Assembly: GCA_944389185.1 (NCBI GenBank)
Contig: CALXLL010000001.1
Coordinates: 93,014-157,013, forward strand
Origin: an uncultured Alphaproteobacteria bacterium
GTDB taxonomy: Bacteria > Pseudomonadota > Alphaproteobacteria > Rs-D84
DNA length: 64,000 bases
Direction: 5' to 3'
Numbering within the stretch: the stretch's first letter is position 1; each line of letters opens with the position of its first letter. Positions 1 to 64,000 of this stretch are shown here, in pieces. Under the pieces are notes generated by a model. It was not told the origin of the DNA. It made no database searches and was given only the letters and a program-made list of their open reading frames with translations. Position numbers and translations under genes: made by a program.

Positions 1-100
1 AAGCACCGCTGAATAACTTACTCTTTGATAAGACTTCTATATGGGTTTCTAAGCCTATAACAACTTCCCAATCTGTCGTTTTTCCTTTTATCGTAAACAT
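1..100 (-). CDS. gatB: gatB, N-terminal fragment (Asp/Glu-tRNA amidotransferase subunit B); gene continues beyond window start
   Basis: Minus-strand translation from ATG at 100..98 gives [32 protein letters not shown], matching the conserved GatB N-terminus (WEAVIGLEIH...KLFSG). Absent from the ORF track because it is truncated by the window edge. Confidence 0.55.
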
Positions 101-154
101 TTTTTCTTTTTCCTTGCTTTTTTTCTTTTAGTATTTTATTATTTCTTTCGCGTT

Positions 155-230
155 GGCTAGATAGCTCAGTTGGTAGAGCAAGGGACTGAAAATCCCTGTG
201 TCAGTGGTTCGATTCCACTTCTAGCCACCA
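155..230 (+). tRNA. tRNA-Phe (anticodon GAA)
   Basis: Cloverleaf readable by eye: acceptor ggctaga/tctagcc, D-arm gctcagttggtagagc, anticodon stem aggga/tccct with loop ctGAAaa, T-arm agtgg-ttcgatt-ccact, 3' ACCA encoded. Confidence 0.85.
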
Positions 231-234
231 TTTT

Positions 235-1704
235 TTATTTCCCCATTATTTTTGTCGGACGATTATCTACTTTACTAAAATCTTCTATGTGTTTTGCTAG
301 CTGTAATACACGCATATCGTCAAACCTTTTACCTACAACTTGCATCCCAAGCGGTAAACCGTTTCCTGCCAAACCACATGGAACGCTGCAAGCAGGTATA
401 CCAGCCAGATTCATTGCAACCGTGAACATATCCAACGCATAGTATTCAAGTGGCGTTAAATCTGAATCAAGCGGTAAAGCGGTTCCGGCACTTGAAGGGC
501 AAACTATTAAATCGCACATTGTAAAGGCTTTGTTAAAGCTGTCTGCTATCATTCTGCGAACTCTTGCAGCTTGCATAAAGTATACTTCGTATGATTCGCT
601 GGATAAAACCGCCGTTCCTATAATCATACGACGTTTTACCTCGTCACCAAAACCTGCTGCGCGAGTCTTCTTAAATGTGTCATATATATCGCTTCCTTCA
701 ACGCGAAGACCATAGCGCATACCATCATATCGTGCTAAATTAGAACTTGCTTCAGCCGGAGCTATTATATAATAAGCTGCCAAAGCATCTAATATATTTG
801 GAATTGATACTTCTACTATTTCGGCACCACCAGACTTTAAATCTGCAATTCTTTGCTGGAATAGTTGTTTCATATCTTCAGATATTTTAACGTCCATCAG
901 TTCTTTTATCACCCCAACACGAATCGGTTTTTCTGATCTGGTTAAAATAGGTTGTAAATCCCCGTTAAAATAAAAACCTTTATCTGAACTTGTAGAATCT
1001 TTTGAATCATAACCTGCCATCGCCGATAATAGTAAAGCCGCATCTTCAACCGTTCTTGCAATAGGTCCTGGCGTATCAAGACTTGAAGCAAAAGCTATAC
1101 AGCCCCAACGACTACATAAACCATAAGTTGGTTTCATACCAACAAGCCCGGTAATTGCACAAGGAAAACGAATAGAACCACCTGTATCCGTGCCAGTCCC
1201 ACCAATTGCAAGTCCAGAAGCTACGGCACTGGTTGTGCCACCAGACGACCCACCTGCGGTTAAGCGTTTTTCTAATTGCCACGGATTTACCGGCGCACCG
1301 AAATAACTTGTTTTGCTAAAAGTCCCCATGGCAAATTCATCAAGGTTCGTTTTGCCAAGTAAAACAGTTCCTGCATCTATGAATTTTTGTGACACCGTTG
1401 ATTCATATTCAGGTATAAAATTATCAATGATATGAGATGCCGCAGTAGTCTTAATACCACGAGTCGCAAACAAATCTTTCATACCAATAGGCATACCGTC
1501 CAATTTTAACGTTTCGCCGCTTGCATAGCGCTTATCCGATTCTTGTGCGTCTTGTAAAGCGCGTTCCGGAGTTAATGTTATATAACAATTTAAATCTTTA
1601 CCGTATTTATCAATTCGATCTAGATAAGCTTTCGTAAGCTCTGTTGCGCTTATTTTACGGGATTTTAATTGTTCAAGTGCTTCTTTAATCGTTAAATCTA
1701 TCAT
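235..1704 (-). CDS. gatA: Glu-tRNA(Gln) amidotransferase subunit A
   Basis: 489 aa; amidase signature GGSSGGTTSAVASGLAIGGTGTDTGGSIRFP; downstream of gatC on the same strand. Confidence 0.9.
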   Translation of the reverse strand: MIDLTIKEALEQLKSRKISATELTKAYLDRIDKYGKDLNCYITLTPERALQDAQESDKRYASGETLKLDGMPIGMKDLFATRGIKTTAASHIIDNFIPEYESTVSQKFIDAGTVLLGKTNLDEFAMGTFSKTSYFGAPVNPWQLEKRLTAGGSSGGTTSAVASGLAIGGTGTDTGGSIRFPCAITGLVGMKPTYGLCSRWGCIAFASSLDTPGPIARTVEDAALLLSAMAGYDSKDSTSSDKGFYFNGDLQPILTRSEKPIRVGVIKELMDVKISEDMKQLFQQRIADLKSGGAEIVEVSIPNILDALAAYYIIAPAEASSNLARYDGMRYGLRVEGSDIYDTFKKTRAAGFGDEVKRRMIIGTAVLSSESYEVYFMQAARVRRMIADSFNKAFTMCDLIVCPSSAGTALPLDSDLTPLEYYALDMFTVAMNLAGIPACSVPCGLAGNGLPLGMQVVGKRFDDMRVLQLAKHIEDFSKVDNRPTKIMGK

Positions 1705-1728
1705 TTTGTATCACTTATATTGTATAGG

Positions 1729-2136
1729 TTACTTAGTATGTTCTTGGTATTTATTTGCAAAAAACTTTTTTCCTATGTGCTCTATTACAAAGGCGTCTTT
1801 GCATTTACCTGATGCAAGGTTTTTAAGACAATCGTCACTGTTGCATTTCCTTAAATTGCCGTTTAGTCTGTAATCTATTTCCATATGACTAAGGTCTTGT
1901 TCTTTTCTTGTATTTGTTGATGTCCAGCGGTTCATATCAGTAAAATATTCTTTTTGATAATATAAATGCAGATTTAATTTAAATATACAAGAATTATCGG
2001 GCAGTTTTAATTTGTTAAAAGACTCTATATAACTTAAAGCGTCGTTATATGGTATTTTATCCAATATATTTAAATACTTCCCGGTTTCAGAATGTTTAAG
2101 CGTTATCTCTGTGCCCTTTATATCTTTATTTAGCAT
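1729..2136 (-). CDS. hypothetical protein (135 aa) inserted between gatC and gatA
   Basis: Intact ORF on the same strand as gatC/gatA, filling the intergenic gap; no motif I recognise. Confidence 0.4.
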   Translation of the reverse strand: MLNKDIKGTEITLKHSETGKYLNILDKIPYNDALSYIESFNKLKLPDNSCIFKLNLHLYYQKEYFTDMNRWTSTNTRKEQDLSHMEIDYRLNGNLRKCNSDDCLKNLASGKCKDAFVIEHIGKKFFANKYQEHTK

Positions 2137-2154
2137 TTTATTGCACCCTTTTTA

Positions 2155-2448
2155 TTATTCGTCCATAACTTTAGGAACAGCAAAATACCCACGAGAGTTT
2201 CCGGTTTTGTCCGGCGTATTCGCCAAGATTTCATCACGAATATTTCCGTCCGTCACAATATCTTGTCTTTGCGGTAATTTGTGTTCTGCCGGATTCAACA
2301 TAGGTTCAACGCCACTTGTATCAATTTTTTGCAGTTTATCTAACCAATCTATGACAGAGTCTATATTCATACTTTCCAATTTTTCTTCTGGAATATCGAT
2401 TTTTATTAAATCTGCAAATTTTTGCAATTGTTGCTTGCTAAATGCCAT
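2155..2448 (-). CDS. gatC: Glu-tRNA(Gln) amidotransferase subunit C
   Basis: 97 aa, typical GatC size; sequence MAFSKQQLQKFADLIKIDIPEEKLESM...SGVEPM is GatC-like; position upstream of gatA. Confidence 0.8.
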   Translation of the reverse strand: MAFSKQQLQKFADLIKIDIPEEKLESMNIDSVIDWLDKLQKIDTSGVEPMLNPAEHKLPQRQDIVTDGNIRDEILANTPDKTGNSRGYFAVPKVMDE

Positions 2449-2495
2449 TTCTAATCCTATTCTATTTCTATGAAATTAACCAAAGAGATTATACA

Positions 2496-2948
2496 ATGAT
2501 TTTGCCAGATTTCAAGGTTTTTCCCAAACGCGGTCGCTTGATGGGCATAGATTGGGGGGCGGCTAGGGCAGGGATTGCAATATCAGACGATACAAGAGAT
2601 TTCGTCTTTGTCAGACCTGTTATTGAACTTAAATCTTATAATAAAGAATCTTTGGCTAAACAAGTTGCCGAGATGTCTATGTTCGAAAAAGTCGTTGGGA
2701 TAATTATCGGTTTACCAATAAGAACAGATGGAACAGAATCAGATACGACAAAATACGTGCGTGAATTCGCAAAAGAATTAAGCGCTTATACAGACGTTCC
2801 AATTGCGTTTATAGACGAAAGTCTGACAAGTTTTTATGCCCAAGATCAAATGGGTAAAATAAAACTTTCAGATATAAAACAAAAATTAGATTCTTATTCT
2901 GCTAAAATAATTCTAGAAAATGCAATAGATTTAATAAAAAGAAATTAA
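2496..2948 (+). CDS. ruvX: YqgF/RuvX-like Holliday junction resolvase / pre-16S rRNA nuclease
   Basis: MGIDWGAARAGIAISD...VVGIIIGLPIRTDGTESD is the RuvX/YqgF pattern. I take the internal ATG (MILPDF) as the start rather than the ORF-track start at 2442. Confidence 0.7.
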   Translation: MILPDFKVFPKRGRLMGIDWGAARAGIAISDDTRDFVFVRPVIELKSYNKESLAKQVAEMSMFEKVVGIIIGLPIRTDGTESDTTKYVREFAKELSAYTDVPIAFIDESLTSFYAQDQMGKIKLSDIKQKLDSYSAKIILENAIDLIKRN

Positions 2949-2989
2949 CAAAAAATACTAGAAACGGTGCATATAGCACCGTTTTTTTA

Positions 2990-4042
2990 TTATTCTTCAT
3001 CTTCATTCTTGTTTGGTATTTTCCCATCTGCTGATAATAATACCGCAACCCAACGCGTAGAATCAAACTGGGCTGTAATAATGAAAGTTGCCACCAACAG
3101 AGGAACGCTGAAAAACATACCTGCTATTCCCCAAATCATTCCCCAGAATACCAAGTTTATCAAAATAGCTAAAGTTGATAAGTTTAATGTTTTTCCAGTT
3201 AATTTTGGTTCCAGGATATTACCGAATATTATTTGTAAAGCTATTAATCCAATTGCCGTAAGTATTGGTTGTTGTAAACTTGGCGCAGTAACAAGTGAAA
3301 ATAGAATCGGTAATGCACAGGCTATTATCGCACCAATTGTAGGTATATAGCTGGTAATAAATACTATAAACGCCCAAACCCCTGCAAATTCTAAACCAAG
3401 AAGTTCAAGTAAGAAATATGATAATATGCCGGTTATGCCGGATATTAAGGTCTTCATAAATAAGTATTTTTTCATGTTAGTATCAATACTTTCAATTATA
3501 TATCGTATTTTTTTGGATTTTGATTTGTTCGGGAATAAAGATGCAAACTTTCTATTAAAAGTACTCTGTTCTATAAACATAAACAACATATATATTAATA
3601 TCATGCCAGTAGATGTTGCTATGTTAGCAACAGATGCGCCAACATTTGCAGCAATGTTTGTAAGATTTGGTATCATGCTGGCGTCAAACTTTAATCCTAT
3701 GGAATTATATAAATAATTACTGAAGTTGATTATCTTATGTTGTAATTCTGGTAAATATAAAAATAGTTCTGTAAACATAGGACGAACTTGTGTTATAAAG
3801 AAGTATATTACACCGCATAACGTAAGAAAAGATAAAAGCTGCGATATAAAATCCATAGATTTTGCTTTCCAAAAATATTTACTTCTTGCTTCATTAGCAT
3901 TATACGGTAAAACTTTTCTGTAATATGTTGATATGGCGTTTATTAAATACCAAAAAAACGTGGCTACTAATAAAGGTATTAAAATACTTCTGCCTACCCA
4001 TAATAAGAATAAAGCCCCAATAAATAAAATCATTCCGTTCAT
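2990..4042 (-). CDS. AI-2E family (PerM/YdiK-like) membrane transporter
   Basis: 350 aa polytopic membrane protein; C-terminal GMIWGIAGMFFSVPLL is the typical AI-2E conserved segment. Confidence 0.55.
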   Translation of the reverse strand: MNGMILFIGALFLLWVGRSILIPLLVATFFWYLINAISTYYRKVLPYNANEARSKYFWKAKSMDFISQLLSFLTLCGVIYFFITQVRPMFTELFLYLPELQHKIINFSNYLYNSIGLKFDASMIPNLTNIAANVGASVANIATSTGMILIYMLFMFIEQSTFNRKFASLFPNKSKSKKIRYIIESIDTNMKKYLFMKTLISGITGILSYFLLELLGLEFAGVWAFIVFITSYIPTIGAIIACALPILFSLVTAPSLQQPILTAIGLIALQIIFGNILEPKLTGKTLNLSTLAILINLVFWGMIWGIAGMFFSVPLLVATFIITAQFDSTRWVAVLLSADGKIPNKNEDEE

Positions 4043-4094
4043 AAAAAGACTCCTATGCCTTTATTTAATGCACATAGCGCTTTTTTACAATGTG

Positions 4095-4775
4095 CTATTT
4101 ATTTGTTATAACTTTACCTTTTGATAAAGTCGTTATTTCAGTTGGCTTTATCATTTCCGTAAAGTTATGTTGGTGACTGATAAATAAAAAAGTGGTATTT
4201 TTCATTTCTTTTATTATATCAGCAGTTTGTTTTTGAACTGTTTCGTCTGCACCTGAATCCGGTTCGTCCAATATTGCAAATATAGGTTTCGTTAATAAAA
4301 GTCTTAATAGCATTAAACGCTTTCTTTCACCACCAGAAAAACCAACGTTTATACTACGGTTAAGCCATTCTTTTGGAATGTCAAGTTTTGCGCGCGCTTT
4401 TTCTAATTCTGTTAAAAACTCACCCATAGATAAATCTTTTCCGGTTTCAAAGTGAGTGTGCGCAACAGAAGAATGCTTTAAAAAACTAAGAACACTTAAT
4501 CCAGGTATTTCAGGAACATTTTGGGCACCCGTAAATATACCCAATAAAGCACGAGTTGTTGCGTTTTCTGTCGTAATATCTTTTCCGTTAAACTTTATTG
4601 TGCCTTTTTCTATTTTATATTCTGGATTACCGGATATTACGCTTACAAGCGTTGATTTACCACTGCCATTATGACCGGATAATAAATGTCTTGCACCATC
4701 ATTAACAGATATATTTATATCTGATAGTAAAACTTTACCATCAAGTGATACTGTTAAATCTTTTATTTCAAGCAT
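4095..4775 (-). CDS. sufC: Fe-S cluster assembly ATPase SufC
   Basis: Walker A GHNGSGKST, ABC signature FSGGERKR, D-loop ILDEPDSG; 226 aa immediately downstream of sufB. Confidence 0.85.
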   Translation of the reverse strand: MLEIKDLTVSLDGKVLLSDINISVNDGARHLLSGHNGSGKSTLVSVISGNPEYKIEKGTIKFNGKDITTENATTRALLGIFTGAQNVPEIPGLSVLSFLKHSSVAHTHFETGKDLSMGEFLTELEKARAKLDIPKEWLNRSINVGFSGGERKRLMLLRLLLTKPIFAILDEPDSGADETVQKQTADIIKEMKNTTFLFISHQHNFTEMIKPTEITTLSKGKVITNK

Positions 4776-4824
4776 GTTTTTTTTACCTATCTCTTTATTA
4801 TATCATAATTTATGATTTTCTCAA

Positions 4825-6168
4825 TCAATGCTCTATAGCCATTTGTATTAATTGTTTTGATTCTACTAAGAACTCCATAGGAAGTCTGGATAATATAGGA
4901 TTTGCTGTTGCGCCGATTATTAAAGCTATGGCTTGGTCTTCTGATATGCCGGCTTGTTCTAAGTAAAGCATTTGATTGGCGTCAATTGCGCCTGTGCTGG
5001 CTTCGTGACTTTGCTGATTTTCACCGTTATTATGTATTATTGTTGGTAAAGTATTTGATGTAGCGTTGTCTCCAACGATTCTTGTGTCGCATTTAGATGC
5101 GTTTTTACAATTTTTACCGCTAAAACTTACAAGACTTCTGAAAGTCTGTCTGGACCTATCGAGCGCTATACCATAAGAAACTATATTAGATACAGTGTCA
5201 TTACCAATATGTATCATTTTCGTTCCTGTGTCTGCTTGTTGATTACCGCGAGTTATTGCCAAAGAATAAAAATCGCTTGTAGATCCATCACCAGCAAGTA
5301 TAGTAGATGGGTATTTCCATGTTATAGCAGAGCCAACTTCTACTTGTGTCCAATCAAGTCTTGCGTTTTTTTCGCACTTTCCGCGTTTGGTTACAAAATT
5401 AAGAATACCACCGTCTGGAATAGTATGTTCAAAATCGCTGTATGTAGACATTTCTCCTGCATACCAGTTTTGAACAGTTGCATATTTTACGGTCGCATTT
5501 TCTTTTGTTATGATTTCAACGACACCGCTATGTAATTGATGATTTGGTCTTCTGGGGGCACTGCAACCTTCCATGTAACTTAGTTCTGAACCTTCGTCTG
5601 CGATTATTAAAGTTCTTTCAAATTGACCGATTTTTGCTGTTTCTATCCTGAAATAGCTTGCTAAATCAATAGGGCATTTTACACCTTTGGGAACGTATAC
5701 GAATGTCCCATCTGAAAACACCGCTGCATTTAAAGCTGCAAAAAAATTATCTGTTGAAGGAACTACCGACCCTAAATACTTTTTCACTAATTCCGGATGT
5801 TTTTGAACAGCTTCGGATAATGGTAAGAAGATTATACCTAATTTCTCTAATTCTTTACTGTATGATGTATGAACTGAACGACTGTCTATAACTGTATCTG
5901 TTGCCATACCAAGAAGGGCTTTTTGTTCGCTTTCTGATAAGCCCATTTTGTCATATGTTTTTTTTAAGTCAGAATTGTCTAAGGACTTTGCTTCGTTATA
6001 GTAATTTAATTCGTCGTAATTGATGTCTGGATAGGTTATTTCTGCCCAATTGGGTTCTTTCATTTTTTGCCATTTTTTAAACGCATCTATTCGCCAGTTT
6101 AATAACCAATCCGGTTCACCGCGCATATTGGATATGTTTTTTATAAGATTTTCTGATAACTTTGGCAT
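4825..6168 (-). CDS. sufB: Fe-S cluster assembly protein SufB
   Basis: 447 aa; the ATVQNWY segment and overall SufB/SufD-fold pattern; the N-terminal region resembles SufB rather than SufD. Confidence 0.75.
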   Translation of the reverse strand: MPKLSENLIKNISNMRGEPDWLLNWRIDAFKKWQKMKEPNWAEITYPDINYDELNYYNEAKSLDNSDLKKTYDKMGLSESEQKALLGMATDTVIDSRSVHTSYSKELEKLGIIFLPLSEAVQKHPELVKKYLGSVVPSTDNFFAALNAAVFSDGTFVYVPKGVKCPIDLASYFRIETAKIGQFERTLIIADEGSELSYMEGCSAPRRPNHQLHSGVVEIITKENATVKYATVQNWYAGEMSTYSDFEHTIPDGGILNFVTKRGKCEKNARLDWTQVEVGSAITWKYPSTILAGDGSTSDFYSLAITRGNQQADTGTKMIHIGNDTVSNIVSYGIALDRSRQTFRSLVSFSGKNCKNASKCDTRIVGDNATSNTLPTIIHNNGENQQSHEASTGAIDANQMLYLEQAGISEDQAIALIIGATANPILSRLPMEFLVESKQLIQMAIEH

Positions 6169-6173
6169 ATCTT

Positions 6174-6716
6174 TTATTCGTCTTGATTTGCTAGTTGTTG
6201 TGCCTGAGCAAAAAATGTTATGGATTGACCCAATAAACCGTCGGTAAATGTTGCAGTTAGTATGCCGTCTGGCTCGTTATTCGATAGGTATTGTAAAAAT
6301 CCGTTAGCGCGCTTCATATAATTATCTACGTTTCTAGCTATTTCAGAATCTAACTTAATACTGCGACGAAGTTTTTCTAGGGCAAAAGGGTTCTTGGCAT
6401 ATTCGTCCATTATACCACCCAATGCACGCCACAATGGATGTTCAGGTGTTTGACGTGGCATTATATCTATGGCGGCCATAATAGGAATTAGATTTTGCAA
6501 CAGGTCTTGATATATCATTTCGGCATGTTCTGTTACGGTGTTGGTTGCCGATTTGTTTTTTAGTAGTGATTGAATTTTTACTATTAAATTATATTCAAGA
6601 TTTTGGCTTTTTATAACATTCTTTATTTTTTTGTTTGAATGTAAAGCTATTAATAACGAAACTATATTTAATAATATCAAAACTATAAAAAATACTAAAT
6701 ATAACGTGTTTGACAT
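6174..6716 (-). CDS. hypothetical membrane-anchored protein (one N-terminal TM helix), upstream of sufBC
   Basis: 180 aa; hydrophobic N-terminus LYLVFFIVLILLNIVSLLIAL; no recognised motif. Confidence 0.35.
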   Translation of the reverse strand: MSNTLYLVFFIVLILLNIVSLLIALHSNKKIKNVIKSQNLEYNLIVKIQSLLKNKSATNTVTEHAEMIYQDLLQNLIPIMAAIDIMPRQTPEHPLWRALGGIMDEYAKNPFALEKLRRSIKLDSEIARNVDNYMKRANGFLQYLSNNEPDGILTATFTDGLLGQSITFFAQAQQLANQDE

Positions 6717-6892
6717 AGATACTCCTGCAAAATTATTACTTTATTACTGCAGTATAACATCTTTTATCGATTCGTGCGATTCCAAACAAAAAATATATTT
6801 TTCTTGTCAAAATTGCATGTTTTTTTAATCTTGCACAGATTCGGTCAAGTTGTTATAATATATATAATAATAGTTTAGGAAAGGAAGTAATT

Positions 6893-7810
6893 ATGTTCCG
6901 TAAGATTTTTATTGCAGCTATGTTCGCAACCGCTGCTGGTTATTGCTTTGCAGCAGATAATTTGCCACAAATCGTTACTTCAGAAGTTTTTTACGTTCAG
7001 GATAAGGACGTGAACGAAACGCAGCAAGTGCAACAAAATACAGAACAATATCAAGCTCAACAAGTGATACCTGTTTGGCCTATCGCAGGGTCAGAAGCCG
7101 ATGTTGAACCTGTTTGCGACGGCGAAAAGTGCACAGAAAACACATCTGATAATATAAGAATTGTCTCTAAAATAGGGGCAGATTTGGTGGTTGAAAATAA
7201 TTTTAATCTGGGTGCAAAAAATCTTGAAGGAACTTGGTCTGGTGGGGCAAATATGCTTCATGGAAATCAAATACCAGTTGGGTTTGATGACGAATGCAAT
7301 AATGGTTCTGAAATGCCATTGCTTCATCGTGAAATGCTTGAAGACGACGGGGGAACGGTTTTGGCTGTTGCTCGTAGTGGAAGAAATAATTGTAATAATT
7401 CTTATGCTGATGGGTATGAAGCTTTTGTTGAAAAAATGGGCTTGAAAGTAGAAGACGTAGAAAATGCAAATGACGACGTGACTATTGAAGATACAGAAAC
7501 AGAAATATCAGTAGATATCTCTGCAGACGCAGAACCTGACGTTATATTAACGGACCAAGTCAGGTCTTGGGTTGTCGCAAATGGTCAAACCTTACGTGAA
7601 GTTTTGCAAGATTGGTGTAATAAAGAAGGTTGGGATTTGGTTTGGACTACACCACGTGAATATCCAATAGAAGCAAGTGCTGTGTTTAAAGGACGTTTTG
7701 TTGATGTTGCTTCTGCATTAGTTCGTAATTTCGGGCGTGCTACACCTATACCTTATGCAAAGTTTTATAAGGGTAATAGGGTGTTGGTTATATCGACTTC
7801 GGAAGAGTAA
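6893..7810 (+). CDS. secreted PilL/TcpQ-like protein (type IVb pilus / conjugative-pilus assembly accessory domain at C-terminus)
   Basis: Signal peptide MFRKIFIAAMFATAAGYCFA; acidic middle region; C-terminal ~90 aa (TLREVLQDWCNKEGWDLVWT...FKGRFVDVASALV...FYKGNRVLVIS) matches the TcpQ/PilL domain pattern as I recall it. Confidence 0.4.
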   Translation: MFRKIFIAAMFATAAGYCFAADNLPQIVTSEVFYVQDKDVNETQQVQQNTEQYQAQQVIPVWPIAGSEADVEPVCDGEKCTENTSDNIRIVSKIGADLVVENNFNLGAKNLEGTWSGGANMLHGNQIPVGFDDECNNGSEMPLLHREMLEDDGGTVLAVARSGRNNCNNSYADGYEAFVEKMGLKVEDVENANDDVTIEDTETEISVDISADAEPDVILTDQVRSWVVANGQTLREVLQDWCNKEGWDLVWTTPREYPIEASAVFKGRFVDVASALVRNFGRATPIPYAKFYKGNRVLVISTSEE

Positions 7811-7837
7811 TGTTTTATATTCTAGTAGGAGAAACAG

Positions 7838-9466
7838 ATGATGAAATTATTTAATATCTTTACAACTTGTGGGCTTTTGTGTGCCGTTTTAGCAGGTTGT
7901 GCAAAGCAAGAGTCTGCAAAGGTCGCTGCATCTGTTGATCAAGATTTTATAAATGCTTATGATGCATTTGAAATGGCAAAAAATCCAACGGCAAAAGTAG
8001 CAAGTGGGGATACTGTTTCTATGTCCGAAGGCGTTTGGTTGGGAAATAAATCTACTTTGTTGGCTCATAGAAATAATCTGCCTTCCAGATTTGAAACAGA
8101 TACAGGAATTACTATTTTGTTAAATCAACCCGTCACTTTACAGGTGTTGGCAAATGATATAAATGCTATTACCGGTATCCCTGTAAAAATAGATAGTCAA
8201 GTTAATCAGGAAAAATTAAAGAAAACTATTAATGTAGCTTATACAGGTAAACTGTCTGGCTTGTTGTCTCAGGTAGCAACAGATTTGGATTTGTTATGGT
8301 ATTACGATAAATCTTCCATCGTTTTTTATGAAACAGAAACAAAGACTTTTACTTTGTATGCGTTGGGAACAGATGTTTCTTATCAATCTTCTGTGCAGAC
8401 AGATGACGGAAATCTGGTTTCTTTGGAATCTACTTTGAAAGAATGGGATGAAGTAGAACAAACAATTGCTTCTATTATAGGTAATTCTGACAATTCTGAT
8501 TTTAATGTATCTAGAAGTTTGGGGACTATTACAGTTACTGCACCTCCTTCTATTTTGGCAAGAGTAGGCGAATACATAGATAAGCAAAATAAAAGACTTT
8601 CTCAGTTAGTTACTATCGACGTGAAAGTATTACAAGTTTCAATATCAAATGATTCTGCGTTCGGTTTGAACTTAGCTGCGGCTATTAATTCTGCTTCCGG
8701 CTTGAATATAGTAGCTAATCCGAAAAATAATCTAACTACAACTGAAGCAAGTTCCATGAATATCGCTGTCTTGTCTAATACAGTGTCTGCTTTGACGGGG
8801 GCGACACATATAGAAGACGGTAAAGAAGTTGCCGGTGCATATACATCTGATCAAATTATGAATGGGTCTTTGTCTGGTTTGGCAGGCAGTGATGCTTTGA
8901 TACAAGCTTTGGCAAAACAGGGTAAAGTATCTTTGGTTACTAACGTAGGAGTCACAACAAGAAATAATCGTGTGGCACCGGTTAATAACACAAGAACAAC
9001 TGGATATATTAAACGTTTTGAATCAAGAAACTTTACAACAGTTGAATCAAGCACTGTTGACCAAGATGATTTGGAAACAGGGTTTTCAATGCAATTGTTA
9101 CCAAACGTTTTGGAAAACGGAAAAATATTACTGCTGTTCAGAATGTCTATTCGTGAATTGTTAAAGATGAGCAGTCAGACAATCGGTGAAGTAACGTTGC
9201 AATTACCAGAAGTTGAAGAACGTAGCTTTATGCAAGAAGTAATTATGGAATCTGGACAAATGTTGGTTGTTTCAGGTTTTGAAAAGCAAACGAATAATGA
9301 TACTCGTTATGGTTTGGGTGATCCTGACTTTATGGCTTTGTCTGGATCTAGGGAAACAAGTGCTACGCGTGATGTGTTGGTCGTTATACTGACACCGCAG
9401 GTTTTGGTTAGCCCGATGGATGTTGAAAGAACTATACAGCAGCATTGGGGGGCACCGTTAAATTAA
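7838..9466 (+). CDS. lipoprotein secretin (BfpB/TcpC/PilN-type type IV pilus secretin)
   Basis: Lipoprotein signal LLCAVLAGC; 542 aa; C-terminal secretin-domain pattern (VTIDVKVLQVSISNDSAFGLN... GQMLVVSGFEKQ...RDVLVVILTPQVL). Confidence 0.6.
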   Translation: MMKLFNIFTTCGLLCAVLAGCAKQESAKVAASVDQDFINAYDAFEMAKNPTAKVASGDTVSMSEGVWLGNKSTLLAHRNNLPSRFETDTGITILLNQPVTLQVLANDINAITGIPVKIDSQVNQEKLKKTINVAYTGKLSGLLSQVATDLDLLWYYDKSSIVFYETETKTFTLYALGTDVSYQSSVQTDDGNLVSLESTLKEWDEVEQTIASIIGNSDNSDFNVSRSLGTITVTAPPSILARVGEYIDKQNKRLSQLVTIDVKVLQVSISNDSAFGLNLAAAINSASGLNIVANPKNNLTTTEASSMNIAVLSNTVSALTGATHIEDGKEVAGAYTSDQIMNGSLSGLAGSDALIQALAKQGKVSLVTNVGVTTRNNRVAPVNNTRTTGYIKRFESRNFTTVESSTVDQDDLETGFSMQLLPNVLENGKILLLFRMSIRELLKMSSQTIGEVTLQLPEVEERSFMQEVIMESGQMLVVSGFEKQTNNDTRYGLGDPDFMALSGSRETSATRDVLVVILTPQVLVSPMDVERTIQQHWGAPLN

Positions 9467-9485
9467 TAATGGTTCTTGGTATGAA

Positions 9486-9521
9486 AAGACTCGCTTGGGA
9501 AAAATAAGCGAGTCTTTTTTT
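9486..9521 (+). terminator. rho-independent terminator (probably bidirectional, between secretin gene and rpsT)
   Basis: 11-bp stem aagactcgctt/aagcgagtctt, 9-nt loop, followed by a T-run; an A-run precedes it. Confidence 0.5.
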
Positions 9522-9618
9522 ATGCACTTGTTTATATTTTATTTGTGTCTGTTATTTGTTTGTATACGACAAAAATCCCGCAAAAAGTATGCGGGACAAA
9601 CAACAAACTTTTTTTATT

Positions 9619-9876
9619 TTATTTAGCAGCAGCTTTCTTTGCCAAACGAGAAACTTTGCGAGATGCACGTTTCTTTGGCATTGTTTTACCAGCTGCTTTC
9701 ATAATTTTGCTTTCTGCGTTACGTAATGCAGATGTTGCAGCTGCTTTGTCGCCAGATTCAATTGCAACCAAAGCTTTCTTTGTAGCTGTTTTTACAGAAC
9801 TGCGACGTGCTGTGTTAATAGCGTTCTTTTTTGCTGTTACTAATATTCTTTTTTTTGATGACTTATGATTTGCCAC
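9619..9876 (-). CDS. rpsT: 30S ribosomal protein S20
   Basis: MANHKSSKKRILVTAKKNAINTARRS..., 85 aa, basic, classic S20. Confidence 0.85.
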   Translation of the reverse strand: MANHKSSKKRILVTAKKNAINTARRSSVKTATKKALVAIESGDKAAATSALRNAESKIMKAAGKTMPKKRASRKVSRLAKKAAAK

Positions 9877-9949
9877 TTTATTTTCCTTTTATTTTTTAAG
9901 GTTTTCTGCTATTTTATAGAAAACAAAGATAAAATCAAGGAAAAATAAA

Positions 9950-10537
9950 ATGATATATGTAATTACTATAATTATTTCTTATTTGTTAGGTAGCATACCT
10001 ATGGGCTTGGTATTAACGAAAATTGCAGGTAAAGGGGATATTCGTAAAGTAGGTAGCGGTAATATCGGCGCAACGAATGTTATGCGAGTAGGCGGCTTAA
10101 GACTTGCGGGACTTACTTGGATTCTTGATATGCTGAAAGCTATATTTGCCGTTTTTATCGGGGCTTATTTAGTTGATCCAGTCTGGGGGGCTTGGTGCGG
10201 ATTTTTTGCTATTGTTGGACACTGTTTTCCTGTTTGGCTGAAATTTCATGGAGGAAAGGGGATTTCTTGCTTGTTTGGTATTATGCTGGCTGTAAACCCT
10301 TTAATATTTGCCGTGCTTGGTATAGAATGGTTAATAATCTCTTTATCCACGGGGTATTCTTCGTTGGGTGCAATTATAGTTATGTGCTTATTCCCCGTTT
10401 TTGGCTTCGTGATGGGGGGCGGTTTCGGTTGGGCTTTCTTGGCAATAAGTTTGCTTTGTTTGATAAAGCATCATGAAAATATAGGACGCTTGGTCGGTGG
10501 AACCGAATCAAAAATTACATGGAAGTGGAAGAAATAA
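9950..10537 (+). CDS. plsY: glycerol-3-phosphate acyltransferase PlsY
   Basis: LLGSIPMGLVLTK...GSGNIGATNVMRVGG motif; 195 aa membrane protein. Confidence 0.85.
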   Translation: MIYVITIIISYLLGSIPMGLVLTKIAGKGDIRKVGSGNIGATNVMRVGGLRLAGLTWILDMLKAIFAVFIGAYLVDPVWGAWCGFFAIVGHCFPVWLKFHGGKGISCLFGIMLAVNPLIFAVLGIEWLIISLSTGYSSLGAIIVMCLFPVFGFVMGGGFGWAFLAISLLCLIKHHENIGRLVGGTESKITWKWKK

Positions 10538-10635
10538 AGCTTCTTATAAATAAAAAAGCTCTGCTGAATTAAAGTAGAGCTTTATTTTTAAGTCTTTTTT
10601 TGGTATAATATATAAAAATGTAGTAGGGGATAAAT

Positions 10636-11475
10636 ATGAAAAGAATATTTTTTCTTGGTTTGGGAATGTTGCTGTGTGTCAGTTCTTGGGCTGCTGATTC
10701 AGGAACGCAAAGTCGCAGGTCTATGGCTGCACAAGTAATGACAGCGCCCCGTTCAACAGCATCGGTAAATCAGATAAACGCTATGGCAATGGCAAACGTT
10801 GCGTCATCTGAAAGTGCTGCGACTGATAAATCAAGTGTTCAAGCCAATAATAATACATTACCAGATGTTTCTGTTAGCACCGAAGTAGATATGCGTGAAA
10901 AAGAAAAAGCTGCTTGCATAAATAATAATATAGGTATAGGAAATACTTTTGTGTGGGCTTCTCGTTACAGTAATACTAATAATTATGCGACAATGGTAGA
11001 GGATGTGGAAAATCCTGAAAATAATACATGTTTTGTTCGCGTAGAAGTAAAGTCAAATGATGCAAGAGTTGATGTGTCCGACGTTCCTGCTAAGTATTAC
11101 GAATGGGGTAAGACAATAGTATGCGGTTCTTGGGCAGATGAAGATATTTTGAATCAGCGAATATTAGACGCTAAAAAAAGCGGAAGAACTTGGGCTACTA
11201 TAGGTGGTGTAGTAGGTGGTGCCGGTATAGGCGTCGGTGCAATGGAATTATTCGGTAACGAGTTAATTGGCGGTAAAGTAGAAGGTCAGAATAACGAAAA
11301 CTTATCAGAAGCTGAAGTTTTACGTTCTCAGTTGCTAGCTATTAAAGGAACGCCTGATTATAATGACTTTATGGCACTCTTACGTCAATTAAAAGCAGAG
11401 TGTGATAATTGGACAGGTGAAGGTAGGCCGGAAGAATGTTCTGCTTATGATTATGATTTCTTGTTAAATCTTTAA
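10636..11475 (+). CDS. secreted hypothetical protein with C-proximal glycine-zipper hydrophobic segment
   Basis: Signal peptide MKRIFFLGLGMLLCVSSWA; Cys-containing middle; TWATIGGVVGGAGIGVGAMELFG glycine zipper. Confidence 0.4.
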   Translation: MKRIFFLGLGMLLCVSSWAADSGTQSRRSMAAQVMTAPRSTASVNQINAMAMANVASSESAATDKSSVQANNNTLPDVSVSTEVDMREKEKAACINNNIGIGNTFVWASRYSNTNNYATMVEDVENPENNTCFVRVEVKSNDARVDVSDVPAKYYEWGKTIVCGSWADEDILNQRILDAKKSGRTWATIGGVVGGAGIGVGAMELFGNELIGGKVEGQNNENLSEAEVLRSQLLAIKGTPDYNDFMALLRQLKAECDNWTGEGRPEECSAYDYDFLLNL

Positions 11476-11479
11476 AAAT

Positions 11480-11498
11480 CGCCCGAAAGGGCGTTTTT
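11480..11498 (+). terminator. rho-independent terminator
   Basis: cgccc-GAAA-gggcg hairpin (GNRA loop) followed by ttttt. Confidence 0.5.
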
Positions 11499-11545
11499 AA
11501 TAAAGTGCTTTTGTTTTATATCAATTTATTTCTATACTATGACTT

Positions 11546-12568
11546 ATGAAAGAAGATATTTTATATAAATTGTTATTATTACGCACACCAAAAATTGGTG
11601 CGGTTAAATATAACGAATTGATAAAGCAATTTGGAAGCGCAAAAAACGCAGCAGAAAGTTTAAAAAATACTTCTGTATACGATTCGGTCTTACGGGAAAT
11701 AGAGCAGGCTGAAAAGCTGGGTATACATTTTATATCTGACGATGATGATTTTTATCCTGTAAATCTAAAGGAAATTAAAAATCATCCACCTGTAATTTCT
11801 GTTAGGGGTAATTTAGATACTTTGTTAAAAGATGCTGTAAGTATAGTGGGGACAAGACATGCAACCGTTGCAGGTATGAGGCTAATATCTGAAATAGCTG
11901 AGCGATTCGCTTCTAATAATTATTCCGTTGTTTCGGGTATGGCAATAGGAAGTGATTCAGCGGCACATATGGGGGCTTTAAATGCGGTCGGTAACGGTCA
12001 GACAATTGCGGTTTTGGCTGGCGGAGTAGATTATATATGGCCACTGGAAAACGAATCTTTATATCACAAAATAATAGATCGAGGTGCCATAATTAGTGAA
12101 ATGCCACTTGGGTTTATACCAAAGGGGCAAAACTTTGCACAAAGGAATCGTTGGATTGCTGGAATAGGTGAAAAACTTGTTTTAGGAGAAGCCGATTTAG
12201 CATCGGGGTCTATGCTGACTGCTCGATTCGCACTTAGTTACGGAAGAAAACTATATGCAATTCCGTCACATCCTTTAGATGCAAGGGCTGTGGGTCCAAA
12301 TACTTTAATAAAAAATGGATTGGCAGAATTGTGTATGGGGGCAGATGATTTTTTTCATAAAGAAAAAAAGAATGACTTTGAAAAGATAAAAGAAGAAAAA
12401 ATAAAAAAAGACGATTCGCTTTTAGATAAAATAGGAACAATTCCAGTGTCCGAATCTGTATTGGCAGAAGTTGTCAAAAAATCAGTTGCGGAAATTAAAA
12501 GTGAATTAGTGGTTCTAGAATTGCAAGGTTTAATAAGAAAACAAGACGGTGGTTACGTCCGTTTATAA
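11546..12568 (+). CDS. dprA: DNA processing protein DprA (Smf)
   Basis: VSIVGTRHATVAGMRLISEIA...SGMAIGSDSAAHMGAL...AIPSHPLD, the Rossmann-like DprA core. Confidence 0.7.
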   Translation: MKEDILYKLLLLRTPKIGAVKYNELIKQFGSAKNAAESLKNTSVYDSVLREIEQAEKLGIHFISDDDDFYPVNLKEIKNHPPVISVRGNLDTLLKDAVSIVGTRHATVAGMRLISEIAERFASNNYSVVSGMAIGSDSAAHMGALNAVGNGQTIAVLAGGVDYIWPLENESLYHKIIDRGAIISEMPLGFIPKGQNFAQRNRWIAGIGEKLVLGEADLASGSMLTARFALSYGRKLYAIPSHPLDARAVGPNTLIKNGLAELCMGADDFFHKEKKNDFEKIKEEKIKKDDSLLDKIGTIPVSESVLAEVVKKSVAEIKSELVVLELQGLIRKQDGGYVRL

Positions 12569-12577
12569 AATAAAAAA

Positions 12578-12598
12578 TGTATATACAGTGTATATACA
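12578..12598. repeat. tandem duplication of the self-complementary decamer TGTATATACA
   Basis: tgtatatacaG tgtatataca, directly after the dprA stop in the dnaA upstream region. Confidence 0.6.
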
Positions 12599-12921
12599 AA
12601 GTGCGGAAATCTGGCAAAAAAACGAATCGTTGTCAAAAAATAAATGTTGAAAAATCGTTCAACATTTTGTTGAAAACTTAATTTAATCTTATAACTTATT
12701 TTACGTATCCAAAACCGATTGAGAAACATCAATCACAAACGCGAGAGAGTAAAAAGTAGGAATCTTAACTTTGTAACGTTTAAATAAAATACGATTACAA
12801 AGAATTAAGTAACAAGAAACATAGATTACTGAACGTTCAGTTAATTTAGCGTTTCTGTGCAGGTGTTTTTTACACTCTTGTGCGGCAGGAAACTCTTTTA
12901 AGGAAGGAAAGGAGAAACGAC

Positions 12922-14211
12922 ATGCAGACAGCAGCTATAAAAACAAATATGACTAACTTGGAAACAATCAAGGAGGCCATAGCTGCAAAAATGGATTCTG
13001 CCAGTTTCACTTCTTGGATTGCCCCCTTAAACTTTTCTATTTGTGACGGTGATTTAGTATTATCTGCTCAGAATCAATTCTCTGCTGATTTTATAGGCAG
13101 TGTTCATTCGGGGGTTCTTAATGCAGTTGCTGCAGAATTCGGTTTGGGTTTAAAAATATGCGTTCGTAATTCTGTGAACGCGGTTAAGAATATTGCTAAT
13201 GATAATAATGTTCAAGTTTATGCACCCGTTGCAGATGTCGTAAAAAAAGAATCTGATGAAAAAGCATTCGATTCTTTCGTTGCATGTGAAGAAAATGCTT
13301 TTGTATTGTCTGCTTGTAAGAAAGTTGCGGCGGGTAAAGTTTCTTTCTCGCCGTTGTTTATTTATGGACCTGCTGGTTGCGGTAAAAGCTTGTTGCTGGA
13401 TTGTATTAACAGTTCTTCTTTCGGTCGTTGCGTTATGATGACAGGGGCTCAGTTCGTAGCAGAGTTTACTCGCAGCCTTCAAAATCGCAGCGTATTTGCT
13501 TTCAAAGATTTTTGTCGTAATTGTGATACTTTTATCTTGGACGATGTTCAGACTTTGGCTGGTAAGCGTGCAAGTTGTGAAGAGTTTTTACAATTAGTTA
13601 TGGATTTGCGCTTGGTGGGTAAAAATGTTGTTATATCAGCTAATGCGGCGCCAAATAACTTATCTGGTTTCGACCGTCGTATGCAGTCTTTGCTTGCTTC
13701 CGGATTGGTTGCCGATGTTATCGCACCAAATGCAAATGTTAAACGCGTGATGTTAATGCGTGCCGGTGTTGAAATGGATGTTGCTGAAGCTTTGTCCGCA
13801 AGAATTGCTGGTAACGGTCATTTAATTGGCGGTGTTGCAAATAAAATAAGAACCTATAAAGAATTAATGGGGACGGTCGTTGATATGAATGTTGCAGAAC
13901 GTTTATTGGCAGATTCTTTGCAAAAAGCAAAAACACCTGTTGCAATGGTAAAGGCTATGTGTGAAAAGCTGGGGGTTACTTATGAAGCGGTTTGCGGTAA
14001 AGGTCGTAATCGTTCTTTAGTTTTGGCACGTCAGATAATGATGGTAGTTTTGAAAGAAGCAACAGGTTTGTCTTTATCAGAAATAGGTATTTATTGTGGT
14101 AATCGTGATCATGCAACAGTTTTATATGCAATTGGTCAGATAGAAAAATTAAAGCAGACAGATTTAGTTTTAGCCGCACAAATAAATCAATTAGTTGCAG
14201 AATGCAAGTAA
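12922..14211 (+). CDS. dnaA: chromosomal replication initiator protein DnaA
   Basis: N-terminal FTSWIAPL; Walker A LFIYGPAGCGKSLLL; DDVQTLAGK sensor; C-terminal DNA-binding CGNRDHATVLYAIGQIEKL. Start placed at the ATG preceded by ggaaaggag rather than the ORF-track start at 12880. Confidence 0.85.
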   Translation: MQTAAIKTNMTNLETIKEAIAAKMDSASFTSWIAPLNFSICDGDLVLSAQNQFSADFIGSVHSGVLNAVAAEFGLGLKICVRNSVNAVKNIANDNNVQVYAPVADVVKKESDEKAFDSFVACEENAFVLSACKKVAAGKVSFSPLFIYGPAGCGKSLLLDCINSSSFGRCVMMTGAQFVAEFTRSLQNRSVFAFKDFCRNCDTFILDDVQTLAGKRASCEEFLQLVMDLRLVGKNVVISANAAPNNLSGFDRRMQSLLASGLVADVIAPNANVKRVMLMRAGVEMDVAEALSARIAGNGHLIGGVANKIRTYKELMGTVVDMNVAERLLADSLQKAKTPVAMVKAMCEKLGVTYEAVCGKGRNRSLVLARQIMMVVLKEATGLSLSEIGIYCGNRDHATVLYAIGQIEKLKQTDLVLAAQINQLVAECK

Positions 14212-14291
14212 AAATATACATTTCTCTTTGAGATAGTTCTTAAAATGTGATAAAATTAGCGTGATAAGTAAATATATTTCGGGGGGAAAAT

Positions 14292-15476
14292 ATGAAAAAA
14301 ATATTTCTGCTGTTACCTGTTTTGTTTTTCTTTGTTCCAGGTTTAGTTATGGCTGGACCAGGTTGTGTTCCAGTGTCTTGTAACGAATCCACGGGTAATG
14401 ATAGATTAAATGCGGATACTATTGATATATCTAGACAAGATAGGAAACAAGCGTCTAGGTGTTATATTTGTGAAGATGGTTATTGTGAAGATGGAGACGT
14501 AGTTTATAATAAAACTTTTACCAAGTTTGCCGTATGTAAACAATCTTGGGGGTGGATTGGAGATGATAAATGGCAAGAGTTTACACCGCAGTATTGCACG
14601 GATAAATTAGATTTAAGTAGTGCTGCAACACCCGAATCTGGGTTGCAGAAAATGTGGTTGATTGAAGGGGTTTCTTATGAAGATGGTCAAGTTAGTGCTT
14701 TAGGTGGTAAATCTTATGCGTCTGGTAATAATATTTGCTATTATTATGATTGTCCAGATGGAAGTTATTTGGATTCTTCTTCTAAAAAGTGCGTTTTTCA
14801 ACAACTTGAAACGCCAGCAACAACTGTAGCCGCAACAGCCCCAAAGCCAACTATAACACCGACCGTTCCAACGTCGCCTGTAACATCATCTAAACCGACG
14901 CCGGCCATCACAGATTCGCCAAATGAAAACAATAAAAATGTTGAGTTCTCTTGTCCAGATTCAGATTTACAAAACATTTATATGTGGCAAAGTCAATATG
15001 CAACAAATCCTGAGATTTCTTCTCTTATATCAAACATTTTGACATATTGTTTTGAAACAAATGATATAGAAGAATATCAGTTTAGAACTTATATGGATAG
15101 ATTAAAAGTTTTGATAGAAGTTCAACAAAATTTGGCTGATGAAGCTCAAAAAGCTTCAGAATTAGCTAAGCAACAACAGTTATTACAACAGCAGAACGCG
15201 GCAAAAGAACGCATAGCATCTATCGTGAATAATTTAGACCAAAAAGCTACTAATTTTAAGCGATCGGATTGGAAAAATGAAGATGGTAAGTTTAATACTT
15301 CCCGCCTTATATCAGATTCAGTCGCTGGCGTCGTATTGGGAACTGCTGGCGGACTTATTACCAGCAGCGTAGTTAAAAAAAGCCAAGTTAAATCCGGTTT
15401 CGAAGACCTTAATTGTGCTATCGGCGGTCAAGTCGTGGCAGGTTGGGGCGATGAATTCCTTGTCGGTATCCAATAA
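14292..15476 (+). CDS. secreted Cys-rich / Pro-Thr linker / Q-rich coiled-coil protein with C-terminal glycine zipper
   Basis: Signal peptide; many Cys in the N-terminal third; PTITPTVPTSPVTSSKPTP linker; QQQLLQQQ coiled coil; GVVLGTAGGLITSSVV near the C-terminus. Confidence 0.4.
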   Translation: MKKIFLLLPVLFFFVPGLVMAGPGCVPVSCNESTGNDRLNADTIDISRQDRKQASRCYICEDGYCEDGDVVYNKTFTKFAVCKQSWGWIGDDKWQEFTPQYCTDKLDLSSAATPESGLQKMWLIEGVSYEDGQVSALGGKSYASGNNICYYYDCPDGSYLDSSSKKCVFQQLETPATTVAATAPKPTITPTVPTSPVTSSKPTPAITDSPNENNKNVEFSCPDSDLQNIYMWQSQYATNPEISSLISNILTYCFETNDIEEYQFRTYMDRLKVLIEVQQNLADEAQKASELAKQQQLLQQQNAAKERIASIVNNLDQKATNFKRSDWKNEDGKFNTSRLISDSVAGVVLGTAGGLITSSVVKKSQVKSGFEDLNCAIGGQVVAGWGDEFLVGIQ

Positions 15477-15505
15477 TATTCATAAGATGAGGAATATTTA
15501 AAATA

Positions 15506-15539
15506 AAACGCCGATTTTAATCGGCGTTTTATTTTTTTT
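15506..15539 (+). terminator. rho-independent terminator (bidirectional; convergent with parE)
   Basis: aaacgccga/tcggcgttt stem with a long T-run; an A-run precedes it. Confidence 0.5.
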
Positions 15540-15561
15540 CTCGCATTATTGTTACTAATTT

Positions 15562-17541
15562 CTATAAAAATAGGTCTTTAACAAATTGAGCATGCTCGGT
15601 TATAAACTTAAATCTGAATTCTGGCTTTTTACCCATCAGTTCAGATACTATCGTTCTTGTCTTCTCTGTATCTTCTGCACCGTCGTCTGTTCTTGGCGGT
15701 AATTCTACGCGTATTAATCGGCGGGTCTTCGGTGACATTGTCGTTTCTTTTAATTGATTCGGCATCATTTCACCCAGCCCTTTAAATCTTGATATTTCTA
15801 TCTTCTTATTTTTATATTTACCGTTTTTAAGATTTTCAAGCTCTTCATCCGAATCTACATAAATAGAATCTGTTCCGCATGTTAACTTATATAACGGCGG
15901 ACAAGATAAATATAAATGACCACCATAAATTAATTGCGGCATACACTGATAGAAAAACGCCATCAAAAGTGATGCTATATGACTGCCATCAACGTCAGCA
16001 TCGGTCATTACTATTATCTTTTCGTATCTTAATTTATTTTCGTCCCAATCTTTTGCGGTGCCAGCACCTATAATGTCTATTAATTCGTTTAGCTCTTTAT
16101 TCGCAACAAATCTTTCGTCCGAATTAGATATAACGTTTAATACCTTACCGCGAAGCGGCATAATAGCTTGTGTCGCTCTATCTCGTGCTTGTTTCGCAGT
16201 TCCTCCAGCCGATTCTCCTTCTACTATAAAAAGTTCCGTTCCTTCTATGCCATGCTTAGAGCAATCTGCAAGCTTTGCCGGCATACGAATCCTTTTTGTC
16301 GGGGTTTTTCTTGCTATATCTTTTACTTGCTTCGTTTTAATTCTTGCATTGGCAAGGTTTATTACGAAGTCTAGTAATGTATTTGCTGTTTTCGGATCTG
16401 ATGCTAGAAATATTTCCCATGGGTCGCGTAAAGCATTTTCTGTAAATCTTGCCACTTCAGGATTTGATAATTTTTCTTTTGTTTGACCTAAAAACTGAGG
16501 ACTTTTATAAAATACAGATACTATCGCTGCCACAGAATCAAAAACATCTTCACTTATAATGGATGCCGCAGATTTATTATTTATCTTTTCACCATAGGCT
16601 TTTATTCCTTTTGTTATAGCAGACTTAAAACCTGTTTCGTGCGTTCCACCGTCTATTGTTGCAATAGTATTACAATAAGACGCAAAAAACCCATCGTCTG
16701 ACGCAGCACCATTTTCATCGGTTAAAAAAGTCAAAGCCCATTCAATGCGACCGGAATCGTCTGGAAAATCAACGCTGCCACTAAAAATCTTGGGTAATAT
16801 TCTTGGCTTATTATTCGTTCTTTCTTCTAAAAAATCGGCAACCCCGTTCGGATAATAAAATACTGTATCCGAAGGAATATTCATATCTTCTGTTAATAAT
16901 TCTGGGTTGCAATGCCATTCTATTTTTACGCCTTTTGATAAGAATGCTTTTGCCCTTGCCATACGATATATTTTTATCGGCTTGAATACAGCACTTGGTC
17001 CAAAGATTTCATCATCTAAAGTAAATTGTATGTCTGTGCCATGACCCTTACTTTCTTCCATTCTTGTCATTGCGCTTGTAGGTTTACCCCTGGAAAACGT
17101 TTGGCGCCATTTATAACCGTCCCTGGTTATAACAACAATCATTTCAGAGCTTAATGCATTAACTACTGCGCTTCCTACACCATGCAAACCACCACTGGTT
17201 TTATATACATTGTTATTGAATTTACCCCCAGAATGAAGCGTGGTAAGTATAACTTCTAATGCAGACTTACCGGGATACTTTGGGTGCTCGTCAACTGGTA
17301 TTCCACGCCCGTCATCAATTATACGAATTGTTTTTGAATCTATTAAATTAACAGTTATTTTTTTCGCAAAACCAGCGACCGCTTCGTCAATAGAGTTATC
17401 CATAATCTCTATCGGTAAATGGTGCCAAGCTTTTTCGTCTGTCCCACCTATATACATACCAGGACGAAGACGAACTGGTTCCAGACCTTCTAATACCTGA
17501 ATATCAGAAGCGTCGTATGTGTGTGTATTATTTTCTGTCAT
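15562..17541 (-). CDS. parE: type IIA topoisomerase B subunit, ParE-like (topoisomerase IV subunit B) by length
   Basis: GHKL ATPase and TOPRIM motifs (LEGLEPVRLRPGMYIGGT...EGESAGG). At 659 aa it lacks the ~170-aa GyrB-specific insertion. Confidence 0.6.
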   Translation of the reverse strand: MTENNTHTYDASDIQVLEGLEPVRLRPGMYIGGTDEKAWHHLPIEIMDNSIDEAVAGFAKKITVNLIDSKTIRIIDDGRGIPVDEHPKYPGKSALEVILTTLHSGGKFNNNVYKTSGGLHGVGSAVVNALSSEMIVVITRDGYKWRQTFSRGKPTSAMTRMEESKGHGTDIQFTLDDEIFGPSAVFKPIKIYRMARAKAFLSKGVKIEWHCNPELLTEDMNIPSDTVFYYPNGVADFLEERTNNKPRILPKIFSGSVDFPDDSGRIEWALTFLTDENGAASDDGFFASYCNTIATIDGGTHETGFKSAITKGIKAYGEKINNKSAASIISEDVFDSVAAIVSVFYKSPQFLGQTKEKLSNPEVARFTENALRDPWEIFLASDPKTANTLLDFVINLANARIKTKQVKDIARKTPTKRIRMPAKLADCSKHGIEGTELFIVEGESAGGTAKQARDRATQAIMPLRGKVLNVISNSDERFVANKELNELIDIIGAGTAKDWDENKLRYEKIIVMTDADVDGSHIASLLMAFFYQCMPQLIYGGHLYLSCPPLYKLTCGTDSIYVDSDEELENLKNGKYKNKKIEISRFKGLGEMMPNQLKETTMSPKTRRLIRVELPPRTDDGAEDTEKTRTIVSELMGKKPEFRFKFITEHAQFVKDLFL

Positions 17542-17623
17542 ATCTTTATTTCTAACTTTTTATTAATATTTTATTATTATAACAATTTTTGTTTTTTAGC
17601 AAGCGAAAGAATTAACTGTCGGG

Positions 17624-17651
17624 CTTGATTTTTCTTATAATATACTTATAT
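17624..17651 (+). promoter_or_regulatory. candidate sigma32 (RpoH)-type heat-shock promoter upstream of dnaJ
   Basis: CTTG-N17-CTTATAT matches the alphaproteobacterial sigma32 consensus CTTG-N17/18-CYTATNT; it lies ~38 nt upstream of the dnaJ ATG. Confidence 0.35.
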
Positions 17652-17689
17652 ATTTCCCAAGAAATGTAAAAACAATATGGGATAAAAAG

Positions 17690-18826
17690 ATGAATAAAAA
17701 TCCTTATGAAGTTTTAGGAGTGTCAAAAAACGCTTCGGAAGAAGATATTAAAAAAGCGTATCATAAATTAGTTATGAAGTATCATCCTGATAAAAATCCA
17801 GGTGATAAAGATGCCGAAGAAAAGTTTAAAGAAGTTAATAACGCCTTTGATATTTTAAAAGACCCGCAGAAACGTGCTGCTTATGATAGATTTGGTGATG
17901 CGGCTTTTGCTGGTGGTAATGCTTCGGGGGCGAATCCTTTCGGGGCTGGGGCAAATCCGTTTGGAAACGGGGCTTTCCATTTTGATATGGGGGGCGGTGC
18001 TGCTGGTATGGAAGATATTTTACGTGAAGCTATGCGTGGGTTTGGGTTCGCTGGTTTCGGCGGTGGAACAAATAACAGAACTTCTGCAAAATCAGGTCGT
18101 GATTTGTTGGATGAAGTTGTAATAGATTTAAAAGATGCTTATTTTGGGAAAACTCATACCGTAAAATTTTCAAGTAACGTTAAGTGTGAAAAGTGTTCCG
18201 GGTATGGAACGGCAGATGGTAAGCCTGCGCCAGTTTGTTCAAGATGCGGTGGAACAGGTTTCGTTCATACTCAGCGCGGTTTTTTTGCTATGGAAACGCC
18301 TTGCCCAGATTGTAATGGGTTGGGACATAAAATTGATAAAAAATGCTCGGAATGCGATGGAACCGGAACTGTTCATAAAAATAGAACTTTGGAAGTAAAA
18401 ATACCTGCCGGCATAGAAGATGGTGCCAGACTTCGTTTGGCAGGTCAAGGAGAGGCCGGCGTAAACGGTGGTCCCGCAGGTGATTTTTATTTAGATGTTC
18501 ATATTCGTCCTGATAAGCGATTTGAAAGAGTCGGTAGCGATTTGATTATGCACGTAGAGGTGCCGTTTACTACGCTTGCGCTGGGTGGTGAGATAGACAT
18601 AAGGACGATAGACGATAAAGATTTATCGGTAAAAGTTCCTGCTGGTACGCAAGTTGGTGAGAAATTACGTGTTCGTGGTCACGGTATGCCAGGAAGAAGG
18701 GCAGGTTCGTTTGGTGACTTGTATATAGAAATCGGTATAAGTATACCTACGAAACTAACCGAAAAGCAAAAGAAAATATTAAAAGATTTTTCAGAGACGA
18801 AACCCGCAAAGAAAGGTTGGTTTTAA
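17690..18826 (+). CDS. dnaJ: chaperone DnaJ
   Basis: J-domain with HPD (YHPDKNPGD); G/F-rich region; four CxxCxGxG zinc-finger repeats. Confidence 0.85.
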
Positions 18827-18836
18827 AGTATAAAAA

Positions 18837-18876
18837 CGCGCTATGTGCAGTAATTTGTGCACATAGCGCGTTTTTT
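18837..18876 (+). terminator. rho-independent terminator (bidirectional; convergent with pgsA)
   Basis: 13-bp perfect stem cgcgctatgtgca/tgcacatagcgcg followed by tttttt. Confidence 0.5.
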
Positions 18877-18885
18877 GTTGCTTGT

Positions 18886-19485
18886 TTATTTTATCTTTTT
18901 TAACTTTTCTGCAAATGTGATTGTGTATTGCGTTGCAGACCATACGCTTGCAAGTAATGACAACCACAAACCCCATATACCAATCTGTGGTAATAAGGCA
19001 ATCAAGTATACAGTTGTTTGACCGGCGTCACCGCTTAGAACAAAATTACCAAGAGCAAATAAAAGTAAAAATGCACAGATTGAAATCATTTGTAATGTAG
19101 TTTTTATCTTGCCCATGGAAAAGCGAGCTTTTGGAACTGGCATTTCCATTTTTTGGGTTCCTAAAAATTCGCGCAAACCGCTGATATATAACTCGCGAGC
19201 TATCATTAATATAATAGGAACGACTATAAACCATATCGGCATTAAAGAGCTTAACATTATTAAAGTTATTGCAACTAATAATTTGTCCCCTATGTGATCC
19301 ATTACACCGCCAAGCTTGGTGCAAACGTTATATTTTCTTGCAAAGAAACCGTCAAACCAATCAGATAAAGCGGCTAATACAAATACGATAAACGCGGTTT
19401 TGTATAAGCCGAACATTAAAATTGGTATCATGGCAAAAGATGCAATTATTCTGAAAATTGATAAAAGATTAACGAAAACTTTCAT
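18886..19485 (-). CDS. pgsA: CDP-alcohol phosphatidyltransferase (PgsA-like)
   Basis: DWFDGFFARKYNVCTKLGGVMDHIGDKLL is the CDP-OH phosphatidyltransferase signature; 199 aa membrane protein. Confidence 0.7.
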   Translation of the reverse strand: MKVFVNLLSIFRIIASFAMIPILMFGLYKTAFIVFVLAALSDWFDGFFARKYNVCTKLGGVMDHIGDKLLVAITLIMLSSLMPIWFIVVPIILMIARELYISGLREFLGTQKMEMPVPKARFSMGKIKTTLQMISICAFLLLFALGNFVLSGDAGQTTVYLIALLPQIGIWGLWLSLLASVWSATQYTITFAEKLKKIK

Positions 19486-19529
19486 ATTTTTCTCCTTTAA
19501 TATATATGAATAATATAATTATACCACTT

Positions 19530-20939
19530 TTAATGGAAATAATAATATATTTTTTTTGCTGCTGCTTCCCCCAGCCCAGGGACTTTTGATAAACTTTTTA
19601 TGTCCGCATCTGCAATCGCCTTTACAGAACCAAAATGTTGCAACAATTCTTTTTTTCGGACCGCACCAATACCTTCTATTTCATCTAATACAGATGCAGT
19701 CGCAGACTTTGACCTTAATGTCCTGTGGTAAGTTATTACGAATCTATGAGCTTCGTCCCTGACTGCACGCAACATTAAAAATAATTTAGAATCTTTCGGT
19801 AACGAATCGCATATACTACCATCTGGTAGTATAAAATGTTCGTCACCGTTTCGGACTTCGCCTTTGGTAACACCAAAAATAGGAACGTCAGGTGCCGTTT
19901 TATGTGCTATGTTCCATTGCGCAATTCCACCGTCAACTATAATTAAATCTAATCTAGAATTGTTTTTCGTTGCCCTGGATACAAACTCTTCCATCATAGC
20001 TATATCATTTCCTGCCCGGGCTGCGTCTTTTAGTTTAAAATGTCTATATTCTGACTTTATAAAACCTTGATGCCCAAATGCAATCATTGCACCAACGGCT
20101 TGTTTGCCGAATAAGTGTGAATTATCAAAAACACCTATAAGATTCAATTTTTTACCGATTATTTTTTCTAGTTCAGTTACTGTGCCGTCCCAATCAAGTT
20201 TTGGTGCGTATGTTGTTTGACGTTTTATACCCCTGGTTGACGTATTTGTTAAAGCCTCTATTTTATCACGACATTTTGCTGCAGATTCAAAATCTAGATT
20301 ATCAGAAAATCTTTTCATCTCTTTTAATAAGTCTGTAATTATAGGTTGACTGTCACCAGTTAAGATTCTACGGGCCAGTTGGACATTTGAATCATAGTTT
20401 GTTTGCGGTAAAACACAAGGTGCACTGCATCTGCCGATTTGATACAAAAGGCAAGGGCGACTTCTGTTTCTCATAAAAGTATCTGTGCAAGTCCTTAACT
20501 GACATACCTTCTGAATTGTTTTTATGGTTTCGTTCAAAGCTGATACAGAAGGATACGGTCCATATACGTCTTTTTTCTGAGAAATCTTACCGCGAAACTT
20601 TAACAATCGTGGGTATTTGTGGTTGGTCAGAGCCAACATAGGATACATTTTTCCGTCTGTCAGCATTATATTATATTTAGGCTTTTCCGTTTTTATCAGC
20701 TTTTCTTCCAAAATAAGAGCGTCCGATTCTGTCGCGGTAATTTCCCATTCTACTTTTGTGACTAAACTTCTCATTACTTGCTTGTGTGGTTCAAGCTTGG
20801 AAATGTCCAGGTATTGTTTTAAACGTTTAGATAGATTCTTGGCTTTCCCAACGTATAAAAGATTCCCCTCTCGGTCATACATCTTATATATACCAGGGGC
20901 ATTAGGACTATTCTCTATCAAATCAGAAAATTGAATATT
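19530..20939 (-). CDS. uvrC: excinuclease ABC subunit C (compact, 470 aa)
   Basis: N-terminal GIY-YIG (GIYKMYD...LLYVGKAKNL); Cys cluster RPCLLYQIGRCSAPCV; UVR domain; RNase-H-like endonuclease region; C-terminal HhH pair. Start taken at MNIQF rather than the ORF-track start. Confidence 0.7.
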   Translation of the reverse strand, partial: NIQFSDLIENSPNAPGIYKMYDREGNLLYVGKAKNLSKRLKQYLDISKLEPHKQVMRSLVTKVEWEITATESDALILEEKLIKTEKPKYNIMLTDGKMYPMLALTNHKYPRLLKFRGKISQKKDVYGPYPSVSALNETIKTIQKVCQLRTCTDTFMRNRSRPCLLYQIGRCSAPCVLPQTNYDSNVQLARRILTGDSQPIITDLLKEMKRFSDNLDFESAAKCRDKIEALTNTSTRGIKRQTTYAPKLDWDGTVTELEKIIGKKLNLIGVFDNSHLFGKQAVGAMIAFGHQGFIKSEYRHFKLKDAARAGNDIAMMEEFVSRATKNNSRLDLIIVDGGIAQWNIAHKTAPDVPIFGVTKGEVRNGDEHFILPDGSICDSLPKDSKLFLMLRAVRDEAHRFVITYHRTLRSKSATASVLDEIEGIGAVRKKELLQHFGSVKAIADADIKSLSKVPGLGEAAAKKIYYYFH

Positions 20940-20992
20940 CATAACTATTATGATAGAATAAAAAATATAATTAGTAAACAAGGGATATTAAT

Positions 20993-21457
20993 ATGATACA
21001 AGAATCTGGTCGTTCAATGATTGAAATGTTAGGCGTTTTGGCAATTATGGGGGTTATAACCGTTGGTGCCGTTGGTATGATTTCTGCTGCTATGCGTATG
21101 CAAAAGCGAACAGCAGTTAATGATGAAATAATTCAAATAGTGTCCAGCGTAAGACAATTGCTGGGTGAATACGACGATTATTCAAATATAAACGGTTCTA
21201 CTATTTTTGGTGCTATTGGAATGTCTAATAAAAACCCATACGGTGGGACTTATGAATTAGCAGTTAATCCGTCAAATACTCAGCAATTCGTTGTTTCTAT
21301 TACTGGTTTAACACAGTCTGATTGCGAGTTCTTTACAACAAAAGCTTGGGAAGGATCTGTTGGGTATACTATGTCTGACGGTAAAACAGGCGGCGCGGTC
21401 GGTGATTGCAGCCAGCAGAACGGTAAAAACACCGTTCAAATCACTTATGGTGATTAA
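20993..21457 (+). CDS. type IV pilin-like protein (class III signal peptide)
   Basis: MIQESG|RSMIEMLGVLAIMGVITVGAV: short leader ending in Gly, Glu at +5, then a hydrophobic helix; 154 aa. Confidence 0.45.
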   Translation: MIQESGRSMIEMLGVLAIMGVITVGAVGMISAAMRMQKRTAVNDEIIQIVSSVRQLLGEYDDYSNINGSTIFGAIGMSNKNPYGGTYELAVNPSNTQQFVVSITGLTQSDCEFFTTKAWEGSVGYTMSDGKTGGAVGDCSQQNGKNTVQITYGD

Positions 21458-21471
21458 GTTTTGTTAGGGTT

Positions 21472-22452
21472 TTGAATATGGCTGAAATGATAGAAGTTTC
21501 AAAAGTAGAAGACGGAACAAGATTGCTACGATGGTTCTTGCGAAAGTTCCCTTCTATGCCTCAGCGAGAGTTCTATAAGCTTTGTCGCGGCGGTCAGATA
21601 AGGGTTAATTCTTCAAGATGTCATGGTCAAGAGTTTTTACGAGAAGGGGATGTCGTTCGCATACCTCCAACTATTTATAGCTATGCCAAGAAACCCGATA
21701 AAAAGACAGAAACTGGTGAAGCTTTTTCTTTGTCTGATTTAGAAAAATTAAGACAATGTATAATTCATGATGATGATGACATTGTCGTTATAAATAAACC
21801 TGCAGGGCTTGCAGTGCAAGGCGGAACGGGGATAAGAAAATCAGTGGATAAGATGCTTGCCGCTATGTATCCTTATAGTAAAATTTCTTTGGTGCACAGG
21901 TTGGACCGAGAAACTAGCGGTATCTTAGTCGTAGCTAAGAACCAACGAGCCGCACAGGTATTGTCTGTTGGCTTTCAAGATAAAAAAAATCATAAAGAAT
22001 ATCTGGCTTTATTAAATGGCGACGTAAAAAATAAAGCAGGTATAATTGATAACTATCTTGCCAAAGGTCAAGTCTTGGACACTCCAGAAAGGCTTAATAA
22101 TGGCATAGGGCAAAAACCATTACGGGCAGTGACTGAATATAAAGTTTTATCTTCAGCAGGCGGTCATTTAACTTGGGTTTTATTTATGCCAAAAACCGGA
22201 AGAAATCATCAATTAAGACTTCATAGTGCGTTTTGTTTAAATGCACCCATTGTTGGTGATAGCTTGTATGGTAATAATAAAAAATTAAATCCTGCGTTAA
22301 GTTCTGTTTTAAACACTAATAATTTATTTTTATTTGCTTATAAAATTACTTTTCAACACCCTTCAACAGGTAAAATGTTGACTTTACGTGCAAAAGTGCC
22401 AGACTTTATGCGACCCATCATGGATTTTATGGAGATAAAGTTGCCAGATTAA
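21472..22452 (+). CDS. RluA-family 23S rRNA pseudouridine synthase (RluC/RluD-like)
   Basis: S4-like N-terminus; catalytic HRLDRETSGILVVAK motif. Confidence 0.7.
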   Translation: MNMAEMIEVSKVEDGTRLLRWFLRKFPSMPQREFYKLCRGGQIRVNSSRCHGQEFLREGDVVRIPPTIYSYAKKPDKKTETGEAFSLSDLEKLRQCIIHDDDDIVVINKPAGLAVQGGTGIRKSVDKMLAAMYPYSKISLVHRLDRETSGILVVAKNQRAAQVLSVGFQDKKNHKEYLALLNGDVKNKAGIIDNYLAKGQVLDTPERLNNGIGQKPLRAVTEYKVLSSAGGHLTWVLFMPKTGRNHQLRLHSAFCLNAPIVGDSLYGNNKKLNPALSSVLNTNNLFLFAYKITFQHPSTGKMLTLRAKVPDFMRPIMDFMEIKLPD

Positions 22453-22458
22453 TATATT

Positions 22459-24519
22459 ATGAAAAAAAAACCAAAAGCCTTTTTTGCTATATTTAGAATA
22501 ATAACTTTGTTTATTATGGGGCTGGTTATAGCTTTTATAATAGCTTTGTCACAAGTTAATCTTGATACTTTAAAGGGAGATGTTTTATTTGCTTTAAAAG
22601 AGGCGTTTGGCGTGCCAATAGAAATAAACGGCTCTTTTTCATGGAAGCTTTCTTTAAGACCGAAAATAGAAATTAATAAAGTTAGCGTGAAAAACGCCGA
22701 TTGGGCAAGTCATGAATATGCTTTCAGTGCGGATAAAATAGACGTTACCTTAAACCTTATTTCGTTGTTCCGTGACAGACCAACAATCCAAAGTATTAAA
22801 ATATACGATGCAGAACTATGCATAGAAAAAAATGATAAGGGCGAGTATTCTATACCGAAATTAAGCAACGGAACTTCCGACGTGGATAAGAATAAAACAC
22901 CAAAAAAATATCCTTTTGAAGACCCAGGTTTGGGAGAAGTAGAAATTAAAAATATAAAAGCTCATATTTTTAACGACGTTTATAATTTAAATGGTTTGCA
23001 GGTAAGGTATATTTCTAAAAATGAAACACGTGAATATGCTGGGTGGATAAAAACAAGTAAAAAACTTGTCCCGTTCATTGTTTCTTTTTCTGAATATAAT
23101 TCGGAAAGGAAAGTTTATCCTGTAAAAGCTGCTTTCGCTACGAGCGGAGATGCTTTGATAGCAAATGTTGCTTTGGAAGGAACAAGTAAATTACCAATTG
23201 ACTTTATTATTAAAGGAGATGTTATAGATGTTGATACTCTGGGAGAGGTATTGAATCTTGATTTAAGTAATGTTCCTTCTATATATCTTAATATAGTCGG
23301 TGGGGCAGACAGAAAAAAAATTACGTTTAGAAACTCTTCTATAACCATAGAAGGAAATAAAGTTTACTTTTCTGGTGGTATAGATTGGTCGAAAAAAATC
23401 CCAGAAGTTAATTTAAAGCTTAGTGCGGAAACTATTGATTTACCTCAAAGTTTCCCGCAGCTATACATAAGTAAAAAGCAAGATATAGACCGGGAAAAAA
23501 ATGTGTTTAAGGATGTCCCTTTGTTTGGAAAAGATATAGTCAATTATAACTTGAATCTGGATATAACTTTAAATGATTTTATAGTTTATAAAAAATTAAA
23601 TATAAAAAATCTTAACGTTTTACTTAAAACTTCTTATGGAGTCGGACGTTTGGATATAAAGACTAATTTTGCAGATAGTGATATTGTTGTCGGGGCTGAT
23701 TTTGATTTAGATGCAGCCGGAAGGTATTATGTAAAGTTTGCAGGAACTGGGAAAAATGTGACTGTTGGCACGATTCTTAATCAGATTGGTTATGATAACT
23801 TTATATCCGATTTACCGACAAATGTGGATTTGTATGTTGAATCTCATGGAACTAACTTATCGGAACTTATGGCAAATATGACAGGACCCGTGAAAGTATA
23901 TTCGGTCGGTGAAGGTTATGCATATTCTTCTTTGGTATCAAGAATATATGGAACAGACTTTTTGACAACATTACGTCATAGCATACAAGACTTATTTAGA
24001 AGCGATAAAAAATACGACCAAATGACTATTTCTTGCGCAGTTGTGAATACTAAGTTTAGAAAAGGTGTCGCGGAAACCGAAGAAGGAGTGGCAGTAGAAA
24101 CAAACGTTATAAACTTAAGACTGGCAGGTGATTTAAACTTCGTTAATGAAACTATGAGCTTGTCTTTAATGACGGTCCCTGTCAGAGGTTTAAAATTATC
24201 TTTGACTGGTAATATAGTTAATTCAATTGAAATATCAGGTAATATAGCAGAACCTGATATAAGTATAAGTGGTGCGGCTGTCGCCAGTAAAGTTGCTTCT
24301 GCAACAGGAATAGGTTTGTTGTTAACGCCTTTTACTGGTGGAATAGGCCTGGTTGCCGGGGCTGGTGTTGGCTTGCTGGCTGGTGACTTGTTAGAAAATT
24401 GGTTGGCAGACGATAATCCTTGCAGAACGGCTTTGGAAAAAGGTGCCCCATCAGAAAAAGATGACCCTGCGTGGATGAATGAAAGTTTAGATTATTTGAT
24501 AGGAACCATTTTAAAATAA
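22459..24519 (+). CDS. AsmA-family outer-membrane biogenesis protein (tentative)
   Basis: 686 aa; single N-terminal TM anchor followed by a long beta-rich periplasmic body; architecture only. Confidence 0.35.
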   Translation: MKKKPKAFFAIFRIITLFIMGLVIAFIIALSQVNLDTLKGDVLFALKEAFGVPIEINGSFSWKLSLRPKIEINKVSVKNADWASHEYAFSADKIDVTLNLISLFRDRPTIQSIKIYDAELCIEKNDKGEYSIPKLSNGTSDVDKNKTPKKYPFEDPGLGEVEIKNIKAHIFNDVYNLNGLQVRYISKNETREYAGWIKTSKKLVPFIVSFSEYNSERKVYPVKAAFATSGDALIANVALEGTSKLPIDFIIKGDVIDVDTLGEVLNLDLSNVPSIYLNIVGGADRKKITFRNSSITIEGNKVYFSGGIDWSKKIPEVNLKLSAETIDLPQSFPQLYISKKQDIDREKNVFKDVPLFGKDIVNYNLNLDITLNDFIVYKKLNIKNLNVLLKTSYGVGRLDIKTNFADSDIVVGADFDLDAAGRYYVKFAGTGKNVTVGTILNQIGYDNFISDLPTNVDLYVESHGTNLSELMANMTGPVKVYSVGEGYAYSSLVSRIYGTDFLTTLRHSIQDLFRSDKKYDQMTISCAVVNTKFRKGVAETEEGVAVETNVINLRLAGDLNFVNETMSLSLMTVPVRGLKLSLTGNIVNSIEISGNIAEPDISISGAAVASKVASATGIGLLLTPFTGGIGLVAGAGVGLLAGDLLENWLADDNPCRTALEKGAPSEKDDPAWMNESLDYLIGTILK

Positions 24520-24612
24520 AATTAATTCTTTTGCTCTTGCACCGAATCGACATTTTTTGATAAACTTGATACTAAGAATGTGGGGTAAATATATTTTTAA
24601 CAGGAGCGTATT

Positions 24613-25731
24613 ATGGAATTTTCAGTCTTTCGCCAAGTTTTAATTCGTGCGCTGGGACATATGCAATCTATCGTTGAAAAACGTGCTACTTTGCCTATCT
24701 TAATGAATGTTAAATTAGAGGTCGCAGATAATCTTATTTTGTCGGCAACAAATGTAGACTTGGAATTAGTAGAGCATGTAAATGCAGATATTACTTTGGG
24801 TGGCAGAACAACTGTTCCCGTCCAAATGCTTTATGATATTGTTCGTAAGCTGCCAGATGACGCCGAGATTTCTTTTAAACAATCCGGTGATCAGTTAGTC
24901 GTTTCAAGCGGACGTGCTGTTTTCCGTTTACCAACTTTGCCAGCAGAAAACTTCCCTGCAATGGCGGGCAGTAATTTGACAACTAAGTTCCAAATGACAA
25001 CAGGTGATTTGGCACATTTAATTAATCAAACTAAGTTTGCTATACCAACTGATGACGTTCGCTATCATTTGGGTGGTATTTTCTTCCATATTTCTGATGA
25101 TAGTGGTGAAAAGAAGTTAACTGCAGTGGCAACGGATGCTCAACGTATGGCTTTGTGTGCTATGCCGGCACCTGCTGGAAGTGCAGAAATGCCTTCTGTA
25201 ATTTTACCGCGCAGAGTCATAGGGGAATTGTCAAAGCTTCTTGAAGATGCCAACGTTGATGATGTTATGGTCGAATTGTCTGATACAAAGGCAAGATTTA
25301 CGGTAGGTTCTGCTACTTTGACAAGTAAGTTGGTTGATGCGCAGTTCCCTAATTATCGCGTTGTTATACCGAAAGGTAACGATAAAATTGCCGTTATGGA
25401 TAGAAAGCAGTTCTTAAATGCTGTTGACTTGGTTTCTGTTGCCAGCGTAGATAAGACAAAGTCTATTCAATTGACGTTTTCTATGAATAAGTTGGTCGTT
25501 AACGCTTCAAGTCCTGATGCCGGAACAGCTACACAGGAATTGGACGTTGAATATAACGGTGATACAGAGTTTACCGTAACGTTTAATGTAAAGTTTTTGA
25601 TGGACGTAGCAGGGCAAGTAGAAGGTGATTCGTTCCAGATGGAAATGCAAGATCCTTTATCGCCTACTATCATCAAATCAACCGATAAAAATACTGATTC
25701 TTTGTTTATATTGATGCCTATGCGAATGTAA
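24613..25731 (+). CDS. dnaN: DNA polymerase III beta sliding clamp
   Basis: 372 aa; MEFSVFRQVLIRALGHMQSIVEKRATLPILMNVKLE... is typical DnaN; the ORF ends PMRM. Confidence 0.85.
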   Translation: MEFSVFRQVLIRALGHMQSIVEKRATLPILMNVKLEVADNLILSATNVDLELVEHVNADITLGGRTTVPVQMLYDIVRKLPDDAEISFKQSGDQLVVSSGRAVFRLPTLPAENFPAMAGSNLTTKFQMTTGDLAHLINQTKFAIPTDDVRYHLGGIFFHISDDSGEKKLTAVATDAQRMALCAMPAPAGSAEMPSVILPRRVIGELSKLLEDANVDDVMVELSDTKARFTVGSATLTSKLVDAQFPNYRVVIPKGNDKIAVMDRKQFLNAVDLVSVASVDKTKSIQLTFSMNKLVVNASSPDAGTATQELDVEYNGDTEFTVTFNVKFLMDVAGQVEGDSFQMEMQDPLSPTIIKSTDKNTDSLFILMPMRM

Positions 25732-25798
25732 ACAATTAGTTAGTTTGCTGAAAGCCACTTAAAGTGGCTTTTAAAATGTTTGTATAAAGGAATAAATT

Positions 25799-26329
25799 AT
25801 GTTGTTAAGTGAAGTAGAACCCGGTAAAAATCCACCTAAAAAAATGAATGCTATAATAGAAGTTCCAGAAAACGGTTTCGTTAAGTATGAAATAGATAAA
25901 TCTACTGGGCTTTTGAAAGCCGATAGAATATTGCATACGCCGATGGCTTATCCAGCTAACTATGGTTATTTCCCAGGAACTTTGGGTGATGACGGTGACC
26001 CTTTGGATTGCGTGGTGGTTTGTAATGCGCCTTTGCATCCCGGTATTTTGATCGAGGTCAGACCAATAGGCGCCTTGATAATGAAAGATCAAGCCGGGGG
26101 TGACGAAAAAATAATTTGTTTGCCTTCAAATAAAACTGACCCTTTTTATCAAAATATTAATTATATAGAAGAACTTCCGGAAATATTACAGGCTAAAATT
26201 GAATACTTTTTCATGCATTATAAAGACTTACAACCAAACGCTTGGTCTAAAGTTATAGGTTGGGGGGACCGCGATAAAGCAGATAGCTTGATTATGGAAA
26301 GTATAGAAAGATATAAGAAAAATAAATAA
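25799..26329 (+). CDS. ppa: inorganic pyrophosphatase
   Basis: DGDPLDCVVV and YPANYGYFPGT motifs; 176 aa. Confidence 0.85.
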   Translation: MLLSEVEPGKNPPKKMNAIIEVPENGFVKYEIDKSTGLLKADRILHTPMAYPANYGYFPGTLGDDGDPLDCVVVCNAPLHPGILIEVRPIGALIMKDQAGGDEKIICLPSNKTDPFYQNINYIEELPEILQAKIEYFFMHYKDLQPNAWSKVIGWGDRDKADSLIMESIERYKKNK

Positions 26330-26397
26330 AGATAAATACTTGCGTTATTAAAAATATTTTTATAACCTGTGATTTATTCAAAACAAGAGGTATTTAA

Positions 26398-26967
26398 ATG
26401 GCTTCATATATTGCAAATGATATGCGTGTCGGTTGGGTTATTTCTCATAACGGAAAACGTTATGCCGTTACGTCTATTACGAAAGTAAAACCCGGTAAAG
26501 GTGGGGCTTTTGTTCAAGCTGACCTGCGTGATATTGATTCAGGTAATAAAGGTGGGGATCGTTGGCGTGCAGAAGATAAAGTTGAAAAGTTAATGGTTGA
26601 AGATTTTGACTGTCAATATTTATATTCTGATGGAACAGATGCTTTTTTTATGAATCTTTCTGATTACGAACAATTCACTATGCCGGTAGAATCTTTGGGC
26701 GAACAGATGAAGTTTTTGGCACCGGAAATGAATGTAAAAGCAAACTTCGTTGAAGGGCAGCCTGTGTCAATTACTTTACCAAAGACTGTAATTGCAACTG
26801 TTGAAGAAACAGAACCTGCATTAAAGGGGCAGACAGCTACTACTAGTGGCGGTAAACCGGCTATACTTGATAACGGAATTCGCGTTCAAGTTCCTTTGTT
26901 TATAGAACAAGGCGAAAAAATAGTTGTTAATACAGAAACTTTGGAATATGTAGAACGTGCAAAATAA
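26398..26967 (+). CDS. efp: elongation factor P
   Basis: 189 aa; KPGKGGAFVQADLRDIDSGNK contains the conserved loop around the modified Lys. Confidence 0.85.
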   Translation: MASYIANDMRVGWVISHNGKRYAVTSITKVKPGKGGAFVQADLRDIDSGNKGGDRWRAEDKVEKLMVEDFDCQYLYSDGTDAFFMNLSDYEQFTMPVESLGEQMKFLAPEMNVKANFVEGQPVSITLPKTVIATVEETEPALKGQTATTSGGKPAILDNGIRVQVPLFIEQGEKIVVNTETLEYVERAK

Positions 26968-26991
26968 AAAAACCGCAATCGCGGTTTTTTT
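26966..26991. terminator. bidirectional rho-independent terminator between efp and fba
   Basis: aaccgc-aatc-gcggtt hairpin flanked by an A-run and a T-run. Confidence 0.45.
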
Positions 26992-27934
26992 ATATCTTAT
27001 TTGCAGAGTTCATAATTTTATTTATTTCGTTAACGCAATTTTTATAAATATTTTCTTTTCCTGCGCTTAAATAAAATCTGGGATTAAAATCTGACGGTTT
27101 TTTTCTTAAAGATTCTCTGACGCCGGCTGTGAAAGCTAATCTTGAATCGCTATCTATATTTACTTTGCAGATATTCATGCTAATAGCTTTTTTTATTTGA
27201 GCGATTGGGATCCCAAAAGCATTTTTTATATTTCCACCGTTTTTGTTGATAGTTGTTATAAAGTTTTGCGGAATAGTTGATGCACCATGTAAAACAAGCG
27301 GATATTTCGGTAATTTGTTAAATATTTCTTTTAATATATCAAATCTTAATTTCTCGTTTACCGTTTTTCTTTTGTAAGCGCCGTGACTTGTTCCAACAGC
27401 AACAGCTAAAGAATCTGTGCCTGTTTCTTTTATGAATTTAATTGCTTCCGCAGGGTCTGTATAGTTGCTGTAATCGCCAAAAGTATTTTCGTCTTCTATA
27501 CCTGATAAGGTCCCAAGTTCTGCTTCAACAGAAACCCCGTATTTATGAGCAAAATCAACTACTTTTTTAGATAATTTTATATTTTCTTTGAAAGGTAATT
27601 TACTGGCATCAATCATCACACTAGAAAAGCCCAGCTTTATAGCGCGCTTGCATATATCAAAAGAAGAGCCATGATCAAGGTGAAGTGCAATTTTGTCTTT
27701 TCTGGAAAGTTTCAGGCCTTGTATCATACCAATCAGCATATCATCGCCCATATAATTTAAGGCTGATTCAGATACTGCCAGAATAACAGGGCTTTTTGTG
27801 TCTTTACTTGCTTTTATGATAGCTTGCAGGGTTTCCATGTTATAAAAATTAAAAGCTGGTATCGCATAACCACCAGATAAAGCATCTGAAAATAACTTTT
27901 TCGTGTTTATAAGGCCAAGTTCTTCAAAGCTCAT
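26990..27934 (-). CDS. fba: class II fructose-bisphosphate aldolase family protein
   Basis: LHLDHGSSFD, AIPAFNFYNME and VLHGAST motifs of class II aldolases. Confidence 0.75.
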   Translation of the reverse strand: MSFEELGLINTKKLFSDALSGGYAIPAFNFYNMETLQAIIKASKDTKSPVILAVSESALNYMGDDMLIGMIQGLKLSRKDKIALHLDHGSSFDICKRAIKLGFSSVMIDASKLPFKENIKLSKKVVDFAHKYGVSVEAELGTLSGIEDENTFGDYSNYTDPAEAIKFIKETGTDSLAVAVGTSHGAYKRKTVNEKLRFDILKEIFNKLPKYPLVLHGASTIPQNFITTINKNGGNIKNAFGIPIAQIKKAISMNICKVNIDSDSRLAFTAGVRESLRKKPSDFNPRFYLSAGKENIYKNCVNEINKIMNSANKI

Positions 27935-28081
27935 ATTTTTCCTTTTTTTGATTTAATATTATATCATATTTAATCCAATCGGTAAACATTAGACATATCT
28001 GTTGACAACTGGTTTATTTGTGCAACAATTGTTATACGAATCGGGGAGCTTGAAGAGATAAGTTTTAAAAGGGTTACGAAT

Positions 28082-28489
28082 ATGAAAAAAGCTTTGATTA
28101 CAATATTTGCATTGGCAGGTTTATCAGGGTGTGTTTATTATGATTATTACAAAGGTGGCGTAAGATATACTCAGGACGGTGAAGATTGTATTTATTATGC
28201 AGGTGAATATGGCAGAAACTTTTCTGGGCGTATTGACGGGTTGGATAAAAATAAGAAAATTGTTTATCGTAATACTCGCTGCGCAGATTTGTATGCAAAA
28301 GATAATATGGATATTGCACCTAGTCAAGAACGTCAAGTTTTAGCACCAGCTGCAAAGCCTGCACCAAAACCTTGCGCAGCATGTGTTCAGCCACAGGTTC
28401 AATCTTGCAGTGCTTGTGCAACACAGGTTCAGACTTGCGAAAGCCAAAAAATTATTAGACGTAAATATGTAATCGTTCCGGCTATGTAA
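28082..28489 (+). CDS. lipoprotein, Cys-rich C-terminus, unknown function
   Basis: Lipobox LAGLSGC; C-terminal CAACVQPQVQSCSACATQVQTCESQ. Confidence 0.4.
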   Translation: MKKALITIFALAGLSGCVYYDYYKGGVRYTQDGEDCIYYAGEYGRNFSGRIDGLDKNKKIVYRNTRCADLYAKDNMDIAPSQERQVLAPAAKPAPKPCAACVQPQVQSCSACATQVQTCESQKIIRRKYVIVPAM

Positions 28490-28513
28490 TCATTCGTATT
28501 CTTTTAATTTTTA

Positions 28514-28540
28514 ACAAGCCCGTTCGGGCTTGTTTTTTAT
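28514..28540 (+). terminator. rho-independent terminator
   Basis: acaagccc-gttc-gggcttgt hairpin followed by tttttt. Confidence 0.5.
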
Positions 28541-28593
28541 TTGAATAAGCCCGAAAATTATGATAAAATTACATAAAATAAAAAGGAGATTTT

Positions 28594-28965
28594 ATGAAAA
28601 AGTTATTCCAGAAAATAGGTTTCGCTTCTTTGGTTTTGTTTTCCAGCAGTTTGGCCGCTTTCGCTGCTACAAGGGCAGGCGGTGCTGCCATGGGAAATGG
28701 TTTTTGTAATCTGATTGTAAGAATGCATGACGTTTTCGTATTGCTTAGAACTTTGGCTTTCGTCGGCGCCGCATTTATTATCGCCGGCTGGGCTTGGGGA
28801 ATGATAAAAGATGGAAAGGTTGACCAAGAAGATTTGAGAAAGAAAGGAACAGGTATGTTGGTCGGGTTTATACTTTTGTTTGCTATTGGTGTTGTCTTAT
28901 CGTTCTTCTTAAGTGCGACAGGTATGAATGCAATCGGGTGTTCAGATGTTATTCTTAATTGGTAA
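28594..28965 (+). CDS. small membrane protein with VirB2/TrbC-pilin-like architecture (tentative)
   Basis: Signal peptide followed by two hydrophobic helices separated by a short loop, 123 aa. Architecture only. Confidence 0.3.
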   Translation: MKKLFQKIGFASLVLFSSSLAAFAATRAGGAAMGNGFCNLIVRMHDVFVLLRTLAFVGAAFIIAGWAWGMIKDGKVDQEDLRKKGTGMLVGFILLFAIGVVLSFFLSATGMNAIGCSDVILNW

Positions 28966-28967
28966 TT

Positions 28968-28998
28968 AAAAAAAGCGACTTAACAGTCGCTTTTTTTT
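28968..28998. terminator. bidirectional rho-independent terminator
   Basis: agcgact-taac-agtcgct hairpin with an A-run before and a T-run after. Confidence 0.5.
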
Positions 28999-29917
28999 AC
29001 TTAGTTTTAATTTTCATTTCTTGTGCTTTGTTGAAAAAGTCTTTTTCTATTTTTTTAAGCTCGGATTTAACTTTTGTTATATGATTTTTGCTTATAAGTT
29101 GTTCCGGAGATTTGTTTGTGGTTAGTATAATGTTCTTCCTGGCTTTGTATAATTCTTCAATTAATATTTGTTGAAACGTTTCAAAGCTTATATGCGGATT
29201 CGTATCGTTCTTTGATATAGCGTTACGTAAAGCAATCGTTTTCTTATGAAGTGAATAAGCCGTCATATAATTTGCAATCGGGTCGTTTTCTTTTATTGGT
29301 ATCCCCATATTCGATTTTATTACATCTGTATCCCAACTGTAAAAATACGCTTTGTGCAGTCTGTTATTAAAATGTCGCATATCTGCGTGATTTCTATACG
29401 CTATGGCGTTAACGATTTTTTCTTGCTTTGCAAGGTTTTTACGTAAATATATGCGTGAAAAATATTTTGCCTGTTTAACAATGTCTTCATATTTTAGATT
29501 CGGTTGTATAAAATAAAGCTGAGAAAAAATTAAGTTATCCCATTCGTGTAGTAAAGCCCAACAGGCAAAGCGACTTAATTTGAAATCTTGACCGTTTAAT
29601 ATGTTTTTTGTCCCATGATAGTCTTTTATTTTATAATCATGGTATATTGATATTATATGGTCTTGATATAAATTAAAAGTATTTTTTTGGAGTAAATTAA
29701 TATTGTTTAAGGCGTGCCATATTTGGTTAGGAGTTTCTTCAGAATAATAAAGGTAAGGGGTTTTGTATAAATTATATAAATCCGAAAATAACCAATATTC
29801 AGTATCGATATTTGTTACAGGATTTGGAAATAAAGAGTATTTTTCTGTTTCGTTTATAAAATGCTTTTTTTGTTCAAGTGTATTAAAAACGGTTTTGGGG
29901 CTGGGTTTGAATAGCAT
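28997..29917 (-). CDS. hypothetical protein (306 aa), translationally coupled downstream of an RHH gene
   Basis: Intact ORF; aromatic and Lys/Asn-rich; its ATG lies 2 nt after the upstream gene's stop (TAGTTATG on the minus strand); no recognised catalytic motif. Confidence 0.45.
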   Translation of the reverse strand: MLFKPSPKTVFNTLEQKKHFINETEKYSLFPNPVTNIDTEYWLFSDLYNLYKTPYLYYSEETPNQIWHALNNINLLQKNTFNLYQDHIISIYHDYKIKDYHGTKNILNGQDFKLSRFACWALLHEWDNLIFSQLYFIQPNLKYEDIVKQAKYFSRIYLRKNLAKQEKIVNAIAYRNHADMRHFNNRLHKAYFYSWDTDVIKSNMGIPIKENDPIANYMTAYSLHKKTIALRNAISKNDTNPHISFETFQQILIEELYKARKNIILTTNKSPEQLISKNHITKVKSELKKIEKDFFNKAQEMKIKTK

Positions 29918-29919
29918 AA

Positions 29920-30156
29920 CTATACCTTTTTTTCTTCTTCTATATTGGCCAAAGAAAATAGAACCGAAGATATTAAAGATTGATAAGGAACATGCTGTTG
30001 TTCTGCCAGCTTTTTAATACTGTCCAGAATAGGGCGTGGTATTCGCATATTTATAACGCAATCTGATTTATTGAAAGCCCTGTAAGCGGCGTATTCTTTT
30101 AATAAAGATTCTATGTTCATAACGAACAGTTGTTGCATAACGTTTGGCATATACAC
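29920..30156 (-). CDS. ribbon-helix-helix DNA-binding protein, BrnA/CopG-antitoxin-like
   Basis: C-terminal INMRIPRPILDSIKKLAEQQHVPYQSLISSVL fits an RHH strand plus helix, with the g.gYQt.IN-type motif of BrnA-like antitoxins; 78 aa. Confidence 0.4.
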   Translation of the reverse strand: MYMPNVMQQLFVMNIESLLKEYAAYRAFNKSDCVINMRIPRPILDSIKKLAEQQHVPYQSLISSVLFSLANIEEEKKV

Positions 30157-30208
30157 AATCTCCTATACAGACTGCAATACTTGCGTCTTTACAATTGACT
30201 ATATCATC

Positions 30209-30228
30209 GTATTGACACTTGTCAATAC
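30209..30228. promoter_or_regulatory. inverted repeat GTATTGACA-ct-TGTCAATAC (candidate operator) in the divergent RHH/tolB promoter region
   Basis: 9-bp perfect arms; an extra ATTGAC copy at 30194..30199; direct repeat TTGTGTTTA at 30231 and 30243. Confidence 0.35.
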
Positions 30229-30389
30229 ATTTGTGTTTATGCTTGTGTTTACCTTTGTAAAGACCGGTGTGTAGAATGGTGTATTGTCTGCTCTTTTGTA
30301 TGGTGTGCTTTTGGGTTTTTATGTCGGCATACCTTGATTTTTGTGAATAATATTTATAAAATGTCTTGGTATTTTGGAAAGGATTTATC

Positions 30390-31709
30390 ATGATGAAAAA
30401 GATGTTATCGTTTGTTTTTGCTGTTATGTGTTTTGTCGTGACAGCGCATGCAGAACTAAAAGTTGATATTATAGCGGGGGCAGCAGAACCTATACCCGTT
30501 GCTATCCAAAAACTGGAAACGGTTGGTAATGTATCTTCTGATGATGCCAAAATGATACGTGAAGTCGTTGAAAATGATTTAAAATCGTCGGGATTGTTTC
30601 GTATAGTTTCTCATGACGCTTTTCCAGAATTCGTAGAAATGGGCGAAATGCCTAACTTTAAATTATGGTCTGCAATAAAAACTCAGGTGCTGGTGCAAGC
30701 AAAGTTATCTGCTGAATCTGGCGGTAAATATGATCTTGAATTTTACGTATGGGACGTTAACGGTAAAGAACAAATAGAAGCTCAAAGTCTTGTTTCGTCT
30801 AAAAAATCTGTCAGAAGATTGGCGCATATTATGGCAGACGCTATTTTTGAAAGGTTAACAGGCGAAACGGGTTATTTTGATACTCAGATAGTTTTCATCG
30901 CAGAAACAGGACCTGTTCATAATAGAAACAAGCGTATGGCTATTATGGATCAAGATGGTTTCGGTATGCGGTATTTGTCAGATGATAAGACTTTCGTTAT
31001 GTCACCACATTTTTCACCGAATATGCAGACTATCGTTTTCTTATCGTTTAGAAATGATGATCCTATGGTGTGGACTCTGGATTTAAATACGGGCGAGCAA
31101 AGAAGATTAGGTCAATTCGGCGGTATGAACTTTGCACCAAGATTTTCACCTGATGGAACAAAAATTGCTTTGTCTTTGGTTAAAAACGGTATTACTCATA
31201 TATATGAATATGATATAGAATCTAAAACGTTAAAGCAGTTGACTTTCGGCCGTTCATTAAATACCAGTCCTTCTTATTCACCTGACGGTAAAAAACTTGC
31301 CTTTAATTCTGATAGGTCAGGTAATCAGCAGATTCATATATTAGATTTAGAAACAGGTAAGGAAAAAAGAATTACTTATGGGGCAGGGCGTTATGCTACG
31401 CCTGCATGGTCACCAGACGGAAAGTTCATAGCTTTTACTAAAATGGCAGACGATACTTTTTATATTGGTATTATGAATCCAGAAGGTCGTAATGAAAAAA
31501 TCTTGGCAGGAGGATGGTATATGGAAGCTCCATCTTGGGCACCTGGTTCCAGACGCGTCGTTTATTATGAAACAGAAAAAGCCTTGGACGATATAGAAAG
31601 AATAAGCCATATCAGGACCGTTGATATAACAGGTCAAAACGTTTACGACATTGAATTGCCAGACGGTATAAACGGGGTTGAACCAACGTGGTCCCCAAGA
31701 CTGCCTTAA
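30390..31709 (+). CDS. tolB: Tol-Pal system periplasmic protein TolB
   Basis: Signal peptide; repeated SPDG(K/T)..A(F/L) beta-propeller blades. Start taken at MMKKMLSF. Confidence 0.85.
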   Translation: MMKKMLSFVFAVMCFVVTAHAELKVDIIAGAAEPIPVAIQKLETVGNVSSDDAKMIREVVENDLKSSGLFRIVSHDAFPEFVEMGEMPNFKLWSAIKTQVLVQAKLSAESGGKYDLEFYVWDVNGKEQIEAQSLVSSKKSVRRLAHIMADAIFERLTGETGYFDTQIVFIAETGPVHNRNKRMAIMDQDGFGMRYLSDDKTFVMSPHFSPNMQTIVFLSFRNDDPMVWTLDLNTGEQRRLGQFGGMNFAPRFSPDGTKIALSLVKNGITHIYEYDIESKTLKQLTFGRSLNTSPSYSPDGKKLAFNSDRSGNQQIHILDLETGKEKRITYGAGRYATPAWSPDGKFIAFTKMADDTFYIGIMNPEGRNEKILAGGWYMEAPSWAPGSRRVVYYETEKALDDIERISHIRTVDITGQNVYDIELPDGINGVEPTWSPRLP

Positions 31710-31710
31710 T

Positions 31711-32124
31711 ATGAAAAGTTGTGGTTTAGCTTTTGTTTTATGCTTTTGTTTTTCAACTGCGGTTTTTGCGTATCCCGCAGTTGTTGATTACATTTTTGAC
31801 GGTGATACTTTTGCAGCATATGTTATGCTTGATGAAGATATAAAAGTGGCCGCCAGAATCAGAATAATAAATGTTGATACACCAGAAATACATGGTGATT
31901 GTGAATATGAAATAAATATGGCAAATAAAGCAAAAGAAAGACTTGCTGAGTTATTGCCTGTCGGTTCGGTTGTAGAATTGAAAGAAATAAAAGATGATAA
32001 ATACCTTGGCAGAATAGACGCCAGAGTTTTTACTGGCGATAATAAAGATGTTGGTAAAATCTTAATAGAAGAAAAGCTTGGCAGAGAATATAGCGGTGGA
32101 AAAAGATTGCCTTGGTGTAAATAA
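31711..32124 (+). CDS. secreted thermonuclease (SNase-like)
   Basis: Signal peptide MKSCGLAFVLCFCFSTAVFA; SNase motif RIRIINVDTPE; ~137 aa. Start taken inside the ORF-track ORF. Confidence 0.6.
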   Translation: MKSCGLAFVLCFCFSTAVFAYPAVVDYIFDGDTFAAYVMLDEDIKVAARIRIINVDTPEIHGDCEYEINMANKAKERLAELLPVGSVVELKEIKDDKYLGRIDARVFTGDNKDVGKILIEEKLGREYSGGKRLPWCK

Positions 32125-32126
32125 AA

Positions 32127-32152
32127 AGACCGAAGTTTTTCGGCCTTTTTTA
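32127..32152. terminator. bidirectional terminator (thermonuclease gene / plsC convergent)
   Basis: gaccgaa-gttt-ttcggcc hairpin (one mismatch) followed by a T-run. Confidence 0.4.
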
Positions 32153-32155
32153 TTT

Positions 32156-32863
32156 TTAAGCGCTGTGGCGATTTATTGCTTCGGATATTTCTTCCATAGA
32201 TGCGTTACAAGGTAATAATGGCTCTATATACACATTTGCAGTTCCGCTTTTCATTTTACCTTTTTTGGGCCAATACAGTCCTGTATCTGTGCCAACAGGT
32301 AAAATAGGAAGCTTTAAATGGCTGGCTAGGAACATCAGACCTCGTTTAATTGGGATTCTGTGACCTGGTTTTGCGCGGGTCCCTTCTGGAAATATTATCA
32401 AGGTTTGACCGTCTAAGATTTTTTGCTCTACTGCTTCAGTAAGTTTCTTCATATTAGTAGCACCTTTGGCACGATTTACAGGTAACAAACCATATCTACG
32501 AAAAGCCCAACCGTAAATCGGAAACCACATTATTTCACGCTTTACTATGAAAAAAGCATTAGGAACTATTTTTTCCAATATTGCTATTTCCAATATAGAC
32601 ATATGTTTTGCTGCAACTATTGCTTTCCCGTCCAGTCTTAGATTTCTGTTCTTTTTTACAGGTATACCGTTTTCTTCTGTCGGAGGAAAATGAACTTGAT
32701 ATTTTATGCCGACTATTACCCGGGCAAGCAACATTACGCCCCCAGCGCACGTATGAACCAGAAAATGATTCAGCCGTTTGGAAATTAAACCAATTAATAA
32801 TATCGGTGCCCATAAAACAAAATATATACCAAGTAATGTTTTAAAAGTTATCGTTTTTATCAT
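32156..32863 (-). CDS. plsC: 1-acyl-sn-glycerol-3-phosphate acyltransferase
   Basis: Acyltransferase blocks AAKHMSILE and IFPEGTR. Confidence 0.75.
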   Translation of the reverse strand: MIKTITFKTLLGIYFVLWAPILLIGLISKRLNHFLVHTCAGGVMLLARVIVGIKYQVHFPPTEENGIPVKKNRNLRLDGKAIVAAKHMSILEIAILEKIVPNAFFIVKREIMWFPIYGWAFRRYGLLPVNRAKGATNMKKLTEAVEQKILDGQTLIIFPEGTRAKPGHRIPIKRGLMFLASHLKLPILPVGTDTGLYWPKKGKMKSGTANVYIEPLLPCNASMEEISEAINRHSA

Positions 32864-33390
32864 AATTTTTCACCCCTTACGTGACCTTCTTTTATTCCAA
32901 ACATCGTAACGATGTATTTTATATACTCTATGGTCCATCTTTCAAGTCTTTTCGTAGTAGACATTCCATAAAGAGGAACAGGACAAGAAATTATATTTAC
33001 AGATGGAAGCTCTTGTTGAATTAAATATTTTGCACGATTTATATGATCTTCCGTTGTTATTATAACTATTCTGTCCAAGTTTTTATTCTTTACTATCTGG
33101 CGTATTGCCTTTGCGTTTTGATACGTAGATTTTGATTCTGATTCTATTTTTACTTTTTTGCTTGGATTATAAAAGCTTTCTGCACCTGCGCCTATTATAT
33201 ATATATTAAGGTTAGGGTATTTTTTTAATTGACGCATAGCAAAGGGGATTCTGCGATAATCACCCGTTAAGACGAATACAGAATCTTGGGAATGAATTAA
33301 AGAACAATCGTAAGAAACAGACGATTTAAATAGTAAACCGCCTAATACGAAACAGCTTGCAATCAATAAAGATGGCATAATTAATTTCAT
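32860..33390 (-). CDS. DUF218/YdcF/ElyC-family protein
   Basis: N-terminal anchor; VFVLTGDYRRIPFAMRQL...IYIIGAG pattern of the DUF218 family. Confidence 0.45.
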   Translation of the reverse strand: MKLIMPSLLIASCFVLGGLLFKSSVSYDCSLIHSQDSVFVLTGDYRRIPFAMRQLKKYPNLNIYIIGAGAESFYNPSKKVKIESESKSTYQNAKAIRQIVKNKNLDRIVIITTEDHINRAKYLIQQELPSVNIISCPVPLYGMSTTKRLERWTIEYIKYIVTMFGIKEGHVRGEKL

Positions 33391-34232
33391 TAACTATTTT
33401 TTAGAATGTTTAATGTTGTGCGCTTTGTTATCCAAATAGCGAAAATTATTATAACTATCGGTAATAAAAGTAAAAGAAACCAGCCAAAACCAGATATAGA
33501 AAGCATTGCCATTAAACCAACTCTGGCACTGTGGGCCGCAGAAAGTATTAACAGTAAAACAGGACATGCTACTATAAAACCAATACTTGTAGCAGTTATG
33601 CATATTTTTGCAACTATGATTTGCATCTGTCTTGCAACAAAAGAATCACTGGCACCGATTTGATTTAAAATTTCTAGCTCTCTTCTATGTAAAAGTGCAG
33701 TGTTTTTTGCTATGTAAGATATACATATACCTATCGCACCAAGAGTAAATATCAATACTAAACCAGATATCAAAATCATCTTCCAACCAGCAGACATAGA
33801 AGTTTTTAACGCGTTTGAATGCGTTAAAAATCTGGCTGCGTTACCGATTTCTTTTTCAACAGCTTCTAAATCTTCTTTAGTTTTAAACTTTACTTCATAC
33901 ATTTTAGGAAGATAATTTTTTAAAGCTGCATTACCATCTGATAACCATGGACGCATTAATTCTTCCATCTGTTGGGTTGTGATTTCCTTGTTTTCTTCTA
34001 TCTTATCGGCATTTGTGTTTAATATTTTTTTTACTTTTTCTGCATTGTCAGATTTCATAACTTGGACAGTTGCAAATAAATCCCATTGTTGGTTCCATTT
34101 TATAACGCCCGTGCCAATAGATAAGGATATCCCCAGTGCCAATACCGATAAGAAAGTTAATAAAGACATTATCGCAGTCATAAATAAAGACTGTTCATGA
34201 ACAAGTGAAAATACAATTGGGCGTCTTATCAT
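33390..34232 (-). CDS. ftsX: FtsX-like ABC transporter permease (4 TM; cell-division FtsX or Lol-type)
   Basis: 280 aa; TM1, a ~100-aa periplasmic loop, then 3 TMs; immediately downstream of an FtsE-like ATPase gene with 3-nt spacing. Confidence 0.5.
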   Translation of the reverse strand: MIRRPIVFSLVHEQSLFMTAIMSLLTFLSVLALGISLSIGTGVIKWNQQWDLFATVQVMKSDNAEKVKKILNTNADKIEENKEITTQQMEELMRPWLSDGNAALKNYLPKMYEVKFKTKEDLEAVEKEIGNAARFLTHSNALKTSMSAGWKMILISGLVLIFTLGAIGICISYIAKNTALLHRRELEILNQIGASDSFVARQMQIIVAKICITATSIGFIVACPVLLLILSAAHSARVGLMAMLSISGFGWFLLLLLPIVIIIFAIWITKRTTLNILKNS

Positions 34233-34237
34233 AATGT

Positions 34238-35029
34238 TTATGCTTTTCCTATTTCGTCAAATTGCTTGGATAATTCTGAAAAATAATTTTGAGGCTTAGG
34301 ACCTTTCCATGTTTTATGTGCTAATTCTGTAGTGTCTTTTTTTTCTTTGGCTTTACCTATAAAGCTTACTTTATGATTTTCTACATGAATTACAGGAAAC
34401 TTATAAGTATCCATTAATTTTTGACTGTGAGTCGCAAGAATTATTGTTGTTCCAAACATTTTATTCATCTGAATAAATAATTCCATTAATCTTGAAGCGT
34501 TTTCATCGTCAAGATTTCCCGTCGGTTCGTCGGCAAGTAAAATTGCAGGTTGAATTATAATAGCCCTTGCAACAGAAACGCGTTGCTGTTGTCCGCCACT
34601 TAAAGCCTTGGGGTTGCTGTCTGCGTATTTACCCAGTCCAACCCATTCAAGCGTCTTCGTCACAAGCTTTTTTATTTTTGCTTCTGGAAAACCGCGGACC
34701 CTTAATGGTAAAGCGATATTATCAAAAACTGTTAAATGCGATAGTAAAGAATATTCTTGAAAAACAATTGCCATTTTGTGGCGAAGATTTGTTATTTCGT
34801 CCCTGCTGATATCATTAGTTGTTTTACCGAAAAGCTTTATTTGACCGCGCGACGGTTTGTGTAATTGATATATTAATCTTAATAAAGTAGTTTTTCCTGC
34901 ACCAGATGCACCAGATAAAAAATAAAAAGAACCATTGCTGATATTAAAAGAAACGTCTGATAAAACTTCCTGAGAATTATCATATCTTGCGCCCACGTTT
35001 GCAAAAGATATAGCAGTATTATCTTCCAT
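34238..35029 (-). CDS. ftsE: FtsE-like ABC transporter ATP-binding protein
   Basis: Walker A GASGAGKTTLL, signature LSGGQQQRV, Walker B ILLADEPTGNLD. Confidence 0.6.
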   Translation of the reverse strand: MEDNTAISFANVGARYDNSQEVLSDVSFNISNGSFYFLSGASGAGKTTLLRLIYQLHKPSRGQIKLFGKTTNDISRDEITNLRHKMAIVFQEYSLLSHLTVFDNIALPLRVRGFPEAKIKKLVTKTLEWVGLGKYADSNPKALSGGQQQRVSVARAIIIQPAILLADEPTGNLDDENASRLMELFIQMNKMFGTTIILATHSQKLMDTYKFPVIHVENHKVSFIGKAKEKKDTTELAHKTWKGPKPQNYFSELSKQFDEIGKA

Positions 35030-35083
35030 GATTTTTATACTAGTAGATTTTTTTTAGTGGGTCAAGTTTTCGAAAAAAAATAA

Positions 35084-35117
35084 ATAAAAAAACTTGGCTT
35101 TTACGCCAAGTTTTTTA
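35084..35117 (-). terminator. rho-independent terminator downstream of pal (bidirectional in shape)
   Basis: aacttggc-ttttac-gccaagtt hairpin flanked by A- and T-runs. Confidence 0.45.
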
Positions 35118-35513
35118 TTCTGATATTTTTGTAGTAGAGTTTCTATTTTTTGCCCAAACTTCTTCACCTGTGCCAGGATATTGTGGGCGTTCTTTACCAT
35201 AAGAAATAGTCTTTATTCTTTCTGGTTCAATTCCTTCATTTATTAAAACATGAGCCGCATTACCAGCGCGTAAGGCACCTAATGCAAGGTTGTATTCTGT
35301 GGAACCGCGTTCGTCACAATGACCTTCAAGTATTACGTCTTGGTCGGAATTGACTTTCATGTATAAAGCCTGTTTTTCCAGATTTTCGCGTGATTCCGGT
35401 GTTATAACAGCTGAATCAAAAGCAAAGAATACTTTATCATCGTTTATGTCGCTTGGAACGCCAGAGCAAGCCGCCAAACCAACAGCGATAAATGCTAAAA
35501 TAACTTTATTCAT
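35115..35513 (-). CDS. pal: peptidoglycan-associated lipoprotein (OmpA-family C-terminal domain)
   Basis: Lipobox LAACSG; OmpA-like FDSAVITPES...LEGHCDERGSTEYNLALGALRA. Confidence 0.8.
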   Translation of the reverse strand: MNKVILAFIAVGLAACSGVPSDINDDKVFFAFDSAVITPESRENLEKQALYMKVNSDQDVILEGHCDERGSTEYNLALGALRAGNAAHVLINEGIEPERIKTISYGKERPQYPGTGEEVWAKNRNSTTKISE

Positions 35514-35654
35514 ATCTCTTTCCTTCGTTTTTATGATAGTATTAATCTAGCAGAAAAAAATAAATGTTGTCAATAGTGATTTTGTGTTTGGTATGCGATT
35601 CGTTTTGTGATATAATAAAAAAAACTAATAAATTAAGATAAAAAGGAAAGGATT

Positions 35655-36374
35655 ATGAAAAAGGTTTTATTAGCCGTTGTTTTTGGGTCTGTGTTTTTTT
35701 GCGCAAATTCTTGGGGGGCGGCAAGTTATTTACAAAGAGATGGCAATTGGGGTTATCAGGTTACTTATGATTATACAGATAAAGCAAAAACAGGTTGGTA
35801 TGTCGGTGGACGTGCAGAACTTAGTTTGTTAAATTGGACGAATAAATATGATACCGATTGGCCTGGTGCGGTCGGGGCTTTTGAAGAAGATAAGTATTCT
35901 TTTGAACCGGTTTTCGGTGGAAGTTTGTTTGCCGGTAAAAGATTTGCTTATTTTTGGCGTGCTGAATTAGAAGCTGGTTATCTGGGGTATTTTGAAGATA
36001 AAGATAATATAGCAGAGTTTTCTTTGTCTATTCCATATATGACGGCAAATATTTACTATGATTTTATAAATAATTTGTATGTTGGGGCAGGAGTCGGCGT
36101 TGCGTTGCCTATGACTACATTAGACGGTTCATTCTTTAAATATGAAAAGCGTCAGGATATTGCGGTTGCGCCTATGGTTGCTTTAATGTTGGGGTATTCT
36201 TACGAGTTGGATGATAATCTGGTATTAGATTTGCGCTATCGTCTGTCTGGTATGACTGGTATTACTCATAGAGTAGATATGGAAGAATATAGCGGAACAG
36301 TAAGATACTTTGAAAATAAAATAGATTTTATTTTGGATAATTCGTTTTCTATTGGTTTAAGGTATGAATTTTAA
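35655..36374 (+). CDS. outer-membrane beta-barrel protein (OmpW/OmpA-like)
   Basis: Signal peptide; alternating amphipathic strands; C-terminal GLRYEF with terminal Phe. Confidence 0.55.
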   Translation: MKKVLLAVVFGSVFFCANSWGAASYLQRDGNWGYQVTYDYTDKAKTGWYVGGRAELSLLNWTNKYDTDWPGAVGAFEEDKYSFEPVFGGSLFAGKRFAYFWRAELEAGYLGYFEDKDNIAEFSLSIPYMTANIYYDFINNLYVGAGVGVALPMTTLDGSFFKYEKRQDIAVAPMVALMLGYSYELDDNLVLDLRYRLSGMTGITHRVDMEEYSGTVRYFENKIDFILDNSFSIGLRYEF

Positions 36375-36395
36375 GAAAAAAGTTGATAACTGGTA

Positions 36396-36425
36396 TTGAC
36401 GCGATTCGGTAAAATATGATATTAT
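36396..36425 (+). promoter_or_regulatory. candidate sigma70 promoter for the tail-fibre-repeat gene array
   Basis: TTGACG-18-TATTAT, ~20 nt upstream of the ATG at 36446. Confidence 0.3.
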
Positions 36426-36445
36426 AAGAACGGCAGAGAGAAGAA

Positions 36446-38119
36446 ATGAAAAATAAATTAAAAATATCAATTTTAAGTCTTGTATGCGTGCTTGGCGTAG
36501 GTTTTGCAGATGCACAAGCGGCTTCTTCCGTAAGAACTTTGGGCGGGACAGGTACTTATGTAAGTGCGTCCAGTGCGGCAAATGCGGAAAGTGGTGGAAC
36601 GGTTGCTTCTATTGCTAGGGGCGGGTCCGTTCGTGTAAGCCCAACGACTTCTCAGACTACTACTTCAAGCTCTTCTGAATCAAGTTCCGGAACGCGCGTT
36701 GTTAATGTGCCTCGTTTATCTATTGGACAATATTTGGGTGGTGGAACTTCTGTAAGTGGTGGAAGCTCTTTAAGGCCTCAGACGCCCAGCACAGGTTCTT
36801 CTTCTGGTGGCGGAACAATAGATCCTGGGCTTACATCGGAATTGCAGCGTGATGTCGATCAATTAAAACGTGATTTTTCTGATTTGGCAGATAGTAACGA
36901 CAGAATAACAGAAGCTTTGAATGAAAAGCAAAATATTTTATTACCGGATTCGGAAGGTTTTATTGATATAGACCAAAATACAAATGAAATATATCTTAAT
37001 ATAGAACCTTTAAAAGAAGCAATTAGCGATATTGTCGGGCAGTCAGGGCGTGAAATAGAAATAGGGCACGACACCAACCAGTTACAATGGCACTATGTAG
37101 ATGACCCGAATTGGAATACTATAATTTCGTTCGCTGATTTGGCTGCTTATGGTAATTATGCGGTTAGTGATGATTTGGCTGATTTTGTTAAAGCAGATGA
37201 AATGGAAACTGCTATATCGCAAGCTATTACAAATGCTGCGACAAACTACGCTACTAAATCTGATTTAGATTTGAAAGCAGATAAAGCGGATTTAGATTTA
37301 AAAGCAAATGTGGCAGATGTTTATACAAAATCTGAAACCTTAAACAAGCAAGAAATAGCTGATGCTATTGCAGAAGCTGTGACAGACGGGACTGTAGATT
37401 TAACTGGTTATGCAAAGACAGATTATGTTGACGCTCAGCTTGGTTTAAAGGCAGACGCTGATGACGTTAGTGATTTGTCTGGTCGTGTTGATTTGGTAGA
37501 AAGTGGCGTTCAGGCATTGGGGGTAAGTGTTGGAACTGCCCAAGACACTGCCGAAGCCGCTAAAACAGAGGCAGATAAAGCAAATCAAGCCTTGACAACT
37601 AAAGCAGAACAAAGTGATTTGACAGCGCTTGAAACTAGGGTTGGGGCAAATGAAGCTTCTATTACAGGCTTGAATAATAAGATAGGTTCAGATGAATTAG
37701 AAACTACTTCCAAGCAGATAGTCGGGGCCATTAATGAAATAAAGCAGAAAGCAGATAGCTTGCCAAACGACGATAATTTTGAAGAAATGAATCAGAAAAT
37801 AACAAATATAGAATCAAAAGTAGATACCGCCGTTACAAGTATCGATAGTAAGGCTGATACTAGTTATGTTGATGAAGAATTAGCCAAAAAGGCAAACGAG
37901 GCCGATTTAGGTTTGTTGGCTAAGAAAAATCAGGTTGTAGATGCAGATATTGCAGATGGTGCCGAGATTTCCAAAGCAAAACTGTCTGCTGAAGTTCGTC
38001 AAAGTTTAGCTAATGCGGATTCGGCGGTCAATATGGAAGGTGCCGGTCCAAATATGGTCTTGGGGACAGACGAAAACGGCGACAAAGTCTGGTATGAAAT
38101 AGTAGATATTAAAGAGTAG
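36446..38119 (+). CDS. secreted repeat protein, paralog 1 of 4 (Ser/Thr/Gly-rich linker plus tail-fibre-like and coiled-coil repeats)
   Basis: Signal peptide; TTSQTTTSSSSESSSG low-complexity region; repeats KSDLDLKADKADLDLKANVADVYTKSE; same strand and family as the next three genes. Confidence 0.6.
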   Translation: MKNKLKISILSLVCVLGVGFADAQAASSVRTLGGTGTYVSASSAANAESGGTVASIARGGSVRVSPTTSQTTTSSSSESSSGTRVVNVPRLSIGQYLGGGTSVSGGSSLRPQTPSTGSSSGGGTIDPGLTSELQRDVDQLKRDFSDLADSNDRITEALNEKQNILLPDSEGFIDIDQNTNEIYLNIEPLKEAISDIVGQSGREIEIGHDTNQLQWHYVDDPNWNTIISFADLAAYGNYAVSDDLADFVKADEMETAISQAITNAATNYATKSDLDLKADKADLDLKANVADVYTKSETLNKQEIADAIAEAVTDGTVDLTGYAKTDYVDAQLGLKADADDVSDLSGRVDLVESGVQALGVSVGTAQDTAEAAKTEADKANQALTTKAEQSDLTALETRVGANEASITGLNNKIGSDELETTSKQIVGAINEIKQKADSLPNDDNFEEMNQKITNIESKVDTAVTSIDSKADTSYVDEELAKKANEADLGLLAKKNQVVDADIADGAEISKAKLSAEVRQSLANADSAVNMEGAGPNMVLGTDENGDKVWYEIVDIKE

Positions 38120-38139
38120 GGTTTTAAAAGGTGGCCTAA

Positions 38140-39861
38140 ATGAAGAAGAATAGCGCGATATTTCTGGGGATAACGGGTTTATTAGTTTTTGCAGATAGTA
38201 TGTCTTATGCTGCAACTAAAAAAATAGCTTCTCAGTCATATGTTGATAGTAGAGAATCAGAGATATTAAATGAAGTACAAAACACTTATGAAACAAAAGA
38301 AAATGTTAGTGCTATAAGTCAGAAGATTACAGACTTAGGAAATCAAATATCTGATCCTACTGATGGTTTGTCCGCTAAAATAGATAAGGTGGCTGGTGAT
38401 TTATCAACAACGCAAGGAACCGTTGCCACAATAAGCGGCGATTTAGAAAATAAAGAAGACGTTGGAAACAAAGCGACGAGTATTACTGTTGAGAATCAGG
38501 CATCACCTACGGCTTATCCTTCTGTAAGTGCAATAGTTCAATGGACGAACGATAAAATATTAGAATTATCGGAAGAAGGTTTACCTGTAAGCCCTGACAA
38601 TATCGGTGCAGGTTCTATTACAGAAGATAAATTAGATGCGGCGGTTGTAAATAAAATAGACGGCAAAGAAGATAAGACTAATAAAGTTATCACGCTTCGT
38701 GATTCTGCCGTGGCAACTGATACGGCGTATCCGTCAGAGAAAGCAGTTGCAACTGCTTTGGAAGGTAAGGCAGATATTGCAGATTTAGATTCTTATGCGA
38801 CCACAGATTCTTTGGCTACGGTTGCAACGACCGGTTCTTATAATGATTTAATTGATGCACCAGATATACCAGAAGCAGTCGTTGTTGATGAAGCAATTAC
38901 AGCACAAGGAACGAACCCCGTTCAAGGTAAAGCTGTATATGAAGCTTTGGCGGGTAAACAACCGGTTGGTGATTATGCAACAAACACAGAATTAAGTGAT
39001 GTTAGTTCTACTGCAGAATCTGCGCAAAGTGACGCTACTTCGGCATTGAGTGCAGCGGCAGAAGCAAAGACTTTGGCCGGCACCAAAGTTACTGCAAATG
39101 AAGATATAGTCGCAGGCACTGGAACAAAAATAACTTATGATGCGAAAGGTTTGGTAACAGGTAGCGCAAATCTTGAAGTTGCGGATTTACCTGATGCTAT
39201 ACCGACAAGCAAGATAACCGGTTTAGCCGATGTCGCAACAAGTGGTTCTTATAATGATTTAGCAGATACCCCTGTTATACCAGACGCAGTCGTTGTTGAC
39301 GAGACAATTACAGCGCAAGGAACGAACCCTGTTCAAGGTAAAGCTGTATATGAAGCTTTGGCGGGTAAGCAGGCTGTTGGTGATTATGCAACAACTGATG
39401 AATTGTCTGCATATGCGACTACTGAAGACATTGCAAAAATGGAAAATGTCGATAATAAGGCTGCTTCTATTACATCTGAAAATCAGTCTTCGGTTACAGC
39501 TTATCCTTCTGTTGGTGCAATAGTTCAATGGACGAACGATAAAATATCAGAACTATCAGAAGAAGGTCTGCCCGTAAGTCCAGACAATATCGGTGCGGGT
39601 TCTATTACAGAAGATAAATTGGATGTGGCGGTTGTAAATAAAATAGATTCTAAGGAAGACAAAACAAATAAAGTTTCACAAATTGACGATACTAACAAAA
39701 CAGACGAGACGAAATATGTCAGCGTCAAAGCTGTTGCGGACTACGTTATACCAAAGCCTAGCAAAGATTGCACTGCTCAATCTGGGTTATGTGTTCTTTC
39801 TGCTACGACCGATGGTGGTTTTGCTTGGGTGAATGTTACTGCCCCGGCTGGTGAAAATTAA
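38140..39861 (+). CDS. secreted phage-tail-fibre-repeat protein, paralog 2 of 4
   Basis: Signal peptide; TKKIASQSYVD; repeats AYPSEKAVATALEGKAD, ATTGSYNDLIDAPDIP and NPVQGKAVYEALAGKQ; two internal cassette duplications; C-terminal two-Cys module. Confidence 0.65.
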   Translation: MKKNSAIFLGITGLLVFADSMSYAATKKIASQSYVDSRESEILNEVQNTYETKENVSAISQKITDLGNQISDPTDGLSAKIDKVAGDLSTTQGTVATISGDLENKEDVGNKATSITVENQASPTAYPSVSAIVQWTNDKILELSEEGLPVSPDNIGAGSITEDKLDAAVVNKIDGKEDKTNKVITLRDSAVATDTAYPSEKAVATALEGKADIADLDSYATTDSLATVATTGSYNDLIDAPDIPEAVVVDEAITAQGTNPVQGKAVYEALAGKQPVGDYATNTELSDVSSTAESAQSDATSALSAAAEAKTLAGTKVTANEDIVAGTGTKITYDAKGLVTGSANLEVADLPDAIPTSKITGLADVATSGSYNDLADTPVIPDAVVVDETITAQGTNPVQGKAVYEALAGKQAVGDYATTDELSAYATTEDIAKMENVDNKAASITSENQSSVTAYPSVGAIVQWTNDKISELSEEGLPVSPDNIGAGSITEDKLDVAVVNKIDSKEDKTNKVSQIDDTNKTDETKYVSVKAVADYVIPKPSKDCTAQSGLCVLSATTDGGFAWVNVTAPAGEN

Positions 39862-39892
39862 AACAAACAACAAACTAAATAAAGGAAAAAAA

Positions 39893-41071
39893 ATGAAAAA
39901 ATTAACCGCAACAATTTTTGTGGCTTTATTAACGGCTGTATCTACTGGTGCTGCAAAGGCAGATATCGCTTCCAGTGGATATGTTGATGAAAAAGTTGGT
40001 GCTGTGTCGGCTACTGTAGCTACTAAGGCTGATCAATCAGATGTTGATACTTTAAGCGCAAGTGTTGAAACTAACACAGAAGATATTACAGCTTTGGAAG
40101 GACAAGTTGCTTTGAAAGCAAATTCTGCTGATGTTTATACAAAAACAGCTGCTGATGGTAAGTTCCAAACATTAGAGAATATATCTGATTCTGCAAATGC
40201 TGTTGTTACAGATAAAGATAGTGAAGTTAAATATCCTTCTGTAAAAGCTGCCCATGCAATCGCAACAGCAGCAGTTGATGGCGTAACTGGCAATGTGTCT
40301 GGTTTGACAACTCGTGTAGAGACAATAGAAGATGAAATGGATACTTATGGAAATATAGTCACAACTAATAAAGAATCCTATGCAACAGCTGCACAAGGTG
40401 CTTTGGCAGACACAGCTTTGCAAAAAGAAGGTGCTTTAACACAAGGTAATTTATTAACAACTGATGCTGCCGGTAAAATTATAGATGCTGGTGCAAAGGG
40501 GGCTTTGGCAAATAAAAATACAGTTTCCGCAGCTGATATAGATGCAAATGCTGTTACAACAGAAAAAATCTTAAATGCGAACGTTACAAGAGCTAAATTG
40601 GCGACAGATGTAACAACATCTTTGGATAAAGCTGATACTGCATTGCAAGAGGCAAGTTTGGAAGGCTATGTGACAAAAGAACAGGCAGATTCAGACTATG
40701 CACCCAAAGCAACTGAAACAAAGGCTCAACAAGCTTTAACGGATATTGGCACAAAGGCTAATTTGACAACAGAGAAAAAAGATAACTTAGTAAATGCAAT
40801 TAACGAAGTTGATGCTGCATTGGATACAAAAGCCGATAGCAGTGCTGTTGCAGATATGTTGACTAAGACAGAAGCGTCTAGCACATATGAAACGAAAACG
40901 AATGCGCAAGCAACATATGAAACGAAAACGAATGCGCAAGCAACATATATACCAAAACCAGGTGTTAACTGCACAGAAGCTGGGGCAAAGTGCGTGTTGG
41001 TAACAAATGGAACAGACTTTACTTGGGAAGATATCGCAAGAGGAACATCTGAAGCAGGTGCTGAACAATAA
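39893..41071 (+). CDS. secreted phage-tail-fibre-repeat protein, paralog 3 of 4
   Basis: Start at MKKLTATIF preceded by aaaggaaaaaaaa (the ORF-track start at 39833 overlaps the previous gene); ADIASSGYVD; 30-bp tandem repeat; C-terminal IPKPGVNCTEAGAKCVL module. Confidence 0.65.
   Translation: MKKLTATIFVALLTAVSTGAAKADIASSGYVDEKVGAVSATVATKADQSDVDTLSASVETNTEDITALEGQVALKANSADVYTKTAADGKFQTLENISDSANAVVTDKDSEVKYPSVKAAHAIATAAVDGVTGNVSGLTTRVETIEDEMDTYGNIVTTNKESYATAAQGALADTALQKEGALTQGNLLTTDAAGKIIDAGAKGALANKNTVSAADIDANAVTTEKILNANVTRAKLATDVTTSLDKADTALQEASLEGYVTKEQADSDYAPKATETKAQQALTDIGTKANLTTEKKDNLVNAINEVDAALDTKADSSAVADMLTKTEASSTYETKTNAQATYETKTNAQATYIPKPGVNCTEAGAKCVLVTNGTDFTWEDIARGTSEAGAEQ
40883..40948 (+). 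repeat. perfect 30-bp tandem repeat (2 copies plus a 6-nt partial) inside paralog 3, encoding TYETKTNAQA x2
   Basis: acatatgaaacgaaaacgaatgcgcaagca occurs twice back to back, then acatat. Confidence 0.85.
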
Positions 41072-41080
41072 AGCCTTGTA

Positions 41081-41115
41081 ATACATCAGGAATCTGTTCT
41101 TGATTCCTGATGTAT
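41081..41115. other. perfect 14-bp-stem hairpin after paralog 3, followed by an A-run rather than a T-run
   Basis: atacatcaggaatc-tgttctt-gattcctgatgtat then aaaaaaag. Confidence 0.5.
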
Positions 41116-41181
41116 AAAAAAAGTTAAAATAAAGATGATAATAAAAAGATAGATAGTTAATTGTAGGACTTTATAGCGGAA

Positions 41182-42441
41182 ATGATAAAACGAAAGGTTG
41201 CTTTTTTCTCTGTTGGTGTTTTAAGCTTGATGATTCCTTGGTATAGTGCAACAGCTGATATTGCTTCAAAAAGTTATGTGGATCAAGAGGTAGGAAAAAA
41301 GCTAACTGCTGTCACAAGTAATACAACAGGCAGCGGTAATGTAGTGTCTGCCGTAAGTGCAACAGGCGGAACAATTACTGCAACAAAGGGTATTACCGCA
41401 GAAGAGGTTTCTAATAAAGTTAATACAATTCGTGATTCTGCTGCTGCTACTGATATTGCGTATCCATCTGAAAAGGCGGTTGCAACGGCTTTGGAAGGCA
41501 AAGCTGACAGTGCAGATTTGTCGGATTTAGCAACAAAAGCAGAATTAGAAAATTATGCAACTACAGAATCTTTGGCAACAGTCGCAACTACTGGTTCTTA
41601 TAACGATTTATCTGATAAGCCCGTTATACCGGAAGGCGTTGTTGTTGATGAAGTGATTACTGCAGAAGGAGTAAATCCAGTTCAAGGAAAAGCAGTATAT
41701 GAAGCTTTGGCTGGTAAGCAACCTGTGGGTGATTATGCTACAAATACAGCTTTAAGCTCTGTCCAGGCTACGGCGGAATCGGCACAGGATGATGCAACTG
41801 ATGCAATGCAAGCAGTGGATGGCAAAGTTTCAAAATCTCAAGGAACAGGAGCCGCAAATAAAGCTTTAGTTACAGATGCTTCTGGAAACGTGACTGCTGG
41901 AACGATTTCGTCTGCTATGATTACAGATGGAACGATAACAAATGCTGATATTTCAAGCTCTGCGGCAATTGATCAATCTAAAATATCAGGGTTAACAACT
42001 GCTTTGGCCGGGAAAGCCAATACCGAAGATTTAGCAGAAGTTGCAACAACCGGTTCGTATAACGATTTGACAGATAAACCTTCAATACCTGCTGCAATAA
42101 CGGTTGATACTGCTTTAAGTTCTACCAGCATAAATCCCGTTCAAAATAAAGTGATAAATACTGCTTTGGCCGGGAAGTTATCCACAACTGGGACCGCGGC
42201 AAAAGCAACAGCAGATGCAAACGGTAATAGTATAGTTGATACTTATGCTACTAAAACTCAATTATCAAGTTATGTTACTACTACTACTTTGAACGGTTTG
42301 GACAGCACAAGTTCCGGAACAGGCGCTGTCGTTACAGGGGTAAGTCAGACAAACGGTAAGGTGGCTGTAACTAAGGGTAACGTAAAAATACCGGTAGGAT
42401 CTGAAAGTGCTACTACTTATGCTACAATATGGATAGAATAA
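41182..42441 (+). CDS. secreted phage-tail-fibre-repeat protein, paralog 4 of 4
   Basis: Signal peptide; ADIASKSYVD; shares the ~190-bp ATTGSYNDL...NPVQGKAVYEALAGKQPVGDYATN cassette with paralog 2. Confidence 0.65.
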   Translation: MIKRKVAFFSVGVLSLMIPWYSATADIASKSYVDQEVGKKLTAVTSNTTGSGNVVSAVSATGGTITATKGITAEEVSNKVNTIRDSAAATDIAYPSEKAVATALEGKADSADLSDLATKAELENYATTESLATVATTGSYNDLSDKPVIPEGVVVDEVITAEGVNPVQGKAVYEALAGKQPVGDYATNTALSSVQATAESAQDDATDAMQAVDGKVSKSQGTGAANKALVTDASGNVTAGTISSAMITDGTITNADISSSAAIDQSKISGLTTALAGKANTEDLAEVATTGSYNDLTDKPSIPAAITVDTALSSTSINPVQNKVINTALAGKLSTTGTAAKATADANGNSIVDTYATKTQLSSYVTTTTLNGLDSTSSGTGAVVTGVSQTNGKVAVTKGNVKIPVGSESATTYATIWIE

Positions 42442-42460
42442 TCAAAATAATATAAACAAA

Positions 42461-42490
42461 AAGACGCCTTTTCAGCGTCTCTTTTTTTTT
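42461..42490. terminator. bidirectional rho-independent terminator (array end / dedA convergent)
   Basis: agacgc-cttttca-gcgtct hairpin plus a 9-nt T-run; an A-run precedes it. Confidence 0.5.
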
Positions 42491-42506
42491 ATAATTGTTA
42501 TTTACG

Positions 42507-43082
42507 TTATAATAATGTCATTAAACCTATACCAAGAGCCGCCGCTAATATTGCAATTAATGTTAATGGCCAAAAGTATTTTTTTACTATTGCATTTGCA
42601 CGTTCTTGGAAAAAGTATAGCAATGTAGCAATTGTTGCAAATCTTCCTGTTCTGAATATTGCAGATACCGCCAGAAATATCCATATTGGATAACCGATGA
42701 AACCAAGCCATATCGCAAGCAATTTATAAGGTATTGGCGTTACTGCTGTTAAAACGATTATCATAATCCCATATTTTGTAAACATAGGTTTTATAGTTGA
42801 TTCTATTAATTCTGGATTAGAAAATGTGTTAATCAGCCATATTCCAACCGAATCCCATAACCATGCACCTATCATATAAGCAATTGCACCGCCGACTATT
42901 GAACCAAGCGATGTAGCTATGGTAATTGGAACAGCTCTTTTTTTATCTGCTATTATCGGAGGTGTCATAAACACTTCTGGTGGAATGAATAAAAATATAG
43001 ATTCAAATATGGTTAGTATGAAAACTATCCACGAATAAGCCGGGTGTTCAGATTTCTTTAGTATATATTCTGCAAATTTCAT
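42507..43082 (-). CDS. DedA/SNARE-associated family membrane protein
   Basis: 191 aa polytopic membrane protein with a DedA-like pattern (FIPPEVFMTPP...GAIAYMIGAWL). Confidence 0.5.
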   Translation of the reverse strand: MKFAEYILKKSEHPAYSWIVFILTIFESIFLFIPPEVFMTPPIIADKKRAVPITIATSLGSIVGGAIAYMIGAWLWDSVGIWLINTFSNPELIESTIKPMFTKYGIMIIVLTAVTPIPYKLLAIWLGFIGYPIWIFLAVSAIFRTGRFATIATLLYFFQERANAIVKKYFWPLTLIAILAAALGIGLMTLL

Positions 43083-43165
43083 ATTTTCTCCTTGCCGATA
43101 AAACTATTTGATTGTAATTTAATCTTTGCTGTTTTACAATCAATATTATTTAAAGAAAATACGAT

Positions 43166-43519
43166 ATGAAAAGACAAAGTAATAATTCAAATAGAGAAGA
43201 ACGTATCGCTAGTAAAGTCCAAACTTTAGTAGCCGAGATTCTTCGTGATGACTTTTCTGATGATAAAATTATTTCTGGGGTGTCTTTAACCGGTTCTGTC
43301 GCGCATGGTGGTTTGCAATTTGTTCGTCTTTTTTATTATTCCAGAGAAAAAGATATAAAACTTGTTCAAAAACGTCTTGAAGAAATTACGAAAACAGTGC
43401 GCTTTGAATTAGCAGCCCGCATGAATCAAAAATATGTTCCTGATATAAGATTTCAATATGACGATTCGTTGGATAAGGCTGATAGAATAGAAGAATTATT
43501 GAAAAATATATCCGATTAA
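43166..43519 (+). CDS. rbfA: ribosome-binding factor A
   Basis: 117 aa; REERIASKVQTLVAEILRDDFSDDKI...VSLTGSV is the RbfA KH-like fold signature. Confidence 0.8.
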   Translation: MKRQSNNSNREERIASKVQTLVAEILRDDFSDDKIISGVSLTGSVAHGGLQFVRLFYYSREKDIKLVQKRLEEITKTVRFELAARMNQKYVPDIRFQYDDSLDKADRIEELLKNISD

Positions 43520-43580
43520 AAATAAGCTTGATAGTTGCTTTATACTGGTGTATCATTGCCGCATAGTATAGAGCCTTTTT

Positions 43581-45374
43581 ATGAATCAAAAGAATATTAG
43601 AAACTTTGCTATTGTTGCTCATATTGACCATGGTAAGTCAACTTTATCTGACAGGTTGATTGAATTTACTGGTGGTTTACAGTCGCGTGAAATGAAAGCT
43701 CAGGTCTTAGATTCTATGGATATAGAGCGTGAGCGCGGTATTACTATTAAAGCTCAGACCGTTCGTTTGAATTATAAAGCCAAAGACGGGCAAGAATATC
43801 AGCTGAATTTAATGGATACACCTGGCCACGTTGATTTTTCTTACGAGGTTTCTAGAAGTCTTGCTGCGTGTGAAGGTGCTTTAATTCTTGTGGATGCTAC
43901 GCAAGGCGTGCAAGCGCAAACTTTGGCAAATGCTTATCTTGCTTTGGATAACGATTTGGAAATGCTGCCTGTTTTAAATAAGATAGATTTACCTTCAAGC
44001 GATGTAGAAGCAGCTAAAGAACAAATCGCAGACGTAATAGGTTTAGATGCAAAAGACGCGGTTTGTGTTTCTGGTAAGACGGGTCAAGGTGTGCCAGATT
44101 TGCTGGAAGAAATAGTGCATAAATTACCCGCACCAAGCGGAGATGAAAATGCTTCAAGTCGTGCTTTGTTGGTTGATTCTTGGTATGATTCTTATCTGGG
44201 CGTTGTTATCTTGGTGCGCGTAGTTGACGGTAGTTTAAAGCGCGGACAAAAAATTAAGTTTTTAGCAACTGGTGCAGAATACTCTATTGAAAAAATTGGG
44301 TATTTTACTCCGAAAATGGTAGATGTCGATTCGTTGAATACAGGTGAAATTGGATTTATTGTAACGGGTATGAAAACCATACACGATTGCAAGGTCGGTG
44401 ATACAATAGCTGATGCAAAAGCAGAAAATGTTGAAGCTTTACCTGGTTTTAAGCCATCTGTTCCCGTAGTTTTTTCTTCTTTCTTTCCAGTTGAAGCAGA
44501 TGATTATCCTAATTTGCGCGAAAGTGCAGAAAAGCTGGCTTTAAATGATGCTTCGTTTATGTTTACTACGGAAAAATCTTCTGCGCTGGGGTTCGGATTG
44601 CGTTGTGGTTTCTTGGGATTGTTGCATATGGAAATCATAAGTGAAAGATTGGCACGTGAGTTTAACTTGAATCTTATAAATACCGTTCCAAGCGTGCTTT
44701 ATAAAGTTCATCTTAGAAACGGTGATGTAATCGATTTGGAAAATCCTGCCGATATGCCAGACGTAACTAAGATTGAATCAATAGAAGAACCATGGGTCAG
44801 GGCAACTATTATGATGCCAGATAAATACATGGGTGGGATTTTGTCTTTGTGCTCTGAAAGACGTGGCGTGCAAGAAAATATTTCTTATGTTGGGAATAGG
44901 GCGGTTTTGACTTACTTGTTGCCTTTGGCGGAAATAGTTTTTGATTTTTATGATAGAGTAAAATCTTTATCTTCTGGATACGCGTCTTTCGATTATGTTT
45001 TGCATGGTTATCAGCCTTCTGATTTGGTTAAAGTTTCTATACTTGTTAACGAAGAAAATGTAGAGCCTTTATCGTTTATGTGTCATAGAAGCTTTGCAGA
45101 AAAAAGAGGAAGACAAATCGTAGAAAAGTTAAAAGATTTGATACCAAGGCATCAATTTAAGATTCCTTTGCAGGCGGCAATCGGTGGAAAAATAATTGCC
45201 AGAGAAACTATTGCTGCTTATCGTAAAGACGTTACTGCTAAATGTTATGGCGGTGATATAACAAGAAAAAGAAAATTGCTGGAGAAGCAGAAGGAGGGAA
45301 AAAAACGTATGCGCAGTTTCGGTAATGTAGAAATACCACAATCTGCATTTATAAATGCGCTGAAAGTGTCTTAA
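43581..45374 (+). CDS. lepA: elongation factor 4 (LepA)
   Basis: GTPase motifs [14 protein letters not shown] and NKID; C-terminal LepA-specific domain; 597 aa. Confidence 0.9.
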
Positions 45375-45397
45375 ATACTTATTATAAAGGGTAAAAA

Positions 45398-45778
45398 ATG
45401 TCGCTGTTTAAATATTTAAAAAATAAAAAAATTAAAGATATAAAACAAGATATAAATCAGTATAGATTTTTGGGTTATATACAAAATGGTGCTAAAAAGG
45501 CCTATTTCGCAGCGTTAAAAAAAGTAGCTGTTGTATCTTTGAAAGATCCAGAAGATTATAAAATATGTATATTTGAAAGCGTCCCTTTGGTCGCAGAACC
45601 AGCAAATATTACTTATTGCAAAGATTTTGATCATAAAAATATGATTAATAATTGTAAAAATACTAATTGCCCGTGTTTTGAAGATAATCGTAATTTGTTT
45701 GATGCGGTCAGGTATTTAAAACACATTAAGGAAGTTAAACGCAATTTTTGGAAAGAAAAGTTAGCTTGTCAAAAATAA
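45398..45778 (+). CDS. small Cys-rich hypothetical protein (paralog A)
   Basis: 126 aa, starts MSLFKY, C-terminal C..C.C cluster; paralogous to the next ORF; RBS aaaggg. Confidence 0.4.
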   Translation: MSLFKYLKNKKIKDIKQDINQYRFLGYIQNGAKKAYFAALKKVAVVSLKDPEDYKICIFESVPLVAEPANITYCKDFDHKNMINNCKNTNCPCFEDNRNLFDAVRYLKHIKEVKRNFWKEKLACQK

Positions 45779-45790
45779 AGGTGTTAAGAA

Positions 45791-46204
45791 ATGTCTTTAT
45801 GGAAATATATAATATCAACGCCAAAACAAGCAATTTATGCTGATTATAAAAAATATAAAGATTTATGTAATGATATAAATAACGCAAAAATAAATTGTTT
45901 AAATCTTAAAATTAGTTTGGTTATAGACTTGGCATATGAAACAGATAAAGATCTGTTAAAAAAACAAAATGGTTGCATAATTATTAAATCTTTTGAAAAA
46001 CCAGATGCTGTGCAAAAACTTCCGGGAATAATAAGCGTTTTTAGTAATAATTGTGAATTTTTTAATGAAACTAGATGTTGCGATAAGGAAACGTGCTCGT
46101 TTTATAATAAAAATGCTGAATATTTTAAAGCTAAGAGAGCTTGTCGTGCGCTGGAAAAGCAAAAAAGAATATATTGGAAACAAAAGTTTGCTAATGCCAG
46201 GTAA
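45791..46204 (+). CDS. small Cys-rich hypothetical protein (paralog B)
   Basis: 137 aa, starts MSLWKY, CCDKETCSFYN cluster; shares the C-terminal K(R/Q).(F/Y)WK.K(L/F)A ending with paralog A. Confidence 0.4.
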   Translation: MSLWKYIISTPKQAIYADYKKYKDLCNDINNAKINCLNLKISLVIDLAYETDKDLLKKQNGCIIIKSFEKPDAVQKLPGIISVFSNNCEFFNETRCCDKETCSFYNKNAEYFKAKRACRALEKQKRIYWKQKFANAR

Positions 46205-46237
46205 TAACTTATAAATATATGAAAAGGGGGATATAGG

Positions 46238-47236
46238 ATGGCACATCAGTTTTATTTTAATCCTTATATTTTGGATAACCTTCCGGCCCCAAGTTCTGGC
46301 TTTGACGTAGTGCAAGATGTTTCAGAACCAAGACTTCGTATGTATATAACAAGTCGCGGTATTAAAAGCTTTTTTGTTCGTAAAAGAGTGCACGGTAAAG
46401 ATAAAAGAATAATTATAGGTAATTACCCAGAAATAGATATAGAAACCGCAAGAAGTGCAGTTCAAGATGTTTTAGATAAAGCTTTGCAAAAAGTTCCCGT
46501 TAATCGCCATAAAATATCATTTAAAAAAATAGTTGATATTTATATGTTAAAGCATGTAAGACGAACAGGGGGCGCAAAAGAAAAATTATATAGAGCTATT
46601 AATCTTCATTTGTTTAGTCTGTTTGATAAGACCCTTGTTGATATTACGACCGAAGACGTGAAAAGCGTTATAGATAAAATATCTGGACCTGTAATAGCAG
46701 GACGTATGCAAGAGCTTTTAAGAAGTATATTTAACTATGCTATAGAAACAGGGTATGCAAAAAATAACCCAGTTGATAATCTGCCAAAGCGAAAACATGA
46801 AATAAAAAAATCTCCACTAAATAAAAGCTTGTTCAATAGATTATTGCGATTAATAAAAAAGCAAGAATCTCAAAATATCCGTTCTGCTTTTTTGATGCTG
46901 ATTTATGGTTTCGCACCTAAGTCAAAAATATTTTCTATGCAATGGAAAGATTTGGATTTTAATCACTATACTTGGAATGATTTCCCTTTGTCCGATGCTG
47001 CGGTTGTGTTATTGCAAGATTTACCTCAGAATGGACGTTGGGTATTCCCTGGGCGTGGACGCGGACACTTAACAGACCCACGTATAGCGTGGCGCAAAAT
47101 AGTTGACACTATCGGGGTAAGTAATCTTACTATGGATGACTTATATAAATACTTGATGCGACAGTTAACCTGGACAGCAAATAAAGAAGATTTACGATTT
47201 AATATGAATGATTTACTGAATAATCTTATAGACTAA
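46238..47236 (+). CDS. P4-type tyrosine integrase remnant (arm-binding N-terminus intact, catalytic residues substituted, C-terminus truncated)
   Basis: N-terminus GFDVVQDVSEPRLRMYITSRGIKSFFVRKRVHGKDKRIIIGNYPEIDIETARSAV matches the DUF4102-type integrase arm domain. The catalytic-Arg box reads GFAPKSKIFSMQWKDLDF (R replaced by P), the HxLR box reads TMDDLYKYLMRQ, and at 332 aa the ORF ends before the catalytic Tyr. Confidence 0.45.
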   Translation: MAHQFYFNPYILDNLPAPSSGFDVVQDVSEPRLRMYITSRGIKSFFVRKRVHGKDKRIIIGNYPEIDIETARSAVQDVLDKALQKVPVNRHKISFKKIVDIYMLKHVRRTGGAKEKLYRAINLHLFSLFDKTLVDITTEDVKSVIDKISGPVIAGRMQELLRSIFNYAIETGYAKNNPVDNLPKRKHEIKKSPLNKSLFNRLLRLIKKQESQNIRSAFLMLIYGFAPKSKIFSMQWKDLDFNHYTWNDFPLSDAAVVLLQDLPQNGRWVFPGRGRGHLTDPRIAWRKIVDTIGVSNLTMDDLYKYLMRQLTWTANKEDLRFNMNDLLNNLID

Positions 47237-47356
47237 TCTAAAACCTCTTTTGTTATCGTTTGTTATAATTCCTTGACACTTTGGTTGTAAAATGATAGCT
47301 TTAAGTATGACGCCTTAATTATGGGCCACAAAATTAACCTAAATAAAGGATAAAAA

Positions 47357-47596
47357 ATGACAACTTTTGATGAAGTAAAAAAATTAGTAGTAGAAAAGCT
47401 TAGCGTTTCTGAAGATAAAGTTACAGAAAATGCAAAGTTTATTGAAGATTTGGGTGCAGATTCTTTGGATGTCGTAGAATTTGTTATGGAAGTTGAAAAG
47501 CAATTCGGGGTCGAAATACCTGATGATGAAGCTGCTAAATTAAATACAGTTGGTGATGCAGTAAAATACATCGATGCACAGAGAGCTAAAAAATAA
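47357..47596 (+). CDS. acpP: acyl carrier protein
   Basis: [16 protein letters not shown] phosphopantetheine-attachment motif; 79 aa. Confidence 0.9.
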
Positions 47597-47620
47597 TAAC
47601 TTATCGTTATTAAACTTTTT

Positions 47621-47657
47621 CCGCTAAGCAATTTCTAAGCTTGGCGGATTTTTTTTT
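47621..47657 (+). terminator. rho-independent terminator after acpP
   Basis: ccgcuaagc/gcuuggcgg stem (one G-U pair) plus a 9-nt T-run. Confidence 0.5.
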
Positions 47658-47724
47658 CTGTATTTTTAAGTTAAAAACTTGTATTATACAAGCGTATAAT
47701 TAACTTTTAAAAGGATTCTTAAAT

Positions 47725-48978
47725 ATGAAAAGAGTAGTTATTACTGGTATGGGTATAGTTTCACCAGTTGGAACTGGCGTTGAATATGCGTGGAAAAATA
47801 TCGTTGCAGGAAAATCAGGGGTTCGTAAAATAGATTTGTTTGACGCTTCTGATTTGGCGTCACAAATTGCAGGCGTGCCAGTTTATGGTAGCGAGCCAGG
47901 GCAGTTTAACCCAGATACTGTTTTTGATGCCAAAGAACAAAGAAAAATGGATAAATGTATAATTTATGGCATGGTCGCTGCAGACGAAGCCATCAAAGAC
48001 GCTGGCTTGGATAATTATACGGGTAATAAAGAAAGAATAGGCGTATCAATAGGTGCCGGTATAGGTGGCTTGAATACTATTTATGATAATTGTGTAGAAC
48101 TTTATACAGGTGGTCCAAGACGAATCAGTCCTTTCTTTATACCAAAAGCAATCATAAATATGACAGCAGGTAACGTATCTATTAAATATGGGTTAAAAGG
48201 GCCTAATTTGTCTGTTGTCACAGCTTGCGCTTCCGCAGCACATTCTATCGGTGAAGCGGTTCGTTTAATTATGCATGGCGATGCAGATGTTATGGTGGCC
48301 GGTGGTGCAGAAGGGGCCGTAGGTAAAATTGGGGTTGCTGGTTTTGCCGCAATGAAGGCTTTAAGCACAAGAAATGATGACCCAGAAGCTGCTTCTAGAC
48401 CGTGGGATAAAAATCGTGACGGTTTTGTTATTGCTGAAGGAGCGGGTATATTGGTCCTTGAAGAATATGAACATGCCGTTGCTCGCGGTGCGAAAATATA
48501 TGCAGAAGTTGCAGGATACGGTTTGTCAGGTGATGCTTATCATATAACTGCACCTGCTGAAGGCGGTGAAGGTGGTTTGCGCGCAATGAAAGCTGCTTTA
48601 AAAGATGCCGGTTTAAAACCAGAAGATGTTGATTATATAAACGCTCATGGAACTTCTACTGGCTTAGGAGATTTAGGCGAACTTGAAGCCGTTAAAACTT
48701 TATTTAAGGATTTGCCTGTGTCTATGTCTTCTACCAAGTCCATGACAGGGCACTTGTTAGGTGCTGCCGGTGCTGTGGAAGCTATATTCTGTGTATTGGC
48801 GATTCGTGACGGTATAGTGCCTCCTACTATTAACTTACAAGACCCAGAAGATGCGGTTGGTAATTTTGATTTGGTCCCAAATAAAGCCAAAAAGCGCAAG
48901 GTTGATGTTGCAATAAGTAACTCTTTTGGTTTTGGGGGAACAAACGCAAGTCTGGTTTTAAAAAAATTAACTGATTAA
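47725..48978 (+). CDS. fabF: 3-oxoacyl-ACP synthase II
   Basis: Active-site Cys region VVTACASAAHS; His-His (NAHGTSTG ... HLLGAAG); 417 aa. Confidence 0.9.
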   Translation: MKRVVITGMGIVSPVGTGVEYAWKNIVAGKSGVRKIDLFDASDLASQIAGVPVYGSEPGQFNPDTVFDAKEQRKMDKCIIYGMVAADEAIKDAGLDNYTGNKERIGVSIGAGIGGLNTIYDNCVELYTGGPRRISPFFIPKAIINMTAGNVSIKYGLKGPNLSVVTACASAAHSIGEAVRLIMHGDADVMVAGGAEGAVGKIGVAGFAAMKALSTRNDDPEAASRPWDKNRDGFVIAEGAGILVLEEYEHAVARGAKIYAEVAGYGLSGDAYHITAPAEGGEGGLRAMKAALKDAGLKPEDVDYINAHGTSTGLGDLGELEAVKTLFKDLPVSMSSTKSMTGHLLGAAGAVEAIFCVLAIRDGIVPPTINLQDPEDAVGNFDLVPNKAKKRKVDVAISNSFGFGGTNASLVLKKLTD

Positions 48979-49010
48979 TTTGGTTGGAATCCTAGCAACT
49001 GGATACTAAA

Positions 49011-49050
49011 AAAACAAACGCAAGATTTTTGTCTTGCGTTTGTTTTTTCT
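49011..49050. terminator. bidirectional rho-independent terminator (fabF / acyl-CoA synthetase convergent)
   Basis: 12-bp perfect stem acaaacgcaaga/tcttgcgtttgt flanked by A- and T-runs. Confidence 0.5.
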
Positions 49051-49063
49051 GTATCATTACTTT

Positions 49064-50758
49064 TTATTTTTCTTCGTCTTTATCTAGTCCCATAGCCGTT
49101 TTTACAGGGTCTATGATGGGATCTATTAAAGTATTTTTAGCGCTGTCTAAAGTTCTTATTAATGCGCGCTTGATTTTACCGCTGATAGTCATTGGAAGTT
49201 CATCAACAAATTCTATAACGCGCGGGCATTTATACGTTGCTGTTCTGCTGCGGACGTGATCTTGTAACTGGCGGACCAATATGTCAGAAGGTTGAAAATA
49301 TTTGTTTGTTACAACAGTTGCCTTTATTGCCATGCCACGAGAAGGGTCTGGTATTCCTGTTACTGCAACTTCACGAACAGCAGGGTGTTCTAATAAAACG
49401 CTTTCTACTTCAAAAGGACTTACGCGATAACCAGATGTTTTTATCAGGTCGTCATTACGTCCTACAAACCAATAGTATCCGTCCGAATCGCGATAAGCTA
49501 CATCACCTGTGTGATAATAACCGTCACGGCAAGCTAAATTGGTTTTTTTGTCGTTCTTATAATACCCTTGAAATAAACCAACCGGGCGACCGTTCTTTAA
49601 TGAAATACATATTTCACCAACAGTTCCTTCGGGAACAGGGCGACCTTTTTCATCTAATAATTGTATGTCCCAACCTGCTGCTGGCATACCCATACTGCCT
49701 GGTTTTGGTTCTATCCACTGATTGTTGAATAATAATAAGCATGTTTCCGTTTGACCAAAACCTTCACGCATTTTTATACCGGTTTGTTCTAGGAACCGTT
49801 CGAATACTTCCGGATTCAAAGCTTCGCCGGCAATTTCTGCTTTTTTCAAAGAAGACAGGTCATATTTTGACATATCTGCATGAATCAGCATTTTATAAGC
49901 CGTTGGAGGAGCACAAAAAGAAGTAACGTGATTATCAGCAATTGCGCTTAATAAATCATGAGCGTTTGCTGCGCTAGAGAAATCATAAACGAATACGGTA
50001 GCGCCGGCAAGCCATTGACCATACATCTTTCCCCACGAGCATTTTGCCCAACCCGATTCGGATAAAGTGAAATGTATATCACCGTCAGAAAGTTGTTGCC
50101 AGAAAACAGCGGTATTTATATGGCCAAGCGGATAAGTGTAATTATGTGCAACCATTTTAGGCATATCGGTAGTTCCGCTTGTGAAGTAAAGCACCATTGT
50201 TTCTTCGTTGTTATTGGGGACTCGTTCAAAAGAATCGGGCATATTATTCAAAGATTGGGCAACTTCGGTATTATAAATAAGTTGTATTTGGTCTTCGCCG
50301 ATAGCTTCTTTTATTTCTTTTATTATGTGGCCGTCATCAAAAGCTATAATATTTTTAACGTTTGCGGTATCAATTCTGTATTTTATATCTTCGGCTTTTA
50401 ACTGATTCGTTGAAGGAATAGGAATAGCCCCGACTTTATGCATAGCCATCATAAGAATCCAGTATTCCCAGCGTCTTCTCATAAATAACAGAACAGTGTC
50501 GTTTTTATGGATACCTTTGCTTATCAAGAAGTTAGCGACTTTATTGGACATGATAGATAAATCTTTGAAAGAGAAAGTCTTTTTTTCTTTTGTATCGTCT
50601 GTCCAGAGTAAAGCAGTTTTATCTGGTGTTTCGTTTGCAAGCACATCTATTACATCATAAGCAAAGTTAAAATTATTTGGCACGTTTGGTATAGCGTTTT
50701 TTATATAATCATCATAATTATCGAAAGTATTTTTATTTAAAAATCTAAGGGCAAACAT
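49064..50758 (-). CDS. AMP-dependent acyl-CoA synthetase/ligase
   Basis: AMP-binding motif YFTSGTTDMPKMV; 564 aa; C-terminal ISGKIKR. Confidence 0.7.
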   Translation of the reverse strand: MFALRFLNKNTFDNYDDYIKNAIPNVPNNFNFAYDVIDVLANETPDKTALLWTDDTKEKKTFSFKDLSIMSNKVANFLISKGIHKNDTVLLFMRRRWEYWILMMAMHKVGAIPIPSTNQLKAEDIKYRIDTANVKNIIAFDDGHIIKEIKEAIGEDQIQLIYNTEVAQSLNNMPDSFERVPNNNEETMVLYFTSGTTDMPKMVAHNYTYPLGHINTAVFWQQLSDGDIHFTLSESGWAKCSWGKMYGQWLAGATVFVYDFSSAANAHDLLSAIADNHVTSFCAPPTAYKMLIHADMSKYDLSSLKKAEIAGEALNPEVFERFLEQTGIKMREGFGQTETCLLLFNNQWIEPKPGSMGMPAAGWDIQLLDEKGRPVPEGTVGEICISLKNGRPVGLFQGYYKNDKKTNLACRDGYYHTGDVAYRDSDGYYWFVGRNDDLIKTSGYRVSPFEVESVLLEHPAVREVAVTGIPDPSRGMAIKATVVTNKYFQPSDILVRQLQDHVRSRTATYKCPRVIEFVDELPMTISGKIKRALIRTLDSAKNTLIDPIIDPVKTAMGLDKDEEK

Positions 50759-50885
50759 ACATAAACCTCTTTGTTGAACAAGTGATAGTATTGCAGAAAA
50801 AAAAACGAATTAAAGCACAAATTGCTATAAAAATATTGATTTTTGTATAAATGAATAGCATAATTTGCGAACTATTAGTTTGATA

Positions 50886-50962
<77 letters not shown>

Positions 50963-50987
50963 GAAATACACACTAAAACGTCATAAA

Positions 50988-51019
50988 AACAAGTAATTTA
51001 CAAACTTGTTCATTTTTTT
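50988..51019 (+). terminator. hairpin plus T-run downstream of tRNA-Pro
   Basis: aacaagt-aatttacaa-acttgtt followed by cattttttt. Confidence 0.4.
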
Positions 51020-51041
51020 AGCTTTTTTATTTTGTGTTTGT

Positions 51042-51050
51042 TGTTATAAT
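51042..51050 (+). promoter_or_regulatory. extended -10 element (TGnTATAAT) upstream of the methyltransferase gene
   Basis: TGTTATAAT lies 36 nt upstream of the ATG at 51087. Confidence 0.35.
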
Positions 51051-51086
51051 GAAAAGCGCAACTTTTGTATATTCTAAGGGAAAAAT

Positions 51087-52220
51087 ATGATTGATTTGTT
51101 TGGCGATAATAATTTTATAGATTTTAGCTCGGATTTTTATACTAAGCACCTAATTACATACATCGGAAACAAAAGGGCGTTATTACCTTTTATAAACTCT
51201 GGTATAGAAACTGTAAAAAAAAGCTTGGGTATTGATAAACTATTTTGCTTAGATGGTTTTGCTGGTAGTGGTGTAGTATCAAGATTGTTAAAACACCATT
51301 CTAGAATTTTGCATTCTAATGACATAGAAAATTATTCTTATATAATTAATCAATGCTATTTATCAAATAAAAGTGATATCGATGAAAAATATATAAAAAA
51401 TATATTGGATATATTAAATAACATACCAGAAAAAGATTTATATGAAGGCTTTATAACCAAGAATTATTCTCCTAAAAATGACGACGACATAAAAGAAGGA
51501 GAAAGGGTTTTTTATACACATAAAAATGCCCTTATTATAGATACTATTAAAAAAATGATATTTGAAACTATACCGAAAGATAAGCAGAAGTTTTTTTTAA
51601 GTCCTTTACTTATAAATGCCTCTGTTCATACAAACACTTCAGGTGTTTTTAAAGGTTTTCATAAGAAAAATGGTATAGGTCATTTTGGGGGGGCAGGCGA
51701 AAACGCATTGACAAGAATAAAAGGAAAAATATTTTTAGAAAATCCTGTGTTTAGCGAAGAAGAATGTGAAGTAAGAGTTTTTAATCAAGATATAAATGAG
51801 CTAATAAAAAAAACAGAAAATCAGAATTATGATTTAGTTTATTATGATCCACCTTATAATCAGCACCCTTATGGATCTAATTATTTTATGTTAAATATTA
51901 TAGCGAATCCTTCAGAAGAAATAGAAATTCAAACAGGCGTAAGTGGAATAGCAAAAGACTGGTATAAATCTGCTTATAACAAAAAAGATGCTGCAATAGT
52001 TGCTTTGGAAGATTTGATAAAGAATACGAAGTCTAAATATATTTTGATATCTTATAATAATGAAGGAATAATACCATTTGATACTTTTAAAGATATATTA
52101 AATAGATATGGGAAAGTTTCTGTTTTAGAAAAAGATTATAATACATATAGGGGCTGTAGGAATTTAAATAATAGGGATATAAAAGTAAAAGAATTATTAT
52201 GGATTCTTGAAAAGAGGTAA
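51087..52220 (+). CDS. Type II N6-adenine DNA methyltransferase, alpha class (Dam-like motif order)
   Basis: YIGNKRALLPFI (Dam-like motif X), AdoMet motif I DGFAGSGVV, catalytic motif IV YYDPPY. 377 aa; very AT-rich. Confidence 0.75.
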   Translation: MIDLFGDNNFIDFSSDFYTKHLITYIGNKRALLPFINSGIETVKKSLGIDKLFCLDGFAGSGVVSRLLKHHSRILHSNDIENYSYIINQCYLSNKSDIDEKYIKNILDILNNIPEKDLYEGFITKNYSPKNDDDIKEGERVFYTHKNALIIDTIKKMIFETIPKDKQKFFLSPLLINASVHTNTSGVFKGFHKKNGIGHFGGAGENALTRIKGKIFLENPVFSEEECEVRVFNQDINELIKKTENQNYDLVYYDPPYNQHPYGSNYFMLNIIANPSEEIEIQTGVSGIAKDWYKSAYNKKDAAIVALEDLIKNTKSKYILISYNNEGIIPFDTFKDILNRYGKVSVLEKDYNTYRGCRNLNNRDIKVKELLWILEKR

Positions 52221-52224
52221 AAAA

Positions 52225-52923
52225 ATGAGTGACTCTGATTTATTAAGAAAGACTAGAAAAAATACTGTTATAAATCAAATTTCTAAATATCAAGAGAAAG
52301 AAATAAAAAGGGCTTTGGTAAACGTTGTTGAAAAAATACAAAAAGAATTTCCTAAAATTAGATTAAACTTTAAACCTACTTCTAAATTAAGTTTTATCGT
52401 AAAACATTTAAGGAAGCTTTTTCCTGATATCGATTTTCATTATAAATTTGATTCGTCTTTTATTTCTCCGGATGGCGGTTTTTTAAATCTTGAAGATTCT
52501 GAAGGTAATCTTTATCCTGTATTAATATCAGAAGTTAAAAATCAGGGGACTAATGATAAAAGACAAAAAGAAGGACTGTGCAAACAATCAAAAGGTAATG
52601 CCATAGAACGATTAGGCAAAAATGTTATTGGTTTAAGAGCTTATTTATTAAATGAAGGAATATTCCCATTTGTGTGTTTCGGATATGGATGTGATTTTGC
52701 AGAAGATTCTTCTATTCTTGATAGGGTTATAACAATAGGAATGTTTGGTGAATTGAATAAAACATACTTGGTTAATCAGGGACTGTTCAATAGGGGAAGT
52801 TTTTATTTTAGAGATAGCAAATGGTCGGTAGAAGAAATGACAGAGATAATGTATGATATTTGTAAAAGAAGTATACATTATTATTTTGCAAAATATGGAG
52901 AAGACATATTTTTAGAAAAATAA
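52225..52923 (+). CDS. EcoRI-family Type II restriction endonuclease
   Basis: Alignable by eye to R.EcoRI: FISPDGGFLNLEDSEGNLYPVLISEVKNQG vs SIKPDGGIVEVKDDYGEWRVVLVAEAKHQG (Asp91, Glu111, Lys113 equivalents conserved); GNAIERLGKNV vs GNAIERSHKNI; C-terminal KWSVEEMTEIMYDI vs EWDSKIMFEIMFDI. Start at the ATG preceded by AAGAGG, 4 nt after the methyltransferase stop (ORF track uses TTG at 52207). Confidence 0.8.
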   Translation: MSDSDLLRKTRKNTVINQISKYQEKEIKRALVNVVEKIQKEFPKIRLNFKPTSKLSFIVKHLRKLFPDIDFHYKFDSSFISPDGGFLNLEDSEGNLYPVLISEVKNQGTNDKRQKEGLCKQSKGNAIERLGKNVIGLRAYLLNEGIFPFVCFGYGCDFAEDSSILDRVITIGMFGELNKTYLVNQGLFNRGSFYFRDSKWSVEEMTEIMYDICKRSIHYYFAKYGEDIFLEK

Positions 52924-52933
52924 AATTTATATT

Positions 52934-53953
52934 ATGAAAAGAAAATTGCGCTGGTTTAAAACTTTATTCTTACCTCAGACCTTTTATGCTTTGGTCGCTG
53001 CTTTCGCAATCGCTGCTTTTTATATCGTCTTTTGCGTTTCTGCGGTTGAACAAAATATAACTTTTTCCGTTAAAAAAGGAAGCTCGGTTTCCGCAGTAGC
53101 TTATGCCTTGAAAAAAAATAATATCATCAATTCTATACCTGCTTTTAAAATATCGGTCCTTTTAAATGGTAATAATATTAAAAGTGGCGATTACGATATC
53201 CCAAAAAATGCTAGCGTTTATAAAATTGCTAAAATGCTGGCCACAGGTGATATCGCTTCTACTACTATCGTAATACCAGAAGGACTTACCGTTAAACAGA
53301 TTAAAGAACTTCTTAATAATAATCCAAACTTAACCGGCAGTATGACTTGCCAAGACGATTCGGCTAGCCCTGTGTGCAATCTGCAAGACGGGCAAATCTT
53401 CCCTGATACTTATACCGTTGCAAAAGGAACTTTGCGACTTGCCGTGCTGGAGCTTGCTTATAAAAAAATGCAAACTATTCAAAATAATTGGATTAAAGCC
53501 GGCGCAAAAGCGCCTAAACCTCTTAAAAACTGGAATGATGTCGTTACTTTGGCTTCAATAGTGCAAAAAGAAACTCCTGTCGCTAAAGAAATGCCAATAG
53601 TTGCCAGCGTTTACCTTAACCGACTGAATAAAAATATGCGTCTGCAAGCTGATCCTACTGTTGTATATGCTTTGACAAACGGTTTGGGCGATATGAAAGG
53701 TGAACCTTTGCTTCGTGGGCATTTAAAAATAGAAAGTCCTTATAATACTTATGCTAATAATGGTTTGCCGCCAGCACCTATCGCTAATGTCGGTAAAGAT
53801 GCTATCAAAGCCGTTCTTAATCCTGCAGATACAAATTATCTTTTCTTCGTCGCAGACGGAACGGGGGGACATAGGTTTGCTGAATCTTATGAACAACATA
53901 TGCAGAACCATGCTGACTGGCGCGAAATAAAAAAATTGCAAAATAAAAATTAA
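52934..53953 (+). CDS. mltG: endolytic murein transglycosylase MltG (YceG family)
   Basis: N-terminal TM; YceG signature ASIVQKETPVAKEMPIVASVYLNRL...LQADPTVVYAL. Confidence 0.75.
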   Translation: MKRKLRWFKTLFLPQTFYALVAAFAIAAFYIVFCVSAVEQNITFSVKKGSSVSAVAYALKKNNIINSIPAFKISVLLNGNNIKSGDYDIPKNASVYKIAKMLATGDIASTTIVIPEGLTVKQIKELLNNNPNLTGSMTCQDDSASPVCNLQDGQIFPDTYTVAKGTLRLAVLELAYKKMQTIQNNWIKAGAKAPKPLKNWNDVVTLASIVQKETPVAKEMPIVASVYLNRLNKNMRLQADPTVVYALTNGLGDMKGEPLLRGHLKIESPYNTYANNGLPPAPIANVGKDAIKAVLNPADTNYLFFVADGTGGHRFAESYEQHMQNHADWREIKKLQNKN

Positions 53954-54107
53954 AAAATCTGCATCGGTGATTTTTTATAATAAAATTCATTCTATTTTTT
54001 AATGATTTTTTGATTTTTAATATGCTTGATTAGCAAGCTTTACAGAAGTTTTTATGATTTTATTCCGAATCGGAAACTTTTTAGAGAGTAGCACATTTTT
54101 AAGCGTT

Positions 54108-54136
54108 TTGCAAAAATCTTTGTCCTTGCTTATAGC
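54108..54136 (+). promoter_or_regulatory. candidate sigma70 promoter for the OMP gene
   Basis: TTGCAA-17-TATAGC, ~72 nt upstream of the ATG at 54209. Confidence 0.25.
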
Positions 54137-54208
54137 TTTTGCCGCACTGTAAAATATAAATGACTAGGTAAAAAACTAGTTAGTTAAACAAAACCATAAG
54201 GATGGAAA

Positions 54209-54976
54209 ATGAGAAAAATAGTTTTGACTTCTTTGGTCGCAGTATTTGCTGTATCAGGTGCTCAGGCTGCTAATGTTATAAATGATAATCCGTTATATCG
54301 CCCGGGGGCAAATCAATTTTACAGCATGACTTCATTGTTGTCACATTCTGAAAACGCAGATTCTTGGGCGTTAGCAGAAAAATTCGGTTATGGAATAACA
54401 GATAAAGCTGCTATTTATATGAATACCGCTTTTAATGAATCTAACTGGTTTGATGGCATGGGTTGGAATAGCTTTGAAATCGGTGCAGATTATCGCTTGT
54501 TAGATGAAATGAACTGGAAAATTGATGCGTATGCTTTGTATGAATTAGGTCCAGTTTGGGGCGACCATATGTCTTTCCTAGATAAAAATTATACATCATA
54601 TAATTGGGGTATCGGTGTTAGAGCTGGTTATATGACAGAAATGTGGACGGTTGCAGGTCATGTAGAGTTTAATTATTTGAATAGCGAATCTTTCAATTGG
54701 GGTGACGATGGCTTCCATTCAATATTGGCTGGCGTAGACGGATTCTTATCTTTGAATCAAAATTGGGCACTGTTAATTGGTGCTGAATATACAGGCTGGT
54801 TAGATGACGAATTTGAAAACGCTGGATCGTGGGCCGCAAAGTTCGGTGCAAATTATAACATTGATGCTAATAAGTTCATCGGTGCTTATATATCTGGTGA
54901 AATGTCACATAGAACCGGTGATTGGGAAATCGCTAATGGTTTTGGTTTTGGCGCTAAATTCGGTATCCAATTCTAA
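54209..54976 (+). CDS. outer-membrane beta-barrel protein (porin-like), unknown family
   Basis: Signal peptide ending AQA; aromatic-rich alternating strands; C-terminal GIQF. Confidence 0.5.
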   Translation: MRKIVLTSLVAVFAVSGAQAANVINDNPLYRPGANQFYSMTSLLSHSENADSWALAEKFGYGITDKAAIYMNTAFNESNWFDGMGWNSFEIGADYRLLDEMNWKIDAYALYELGPVWGDHMSFLDKNYTSYNWGIGVRAGYMTEMWTVAGHVEFNYLNSESFNWGDDGFHSILAGVDGFLSLNQNWALLIGAEYTGWLDDEFENAGSWAAKFGANYNIDANKFIGAYISGEMSHRTGDWEIANGFGFGAKFGIQF

Positions 54977-55000
54977 AAACTTAAAAGTATTAAATATTAA

Positions 55001-55027
55001 AATCCGACCAAAAGGTCGGATTTTTTT
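55001..55027 (+). terminator. rho-independent terminator
   Basis: aatccgacc-aaaa-ggtcggatt hairpin plus ttttttt. Confidence 0.55.
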
Positions 55028-55092
55028 GTAAGATTTGCTTCCTGTTAAGTATTTTTATTAAAAATGTAAAAATATTTTTACGGGTTATTCAT

Positions 55093-55848
55093 ATGAAAAA
55101 TATTTTTCTTATTATTTTATGTCTTGTAATTGTTTCAAATAAAGCATTTGGAAATATATTAGATGTAAGCAGATTGTCGGATGAAAACGAGTTTTCAGCA
55201 AGCTTTGGCGTTGGATTTAAAACCGGTCTTAATAAGGCAGGAACAGCAGAAACTGACTTAGGTGCAGGTAAAGTAAAAGAATTGGGCTTAGAATTAGATT
55301 ACTCTTTTACTGATAATTTATCGTTTTCTTTTTCTACTGATAATTCTTATGCGGATTCGCAGATAGGAATAGATTATAAAATATTAAAGACTTTCCCTTT
55401 AAAACTACATTTTTTTAGTGATTATGGCATAGCTTGGACTAAAAAGGCCGCAGACGGCAAAAGAATAGGGCAGAATAATTTGGATGCAGGGTTTCGGTTT
55501 CATGGAATCGCTTGGGACGATTTTCAGTGGGCCGTTAAGTTTACAGGACAATATGTTTTTGCAGAAAGCGGTAATTTTTGGAACTTTGGCACTTCTTTAG
55601 AAACTATGTATTACTTTAAAGAAGATATGGCGGTAAAAATAGACTTTGAATACAATTTTGAAAATACAAATAAACCAATAATACAGTATGATAAATCGCT
55701 ATCCGTTGGTTTAATATATAATATCAATGAAAAAGCAGCGGTGCACCCTTATTTAAAATACCACTTTAAAACCGCAAATAATAAAAATGATATTTTGCAA
55801 CCAGACGATTTTTGGAAGTTGGCCTTGAAGTTTTCAATAGAGTTTTAG
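55093..55848 (+). CDS. outer-membrane beta-barrel protein, unknown family
   Basis: Signal peptide; beta-strand periodicity; C-terminal SIEF. Confidence 0.5.
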   Translation: MKNIFLIILCLVIVSNKAFGNILDVSRLSDENEFSASFGVGFKTGLNKAGTAETDLGAGKVKELGLELDYSFTDNLSFSFSTDNSYADSQIGIDYKILKTFPLKLHFFSDYGIAWTKKAADGKRIGQNNLDAGFRFHGIAWDDFQWAVKFTGQYVFAESGNFWNFGTSLETMYYFKEDMAVKIDFEYNFENTNKPIIQYDKSLSVGLIYNINEKAAVHPYLKYHFKTANNKNDILQPDDFWKLALKFSIEF

Positions 55849-55995
55849 TAAAAAAAATGCTATATTGACTTATTGTTTATTTGTATAATTTATTATTAAT
55901 ACAAAAGATTTTTTAGTAAAAATATTAGATTATAATTCATTTCTTGTAATATTAGTTTTTCTGGGTTTTTATGTGCGTAAGGCATAGATTTTTCC

Positions 55996-56024
55996 TTGAC
56001 AATAAAGGGGTTGAAGTTTATAGT
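55996..56024 (+). promoter_or_regulatory. near-consensus sigma70 promoter of the str operon
   Basis: TTGACA (55996..56001), a 17-nt spacer, then TATAGT (56019..56024). A leader of ~150 nt follows, with a ctttccg/cggaaag hairpin at 56031..56052. Confidence 0.45.
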
Positions 56025-56177
56025 ATATAAGCTTTCCGGGTAAAAGCGGAAAGAGAAAACACAAAAAATATGCTTATGTTTTTACAGATTTATAATCACG
56101 GGAACCCGTTGAAATAAGTCTGATAGGCGGTTTTTTTGTGCAGGTAAAGTATGCAAAAAAAAGAAAAGAGATTTTGA

Positions 56178-56549
56178 ATGCCAACAGTAAATCAACTGAT
56201 TCGGAAACCTCGTAAAAAGGTCGTTGTAAAAAGCACAGCGCCGGATATGATGGAATGTCCACAAAAACGTGGTGTTTGCACTCGTGTGTATACAACCACA
56301 CCTAAGAAACCTAACTCTGCACAACGTAAAGTTGCTCGTGTTAAACTGGCAAACGGTCGTGAAGTTACAGCTTATATACCTGGTGAAGGTCATAATTTAC
56401 AGGAACACAGTGTCGTTATGATACGTGGTGGTCGTGTAAAAGACTTACCTGGTGTTAAATATCACATTATTCGTGGTGTTTTAGATACAAAAGGCGTAGA
56501 AAGCAGAAAACAAGGTCGTTCTTTGTATGGTGCAAAGACAAAGAAATAA
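56178..56549 (+). CDS. rpsL: 30S ribosomal protein S12
   Basis: [14 protein letters not shown]...[14 protein letters not shown], essentially invariant S12. Confidence 0.95.
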
Positions 56550-56636
56550 TAATTTAACAATACACATGGCTTTGTCATGTGAGTAATTTAAGCGATGTGT
56601 GTAAATCGCTTGGGTGAAGATAAAAAAGGAAAAATA

Positions 56637-57110
56637 ATGTCAAGACGTAAAAGAGCAACAAAACGTGAAATATTACCAGATTCCAAATATAATAATTTGG
56701 TAGTTGCAAAATGTATAAATACAGTTATGTGGGATGGTAAAAAAGAAGTTGCCGAACAAATAGTTTATGGTGCTTTGGATAGTTTGAAAAAAATAGCAAA
56801 AGATGGTGATGAATTGGCTACTTTTTTGGAAGCTGTCGATGCTTTAAAACCTTCTGTTGAAGTAAAAGGTCGTCGTGTTGGTGGGGCAACTTATCAAGTT
56901 CCTGTTGAAGTTCGTCCAGACCGTCAACAGACATTGGCTTTGCGTTGGTTGGTTATGTTTGCTCGTAAACGTGGCGAACGCTCTATGCAAGAAAGATTGT
57001 TTGGTGAATTGCGTGATGCTTTGAATGGTCAAGGTGGCGCGTTCAAGAAAAAGATTGATACTCATAAAATGGCGGAAGCAAATAAAGCATTTGCTCACTT
57101 CCGTTGGTAA
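56637..57110 (+). CDS. rpsG: 30S ribosomal protein S7
   Basis: Start at [18 protein letters not shown] (internal to the ORF-track ORF); ends ...KAFAHFRW. Confidence 0.9.
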
Positions 57111-57156
57111 TTTATTGGGACGAATAATAATAAAACAAAAAATAAGGAAAGAATAA

Positions 57157-59238
57157 ATGTCAGTCGGAAAAACAGCACCTTTACATATGTATCGTAATAT
57201 TGGTATTATGGCTCACATTGACGCTGGTAAAACAACTACTTCAGAACGTATTCTTTTCTATACCGGTAAGACATATAAAATTGGCGAAGTGCATGATGGC
57301 GGCGCCACAATGGACTGGATGGAACAAGAACAAGAACGTGGTATTACAATTACTTCAGCGGCAACAACTTGCTTTTGGCGCGATCATCGTATTAATTTGA
57401 TTGATACGCCAGGACACGTTGACTTTACTATGGAAGTAGAACGTTCTTTGCGTGTTTTGGACGGGGCGGTTGCTGTTTTTGAGTCTGTATCAGGTGTTCA
57501 GCCACAGTCTGAAACTGTTTGGCGTCAAGCTGATCGTTACAACGTTCCACGTATTTGCTTTATTAACAAGATGGATCGTATTGGTGGTAATTTTTTCCGT
57601 TGCGTTGATATGATACGCGAAAGACTTGGGGCTAATCCGTTGGTTATTAACTTCCCAATCGGTGCGGAATCCGATTTTAGAGGTGTCGTTGACGTTGTTG
57701 AAATGCGCGGTATCGTGTGGGAAGATGATTTGGGAAAGGATCCTCATATAGTTGACATTCCTGATGATTTGAAAGAAAAAGCAGAAGAACTGCATAATAA
57801 GCTGATAGAAGAAGTCGTTACTTTAGACGATGATATTATGGAAGCTTATATGGAAGGTAAGAAACCTGACGTTGAAACAATTAAAAAGCTTATTCGTAAG
57901 GGAACAATAAATCAGAACTTTAATCCTGTTTTATGCGGAACTGCGTTTAAGAACAAGGGTGTGCAACCTTTATTAGATGCTATTGTTGATTATTTACCGT
58001 CACCATTAGATATTCCTGCTATTAAAGGAACGAAAATGGACGGTGAAACAGTTGCAGAACGTAAACCTGACCCGAAAGAACCCTTCAGCGCCTTAGCGTT
58101 TAAGGTTGCAAATGATCCGTTCGTCGGTAATTTGATGTTCATACGTATTTATTCCGGTAAATTAGTTTCTGGTTCTTACATCTATAATTCTAACCGTGAT
58201 AAACGTGAACGCGTCGGTCGTATGTTGTTGATGCATTCTAATCAGCGCGAAGAAATTAAGGAAGCTTCTGCCGGTGATATTATTACGTTGGTTGGTATGA
58301 AGGAAACGATAACTGGTGATACTTTGTGCGATGAAGCAAACCCGATCATTTTGGAAAATATTCACGTTCCAGAACCTGTTATCAGTATCGCTGTTGAACC
58401 TAAAACAAAAGCAGATATTGAAAAGATGTCTTTGGGGTTGCAAGCTTTGGCTAAAGAAGATCCTTCTTTCCGCGTATCAGTTGACGAAGAATCCGGTCAA
58501 ACGATTTTGGCGGGTGTGGGTGAATTGCACTTAGAGATTTTAGTAGACAGATTATTACGTGAATTTAAGGTAGAGGTTAACGTTGGGGAACCGCGCATTG
58601 CTTACCGTGAAACTTTCCGTAAAGCTGTCACAGAAGAATATACGCATAAGAAACAATCTGGTGGTTCTGGTCAGTATGCTCAGGTAAAGATAGAGTTCGA
58701 ACCTTTGGAACCTGGTAAGGGCTATGAATTCGAGAATAAGATTGTTGGTGGGGCTATTCCAAAAGAATATATCCCTGGTGTAGAAAAAGGTTTGAAGATA
58801 GCACAACAGACGGGTGTTCTGATTGGCTATCCTACAGTGGATTTCAAAGCAACTTTATTAGATGGTAAGTATCATGAAGTTGATTCTAATGTATTGTGCT
58901 TTGAAATAGCGGCACGTGCTTGCTTCCGTGAAGCAATGAAAAAAGCGTCGCCAAAATTGTTGGAACCGATTATGAAATTGTCGGTTACTACACCGGAAGA
59001 ATACGTCGGTGATATTATTGGGGACTTGAACAGTCGTCGCGGACAAATAAATGGCATTGAAACGCAGTTTGGAAATCAAGTTATTTCTGCTTTCGTTCCA
59101 TTGGCTAATTTGTTCGGTTATGTAAAGACTTTACGTTCTTTGTCACAAGGGCGTGCAAATCCTTATATGGAATTGTCTCATTATGATGAAGTTCCACAAA
59201 ATGTTGCTGATGAAGTAATAAAGAAGTTAACAAAGTAA
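57157..59238 (+). CDS. fusA: elongation factor G
   Basis: GTPase motifs [17 protein letters not shown] and NKMD; 693 aa. Confidence 0.95.
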
Positions 59239-59346
59239 AAAAAAGTTTATGATTCTTGATTTTTTGGTTTATGATTGGGAACGAATACCAACGAATCGGA
59301 TTCAGGAATCAGAAAATTAAAATTAACAAGCCTTAAGGAGAAAACT

Positions 59347-60534
59347 ATGGCAAAAGAAAAGTATATAAGAACCAAGCCACACGTTAACATTGGTACTATC
59401 GGTCACGTTGACCATGGTAAAACAACGTTAACTGCAGCTATTGTTCACTACTATGGTATCGGCGCAGACCAGGGTAAAGGCGTAGATCAAATTGATAATG
59501 CACCAGAAGAAAAAGCTCGTGGTATAACAATTAACACAGCACACGTTGAATACGAAACACCAAATCGTCACTATGCACACGTTGACTGCCCAGGGCACGC
59601 TGACTATGTTAAAAACATGATTACCGGTGCTGCACAGATGGACGGTGCTATATTGGTAGTTGCTGCAACTGATGGTCCTATGCCACAGACACGTGAACAC
59701 ATTTTGTTGGCTCGTCAAGTAGGTATTCCAAAAATCGTTGTTTACTTGAACAAATGCGATTTGGCAAACGATCCAGAATTGTTGGAATTGGTTGAAATGG
59801 AAGTTCGTGAATTGTTATCTGCAAACGAATTTGACGGTGACAATACACCTATCATTCGCGGTTCTGCAATTTCTGCTTTGGAAGAAAAGCAAGATGGTTT
59901 GGGTAAAGAATCTATTGATGCTTTGTTAAAAGCTTGCGATGAATACATTCCATTACCAGAACGTCCTGTTGACAAACCTTTCTTGATGCCGATTGAAGAC
60001 GTATTCTCTATCACAGGTCGTGGAACTGTTGTAACAGGTCGTATTGAATCTGGAACTGTTAAAGTAGGTGACGAATGTGAAATCGTAGGTTTGCGTCCGA
60101 CACAGAAAACTACTGTTACCGGTGTTGAAATGTTCCGTAAATTATTGGATCAAGGTGAAGCCGGTGATAACGTAGGTTTGTTGTTACGTGGAACAAAGAA
60201 AGAAGATGTAGAACGTGGTCAGATTATCTGCAAACCTGGTTCTATTACACCTCATACAGAGTTTGAAGCTGAAGTTTATATCTTGACGAAAGAAGAAGGC
60301 GGTCGTCATACACCATTCTTCACAAATTATCGTCCACAGTTCTTCTTCAGCACAACAGACGTAACAGGTACAATTACATTACCAGCTGACAAAGAAATGG
60401 TATTACCTGGTGATAACGTTCGTATCGCAGTGCAATTAATTGCACCTATTGCTATGGACGAAGGTCGTCGCTTTGCTATCCGTGAAGGCGGTCTCACAGT
60501 TGGCGCAGGTGTTGTATCTAAGATTATAAAATAA
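59347..60534 (+). CDS. tuf: elongation factor Tu
   Basis: Start at MAKEKY preceded by aaggag; [26 protein letters not shown]. The ORF-track N-terminal extension is not used. Confidence 0.95.
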
Positions 60535-60613
60535 AATGGTAAAACGGGTCGGTGTAATTGAAATAAACATTCAATGATTACCGACCCATAATTAAGATAA
60601 GGAAAACGAACAA

Positions 60614-60925
60614 ATGGTACCAGCATCTAAAATTCGCATCAAGTTAACGGCTTTTGATCATAGAGTCTTGATGGAATCAGTAGAAGAAATAGTTAAAACT
60701 GCAAAACGCACTGGCGCAGATGTCGTTGGGCCTGTTCGCTTGCCGACATTGATTCAGAAGTTTACAGTTAACACTTCTCCACACGTAGATAAAAAAGCAC
60801 GTGAGCAATTTGAAATTCGCAATCACAAAGCGGTTGTGGATATTGTTAATCCAACCCCTCAGACGGTTGATGCTTTGATGAAGTTGGATTTGGCTTCGGG
60901 TGTAGACGTAAAAATTAAATTGTAA
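60614..60925 (+). CDS. rpsJ: 30S ribosomal protein S10
   Basis: [29 protein letters not shown]..., classic S10. Confidence 0.95.
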
Positions 60926-60982
60926 AAATTGTTAGAGTTAGTTTAGTATTACTAACCTACTGACAGAAAAAAAGGCAAAAAA

Positions 60983-61726
60983 ATGAAACGTAGCGGATTA
61001 ATTACAACAAAAATAGGAATGACGCGTCTGTATGATGATAGCGGGGTTGCTCATCCTGTAACGGTTTTAGCCGTTGGTGACTGCACTGTTATCGGAAATC
61101 GCACGTCTGAAAAAAATGGTTATGTTGCGAATGTATTAGGTATTCGCGAAGCAAAAGCTAAGCATATCGCTAAACCACAGGCGGTTGCGGCGGAAAAAGC
61201 AGGGGTAAAACCTTATCGCAAAGTTGTGGAATTTCGTGTAACTGAAGATTGTATAATTCCCGTTGGAACTGAATTATCCGCTTCTCATTTTATTGCTGGA
61301 CAATTTGTTGATGTCCAAGCGACTAGTAAAGGTAAAGGTTATCAGGGTGCTATGAAACGTCATAATTTTGGCGGTAAAGAAGCATCTCATGGTGTATTAA
61401 AAGCTCATCGTTCTATTGGTGGAACGGGTATGCGTGAATGGCCTGGGCGCGTGCTGAAAGGTAAAAAAATGGCGGGGCAGATGGGAAATGAAACTGTAAC
61501 CGTTCAGAACCTTAAAGTATTCGGCATAGATGAAGTAGAAAACTTAATCTTCGTTGAAGGCGCAGTTCCTGGCAGTAACGGCACTTTCGTATTAGTAACC
61601 GACGCGGTAAAAAAAGAACAAAAAGATTTACCTGTCCCAACTAATACAGTAAAACCAGCAGAACCTGTTGAAGAAGCGGCTGCTGAACAAGTAACAGAAA
61701 CCGAAACAGAAGCTGTTGCGGAATAA
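60983..61726 (+). CDS. rplC: 50S ribosomal protein L3
   Basis: GLITTKIGMTRLYD...; 247 aa with an acidic C-terminal extension. Confidence 0.9.
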   Translation: MKRSGLITTKIGMTRLYDDSGVAHPVTVLAVGDCTVIGNRTSEKNGYVANVLGIREAKAKHIAKPQAVAAEKAGVKPYRKVVEFRVTEDCIIPVGTELSASHFIAGQFVDVQATSKGKGYQGAMKRHNFGGKEASHGVLKAHRSIGGTGMREWPGRVLKGKKMAGQMGNETVTVQNLKVFGIDEVENLIFVEGAVPGSNGTFVLVTDAVKKEQKDLPVPTNTVKPAEPVEEAAAEQVTETETEAVAE

Positions 61727-61752
61727 TGACTTAACAGCGACAGAGAAGTAAG

Positions 61753-62382
61753 GTGGAAAAAATGCAATTAGATATTATTAATTTTGATGGTAAAGCGGTC
61801 GGCAAAGTAGATTTGCAAGACAGCATATTTGGTATTGAACCGCGTGCAGATATTTTGCATAGAGTTGTTACTTGGCAACGTGCAAAGTCCCGTGCAGGAA
61901 CTCATGCAGTAAAAACCGTATCTGACGTAGAAGGAAGCGGTAAAAAAGCTTTCAAACAAAAGAAAACCGGTAACGCACGTCAAGGTGAAAAATATAATGT
62001 TCATATGCGCGGTGGTGGCGTCGTTCATGGACCTGTTGTTCGTGATCACAGTATAGATTTACCGAAGAAAATACGTAGCTTGGGTTTGAAGATGGCTTTA
62101 TCTTCAAAGATGAAAGACGGCAATTTAATCGTCATTGATTCGGAAAAGTTGTCTGCAACTAAAACAAACGCATTTGCAAAACAATTAAAGAAGTTAGATA
62201 TTAATTCTGCTTTGTTTGTAGGGGCGTCTGATTTAGACGGTAACTTTAAAAAGTCTGCTGCAAACATTAAAAATATTGATGTTTTGCCAACAATCGGTTT
62301 GAACGTTTTAGATATATTAAAACATGAAAAACTGGTTTTGACGGCAGACGCAGTGAAAGCAGTTGAAGCTAGATTAGCATAG
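61753..62382 (+). CDS. rplD: 50S ribosomal protein L4
   Basis: Position in the S10 operon; ...RAKSRAGTHAVKTVSDVEGSGKKAFKQKKTGNARQG. Confidence 0.9.
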   Translation: MEKMQLDIINFDGKAVGKVDLQDSIFGIEPRADILHRVVTWQRAKSRAGTHAVKTVSDVEGSGKKAFKQKKTGNARQGEKYNVHMRGGGVVHGPVVRDHSIDLPKKIRSLGLKMALSSKMKDGNLIVIDSEKLSATKTNAFAKQLKKLDINSALFVGASDLDGNFKKSAANIKNIDVLPTIGLNVLDILKHEKLVLTADAVKAVEARLA

Positions 62383-62417
62383 TTGTCAATCTGGATTTGA
62401 TAATAAAAGGTTTAGAA

Positions 62418-62753
62418 ATGGCAGAAAAAAAAGTTAATTCAGAGAAAAAAATCGTTGCGACTGCTGGTATGTATGATATACTGCGTCGTCCGATAATCTC
62501 GGAAAAGGCAGCAAAGTTGTCCGATAACAATGGCGTTGCTTTTGAAGTTGCTGCTGATGCAACTAAGGAAGATGTGGCTCGTGCTGTTGAAGCAATATTC
62601 AATGTTAAACCTACGAAAGTTAACATTGTTGTGGCTAAAGGTAAGGTTAAAACTTTCCGTGGTCGCGGTTATGGTACTCAACGCACAGTTAAAAAAGCTT
62701 ATGTATCTTTGCCGAAAGACGCTAAGATAGATTTATCGGCAAATATACAGTAA
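62418..62753 (+). CDS. rplW: 50S ribosomal protein L23
   Basis: YDILRRPIISEKAAKL... L23 N-terminal motif. Start at MAEKK is uncertain (alternatives: 62397 or 62469). Confidence 0.8.
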   Translation: MAEKKVNSEKKIVATAGMYDILRRPIISEKAAKLSDNNGVAFEVAADATKEDVARAVEAIFNVKPTKVNIVVAKGKVKTFRGRGYGTQRTVKKAYVSLPKDAKIDLSANIQ

Positions 62754-62825
62754 ATAACTTGCTTTGACAGAGAATCCTATTATCTTGGACGTTAGTGTCA
62801 AAGCTTAAATAAAAGGTAAAAAAAA

Positions 62826-63659
62826 ATGGCATTAAAACATTATAAGCCAAATACAGCTGGTATGCGTGGTTTGACTTTAATAGACCACAGTGAATTGCAT
62901 CGCGGTGCACCAGAAAAATCTTTAACGTTTGGCTTAAAGTCCAAAGGTGGACGTAATAATTTTGGGCATGTCACAGTTCCTCATCAGGGTGGGGGGCATA
63001 AACGTAAATATCGTTTAATAGATTTCGCTCGTAAGAAAAAAGGTATTCCTGCAACAGTTATTCGCTTGGAATACGACCCAAATCGCACGGCTTTCATTGC
63101 TTTGATAGAATATCAAGATGGTGCAAAGTCTTACATTTTGGCACCGCGTGATTTGAAAGCTGGTGACGTCATTATTTCTGGTGAACGTGAAGATATTAAG
63201 CCAGGTAATGCAATGCCATTAAAGAATATGCCTATTGGAACAATCGTGCATAATGTTGAACTAAAACCAGGGGCAGGTGGTCAATTGGCTCGTAGTGCTG
63301 GTTGTTATGCTCAGTTAATGGGTAAGGACGGCGTTTATGCACAGATAAAGATGAACAGCGGTGAGTTGCGCAAAGTTCATTCTGATTGTTTGGCAACCGT
63401 TGGCAGCGTTTCTAATCCTGACCAACGTAACGTAAACTTGGGTAAAGCTGGTCGTGCTAGGTGGTTGGGTATTCGCCCATCTGTTCGCGGTATGGCACAG
63501 AACCCAGTTGATCACCCAATGGGTGGTGGTAACGGTCATTCTAAGGGCCACGAACCAGTATCACGTACAGGTATTCCAGCCAAGGGATATCGTACCCGTA
63601 GCAATAAAAGAACTGCAAAGATGATTATCCGCAGCAGACATTTGGCAAAGAAAAAATAA
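62826..63659 (+). CDS. rplB: 50S ribosomal protein L2
   Basis: [15 protein letters not shown]...; 277 aa. Confidence 0.95.
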
Positions 63660-63712
63660 TTAAATAGCCATTATCTATATGGTAATGGCTGATAAAAAAA
63701 ACGGAGTAATTG

Positions 63713-63994
63713 ATGTCTCGTTCAGTATGGAAAGGTCCTTATATTCATCCTTCTATTTTGAAAAAAATAGCCAAGGCTAATGAAAATAACGACCACAAAC
63801 CAATTAAGACTTGGTCAAGAGGTAGCACAATCGTGCCACCGATGGTTGGTTTTACTTTTGAAGTTCATAATGGTAACAAATTCATACCTGTTTCAATCGT
63901 AGAAGATATGATTGGGCATAAGTTGGGTGAATTTGCACCAACACGCACATTTAAAGGACATGCAGCCAATAAAAAAGCGGCAGCAGCAAAATAA
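63713..63994 (+). CDS. rpsS: 30S ribosomal protein S19
   Basis: [18 protein letters not shown]...; an ATG at 63998 probably starts rplV just beyond the annotated end. Confidence 0.9.
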
Positions 63995-64000
63995 TTAATG

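Follow-up and report, generated by a model that had tools for sequence, protein, structure and literature searches.

A conserved ribbon-helix-helix gene paired with a hypervariable DinD-like gene beside tolB in the alphaproteobacterial order Rs-D84

Layout of the locus and family assignments of its two proteins

The locus lies within the 64-kb stretch of DNA that we analyzed as a whole (the window) and consists of two coupled minus-strand open reading frames, 28997..29917 (306 aa) and 29920..30156 (78 aa), with 2 nt between them. The first-pass annotation had placed this pair between a bidirectional terminator and a divergent tolB gene and had pointed out the motif LHEWDNL in the larger product, all of which our analysis reproduced. 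The terminator is a 13-pair hairpin common to the larger gene and a convergent gene for a 123-aa membrane protein, and the true start of tolB is the ATG at 30390. The smaller frame needed correction: 78 aa can indeed be read from a GTG at 30156, but the conserved start is the ATG at 30150, which gives a protein of 76 aa. This ATG stands 9 nt after AGGAG, and both the start codon and the ribosome-binding site are conserved in a 40-locus alignment. tolB lies apart from tolQRA and has its own promoter, kept across the clade as CTTGCTTTTT...TATAAAAT. The features of the locus are as follows.

28968..28997, no strand: bidirectional intrinsic terminator, a 13-pair stem between A and T runs
28997..29917, minus strand: DinD-family gene, 306 aa, with a divergent Bro-N-type N-domain and a DinD-typical helical C-domain
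29920..30150, minus strand: ribbon-helix-helix (RHH) gene, predicted repressor of 76 aa, with an N-terminal helix followed by an Arc/CopG-like ribbon-helix-helix (PF12441)
30157..30288, minus strand: array of 11 units of 12 nt, G(T/C)-N4-AC(A), presumed multi-dimer RHH operator
30160..30164, minus strand: AGGAG motif serving as the RHH ribosome-binding site, within the final unit of the array, GTATAGGAG
30198..30225, minus strand: operon promoter, with -35 TTGACA (30220-30225), a 16-nt spacer, and a TG-extended -10 TATAGT (30198-30203)
30209..30228, no strand: 20-bp palindrome, made of array unit 0 (GTATTGAC) and unit +1 (GTCAATAC)
30334..30362, plus strand: divergent tolB promoter, TTGATT, a 17-nt spacer, and TAAAAT, ~45 nt past the array

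The small protein had been proposed to be an RHH protein of the BrnA/CopG type, and it matches Pfam CopG_antitoxin (PF12441) over residues 27-66 with 36.7 bits (cut-off, 28). NCBI annotators name its orthologues "BrnA antitoxin family protein," and the protein misses the cut-off of the NCBIfam BrnA equivalog NF047399 (21.8 bits versus 60). Its best matches among solved structures are weak and are to the P22 Arc repressor (INMRIPRPILDSIKKLAEQQ versus FNLRWPREVLDLVRKVAEEN); in the profile search, the similarity to Arc scores under threshold (15.5 bits versus 20.4). The AlphaFold2 (AF2) monomer model is of low confidence (pLDDT 64), with the element order helix, extended segment, helix, helix, and a fold search with this model placed Arc, CopG, and AmrZ among the top matches, all with an E value of >1. 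Residues 1-68 are nearly invariant across the clade. The earlier statement that a BrnT- or RelE-like gene is absent also held, the sole partner of the RHH gene being the 306-aa DinD-like gene: a BrnT (DUF497) partner was found in none of the gene tables of relatives, and the small overlapping reading frames at the locus match no toxin family.

The 306-aa protein had been described as unknown and devoid of recognizable domains, and profile comparison overturned that description. Neither this protein nor any of 20 clade members matches a Pfam or NCBIfam model. However, hhalign against a 19-member DinD alignment gave 99.7% probability and an E value of 2e-25 over 239 columns (DinD residues 17-274); against E. 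coli DinD alone, the probability was 92.9%. The PADLOC PDC-S13 model PDLC04919, with which E. coli DinD scores 402 bits, matches the protein over its full length (residues 37-297; E value, 1.6e-17). By these profile matches, the protein belongs to the DinD family over its full length, as a very divergent member. Pfam Bro-N (PF02498) is carried by 15 members of the 19-member alignment but by none of 20 clade members at E values up to 5, although in the profile comparison the N-terminal region of the 306-aa family lines up with the part of DinD that corresponds to Bro-N. Matches to the DinD-like protein obtained from phages by tblastn are likewise annotated DinD.

The AF2 model of the 306-aa protein has a pLDDT of 86.5. 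Foldseek searches of the PDB and BFVD with it returned no match with an E value of <0.001 and none that pointed to a biochemical activity; a match to DdrC was weak (probability, 0.69; E value, 0.4). A sequence search of the PDB with the family profile also returned nothing relevant. The GC content of the DinD-like gene is only mildly low (27-33% versus 35-40%). When we searched the intergenic region for an alphaproteobacterial LexA box (GTTC-N7-GTTC), none was present; in its place, the promoter region of the DinD-like gene holds the RHH gene and the repeat array.

The operon promoter and its 12-nt repeat array

The operon promoter agrees with the consensus at 11 of 12 positions and carries the TG motif, and its -35 and -10 hexamers are invariant in all loci. 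The repeats first noticed around it were all recovered, namely, the palindrome GTATTGACA/TGTCAATAC (30209-30217/30220-30228), which contains the -35 hexamer TTGACA, a direct repeat of TTGTGTTTA at 30231 and 30243 with a spacing of 12 nt, and an additional half-site, ATTGAC, at ~30197-30202. The palindrome is unique in the window (0.02 chance matches expected). The suggestion that these repeats form an autoregulatory RHH operator is supported insofar as they overlap a strong promoter, but the palindrome itself is only two units of a longer array. Its right arm is perfect in 15 of 39 relatives (16 of 40 sequences including the window) and reads TGCCAATAC or TGTATTTAC elsewhere. We therefore rejected the palindrome as one classical two-arm operator: over half of the species carry a degenerate right arm, yet the GT...AC register of 12 nt persists.

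The array begins ~60 nt before the -35 box and continues across the promoter and the 5' untranslated region (5'UTR) to the ribosome-binding site, so that it covers the -35 box, spacer, 5'UTR, and ribosome-binding site of a near-consensus promoter. When 42 distinct sequences are aligned with GTATTGACAA as the anchor, most units show 95-100% conservation of the G at position 1 and of the AC at positions 7 and 8, with variable bases between them, and the strongest, invariant units lie on the -35 box, the spacer, and the 5'UTR of the RHH gene. Whole units are gained or lost, with exactly one 12-nt unit missing in two lineages. Within the 64 kb, the triple-unit pattern occurs only at the array (0.03 expected). 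Searches of the locus for RNA elements in Rfam gave only sub-threshold, terminator-like matches, and the fold of the 5'UTR is not significant (z = -1.5). From this anatomy, we infer that the RHH protein binds the array as a row of dimers, and the array could alternatively be recognized by a factor other than RHH. A 12-bp spacing exceeds one helical turn and is unusual in RHH operators.

Synteny and unequal divergence among relatives

Approximately 50 loci from "Candidatus Enterousia" (order Rs-D84) and related alphaproteobacterial metagenome-assembled genomes, fetched through the 306-aa protein, were compared. Wherever the contig reaches the flanks, the order is tolB, RHH followed by the DinD-like gene, and then the 123-aa membrane-protein gene. 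This order was seen in 45 loci and in the four further loci with the pair that include flanking genes, namely, L049 and L057, in which the large protein is so divergent that the profile E values are only 1e-16 and 9e-12; L052, which carries a tandem duplicate; and L047 and L048, in which it was seen for the RHH gene only. The flanks in all loci are tolB and genes for membrane proteins or lipoproteins, with no restriction-modification (RM), BREX, or DISARM genes. Because every relative examined has the pair in this place beside tolB, even where the large protein is only 30-46% identical, it is not an insertion; this synteny contradicts the first-pass view of an inserted two-gene module and led us to reject a recent insertion. 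Outside the clade, ordinary DinD genes stand without an RHH gene (E. coli and loci L050 and L055), so that, on the sequences compared, the RHH-DinD pairing is specific to the clade.

The genes at this position diverge at very different rates. Across 40 loci, the median pairwise identity is 0.83 for TolB and 0.81 for RHH but 0.35 for the DinD-like protein. Since the identities of TolB and the DinD-like protein are nonetheless correlated (Spearman 0.85, 40 loci), inheritance is mostly vertical. The DinD-like reading frame is intact in 45 of 45 loci (301-321 aa), with a dN/dS of 0.05-0.20. Between the window and the locus L001, its dS is 0.21, against 0-0.04 in the flanks, and the differences are patchy (e.g., 38 within 145 nt). 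The opposite pattern separates L038 from L040, where the dS of the module is ~0.1 and that of the flanks is ~1.1. The DinD-like protein is thus hypervariable and mosaic between strains, yet it is under purifying selection.

Divergent patches were also observed in nearby genes, namely, those for the 123-aa protein and a 135-aa protein and part of an aldolase gene.

Models for the operon and comparison with known systems

The reading that we favor, with moderate confidence, is that of a chromosomally fixed operon in which a conflict-related, DinD-like effector is kept tightly silent by an autorepressor of the Arc/CopG type. Under this model, the operon would be a vertically inherited fixture of the "Candidatus Enterousia"/Rs-D84 lineage. 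Dimers of the 76-aa RHH protein would sit in a row on ~11 two-fold-symmetric GT-N4-AC sites, 12 bp apart, where they would blanket the near-consensus promoter with its extended -10, the region of the transcription start, and the ribosome-binding site, and autorepression would hold a very strong promoter nearly shut. The DinD-like protein, with its predicted Bro-N-type DNA-binding N-domain and helical C-domain, would target DNA or a partner bound to it; judging from E. coli DinD and phage Bro/Ant proteins as analogues, RecA or a foreign repressor would be candidate partners. The same analogy suggests that the over-produced protein is probably harmful, in which case the RHH repressor would serve as a conserved safety catch. 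Given its extreme divergence and mosaic alleles next to a near-frozen repressor and operator, the DinD-like gene may be engaged in genetic conflict with phages or mobile DNA. Its rate of divergence is similar to that of known conflict genes, and it is this rate, together with its elevated dS and mosaicism, that suggests a conflict role. Against such a role, its dN/dS stays below 1 and the nearby genes named above have divergent patches too. In a bolder version, which we regard as doubtful, RHH would polymerize over ~130 bp of 12-bp-phased GT-N4-AC sites and silence a hypervariable DinD-family locus that serves as a vertically inherited core immunity or addiction locus for a whole order of reduced-genome gut bacteria.

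The pair had initially been considered a possible non-canonical toxin-antitoxin or defense module. The defense part of that idea agrees with the membership of the large protein in a PADLOC phage-defense candidate family, whereas a classical mobile toxin-antitoxin system is unlikely because the pair is fixed beside tolB in all relatives examined; toxin-antitoxin-like biochemistry of the pair is possible. A domesticated type II system, in which the DinD-like protein would be a growth-arresting toxin and RHH an antitoxin that would use its conserved N-terminal helix to bind and neutralize the toxin directly and would repress the operon with conditional cooperativity on the array, strikes us as unlikely. 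The sequence has features that are classical for type II systems (a small gene for a DNA-binding protein in first position, a 2-nt gap, and an operator that overlies the promoter), the RHH protein belongs to a Pfam family named for BrnA antitoxins, in agreement with the NCBI annotation, and RHH and the DinD-like gene were exchanged together between two species (L038 and L040). Over-expressed Bro-N proteins also inhibited growth and gave filamentation (PMC4257102), although in the sole Bro pair tested in that work, the neighboring regulator failed to neutralize toxicity. Systems of the toxin-antitoxin type tend to be patchily distributed, mobile, and uncommon in small genomes (PMC2701414), whereas this pair occupies a single syntenic position in every relative examined, in a lineage with genomes of ~1 Mb (PMC12306168). 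Moreover, a near-invariant antitoxin with a partner of 35% median identity is the reverse of the usual coevolution, the BrnA equivalog threshold is missed, and no validated toxin family includes the large protein.

The full-length homology to E. coli DinD also accommodates a housekeeping regulator of recombination that dismantles RecA filaments after repair, with RHH in the place of LexA as its repressor and with weak constraint in a reduced genome under drift, and not conflict, behind the fast divergence. DinD is described as a remover of RecA filaments (Uranga 2011, cited in PMC4849656), the intergenic region is without an alphaproteobacterial LexA box, and strictly vertical, universal presence would suit a core function. 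We nevertheless judge this explanation rather improbable, since the DinD-like protein falls to 25-35% identity while the adjoining TolB keeps 83%, a drop that is unexpected for a regulator of a highly conserved housekeeping partner such as RecA. Drift alone would not account for the elevated synonymous divergence and the mosaic patches, which indicate that alleles were imported, and the tandem duplicate in L052 also suggests diversification. To our knowledge, deletion of E. coli dinD gives no strong phenotype, which also argues against a housekeeping role. It is very unlikely, finally, that RHH mainly regulates the divergent tolB gene, and hence the cell envelope, with the DinD-like gene as an operon passenger. 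RHH is as conserved as TolB, tolB has its own conserved promoter apart from tolQRA, and the array occupies most of the gap between the divergent promoters, abutting the tolB -35 box where spacers are short. However, the register of the array is fixed to the RHH promoter, on which its strongest units lie, and not to the tolB promoter, from which its distance changes as the intergenic region ranges from 183 to 493 nt in length.

DinD has long been known as an SOS gene, and its family was recently flagged as a phage-defense candidate; here, that family is represented by a universal gene in a lineage stripped of most accessory functions, and this gene sits under a dedicated and extremely conserved predicted RHH repressor. 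If both the repression and the conflict role that we favor are real, the locus would be a natural experiment on the function of DinD-type proteins, a defense- or toxin-antitoxin-like module turned fixed core locus, and a small system in which a filament of several RHH dimers on a phased operator could be tested. If they are not real, the locus would be merely a lineage-specific regulator-effector pair. The bolder core immunity or addiction version would make it a fixed module of safety catch plus diversifying effector, as opposed to a mobile defense island, and would provide a first functional context for DinD/PDC-S13 and a new RHH operator geometry.

In the literature that we searched on PDC-S13 and on DinD or Bro-N proteins with an antitoxin or defense role, no RHH-DinD pair is described. 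The 306-aa protein resembles E. coli DinD (b3645)/PDC-S13 in its full-length homology, in its size (306 versus 274 aa), and in the shared motifs W..a.dL..L.gY, D.KL(S/T)RYAC(Y/W), (S/A)Q.YF, R(I/V)..R..L..EK, and PE; both also have homologues in phages. In contrast to DinD, the clade proteins fall under the Pfam Bro-N threshold, and their gene is preceded by a dedicated RHH gene with no LexA box. The PDC-S13 phage-defense label is a candidate label in PADLOC that derives from guilt by embedding, and the RM, BREX, or DISARM embedding on which it is based is absent here, where the gene is fixed beside tolB and evolves extremely fast. BrnT/BrnA systems likewise have a small PF12441 protein with an N-terminal helix and a C-terminal RHH, a layout that is predicted here, encoded by the first of two genes with repeats over the promoter; however, the partner here is the 306-aa DinD-like protein instead of BrnT (DUF497), the BrnA equivalog cut-off is not reached, and the locus is not mobile.

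The Xre-Bro "TAS-like" pairs (Makarova et al. 2009) also combine a small DNA-binding regulator with a Bro-N-family protein and were considered to resemble toxin-antitoxin systems but more likely to be regulatory. Bro proteins are toxic when over-expressed (PMC4257102). Here, an RHH protein takes the place of the Xre helix-turn-helix regulator, a DinD-type C-domain stands where those proteins have KilAC/ORF6C, and the locus belongs to the chromosomal core and not to a prophage. In the immI arc-ant operon of P22 (record X01916), as at our locus, a small gene for an Arc-type RHH protein precedes a gene for a protein of ~300 aa, and both are read from one strong promoter that the operator of the RHH protein overlaps, as predicted here; the large P22 protein is an antirepressor of the partner-binding type. 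Homology of the 306-aa protein to P22 Ant, which consists of P22_AR_N and P22_AR_C, was rejected (hhalign, 0.45%). Unlike P22 immI, our locus has no prophage context and no Mnt-like second repressor, and the 21-bp site of the Arc operator compares with 11 phased units here. In multi-site RHH operators, such as the heptad arrays of omega, the CopG operator, and the metboxes of MetJ, successive dimers bind short symmetric or repeated sites cooperatively over a promoter. We know of no described RHH operator with the geometry seen here, in which, compared with those systems, the unit is GT-N4-AC, the period is 12 bp, and ~11 units reach into the 5'UTR and the ribosome-binding site.

Gene layout and position in relatives

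The first-pass annotation had described a small ribbon-helix-helix (RHH) gene coupled to a gene for an unknown 306-aa protein, with a palindromic operator, between a bidirectional terminator and divergent tolB, and had read the pair as an inserted module. Its observation as a whole was confirmed, with an ORF scan recovering both coupled minus-strand ORFs, although the small ORF is shorter than the 78 aa reported. Since alignment of 40 orthologous upstream regions identified ATG 30150 (MPNVMQQ...) as the conserved start, with AGGAG 9 nt before it, the RHH protein is 76 aa long.

Features of the locus
28082-28489, plus strand: 135-aa lipoprotein gene, convergent with the module
28594-28965, plus strand: gene for a 123-aa membrane protein with two transmembrane segments, convergent with the module
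28968-28997: bidirectional terminator, 13-pair stem
28997..29917, minus strand: 306-aa (DinD-like) ORF
30150 to 29920, minus strand: RHH ORF, co-oriented with the 306-aa ORF and 2 nt upstream of it
30157-30288: array of 11 units of 12 nt, covering the upstream region, -35 box, spacer, 5'UTR and ribosome-binding site (GTATAGGAG)
30220-30225 and 30198-30203: -35 (TTGACA) and TG-extended -10 (TATAGT) of the RHH operon promoter, 16-nt spacer
30334-30362: conserved tolB promoter (TTGATT, 17-nt spacer, TAAAAT), whose distance from the array varies
From 30390: tolB, divergent from the pair, real start ATG 30390

All relatives found were Candidatus Enterousia or alphaproteobacterial gut metagenome-assembled genomes. 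Enterousia belongs to the order Rs-D84, whose genomes measure about 0.75-1.0 Mb (PMC12306168), and the one circular genome among the relatives is 958,618 bp. The synteny set comprised 45 loci (44 distinct places), with gene order judged where the contig extends far enough. In every one of the 45 loci reaching that far, divergent tolB is followed by the RHH gene, the DinD-like gene and, convergently, the membrane protein and lipoprotein genes, which contradicts the idea of an inserted module. The RHH gene was also directly upstream in 5/5 further pair-bearing loci of divergent representatives (L047, L048, L049, L052 and L057). Two of these, L049 and L057, have tolB upstream too, and their large proteins are barely recognizable (profile E-values of 1e-16 and 9e-12); the downstream flank is visible in L052, and neither flank falls within the short contigs of L047 and L048. 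In L052 (840-2543; GCA_965335215.1), a tandem duplication has left two DinD-like genes (283 aa and 280 aa) downstream of one RHH gene. No RHH gene neighbored the ordinary DinD genes from outside the clade (E. coli, L050 and L055).

The convergent membrane protein and lipoprotein genes show clade-wide synteny but evolve fast (42-69% and 46-64% identity to the window, respectively), and the former had weak matches only (TIGR03745 ICE membrane protein, 17 bits). In some pairs, the membrane protein gene bears signs of allele replacement, e.g., L027/L028 (57% identity, dS 1.3). Several species (loci L006, L010, L012, L015, L019, L020, L031 and L046) carry a variable insertion between the lipoprotein and fructose-bisphosphate aldolase genes; its products in L006 (7996-11045) are one protein of 425 aa plus three paralogs of about 156 aa, with 0 Pfam hits. 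On the other side (30390-32124), tolB stands alone with its own promoter, and the next gene is not pal but a secreted SNase-like (thermonuclease-type) one. Given that the OmpA/Pal-like gene is some 4 kb from there, the usual tol-pal operon has been broken up in this lineage.

The two proteins

The small protein matched Pfam CopG_antitoxin (PF12441) at 36.7 bits, above the cut-off of 28, which bears out its placement in the BrnA/CopG-type family, but it missed the NCBIfam BrnA equivalog model (21.8 bits versus 60). Its nearest solved relatives by sequence were, weakly, P22 Arc repressors (E 0.15), with the similarity spanning the DNA-reading strand and helix A. A low-confidence AF2 monomer model (pLDDT 64) has an N-terminal helix, then an extended segment and two helices, and its non-significant fold hits repeatedly included the RHH proteins Arc, CopG and AmrZ.

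Although the 306-aa protein had no Pfam or NCBIfam match, the PADLOC model PDLC04919 (phage-defense candidate PDC-S13) matched it over its full length (E 1.6e-17), as did phrog_8036. PDLC04919 is itself a model of the DinD family, given the 402-bit score of E. coli DinD on it. The clade alignment of the large protein matched E. coli DinD at 92.9% probability and a 19-member DinD alignment at 99.7% (E 2e-25, 239 columns), covering DinD residues 17-274, including the part that is Pfam Bro-N in 15/19 members; 0 clade members reached the Bro-N threshold themselves. Phage genes annotated DinD were among the tblastn matches. A confident AF2 model (pLDDT 86.5, pTM 0.83) had no significant structural neighbor in PDB or BFVD. 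On these profile comparisons, the protein first called unknown belongs to the DinD family and is a DinD/Bro-N-type protein.

The promoter and the 12-nt array

The 20-bp palindrome (30209-30228) is present and unique in the 64-kb window (0.02 expected). The TTGTGTTTA direct repeat is present too, with copies 12 nt apart. Among promoter matches in the region, the best agrees with consensus at 11/12 positions, and its TTGACA at 30220-30225 makes the palindrome's left arm the -35 box. All relatives carry both hexamers unchanged, and only 15 of the 39 have a perfect right arm. A comparison of 42 distinct sequences, anchored on GTATTGACAA, revealed a row of GT-N4-AC units, each with two-fold symmetry of its own. 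The palindrome consists of unit 0 (GTATTGAC) beside its reverse complement, unit +1 (GTCAATAC), and the TTGTGTTTA repeats correspond to units -1 and -2. The 12-nt register is kept everywhere, with every 12-mer between offsets -60 and +60 starting G(T/C) and carrying AC(A) at positions 7-9; in most units, conservation at these key positions is 95-100%, and the bases in between vary. Three phased units have no second occurrence in the window (0.03 expected). Exactly one unit is absent in two lineages with phase preserved; in L047 and L049, the missing unit is that at offset +48 (GTATTG...), an exact 12-nt deletion upstream of the RHH gene. The much more GC-rich lineage of L047 nonetheless keeps the array, and its RHH protein is nearly identical to the window's. 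The control region had no LexA box or Rfam match, and the 5'UTR no significant fold.

Evolution and reading of the module

Across 40 loci, median pairwise identity was 0.83 for TolB, 0.81 for RHH and 0.35 (range, 0.24-0.98) for the DinD-like protein, which is only about 55% identical where TolB is 90-95% identical. RHH residues 1-68 are almost invariant across the clade, with variation confined to the tail. Since TolB and DinD-like identities correlate (Spearman 0.85), descent has been mainly vertical, albeit very fast. The DinD-like ORF is intact in 45/45 loci (301-321 aa), and its dN/dS of 0.05-0.20 between close pairs indicates purifying selection. Between the window and L001, its dS is 0.21, versus 0-0.04 in neighboring genes, and the differences are patchy (38 in 145 nt at 29001-29144; 11 in 27 nt at 29726-29752), resembling gene-conversion tracts from divergent alleles. 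L005 and L029 show the same contrast (0.70 versus 0.03-0.12). The aldolase gene also has a patch of 17 nt differences (27100-27300) from the otherwise nearly identical L001, so mosaic recombination tracts are not confined to the DinD-like gene. In L038 and L040 (about 5728-6900), the RHH and DinD-like genes are nearly identical (dS about 0.1) between flanks with dS of about 1.1; the whole module has thus been exchanged between species, which indicates recent homologous recombination.

This anatomy fits autorepression of the pair. RHH dimers would fill successive symmetric sites of the array, covering the very strong promoter and the translation start, and from this arrangement we infer that the DinD-like gene is kept tightly off. 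While repressor and operator stay almost unchanged, the DinD-like gene evolves extremely fast, with raised dS, mosaic alleles, exchange of the module and a duplication; this contrast points to a conflict-related effector whose conserved repressor acts as a safety catch. The original interpretation was partly right (the RHH protein, the operator and a possible defense link) and wrong on the unknown protein and the insertion. Regulator-Bro pairs have been noted as toxin-antitoxin-like but judged probably regulatory (PMC2701414), and Bro-N proteins are phage antirepressor-type binders of DNA or partners whose over-production is toxic (PMC4257102). A true toxin-antitoxin mechanism is disfavored here, given that the pair holds a fixed core position in a very small genome, that the two proteins do not co-vary and that the BrnA threshold is missed.

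In the searchable literature, neither an RHH-DinD pairing nor a 12-bp GT-N4-AC operator geometry turned up. PDC systems have candidate status, having been proposed from "guilt-by-embedding" in BREX, DISARM and type I RM loci (bioRxiv 10.1101/2024.01.29.577857), and E. coli DinD is cited as removing RecA filaments (Uranga 2011, cited in PMC4849656). With this pair, the enigmatic DinD/PDC-S13 family gains a regulatory partner that is conserved, and a setting in which it can be tested. The pair is best classed as a variant on known kinds, the two-gene module under RHH control and the effector of the DinD family. Its architecture is that of the P22 arc-ant operon, but since P22 Ant is not homologous to the 306-aa protein, the likeness is one of analogy only.

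Follow-up and report, generated by a model that had tools for sequence, protein, structure and literature searches.

Trimeric autotransporter adhesins such as YadA and BadA, which are common in host-associated Proteobacteria, are Sec-exported fibrous proteins with coiled-coil stalks interrupted by small β motifs. Phage T4 fibritin ends in the foldon, a C-terminal module of ~30 aa that follows the coiled-coil shaft and has an IP.xP lead-in, a β-hairpin and a conserved Trp. The MAT fibres of Bdellovibrio are signal-peptide-bearing, phage-fibre-like surface trimers that bind prey glycans (Caulton et al. 2024, PMC10769870). They have a conserved β-rich N-domain of ~130 aa, β-prism/β-helix shafts and variable C-terminal tips (PMC10769870).

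An array of four genes, P1 to P4, was analysed in a 64-kb stretch of DNA (the window) from an uncultured alphaproteobacterium of the Rs-D84 lineage. Rs-D84 genomes are <1 Mb, are devoid of flagella and of most biosynthesis, and their owners are presumed to be partner-dependent (PMC12306168). Like the MAT superfamily of Bdellovibrio bacteriovorus, P1-P4 are chromosomal, signal-peptide-bearing (by a heuristic reading in the present case) and phage tail-fibre-like, and both sets of hosts depend on other cells. Both also combine a conserved cell-proximal N-terminal part with mosaic, swappable modules, and cell recognition has been proposed or shown. The two differ in architecture, however. Where MAT proteins have their N-domain, P1-P4 appear to have a motif of 8-12 aa followed by predicted helices (low-confidence model); their C-terminus is conserved and their centre variable, whereas in MAT proteins the C-terminal tip varies; an S74 chaperone, present in 13 of the 21 MAT proteins, is missing; and they are encoded in a fixed four-gene operon rather than as a dispersed 21-member family. 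No MAT entry was matched in phmmer/hmmsearch comparisons of P2, P4, a P2-family profile and the C-module profile with the PDB, in which Bd2133, Bd3182 and others are assumed to be present from PMC10769870.

Organization and chromosomal setting of the array

The features of the array and of the parts of the window that bear on its interpretation are as follows.

6893-9466: TcpQ-like protein and PilN-family type IVb secretin
20993-21457: ORF with a prepilin-like N-terminus, read by eye
35655-36374, + strand: outer-membrane β-barrel gene, 239 aa (PF13505 OMP_b-brl, E 2e-7)
36396-36425, + strand: σ70-type promoter of the array (consensus scan, 10/12 with TG)
36446-38119, + strand: P1 gene, 557 aa (ORF scan)
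38140-39861, + strand: P2 gene, 573 aa (ORF scan)
39893-41071, + strand: P3 gene, 392 aa counted from the MKKLT start (ORF scan)
41182-42441, + strand: P4 gene, 419 aa (ORF scan)
42458-42484, no single strand: bidirectional terminator-like stem-loop between P4 and the convergent dedA (consensus scan only)
46238-47236: integrase-like ORF with Arm-DNA-bind_3 and Phage_int_M, no catalytic-domain match

For P3 there is also a longer ORF, which starts at 39833. In each protein the N-terminus has one hydrophobic segment, accompanied by a basic n-region and by an A/S-x-A site, as read heuristically and not by SignalP, and no second hydrophobic stretch was found. A preliminary description of this DNA had proposed four same-strand genes, each with a signal peptide, and the ORFs and N-termini agree with it, the signal peptides by rule of thumb. 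The flanks are also as described there, the barrel gene on one side and on the other dedA, a convergent gene for a DedA/VTT protein. The barrel gene lies directly 5' of the array in all the related loci that reach that position (~25 loci), and may be a functional partner, possibly an anchor, of the array proteins. The promoter consists of TTGAC[C/G], a spacer of 17-18 nt and a TG-extended -10, with an AGAGAGA ribosome-binding site after it. Both promoter and ribosome-binding site are conserved in the OMP-P1 intergenic alignment of 20 loci.

The gene order, pal and the outer-membrane barrel, P1, P2, P3, P4, then dedA, rbfA and lepA, recurs in ~25 species-level genomes of gut Rs-D84/Enterousia Alphaproteobacteria, with tolB near pal and the array. 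This synteny and the housekeeping character of the window uphold the view that the array lies outside any prophage. Pfam scans of ~45 ORFs of the window found no capsid, terminase, portal, tail tube or baseplate domains; beyond the array, the scanned ORFs are housekeeping, pilus-secretin and restriction-modification genes only. The precomputed annotation of the syntenic loci agrees with the absence of a phage morphogenesis module. The same earlier statement, correct for capsid, terminase and baseplate genes, had also excluded integrase genes, and in this it missed the ORF at 46238-47236. The synteny of that ORF is conserved in other species, and it is thus not a prophage marker.

Modular structure of the four proteins

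P1 has a signal peptide (aa 1-25), a conserved mature N-terminus SSVRxLGGxGTY and a Ser/Thr/Gly-rich stretch at about aa 45-125. Its shaft is probably a coiled coil, judging from its sequence: coiled-coil families including LPP match weakly in Pfam, below threshold only, and the precomputed annotation has a PF11839 Alanine_zipper match in some P1 orthologs. The conserved C-terminal module (aa 494-557, window 37925-38116) ends VLGTDENGDKVWYEI. Both termini are conserved among the orthologs. A weak match of aa 494-544 to phrog_2012, 'minor tail protein' (E 2.5e-5), is the one link of P1 to phages.

P2 consists of a signal peptide (aa 1-24), the N-motif IASQSYVD, a predicted helical segment, a mosaic centre and a two-Cys C-terminal module. 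P4 has a signal peptide (aa 1-25), the N-motif IASKSYVD and a conserved, Cys-free C-terminal module that ends ...TNGKVAVTKGNVKIPVGSESATTYATIWIE. The internal units of these two proteins are:

38443-38649, + strand: P2 direct repeat copy A1, aa 102-170, NK..YPSVSAIVQWTNDKI..LPVSPDNIG
38809-38964, + strand: P2 PTR-type unit 1, aa 224-275 (custom HMM, i-E 1.4e-10)
39085-39225, + strand: P2 'KITYDAKGLVT' unit, aa 316-362
39217-39381, + strand: P2 PTR-type unit 2, aa 360-414 (custom HMM, i-E 3.8e-14)
39433-39636, + strand: P2 direct repeat copy A2, aa 432-499
39748-39846, + strand: P2 two-Cys C-terminal module, IPKPSKDCTAQSGLCVLSATTDGGFAWVNVTAP, predicted β-hairpin
41569-41724, + strand: P4 PTR-type unit 1, aa 130-181 (HMM, i-E 1.3e-11)
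42031-42195, + strand: P4 PTR-type unit 2, aa 284-338 (HMM, i-E 1.9e-17)

Copies A1 and A2 are ~85% identical in DNA, and P2 orthologs can be aligned only at aa 1-170 and about 430-573. The Cys residues of mature P2 are confined to the C-terminal module; there 33 sequences all have the same C, CVL and W, and the hairpin has a pLDDT of 81-89 in the predicted model. P3 has a signal peptide (aa 1-23), the N-motif IASSGYVD, an Ala/Thr-rich shaft, a 30-bp tandem repeat at 40883-40948 and a two-Cys C-terminal module at 40949-41035; a search with the custom HMM found no PTR units in it. The module IPKP...C......CVL is common to P2 and P3, as had been noticed before. Its longer pattern, IPKP..C......CVLS....G..AWVNVT, a predicted hairpin, resembles the T4 fibritin foldon, from which it differs by an additional, putative disulfide loop. 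The C-module profile gave no sequence match to foldon-containing PDB chains.

The motifs quoted in the preliminary description were all recovered. P2, P3 and P4 have the post-signal motif IAS..YVD, which does not vary across orthologs; AYPSEKAVATALEGKAD occurs in P2 and P4, and YPSVKAAHAIATAA in P3; NPVQ(G/N)K...ALAGK and AT(T/S)GSYNDL.D.P.IP each occur twice in P2 and twice in P4. The ~40-aa spacing taken as the hallmark of the repeats is not found, the KAV-type motifs being 59-137 aa apart. Of the 'four paralogs', only P2 and P4 are recognizable as such (52% identity over 300 aa, E 1e-74). P2/P3 and P3/P4 have the terminal modules alone in common (E 0.001-0.007), and no significant similarity was found between P1 and P2, P3 or P4. 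By position, P1-P4 fall into four orthogroups, in each of which the N- and C-terminal modules are conserved and the centre changes fast. No model in Pfam or NCBIfam covers the family, and it is therefore invisible in current annotation.

Relationship to phage tail fibres

The repeats of P2 and P4 are, on sequence grounds, homologous to phage tail-fibre repeats of the PTR type (PF12789, ~55 aa). A custom HMM was built from 20 units of three Pfam-PTR-positive proteins in phage context (P0034, P0104 and P0119) and used with Z=1e6. It matched P2 and P4 twice each, with i-E from 1.4e-10 to 1.9e-17, and left P1 and P3 unmatched. The proposal that the protein bodies are built from tail-fibre-type repeats therefore applies to P2 and P4 and not to P1 and P3, in which no units are detectable. 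The units of P2, P4 and the phages have the pattern (L)ATVAT(S/T)GSYNDL.DKP.IP...(S)TNPVQNKV...ALAGK. Aligned units are 49-75% identical to the lead P4 unit, and identity reaches 75% between one P4 unit and a unit from a protein with PTR and Peptidase_S74 domains. The Pfam PTR model (gathering score 27 bits) did not match P1-P4 even at E<=1 in hmmscan; P0034, P0104 and P0119 score 94-154 bits for PTR in the same scan.

At least 416 stretches of IMG/VR viral contigs encode the PTR-type unit; in the viral loci retrieved by means of it, neither P1 nor P3 had a match at E<1e-8. P0034 and P0104 match P2/P4, and the contig of P0034 is phage-like, with RusA, Peptidase_G2 and helicase domains. The KITYDAKGLVT unit of P2 occurs in many copies in the phage-contig proteins P0035 and P0073, and the gene of P0035 lies on L032, a phage-like contig of 246 kb that also has a prohead-protease domain; a tblastn match was found in a Methanomassiliicoccales virus. 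The 59 homologs from outside Rs-D84 carry PTR, Peptidase_S74, Mtd_N, Collar, Phage_fiber_2, Gp10_C and head-fibre domains and have no signal peptides, whereas nearly all full-length Rs-D84 family members have one. Phage PTR proteins also have 5-8 tandem units, HTH(T/S) motifs and phage gene neighbourhoods, and some, P0104 among them, end in a Peptidase_S74 intramolecular chaperone. P2 and P4 in contrast have two units each with other modules between them, and a Pfam scan for a C-terminal Peptidase_S74 domain (PF13884) found none in P1-P4. The earlier assignment to λ Stf and Phage_fiber_2 is not supported. The Pfam scan for PF03406 was empty at E<=1, and BLASTP against λ orf401/orf314 gave a best E of 0.021-0.55 over short segments (0.38-0.55 over ~20 residues), the likeness being limited to the short motifs ..PKAV.. 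and ..ALAGKQP...

Variation between strains and species

Comparison of the locus across genomes showed four fixed orthogroup positions with centres shuffled between conspecific strains, and the suggestion of a variable, cassette-shuffling family is strongly supported by the same-species haplotypes. There are at least five in-frame haplotypes of the array among strains whose flanks are 98-100% identical. P2 is 242, 573 or 600 aa long depending on the haplotype, and one allele is 86% identical; other haplotypes have an in-frame P1::P2 fusion or a PTR unit inserted into P1, and variant alleles of P3 and P4 are at 45% and 85% identity. In the variant alleles the ORFs are all intact and both terminal modules are kept. 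Across species, protein sizes range from about 200 to >1000 aa. The array is the single place in the region where conspecific strains differ radically.

Relative to a same-species locus (L001), the variable tracts of the window are:

38400-39400, + strand: main strain-variable tract, centre of P2
40018-40117, 40318-40417 and 40717-40796, + strand: smaller variable tracts in P3

DNA identity to that locus is 62-90% in the variable tracts and 97-100% elsewhere, and pS is 0.3-0.8 in the divergent tracts vs 0.003-0.03 in the flanks. The near-saturated synonymous divergence, with pS of 0.5-0.8 in divergent tracts, points to an origin of the tracts by recombination, not hypermutation. The 242-aa P2 allele of L115 is explained by recombination between the direct repeats A1 and A2. 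A diversity-generating retroelement (DGR) target was considered and rejected: the variation consists of indels, fusions and near-saturated synonymous tracts in the protein centre, and no reverse-transcriptase domain was found among the scanned window ORFs.

Probable function of the array proteins

The most likely reading, with a probability of about 0.6, is that P1-P4 are exported by Sec and form fibres or adhesins, probably trimeric, on the surface of a bacterium that depends on partners. The lineage-specific chromosomal operon would encode four distinct Sec-exported, acidic, elongated proteins. The mature N-terminal module (SSVRxLGG in P1, IASxxYVD in P2-P4) may dock to a conserved cell-envelope partner. 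In the shaft, coiled-coil segments would be broken up by modules of phage tail-fibre type (PTR-type and KITYDxKGLVT units in P2 and P4, in P1 a segment resembling a minor tail protein), and the small, conserved C-terminal β-hairpin module, presumably disulfide-bonded in P2 and P3, could act as a foldon-like oligomerization nucleus. Homologous recombination between repeats, both inside a gene and from one gene to another, would swap, duplicate, delete and fuse the centres, and divergent alleles would also be imported, so that conspecific strains display different fibres. Binding to partner-cell or host surfaces appears to be the most likely function, and phages, host immunity or partner specificity may exert the selection that keeps up the diversity.

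The trimeric state, outer-membrane passage, surface anchoring and adhesion are what we infer from these features. In the operon, neither an outer-membrane anchor, a lipobox or an autotransporter barrel nor a gene dedicated to secretion could be recognized. The likeness to YadA and BadA would be that of Sec-exported fibrous proteins with coiled-coil stalks; scans found neither a YadA_anchor barrel (Pfam, NCBIfam) nor Pfam domains of head, neck or stalk in P1-P4, which differ from trimeric autotransporters in that their C-termini are modules of 30-60 aa and an 8-strand-type barrel is encoded by a separate gene upstream. AlphaFold monomer models are of low confidence (mean pLDDT 59 and 69) and gave no significant fold match in structure comparison, and PDB sequence searches with P2, P4, a P2-family profile and the C-module profile gave no significant match to a solved structure. 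The putative binding site is not obvious, since P1-P4 are conserved at both ends and vary in the middle, whereas in the fibres of phages and of the MAT superfamily it is the C-terminal tip that varies. A more elaborate and speculative form of the fibre model, which we consider unlikely, is that the four proteins, instead of being alternative adhesins, are parts of one composite appendage, much as phage T4 builds its long tail fibre from four proteins, held through their invariant N-motifs by the outer-membrane barrel or a type IVb pilus. It would be the organ with which these genome-reduced bacteria attach to the partner cell that they live on, and its specificity is reprogrammed by in-frame cassette recombination.

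Other readings of the array were weighed against the same evidence. An ordinary prophage, tailocin or gene-transfer-agent tail-fibre cluster, with virion fibres assembled in the cytoplasm, would explain why the repeats of P2 and P4 are homologous to those of phage fibres and why an integrase-like ORF lies 4 kb downstream. It is, however, largely refuted already and is hardly credible, because all four proteins bear N-terminal export signals that the phage homologs lack, the scanned ORFs of the 64-kb window have no phage morphogenesis domains, the locus sits between pal/OMP and dedA/rbfA/lepA in ~25 species-level genomes, and the integrase-like gene is itself syntenic and has no catalytic-domain match. 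Export without an identified route across the outer membrane, the closeness of the array to pal and tolB, the weak matches of P1 to LPP and coiled-coil families and PF11839 in some P1 orthologs would suit Lpp-like or alanine-zipper-like spacers or tethers of the periplasm or envelope, working with Tol-Pal and the neighbouring barrel. Against such internal scaffolds, which are rather unlikely, stands the extreme within-species diversity with old imported alleles, typical of exposed molecules; the homologs are phage receptor-binding fibre proteins, and a length of ~200 to >1000 aa between species poorly fits a fixed spacing role.

The proteins might instead be made in large amounts as a surface or released layer of variable antigenicity, one that escapes host antibodies or masks or mimics phage receptors and has no specific ligand. 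The consensus-like conserved promoter, which suggests high expression, the mosaic alleles among conspecific strains and a variable part that is central, with no distinct tip domain, are in keeping with such a coat or decoy; a gene order that stays the same across species, with four separate orthogroups that keep their termini, suggests that the proteins make up an assembled structure and are not coat variants that could replace one another. This function, taken instead of adhesion, is unlikely, but the two are not mutually exclusive and the present evidence fits both. TcpF and CofJ carry an N-terminal motif that, after Sec export, is recognized by a minor pilin of the pilus. P1-P4 could similarly serve a type IVb pilus or type II-like secretion machine as substrates or as components of its tip, their N-motif read by a minor pilin and the fibres released or displayed through the secretin. 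The TcpQ-like protein and PilN-family secretin encoded in the same window, the prepilin-like ORF at 20993-21457 (by eye) and the position of the invariant P2-P4 motif at the predicted mature N-terminus would agree with this. The pilus genes nevertheless lie 15-29 kb from the array, a minor pilin, ATPase and platform gene were not identified, and PDB searches show no sequence similarity to TcpF/CofJ, which makes a pilus connection quite improbable.

Significance

Rs-D84/Enterousia are widespread gut bacteria, and how they contact other cells is not known (PMC12306168). The 6-kb operon with its near-consensus promoter, present in ~25 species-level genomes and amounting to about 0.7% of a genome of <1 Mb, is a concrete candidate for the contact apparatus. 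It would be the second, independent case, after the MAT fibres of Bdellovibrio, of phage tail-fibre modules in Sec-exported proteins of a cell-dependent bacterium, with an architecture unlike that of MAT in which the ends are conserved and the centre recombines.

The four genes and their products

The array consists of four consecutive ORFs, which lie where a preliminary description had placed them. The motifs that it quoted are all present at the positions named.

36446-38119, + strand: P1 gene, ORF, 557 aa
38140-39861, + strand: P2 gene, ORF, 573 aa
39893-41071, + strand: P3 gene, ORF, 392 aa counted from the MKKLT start; a longer frame opens at 39833
41182-42441, + strand: P4 gene, ORF, 419 aa

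As judged by rule of thumb, all four proteins have signal peptides: each has a basic N-terminus, its sole hydrophobic segment within the first ~25 residues, and a small-x-small site after it (AQA-A, SYA-A, AKA-D and ATA-D in P1 to P4). All four are acidic, with a pI of 4.2-4.5, and Ala, Thr, Ser and Asp are abundant in them. The mature chains have Cys only as C-terminal pairs in P2 and P3.

The genes had been described as four paralogs. This is clear for P2 and P4, which share 52% identity over 300 aa (E about 1e-74), but not for the other pairs. P2 and P3 have the C-terminal Cys module in common (E 0.001), P3 and P4 the N-terminus (E 0.007), and P1 shows no significant similarity to P2, P3 or P4. 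Pfam, NCBIfam and PDB sequence searches gave nothing significant for P1-P4. PHROGs matches were weak, the best being the P1 C-terminus with phrog_2012, "minor tail protein" (E 2.5e-5). The links of P1 and P3 to phage are marginal at most.

Phage relatives of the P2 and P4 repeats

A search of 5.8 billion proteins returned 976 relatives of P2. Most are orthologs in related bacteria, but the set also includes signal-peptide-less proteins with units of PF12789, "Phage tail repeat like" (PTR). The homologs P0034 and P0119 have 7 and 5 PTR units, and P0104 combines PTR units with a Peptidase_S74 chaperone domain. P0034 is encoded on a phage-like contig beside dUTPase, helicase, RusA and Peptidase_G2 genes. 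Another homolog, P0035, shares P2's KITYDxKGLVT unit and is encoded on a phage-like contig of 246 kb that has a prohead-protease domain.

A custom PTR HMM, built exclusively on units of P0034, P0104 and P0119, the three proteins positive in Pfam, finds two units in P2 (aa 224-275 and 360-414) and two in P4 (aa 130-181 and 284-338); the i-E values lie within 1e-10 to 2e-17. Aligned with a unit of P0104, the second unit of P4 shows 75% identity. Pattern scanning of IMG/VR located at least 416 stretches on viral contigs that encode a PTR-type unit, up to 76% identical; the similarity of these loci is to P2 and P4 only. When 1.84 billion cluster representatives were searched exhaustively with HMMER, 2157 matched. 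Those outside the Rs-D84 lineage mostly have no signal peptide, and the domains in 59 scanned non-Rs-D84 homologs are PTR, Mtd_N, head fibre, Peptidase_S74, Collar, Gp10_C and Phage_fiber_2. Together, the HMM matches, the 75% identical unit, the viral stretches and the homolog domains make a phage tail-fibre origin of the P2 and P4 repeats well supported. A tblastn search of 50,697 GenBank phages gave no match for P4, and two records for P2 that are duplicate entries of one archaeal virus; the low-complexity filter of this search probably masks the repeats.

Tail-fibre repeats had been proposed for the whole array; they hold for P2 and P4 and fail for P1 and P3, in which the custom HMM has zero matches. 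The narrower assignment to lambda Stf and Phage_fiber_2 was not upheld, as P1-P4 gave no match to this Pfam family and direct comparison with lambda Stf was negative. The KAV-type motifs, said to be spaced by ~40 aa, are 59-137 aa apart.

The AlphaFold2 monomer of full-length P2, predicted with 119 homologs, has a mean pLDDT of 59 and a pTM of 0.20 and is therefore too poor for a fold search. The model of the C-terminal 144 aa (mean pLDDT 69) is confident in the terminal hairpin only. Foldseek with these weak models against BFVD, the sole fold library searched, gave nothing at E<=0.001. Searches of PDB sequences with P2, P4, P0104, the P2-family profile and a profile of the C-module yielded no significant match for the proteins of the window. 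The profile match to 9eg4, "orf16" of Legionella phage LME-1 (E 5.7e-4), was rejected; it rests on AVT..KI repeats of the orthologs, not on P2 of the window. A HylP match on the KAD..VYTK.E motif (E 1.5) is not significant.

A conserved chromosomal locus

Relatives of P1-P4 are present in 25 species-level genomes, labelled uncultured Alphaproteobacteria, "Candidatus Enterousia" species and uncultured Rickettsiales. The gene order is constant: tolB ... ftsEX and pal (-), then the outer-membrane barrel gene and P1-, P2-, P3- and P4-like genes, then dedA (-), rbfA and lepA. The four array positions are separate orthogroups. The P1-type has a conserved mature N-terminus, SSVRxLGGxGTY, and C-terminus, VLGTDxxGxxVWYEI. 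The P2- and P3-types have IASxxYVD behind the signal peptide and a C-terminal module, P.P...C.A.S.LCVLS....G...WV.VT.P, with C, CVL and W invariant. The P4-type has an N-terminal IASxxYVD and ends in ...GNVKIPVG......YATIWVE. Across relatives the array proteins vary from ~200 to >1000 aa. Between species, flanking proteins are 56-91% identical whereas array proteins are 29-48% identical, mostly at the ends alone.

Some other species differ in the gene content of the array. L011 has an extra PTR-containing ORF (2324-3619) between tolB and an acyltransferase gene, L028 (672-7706) has an array of five genes, and L027 (4421-9162) has a tandem duplication of P4-dedA-rbfA that may be an assembly artefact.

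The order of the barrel gene (35655-36374) and the fibre genes matches that of lambda lom and then stf (orf401/orf314; locus L034, 66-3074). Domain scans of the 64 kb found no phage structural genes and no reverse transcriptase among the window ORFs that they covered. As read from these scans, the window outside the array is housekeeping genes (gatA-type amidase, ruvX, sufBD, plsY, dprA, dnaA, gyrB, dnaJ, uvrC, dnaN, ppa, efp, fba, fabF, fusA and tuf), a type IVb-type secretin pair and a small restriction-modification island. This content and the synteny in the 25 genomes bear out the original view that no prophage is present; the array as a prophage component is essentially excluded. The window had also been said to contain no integrase, but an integrase-like ORF is present.

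46238-47236, + strand: integrase-like ORF, 332 aa; Arm-DNA-bind_3 and Phage_int_M, no catalytic-domain match

It occupies the same place 3' of lepA in many Rs-D84 genomes (55-66% identity) and appears to be a recombinase that has been domesticated or has degenerated, not the mark of a mobile element.

Recombination within the array

In several metagenomic loci the flanking proteins are 98-100% identical to those of the window, so that these loci belong to its species or a very close relative, yet their arrays are different. In locus L001, identity is 86% for P2, which also has a 27-aa insertion, 90% for P3, and 99-100% for P1, P4 and all flanks. The DNA divergence is restricted to 38400-39400 and three short P3 tracts. 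Since pS in these tracts reaches 0.5-0.8, against 0.003-0.03 in neighbouring genes, they are, to judge from the sequence, old imported DNA and not recent point mutation; their dN/dS is 0.2-0.5. Neither the window nor L001 has a donor at least 95% identical to the divergent P2 and P3 tracts, and simple gene conversion from a copy within the locus was rejected on this ground.

Locus L033 has a single 640-aa gene, P1 and P2 fused in frame, although the locus stops ~500 bp beyond this gene and mis-assembly is possible at repeats. The join lies between KADKADL of P1 and the P2-type NYATT repeats, and KAD..DL-type sequence occurs in both genes. The fusion protein is found on two contigs, and P0319, a protein from another lineage, is a similar P1-N/P2-C chimera. 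In L115, P2 is just 242 aa, with the sequence expected from recombination between its internal direct repeats A1 (38443-38649) and A2 (39433-39636), and P1 has gained a PTR unit; this locus is less surely conspecific (partial ftsE only 88% identical, DNA flanks ~97%). L116 has a 319-aa P3 allele of only 45% identity and an 85% identical P4. Every variant array gene is an intact ORF that retains the signal peptide and both terminal modules. By its sequence signature, the diversity of the array is in-frame cassette shuffling inside fixed conserved ends. The haplotypes of L001, L033, L115 and L116 thus support the suggestion of a shuffling, variable family.

Promoter and chromosomal position

The spacer between the barrel gene and P1 has a promoter kept in 20 loci. 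In it TTGACC and a TG-extended -10 are separated by 17-18 nt, and an AGAGAGA ribosome-binding site lies downstream. A bidirectional terminator-like hairpin lies 3' of P4. In this spacer (36375-36445) and 19 related loci, conservation reaches beyond the -35 hexamer (TTGACCCGATTCG), which hints at a regulator site overlapping the promoter. The cumulative GC skew of the window has its minimum near 5-6 kb, which would put the fibre operon roughly 25-30 kb from the probable replication origin. dnaA (12880-14211) and dnaN (24613-25731) are ~10 kb apart, with gyrB, dnaJ, uvrC and others between.

Other genes of the window

6893-9466, + strand: TcpQ-like protein (PF10671, E 3e-18), then secretin (PF00263)
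10636-11475 and 14292-15476, + strand: two ORFs with signal-peptide-like N-termini, many Cys and a Gly-rich hydrophobic stretch near the C-terminus; no family match
20993-21457, + strand: 154-aa ORF, prepilin-like N-terminus MIQESG-RSMIEMLGVLAIMGVI, Glu at +5; no Pfam match at 1e-5
45398-46204, + strand: two small, adjacent Cys-/Lys-rich paralogous ORFs, 126 and 137 aa; no family match
50886-52923: tRNA-Pro (CGG), then a very low-GC (0.27) island with D12-class adenine methyltransferase and EcoRI-like endonuclease
54209-55848, + strand: two neighbouring ~250-aa ORFs with signal peptides and C-terminal ...F endings; no Pfam match at 1e-5 for the first, the second judged by eye

In NCBIfam the secretin comes closest to a PilN-family type IVb pilus outer-membrane protein (E 1e-71), with a score under the curated cut-off. 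The secretin could be a pilus, competence or secretion channel. Taken with the prepilin-like ORF, it points to a type IV pilus or a pseudopilus; in the Rs-D84 survey, genes for type IV pili were reported for another lineage only, UBA9783 (PMC12306168). The small Cys-rich paralogs occur in 1-3 copies with 20-37% identity across related genomes, whereas the adjoining lepA is ~90% identical. The low-GC island is probably an acquired restriction-modification cassette. The two ORFs at 10636-11475 and 14292-15476 may be further lineage-specific envelope or surface proteins, and the pair at 54209-55848 has endings typical of outer-membrane beta-barrel proteins.

Possible function of the array

The most likely mode of action, with surface location, oligomerisation and binding of a ligand, is inferred. 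After Sec export and signal-peptide removal, the invariant N-terminal motifs would dock to a conserved envelope partner. This partner could be the outer-membrane barrel, whose gene is always adjacent, or the type IVb pilus/secretin system, which has its genes elsewhere in the window. Oligomerisation would start from the C-terminal hairpin modules, much as from a foldon, and the Cys pair of P2 and P3 would be compatible with an oxidising extracytoplasmic location. Shafts of coiled coil and phage modules would form fibres, and the exposed central cassettes of these may bind to the surface of a partner or host, or provide antigenic variation.

For P1-P4 no path through the outer membrane was identified, and a periplasmic tether is a less probable alternative reading. 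The secretin might serve to export the fibre proteins; that they are a pilus-dependent secreted factor is likewise a less probable reading. So is a variable coat or decoy built of proteins with shuffled cassettes.

The surface-fibre reading has a precedent in Bdellovibrio, whose mosaic adhesive trimer (MAT) fibres are signal-peptide-bearing, phage-like trimers that sit on the predator's surface and bind prey glycans (PMC10769870). The idea of phage-fibre modules as exported bacterial fibres is thus already known, and the MAT family is the closest described system. Phage fibres and MATs vary at the tip, whereas P1-P4 vary in the middle with the ends conserved. The P1-P4 family has no Pfam or NCBIfam model, and sources that name it use "hypothetical protein". 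In the Enterousia papers searched, titles and abstracts do not treat this locus, nor does PMC12306168 describe it.

Rs-D84 genomes are <1 Mb, encode no flagella and do not make most building blocks, and these bacteria are presumed to rely on other cells (PMC12306168). An operon given over to hypervariable fibres would fit such a lifestyle. The array is a clear example of in-frame cassette recombination, and the functional claims built on it are inferential. It offers a specific candidate, open to testing, for the apparatus by which an uncultured gut lineage with reduced genomes makes contact with cells.

Follow-up and report, generated by a model that had tools for sequence, protein, structure and literature searches.

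The fibre gene locus

The stretch of DNA analysed here (64 kb in all, called the window below) comes from an uncultured alphaproteobacterium with 36% G+C. Between 36446 and 42441 it contains a tandem family of four co-directional ORFs, p1 to p4, separated by gaps of 20, 31 and 110 nt (Table 1). All of the ORFs are complete, running from a start codon through a signal-peptide-like N-terminus to a stop. In p1 the N-terminus is followed by a region rich in S, T and G and by a region of coiled-coil-like repeats. In p2 to p4 the signal peptide is followed by a common motif of about ten residues, IASxxYVD, after which the sequences diverge. The repeated modules of p2, described below, are arranged in the order A1-B1-B2-A2 and lead into a C-terminal Cys-x6-Cys motif; p3 has a Cys-containing C-terminal motif of the same type, and its orthologues start with MKKLTATIF. 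The poly-A tract upstream of p3 differs in length among strains.

The outer-membrane β-barrel gene upstream of p1 is placed identically in all conspecific loci and in three other species of related uncultured Alphaproteobacteria (loci L001-L003). The whole locus is syntenic in these species, lying between ftsEX/pal and a VTT-domain gene, rbfA and lepA, and each species has its own intra- and inter-gene repeats. As a family, p1 to p4 have no match in Pfam, NCBIfam or PDB beyond weak coiled-coil-type Pfam matches for p1, and p2 has no match in any of the three. The AlphaFold monomer models of family proteins are poor (pLDDT 49 and 53), with low-confidence helices after the signal peptide. This is probably a family of surface proteins, which would be exposed on the cell and presumably form trimeric fibres.

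Table 1. Features of the fibre locus, numbered from the first nucleotide of the window.
Feature	Position	Strand	Description
Outer-membrane β-barrel protein gene	35655..36374	+	Pfam OMP_b-brl, E 2e-07; heads the conserved locus
Promoter-like site	36396-36425	n/a	before p1
p1	36446..38119	+	ORF; 557-aa secreted fibrous protein
27-nt tandem repeat in p1	37255..37306	+	1.9 copies; Tandem Repeats Finder
In-frame segment of p1, 441 nt	37458..37898	+	missing in L007 and L009; position ambiguous by ~11 nt
p2	38140..39861	+	ORF; 573-aa secreted fibrous protein
Cassette A1	38481..38693	+	pairs with A2
81-nt insertion site of 600-aa p2 alleles	38782..38787	+	three extra 27-nt units encoding ENYATTxDL
Cassette B1	38811..38983	+	GSYNDLxDxPxIP ... 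NPVQGKAVYEALAGK; ~87% to B2, ~81% to B3
Cassette B2	39222..39394	+	second B copy of p2
Cassette A2	39468..39679	+	pairs with A1
p3	39893..41071	+	ORF; 392-aa secreted fibrous protein
In-frame segment of p3, 399 nt	40004..40402	+	missing in L007; breakpoint at 6-nt microhomology GGTGCT
Perfect 30-nt tandem repeat in p3	40883..40948	+	2.2 copies, 100% matches; Tandem Repeats Finder
p4	41182..42441	+	ORF; 419-aa secreted fibrous protein
Block common to p4 and p2	41411..41799	+	pairs with 38678-39039; 73% over 389 nt
Cassette B3	41571-41743	+	in p4, inside the block common to p4 and p2
B4, degenerate fourth B copy	42021..42201 (approx.)	+	in p4; 59% (nt) and 52% (aa) to B3
Bidirectional terminator-like hairpin	42458-42484	n/a	after p4

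Cassettes A and B within one genome

The first-pass annotation described two families of near-identical cassettes repeated within p2, the first about 90% alike by eye and the second also present in p4. Both families are found at the positions given and are in frame, although their similarity was put too high: copies inside p2 are 85-87% identical, and those of p2 are about 80% identical to that of p4. In a self-comparison of the whole window, A and B are its only long repeats, and chance is therefore excluded. All of the cassettes are dispersed and in direct orientation. A1 and A2 are 85.0% identical over 213 nt with one 3-nt indel (E 1e-64; dS 0.69, dN/dS 0.08). B1 and B2 are 87.1% identical over 163 nt (38821-38983 and 39232-39394, E 3e-53), while B3 is 79.8% identical to B2 (39232-39394 against 41581-41743) and 80.9% identical to B1. 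The longest perfect runs are 33 nt between A1 and A2, 38 nt between B1 and B2, and 17 nt between either of these and B3. The similarity between p2 and p4 is broader than the cassette originally described, extending over the common block of Table 1. At the protein level, module A is about 70 aa and is found repeatedly among the relatives of p2; module B has a length of about 55 aa.

Over all cassette copies, dS is 0.42-0.89 and dN/dS is 0.08-0.16. Given that dS between the copies is as high as 0.4-0.9, there has been no recent homogenisation in this genome, and neither dS nor a comparison of identical runs gives any sign of recent exchange between copies within the window genome. Judged from their sequences, the copies appear to be old duplications, or modules, under purifying selection on the protein. 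Much of this is what would be expected of purely static structural repeats, that is, ancient domain duplications kept by purifying selection for the needs of the fibre and with no role in variation: dN/dS is about 0.1, no identical run exceeds 38 nt, and both modules are conserved across species. The strain comparison below makes such a purely structural role unlikely.

A tandem family with common cassettes might also suggest programmed antigenic variation of the pilE/pilS, msp2 or vlsE type, a shufflon, or a diversity-generating retroelement, with high-frequency switching within a population. The variable poly-A tract before p3 and an integrase-like ORF 4 kb downstream would fit. Nevertheless, this is very improbable: the four ORFs are complete, truncated or silent cassettes are found nowhere in the 64 kb, the identity between cassettes is low, and there are no meaningful inverted repeats. 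The integrase-like ORF has no catalytic-domain match and is found, in an unchanged position, in all conspecific loci that extend far enough to cover it. The systems built around pilE/pilS, msp2, vlsE and tprK combine one expression site with a store of donor cassettes that are silent, promoterless or truncated; this design was rejected here, all cassette copies lying in complete ORFs with no further copies in the 64 kb. Similarly, a site-specific inversion shufflon, in which inverted repeats flank the cassettes and a cognate recombinase acts on them, or a diversity-generating retroelement, which has a reverse transcriptase and paired template and variable repeats, was rejected on the direct orientation of all cassettes, the lack of significant inverted repeats in 35-48 kb, and the lack of a catalytic-domain match for the integrase-like ORF.

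Variation among strains

The locus was compared with nine conspecific metagenomic loci whose flanks are 98-99.5% identical; all are short-read metagenome assemblies, in which a chimeric consensus of co-existing strains is conceivable. In L004, which comes from a single sample with a coverage of ~4.8x as judged from the contig name, the A2 position holds an A1-type tract of about 225 nt that has one mismatch to the A1 of the window and has A2-type flanks on both sides. A2 is conserved in the other strains. In p4 of L010, a stretch of about 60 nt (41580-41640) has seven differences from the window, 7/7 of which equal the B1/B2 of L010 itself. Six strains have five haplotypes of B2 between them, mosaics with states of the B1 and B3 types. 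Depending on the strain, B1 and B2 are between 85% and 94% identical, and the allele at the B1 position differs by 13% between conspecific strains. By a rough count, in which the strains are not independent, the B cassettes contain 143 differences between strains, 118 of which agree with a paralogous copy. The earlier suggestion that the cassettes are a substrate for recombination is thus borne out by paralogue-derived tracts in L004 and L010, as opposed to a single invariant structure without exchange, and the comparison of sequences supports recombinational variation at the level of the population. These clean tracts, the mosaic B2 alleles and the strain-dependent B1/B2 identity are what speak against static repeats, to be set against the invariant length of p4 and the conservation of A2 in most strains.

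The number of A or B cassettes, which had been expected to vary, was not seen to change among strains except through a gene fusion; the length variants arise at homologies of 6-12 nt and at a 27-nt unit rather than at the cassettes. In L007 and L009, p1 is reduced to 410 aa by a 441-nt deletion with its breakpoint at a direct homology of about 11 nt (TTAAAGGCAxAC). In L004, p1 is fused to p2, with the left breakpoint within the 27-nt tandem repeat of p1 and a 12-nt overlap of p1 and p2 sequences at the junction. Orthologues of p2 have 573 or 600 aa, the 27-nt unit for ENYATTxDL being present in about one copy or in four. The p3 protein is shortened to 266 aa in L007, most strains having 399 aa. 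The length of p4 is constant (P0038 has 419 aa and is 99% identical). All of the length variants keep the reading frame.

It had been proposed that the window itself might be mis-assembled. Its architecture is found again in an independent assembly, L008, and the window is therefore not mis-assembled. Other assemblies do break or loop at cassette B. Contigs L011-L013 end at B3, and L011 has two 2370-nt units that are 100% identical, a third pass of cassette B breaking off after 46 nt at the contig end; this apparent duplication is almost certainly an assembly loop. These broken contigs, a run of 83 identical nt shared by B2 and B3 in L010-type strains, and the low coverage of L004 could all be read as signs that the mosaics and length variants were created artificially when repeats from mixed strains were assembled. 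This is improbable as a general explanation, given that the 600-aa p2 allele is found in eight contigs from several samples, that every variant is in frame, that L008 repeats the architecture of the window, and that the deletion and fusion junctions share just 6-12 nt, which going by usual k-mer sizes would be too short for collapse of the assembly graph.

Diversity at the locus is 20-40 times that of the flanks among the conspecific loci: π reaches up to 0.137 in the locus and is 0.13 at 38387-38800, 0.06 at 38806-39300 and 0.08 in p3, compared to about 0.003 in the flanks. The differences between strains are clustered in blocks whose dS is 0.3-1.4, the remainder of p2 having a dS of 0.015-0.03. 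The hotspot comprises the central, fibre-shaft parts of p1 to p3; both termini of the proteins are nearly invariant, as are the flanking genes. At the A1 position, L005 and L010 have a divergent allele that is only 67% identical to that of the window, and the blocks of p3 are mosaic and assort independently among strains. The A1 allele has no donor in the locus, and the p3 blocks have no paralogous donor. Imported divergent alleles, with the donor absent from the locus, account for much of the diversity. One could go further and attribute essentially all of the variation to strains or lineages that take up DNA from one another and swap whole allelic blocks by ordinary homologous recombination, with the intragenomic cassettes as bystanders. 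The donorless alleles and the block dS of up to 1.4 fit this idea, which is possible though doubtful: it leaves unexplained those tracts that are the same as a paralogous copy of their own genome and end precisely at the cassette edges. Inter-lineage block exchange is probably a real contributor in parallel, rather than an alternative.

The reading we prefer, with a probability of roughly 75%, is that A and B are reused modules in a conserved family of Sec-secreted fibre proteins, old in this genome, which serve as substrates for ectopic recombination and form a hotspot across strains. The two protein modules would have been reused inside the tandem family p1 to p4, behind the β-barrel gene. 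On the timescale of strain divergence, the copies would become substrates for occasional ectopic homologous recombination, presumably RecA-dependent, mostly in the form of non-reciprocal conversion over short distances (tracts of about 60 to 225 nt), whether inside p2 or across p2 and p4. In parallel there would be in-frame deletions and one gene fusion at direct homologies of 6-12 nt, changes in the copy number of the 27-nt unit, and divergent alleles acquired from other lineages; in combination, these processes could produce the hotspot in the shafts of p1 to p3. The locus is a real but conventional recombination hotspot, with a pathway presumably of this kind, and the selective force behind the variation may be hosts, phages or immunity. 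It is worth adding that, with a divergence of 13-20% and if mismatch repair is intact, recombination between the copies should be rare, which counts against our reading.

Relationship to known fibres

Module B resembles a module that is abundant in the ORFs of phage tail fibres. BLASTP matches it at 4e-22 to P0104, a protein that bears the Pfam phage tail repeat (PTR) and Peptidase_S74 domains, and it is on this ground that we consider module B, from its sequence, to be related to the PTR repeat though outside the PF12789 model. That model, whose gathering score is 27 bits, has no match in p2 or p4 at E <= 0.1, or in the isolated B4 segment at E <= 10. B4 is the copy closest to the canonical phage-fibre module, and IMG/VR contigs contain at least 310 relatives of it, at up to 80% aa identity. 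The ORFs of these relatives match PHROG tail and tail-fibre families, and phrog_17509 is common to them, p2 and p4. Cassette A was not found in viral contigs, and no whole-protein relatives were found among GenBank phages or IMG/VR. The likeness to phage tail-fibre mosaicism is that the tail-fibre ORFs of viruses carry modules of the cassette B kind (60-80% aa identity), and that in both cases these occur in repeated, exchangeable copies. However, p1 to p4 have Sec signal peptides and lie in a conserved chromosomal locus amid housekeeping genes, without evident prophage context in the annotation of the gene neighbourhood.

The Vomp proteins of Bartonella quintana (vompD/A/B/C) and BadA of B. 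henselae are trimeric autotransporter adhesins, in which deletions and rearrangements between paralogues distinguish strains and isolates (PMC10936683). They too are alphaproteobacterial and involve four tandem paralogous fibrous proteins with repetitive stalk modules in common. In contrast, p1 to p4 have neither the YadA-type membrane anchor nor head or stalk Pfam domains, their module repertoire is phage-fibre-like, and their variation is known from comparison of strains rather than from switching in the host. A Pfam scan at E <= 0.1 found no YadA C-terminal anchor (PF03895) in p1 to p4, whose C-termini are short conserved motifs of 25-30 aa, and the scan found no YadA head, neck or stalk repeats (PF05658, PF05662); PF05658 is present only in one distant homologue, P0224. 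In these features p1 to p4 differ from trimeric autotransporter adhesins of the YadA, Vomp or UspA type. In Moraxella catarrhalis, recombination moves modules within and between UspA1, UspA2 and UspA2H, giving hybrid proteins and mosaic alleles among strains (PMC3458076). These are likewise paralogous fibre genes with common modules, but they are unlinked trimeric autotransporters whose exchange was shown experimentally by transformation, whereas the genes of p1 to p4 are adjacent, their sequences are unrelated to those of UspA, and the evidence for them is comparative. Tandem-repeat surface proteins of the alpha C/Rib or M-protein type have near-identical units arranged head to tail, in numbers that vary among strains. 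They were rejected as a model, the A and B copies being dispersed and 80-87% identical; only the 27-nt ENYATTxDL unit behaves in this way.

The mosaic adhesive trimer (MAT) fibres of Bdellovibrio bacteriovorus form a multi-member mosaic family, chromosomal and signal-peptide-bearing, with modules like those of phage tail fibres (PMC10769870), all of which applies to p1 to p4. MAT fibres have a conserved β-rich N-terminal domain of about 130 aa directly behind the signal peptide; in this region p2 to p4 share only the IASxxYVD motif, and their low-confidence models have helices. MAT fibres are trimeric, with a C-terminal tip that varies, and an S74 chaperone-protease may be present or absent; in p1 to p4 it is the centre that varies and the C-termini that are conserved, the Pfam scan gave no S74 domain, and the solved MAT fragments in PDB have no sequence match. 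We tentatively suggest that the β-barrel and the four fibre-module proteins could represent an undescribed class of cell-surface fibre in an uncultured low-GC alphaproteobacterial clade, neither autotransporter nor MAT, whose shafts swap modules among paralogues and with a pool of phage tail fibres. If so, such fibres might act as adhesins for host or prey glycans, or as decoys against phage.

Genes and repeats in the window

The region from 36.4 to 42.5 kb contains four ORFs, all co-directional, which encode the neighbouring fibrous proteins p1-p4. All four N-termini, as read directly from the sequence, are hydrophobic and signal-peptide-like, this part being followed in p2-p4 by a common IASxxYVD motif. 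Behind the signal peptide, p1 has a long Ser/Thr/Gly-rich low-complexity stretch, not present in p2-p4, which may serve as a linker, flexible or glycosylated. The gene directly ahead of p1 encodes an outer-membrane beta-barrel of 239 aa. A promoter-like site lies ahead of p1 and a bidirectional terminator-like hairpin behind p4, and the neighbouring genes are housekeeping genes (an ftsE-like ABC ATPase, an OmpA-family protein, TolB, RbfA and LepA).

Features of the locus (positions in the window)
Feature	Position	Length	Remark
p1	36446-38119	557 aa	
Ser/Thr/Gly-rich stretch of p1	36520-36830		
p2	38140-39861	573 aa	
A1	38481-38693		cassette A, p2
p2 part of p2/p4 block	38678-39039		
B1	38821-38983		cassette B, p2
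B2	39232-39394		cassette B, p2
A2	39468-39679		cassette A, p2
p2 C-terminus	39760-39858		Y-[VI]-P-K-P ... C-x6-C-V-L ... G ... W
Upstream extension of p3	39833-39892	20 codons	
Poly-A ahead of p3	39885-39892		A8
p3	39893-41071	392 aa	
Tandem repeat in p3	40883-40948		30-nt unit, 2.2 copies
p3 C-terminus	40960-41068		Y-[VI]-P-K-P ... C-x6-C-V-L ... G ... W
Second A-run	~41114-41122		
p4	41182-42441	419 aa	
p4 part of p2/p4 block	41411-41799		
B3	41581-41743		cassette B, p4
Cys-rich small ORFs	45398-45778, 45791-46204		
Integrase-like ORF	46238-47236		

Starting p3 at an upstream ATG would lengthen it into an overlap with the last part of p2; both the ribosome-binding site and orthologues point to 39893 as the true start. 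The poly-A tract between the Shine-Dalgarno-like AGGA and this ATG is A9 in two other strains (L007 and L009), and its length could modulate translation of p3. A second A-run, beyond the terminator hairpin of p3, varies between A7 and A8 among strains. Further downstream, the domains recognised in the integrase-like ORF are the Arm-DNA-binding and central ones, with no match found for the catalytic domain; the ORF occurs in all conspecific loci that reach far enough to cover its position. Ahead of it are two paralogous Cys-rich small ORFs, which belong to no family.

Comparison of the DNA with itself recovered both cassette families, and the positions and reading frame given for them in the first-pass annotation are correct. 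Its description of the copies as near-identical, at about 90%, was however too high: identity is 85.0% for A1/A2 (213 nt) and 87.1% for B1/B2 (163 nt), while B3 is 79.8% identical to B2 and 80.9% to B1. The similarity between p2 and p4 extends beyond cassette B itself (73% over 389 nt), and p4 also carries a degenerate fourth B copy. No other long repeats were found in the 64-kb window. The only 100%-identical repeat within the locus is the perfect 30-nt tandem repeat in p3, which encodes TYETKTNAQA.

Codon-wise comparison gave a dS of 0.69 for A1/A2 (dN/dS 0.08), 0.42 for B1/B2 (dN/dS 0.16), and 0.87-0.89 for B1 or B2 against B3 (dN/dS about 0.1). The A and B copies go back to old duplications whose protein sequence has been conserved. 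The longest runs of perfect identity are 33 nt for A1/A2, 38 nt for B1/B2 and 17 nt for B1 or B2 against B3, and there has been no recent homogenisation of the copies in this strain.

Variation among strains

The window was compared with nine conspecific loci from independent metagenome assemblies, the flanks of which are 98-99.5% identical to it. The structure is not invariant, and several of the encoded proteins differ in length.

Lengths of the encoded proteins (aa) in conspecific loci
Locus	p1	p2	p3	p4
Window	557	573	392	419
L008	557	573	399	419
L009	410	573	399	419
L007	410	573	266	419
L005, L010	557	600	399	419
L004	p1-p2 fusion, 640		cut at contig end	beyond contig

In the 6 kb of flank on each side, nucleotide diversity measured per 250 nt is about 0.003; it is 0.13-0.14 at 38387-38800, 0.06-0.07 at 38806-39300, and in the centre of p3 it is 0.08. 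The differences are grouped strongly in blocks, with a dS of 0.3-1.4 (dN/dS 0.06-0.2), compared to 0.015-0.03 in the N- and C-terminal parts of p2. The blocks are old sequence that has been swapped in, and not point mutations piling up.

Some of this sequence matches the paralogous cassettes. In L004, a single low-coverage sample, the A2 position is occupied by about 225 nt of A1-type sequence with one mismatch to A1 of the window; A2-type sequence lies directly on both sides, so that the borders of the tract coincide with those of the cassette. In L010, the only locus in which a B3 conversion tract was read, 21 sites of p4 are unlike those of the window. Within 41580-41640 there are seven of them, each with the state found in L010's own B1/B2, because of which B2 and B3 of this strain share an identical run of 83 nt, compared to 17 nt in the window. 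Six strains together have five B2 haplotypes, assembled from B1-, B2- and B3-type segments, and B1 and B2 are between 85% and 94% identical, depending on the strain. The state of a paralogous copy is matched by 118 of the 143 inter-strain differences in the B cassettes, a descriptive count, the strains being non-independent. The apparent conversion tracts come from short-read assemblies; the 600-aa p2 allele, of the L010 type, is found in eight contigs from several samples. The first-pass annotation had proposed the repeats as a substrate for recombinational variation: the repeats are genuine, if less alike than it stated, and the L004 and L010 tracts and the mosaic B2 support exchange between cassettes in strain-to-strain evolution, as far as can be judged from sequence.

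Other processes are also seen at the locus. A 441-nt deletion in p1 (junction at a direct homology of about 11 nt), a 399-nt deletion in p3 (about 6 nt) and the p1-p2 fusion (about 12 nt) are all in frame, and the 600-aa p2 alleles have three additional 27-nt units (ENYATTxDL). L005 and L010 carry an A1 allele with only 67% identity to that of the window, and no donor for it lies within the locus; the blocks in p3 assort among strains, again with paralogous donors absent. The divergent A1 allele and the p3 blocks point to import from other lineages.

The first-pass annotation also warned that the locus might be mis-assembled. This holds for strains with homogenised cassettes, where short-read assemblies should not be trusted because contigs break or loop there. 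In L011 (9164-13950), a p4N/p2C hybrid gene and a second p3 form two 2370-nt units without mismatch, and the contig breaks off after the first 46 nt of the following cassette B. A tandem gene duplication by unequal crossing-over was considered and rejected, since identical units and an end inside cassette B are the signature of an assembly loop; L011 is treated as such a loop, via the 83-nt identical run. The contigs of L012 and L013 stop at B3, in strains with the 83-nt B2/B3 run. The warning does not apply to the window, since its longest identical run is 38 nt and the architecture of its p1, p2 and p4 recurs in L008.

The protein family and its phage-like module

Searches of p1-p4 against Pfam, NCBIfam and PHROGs gave no family, only weak coiled-coil and tail matches, and phmmer found no match in the PDB at E <= 1. 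Among 8000 candidates scored, p2 has 976 homologues and p4 2886 at E <= 0.001, none with an informative name; cluster look-ups returned only 'hypothetical protein', and a literature search for the motif GSYNDL gave no match. In other species the order beta-barrel-p1-p2-p3-p4 is kept between the same neighbouring genes, the N- and C-termini of p1-p4 are conserved and the central modules differ. Each related species has its own repeats within and between genes (such as one of 101 nt in L002, 97% identical between p1 and p2). In L003, several repeats of 110-420 nt (84-95% identity) lie downstream of p4 at 16095-17311, outside called genes.

AlphaFold2 monomer models, built on family alignments, were of poor quality (pLDDT 48.8 for p2, 53.0 for p4), and Foldseek found no match in the PDB for the p4 model, which is unsurprising if the proteins are intertwined trimers. 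The C-terminal motif of p2 and p3 is invariant throughout the family, p1 and p4 having conserved C-termini of other kinds. A possible likeness between the p2/p3 C-termini and the T4 fibritin foldon is a lead at most; no foldon chain came up when their last 57-58 aa were searched by sequence against the PDB.

Module B (VATTGSYNDLxDKPxIP...NPVQxK....ALAGK) aligns at 4e-22 with P0104, a protein with the Pfam domains PTR (phage tail repeat) and Peptidase_S74; the PTR model itself did not match p2 or p4. For the degenerate fourth B segment, IMG/VR viral contigs yielded at least 310 relatives (identity up to 80%), in ORFs that match PHROG tail and tail-fibre families, and phrog_17509 is common to p2, p4 and these viral ORFs. 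By its sequence relationships, module B is of phage-fibre type. Module A (NKAxSIxxENQxSxTAYPSVxAIVQWTN...) recurs among p2 relatives and has nearly invariant positions there, with no relatives found in viral contigs. A phage origin of the whole proteins was rejected: tblastn of p4 against GenBank phages gave nothing, a profile-guided IMG/VR scan for whole-protein relatives gave one weak locus, and sharing with viruses is limited to module B.

Mechanism and known systems

The pattern fits a combination in which occasional ectopic homologous recombination between diverged direct repeats would act alongside short-homology deletion and allelic import, the target being the shaft of the fibrous secreted proteins, with conserved ends. 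A programmed variation system was rejected, as silent cassettes (none in the 64-kb window) and inverted repeats are absent and the integrase-like ORF lacks a catalytic-domain match; site-specific inversion of the shufflon kind was rejected, significant inverted repeats not being found at 35-48 kb.

The mechanism is conventional and the phenomenon well known, and the value of the locus is therefore descriptive rather than conceptual. It documents, for an uncultured alphaproteobacterial lineage, secreted fibrous proteins that diversify along several routes in parallel, with ectopic conversion among diverged modules, deletion at short homologies and the import of alleles. These proteins, probably surface fibres, are candidate surface determinants of adhesion or phage/host interaction in these still uncharacterised bacteria. 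The family, which is not annotated in Pfam, NCBIfam or the PDB, may merit its own study, and the locus is a good marker for strain typing. As likenesses, and not as a claim of membership, the tandem adhesins Vomp/BadA of Bartonella (PMC10936683) and the modular proteins UspA1, UspA2 and UspA2H of Moraxella (PMC3458076) are close parallels, and the phage-like MAT fibres of Bdellovibrio (PMC10769870) are a parallel in architecture.
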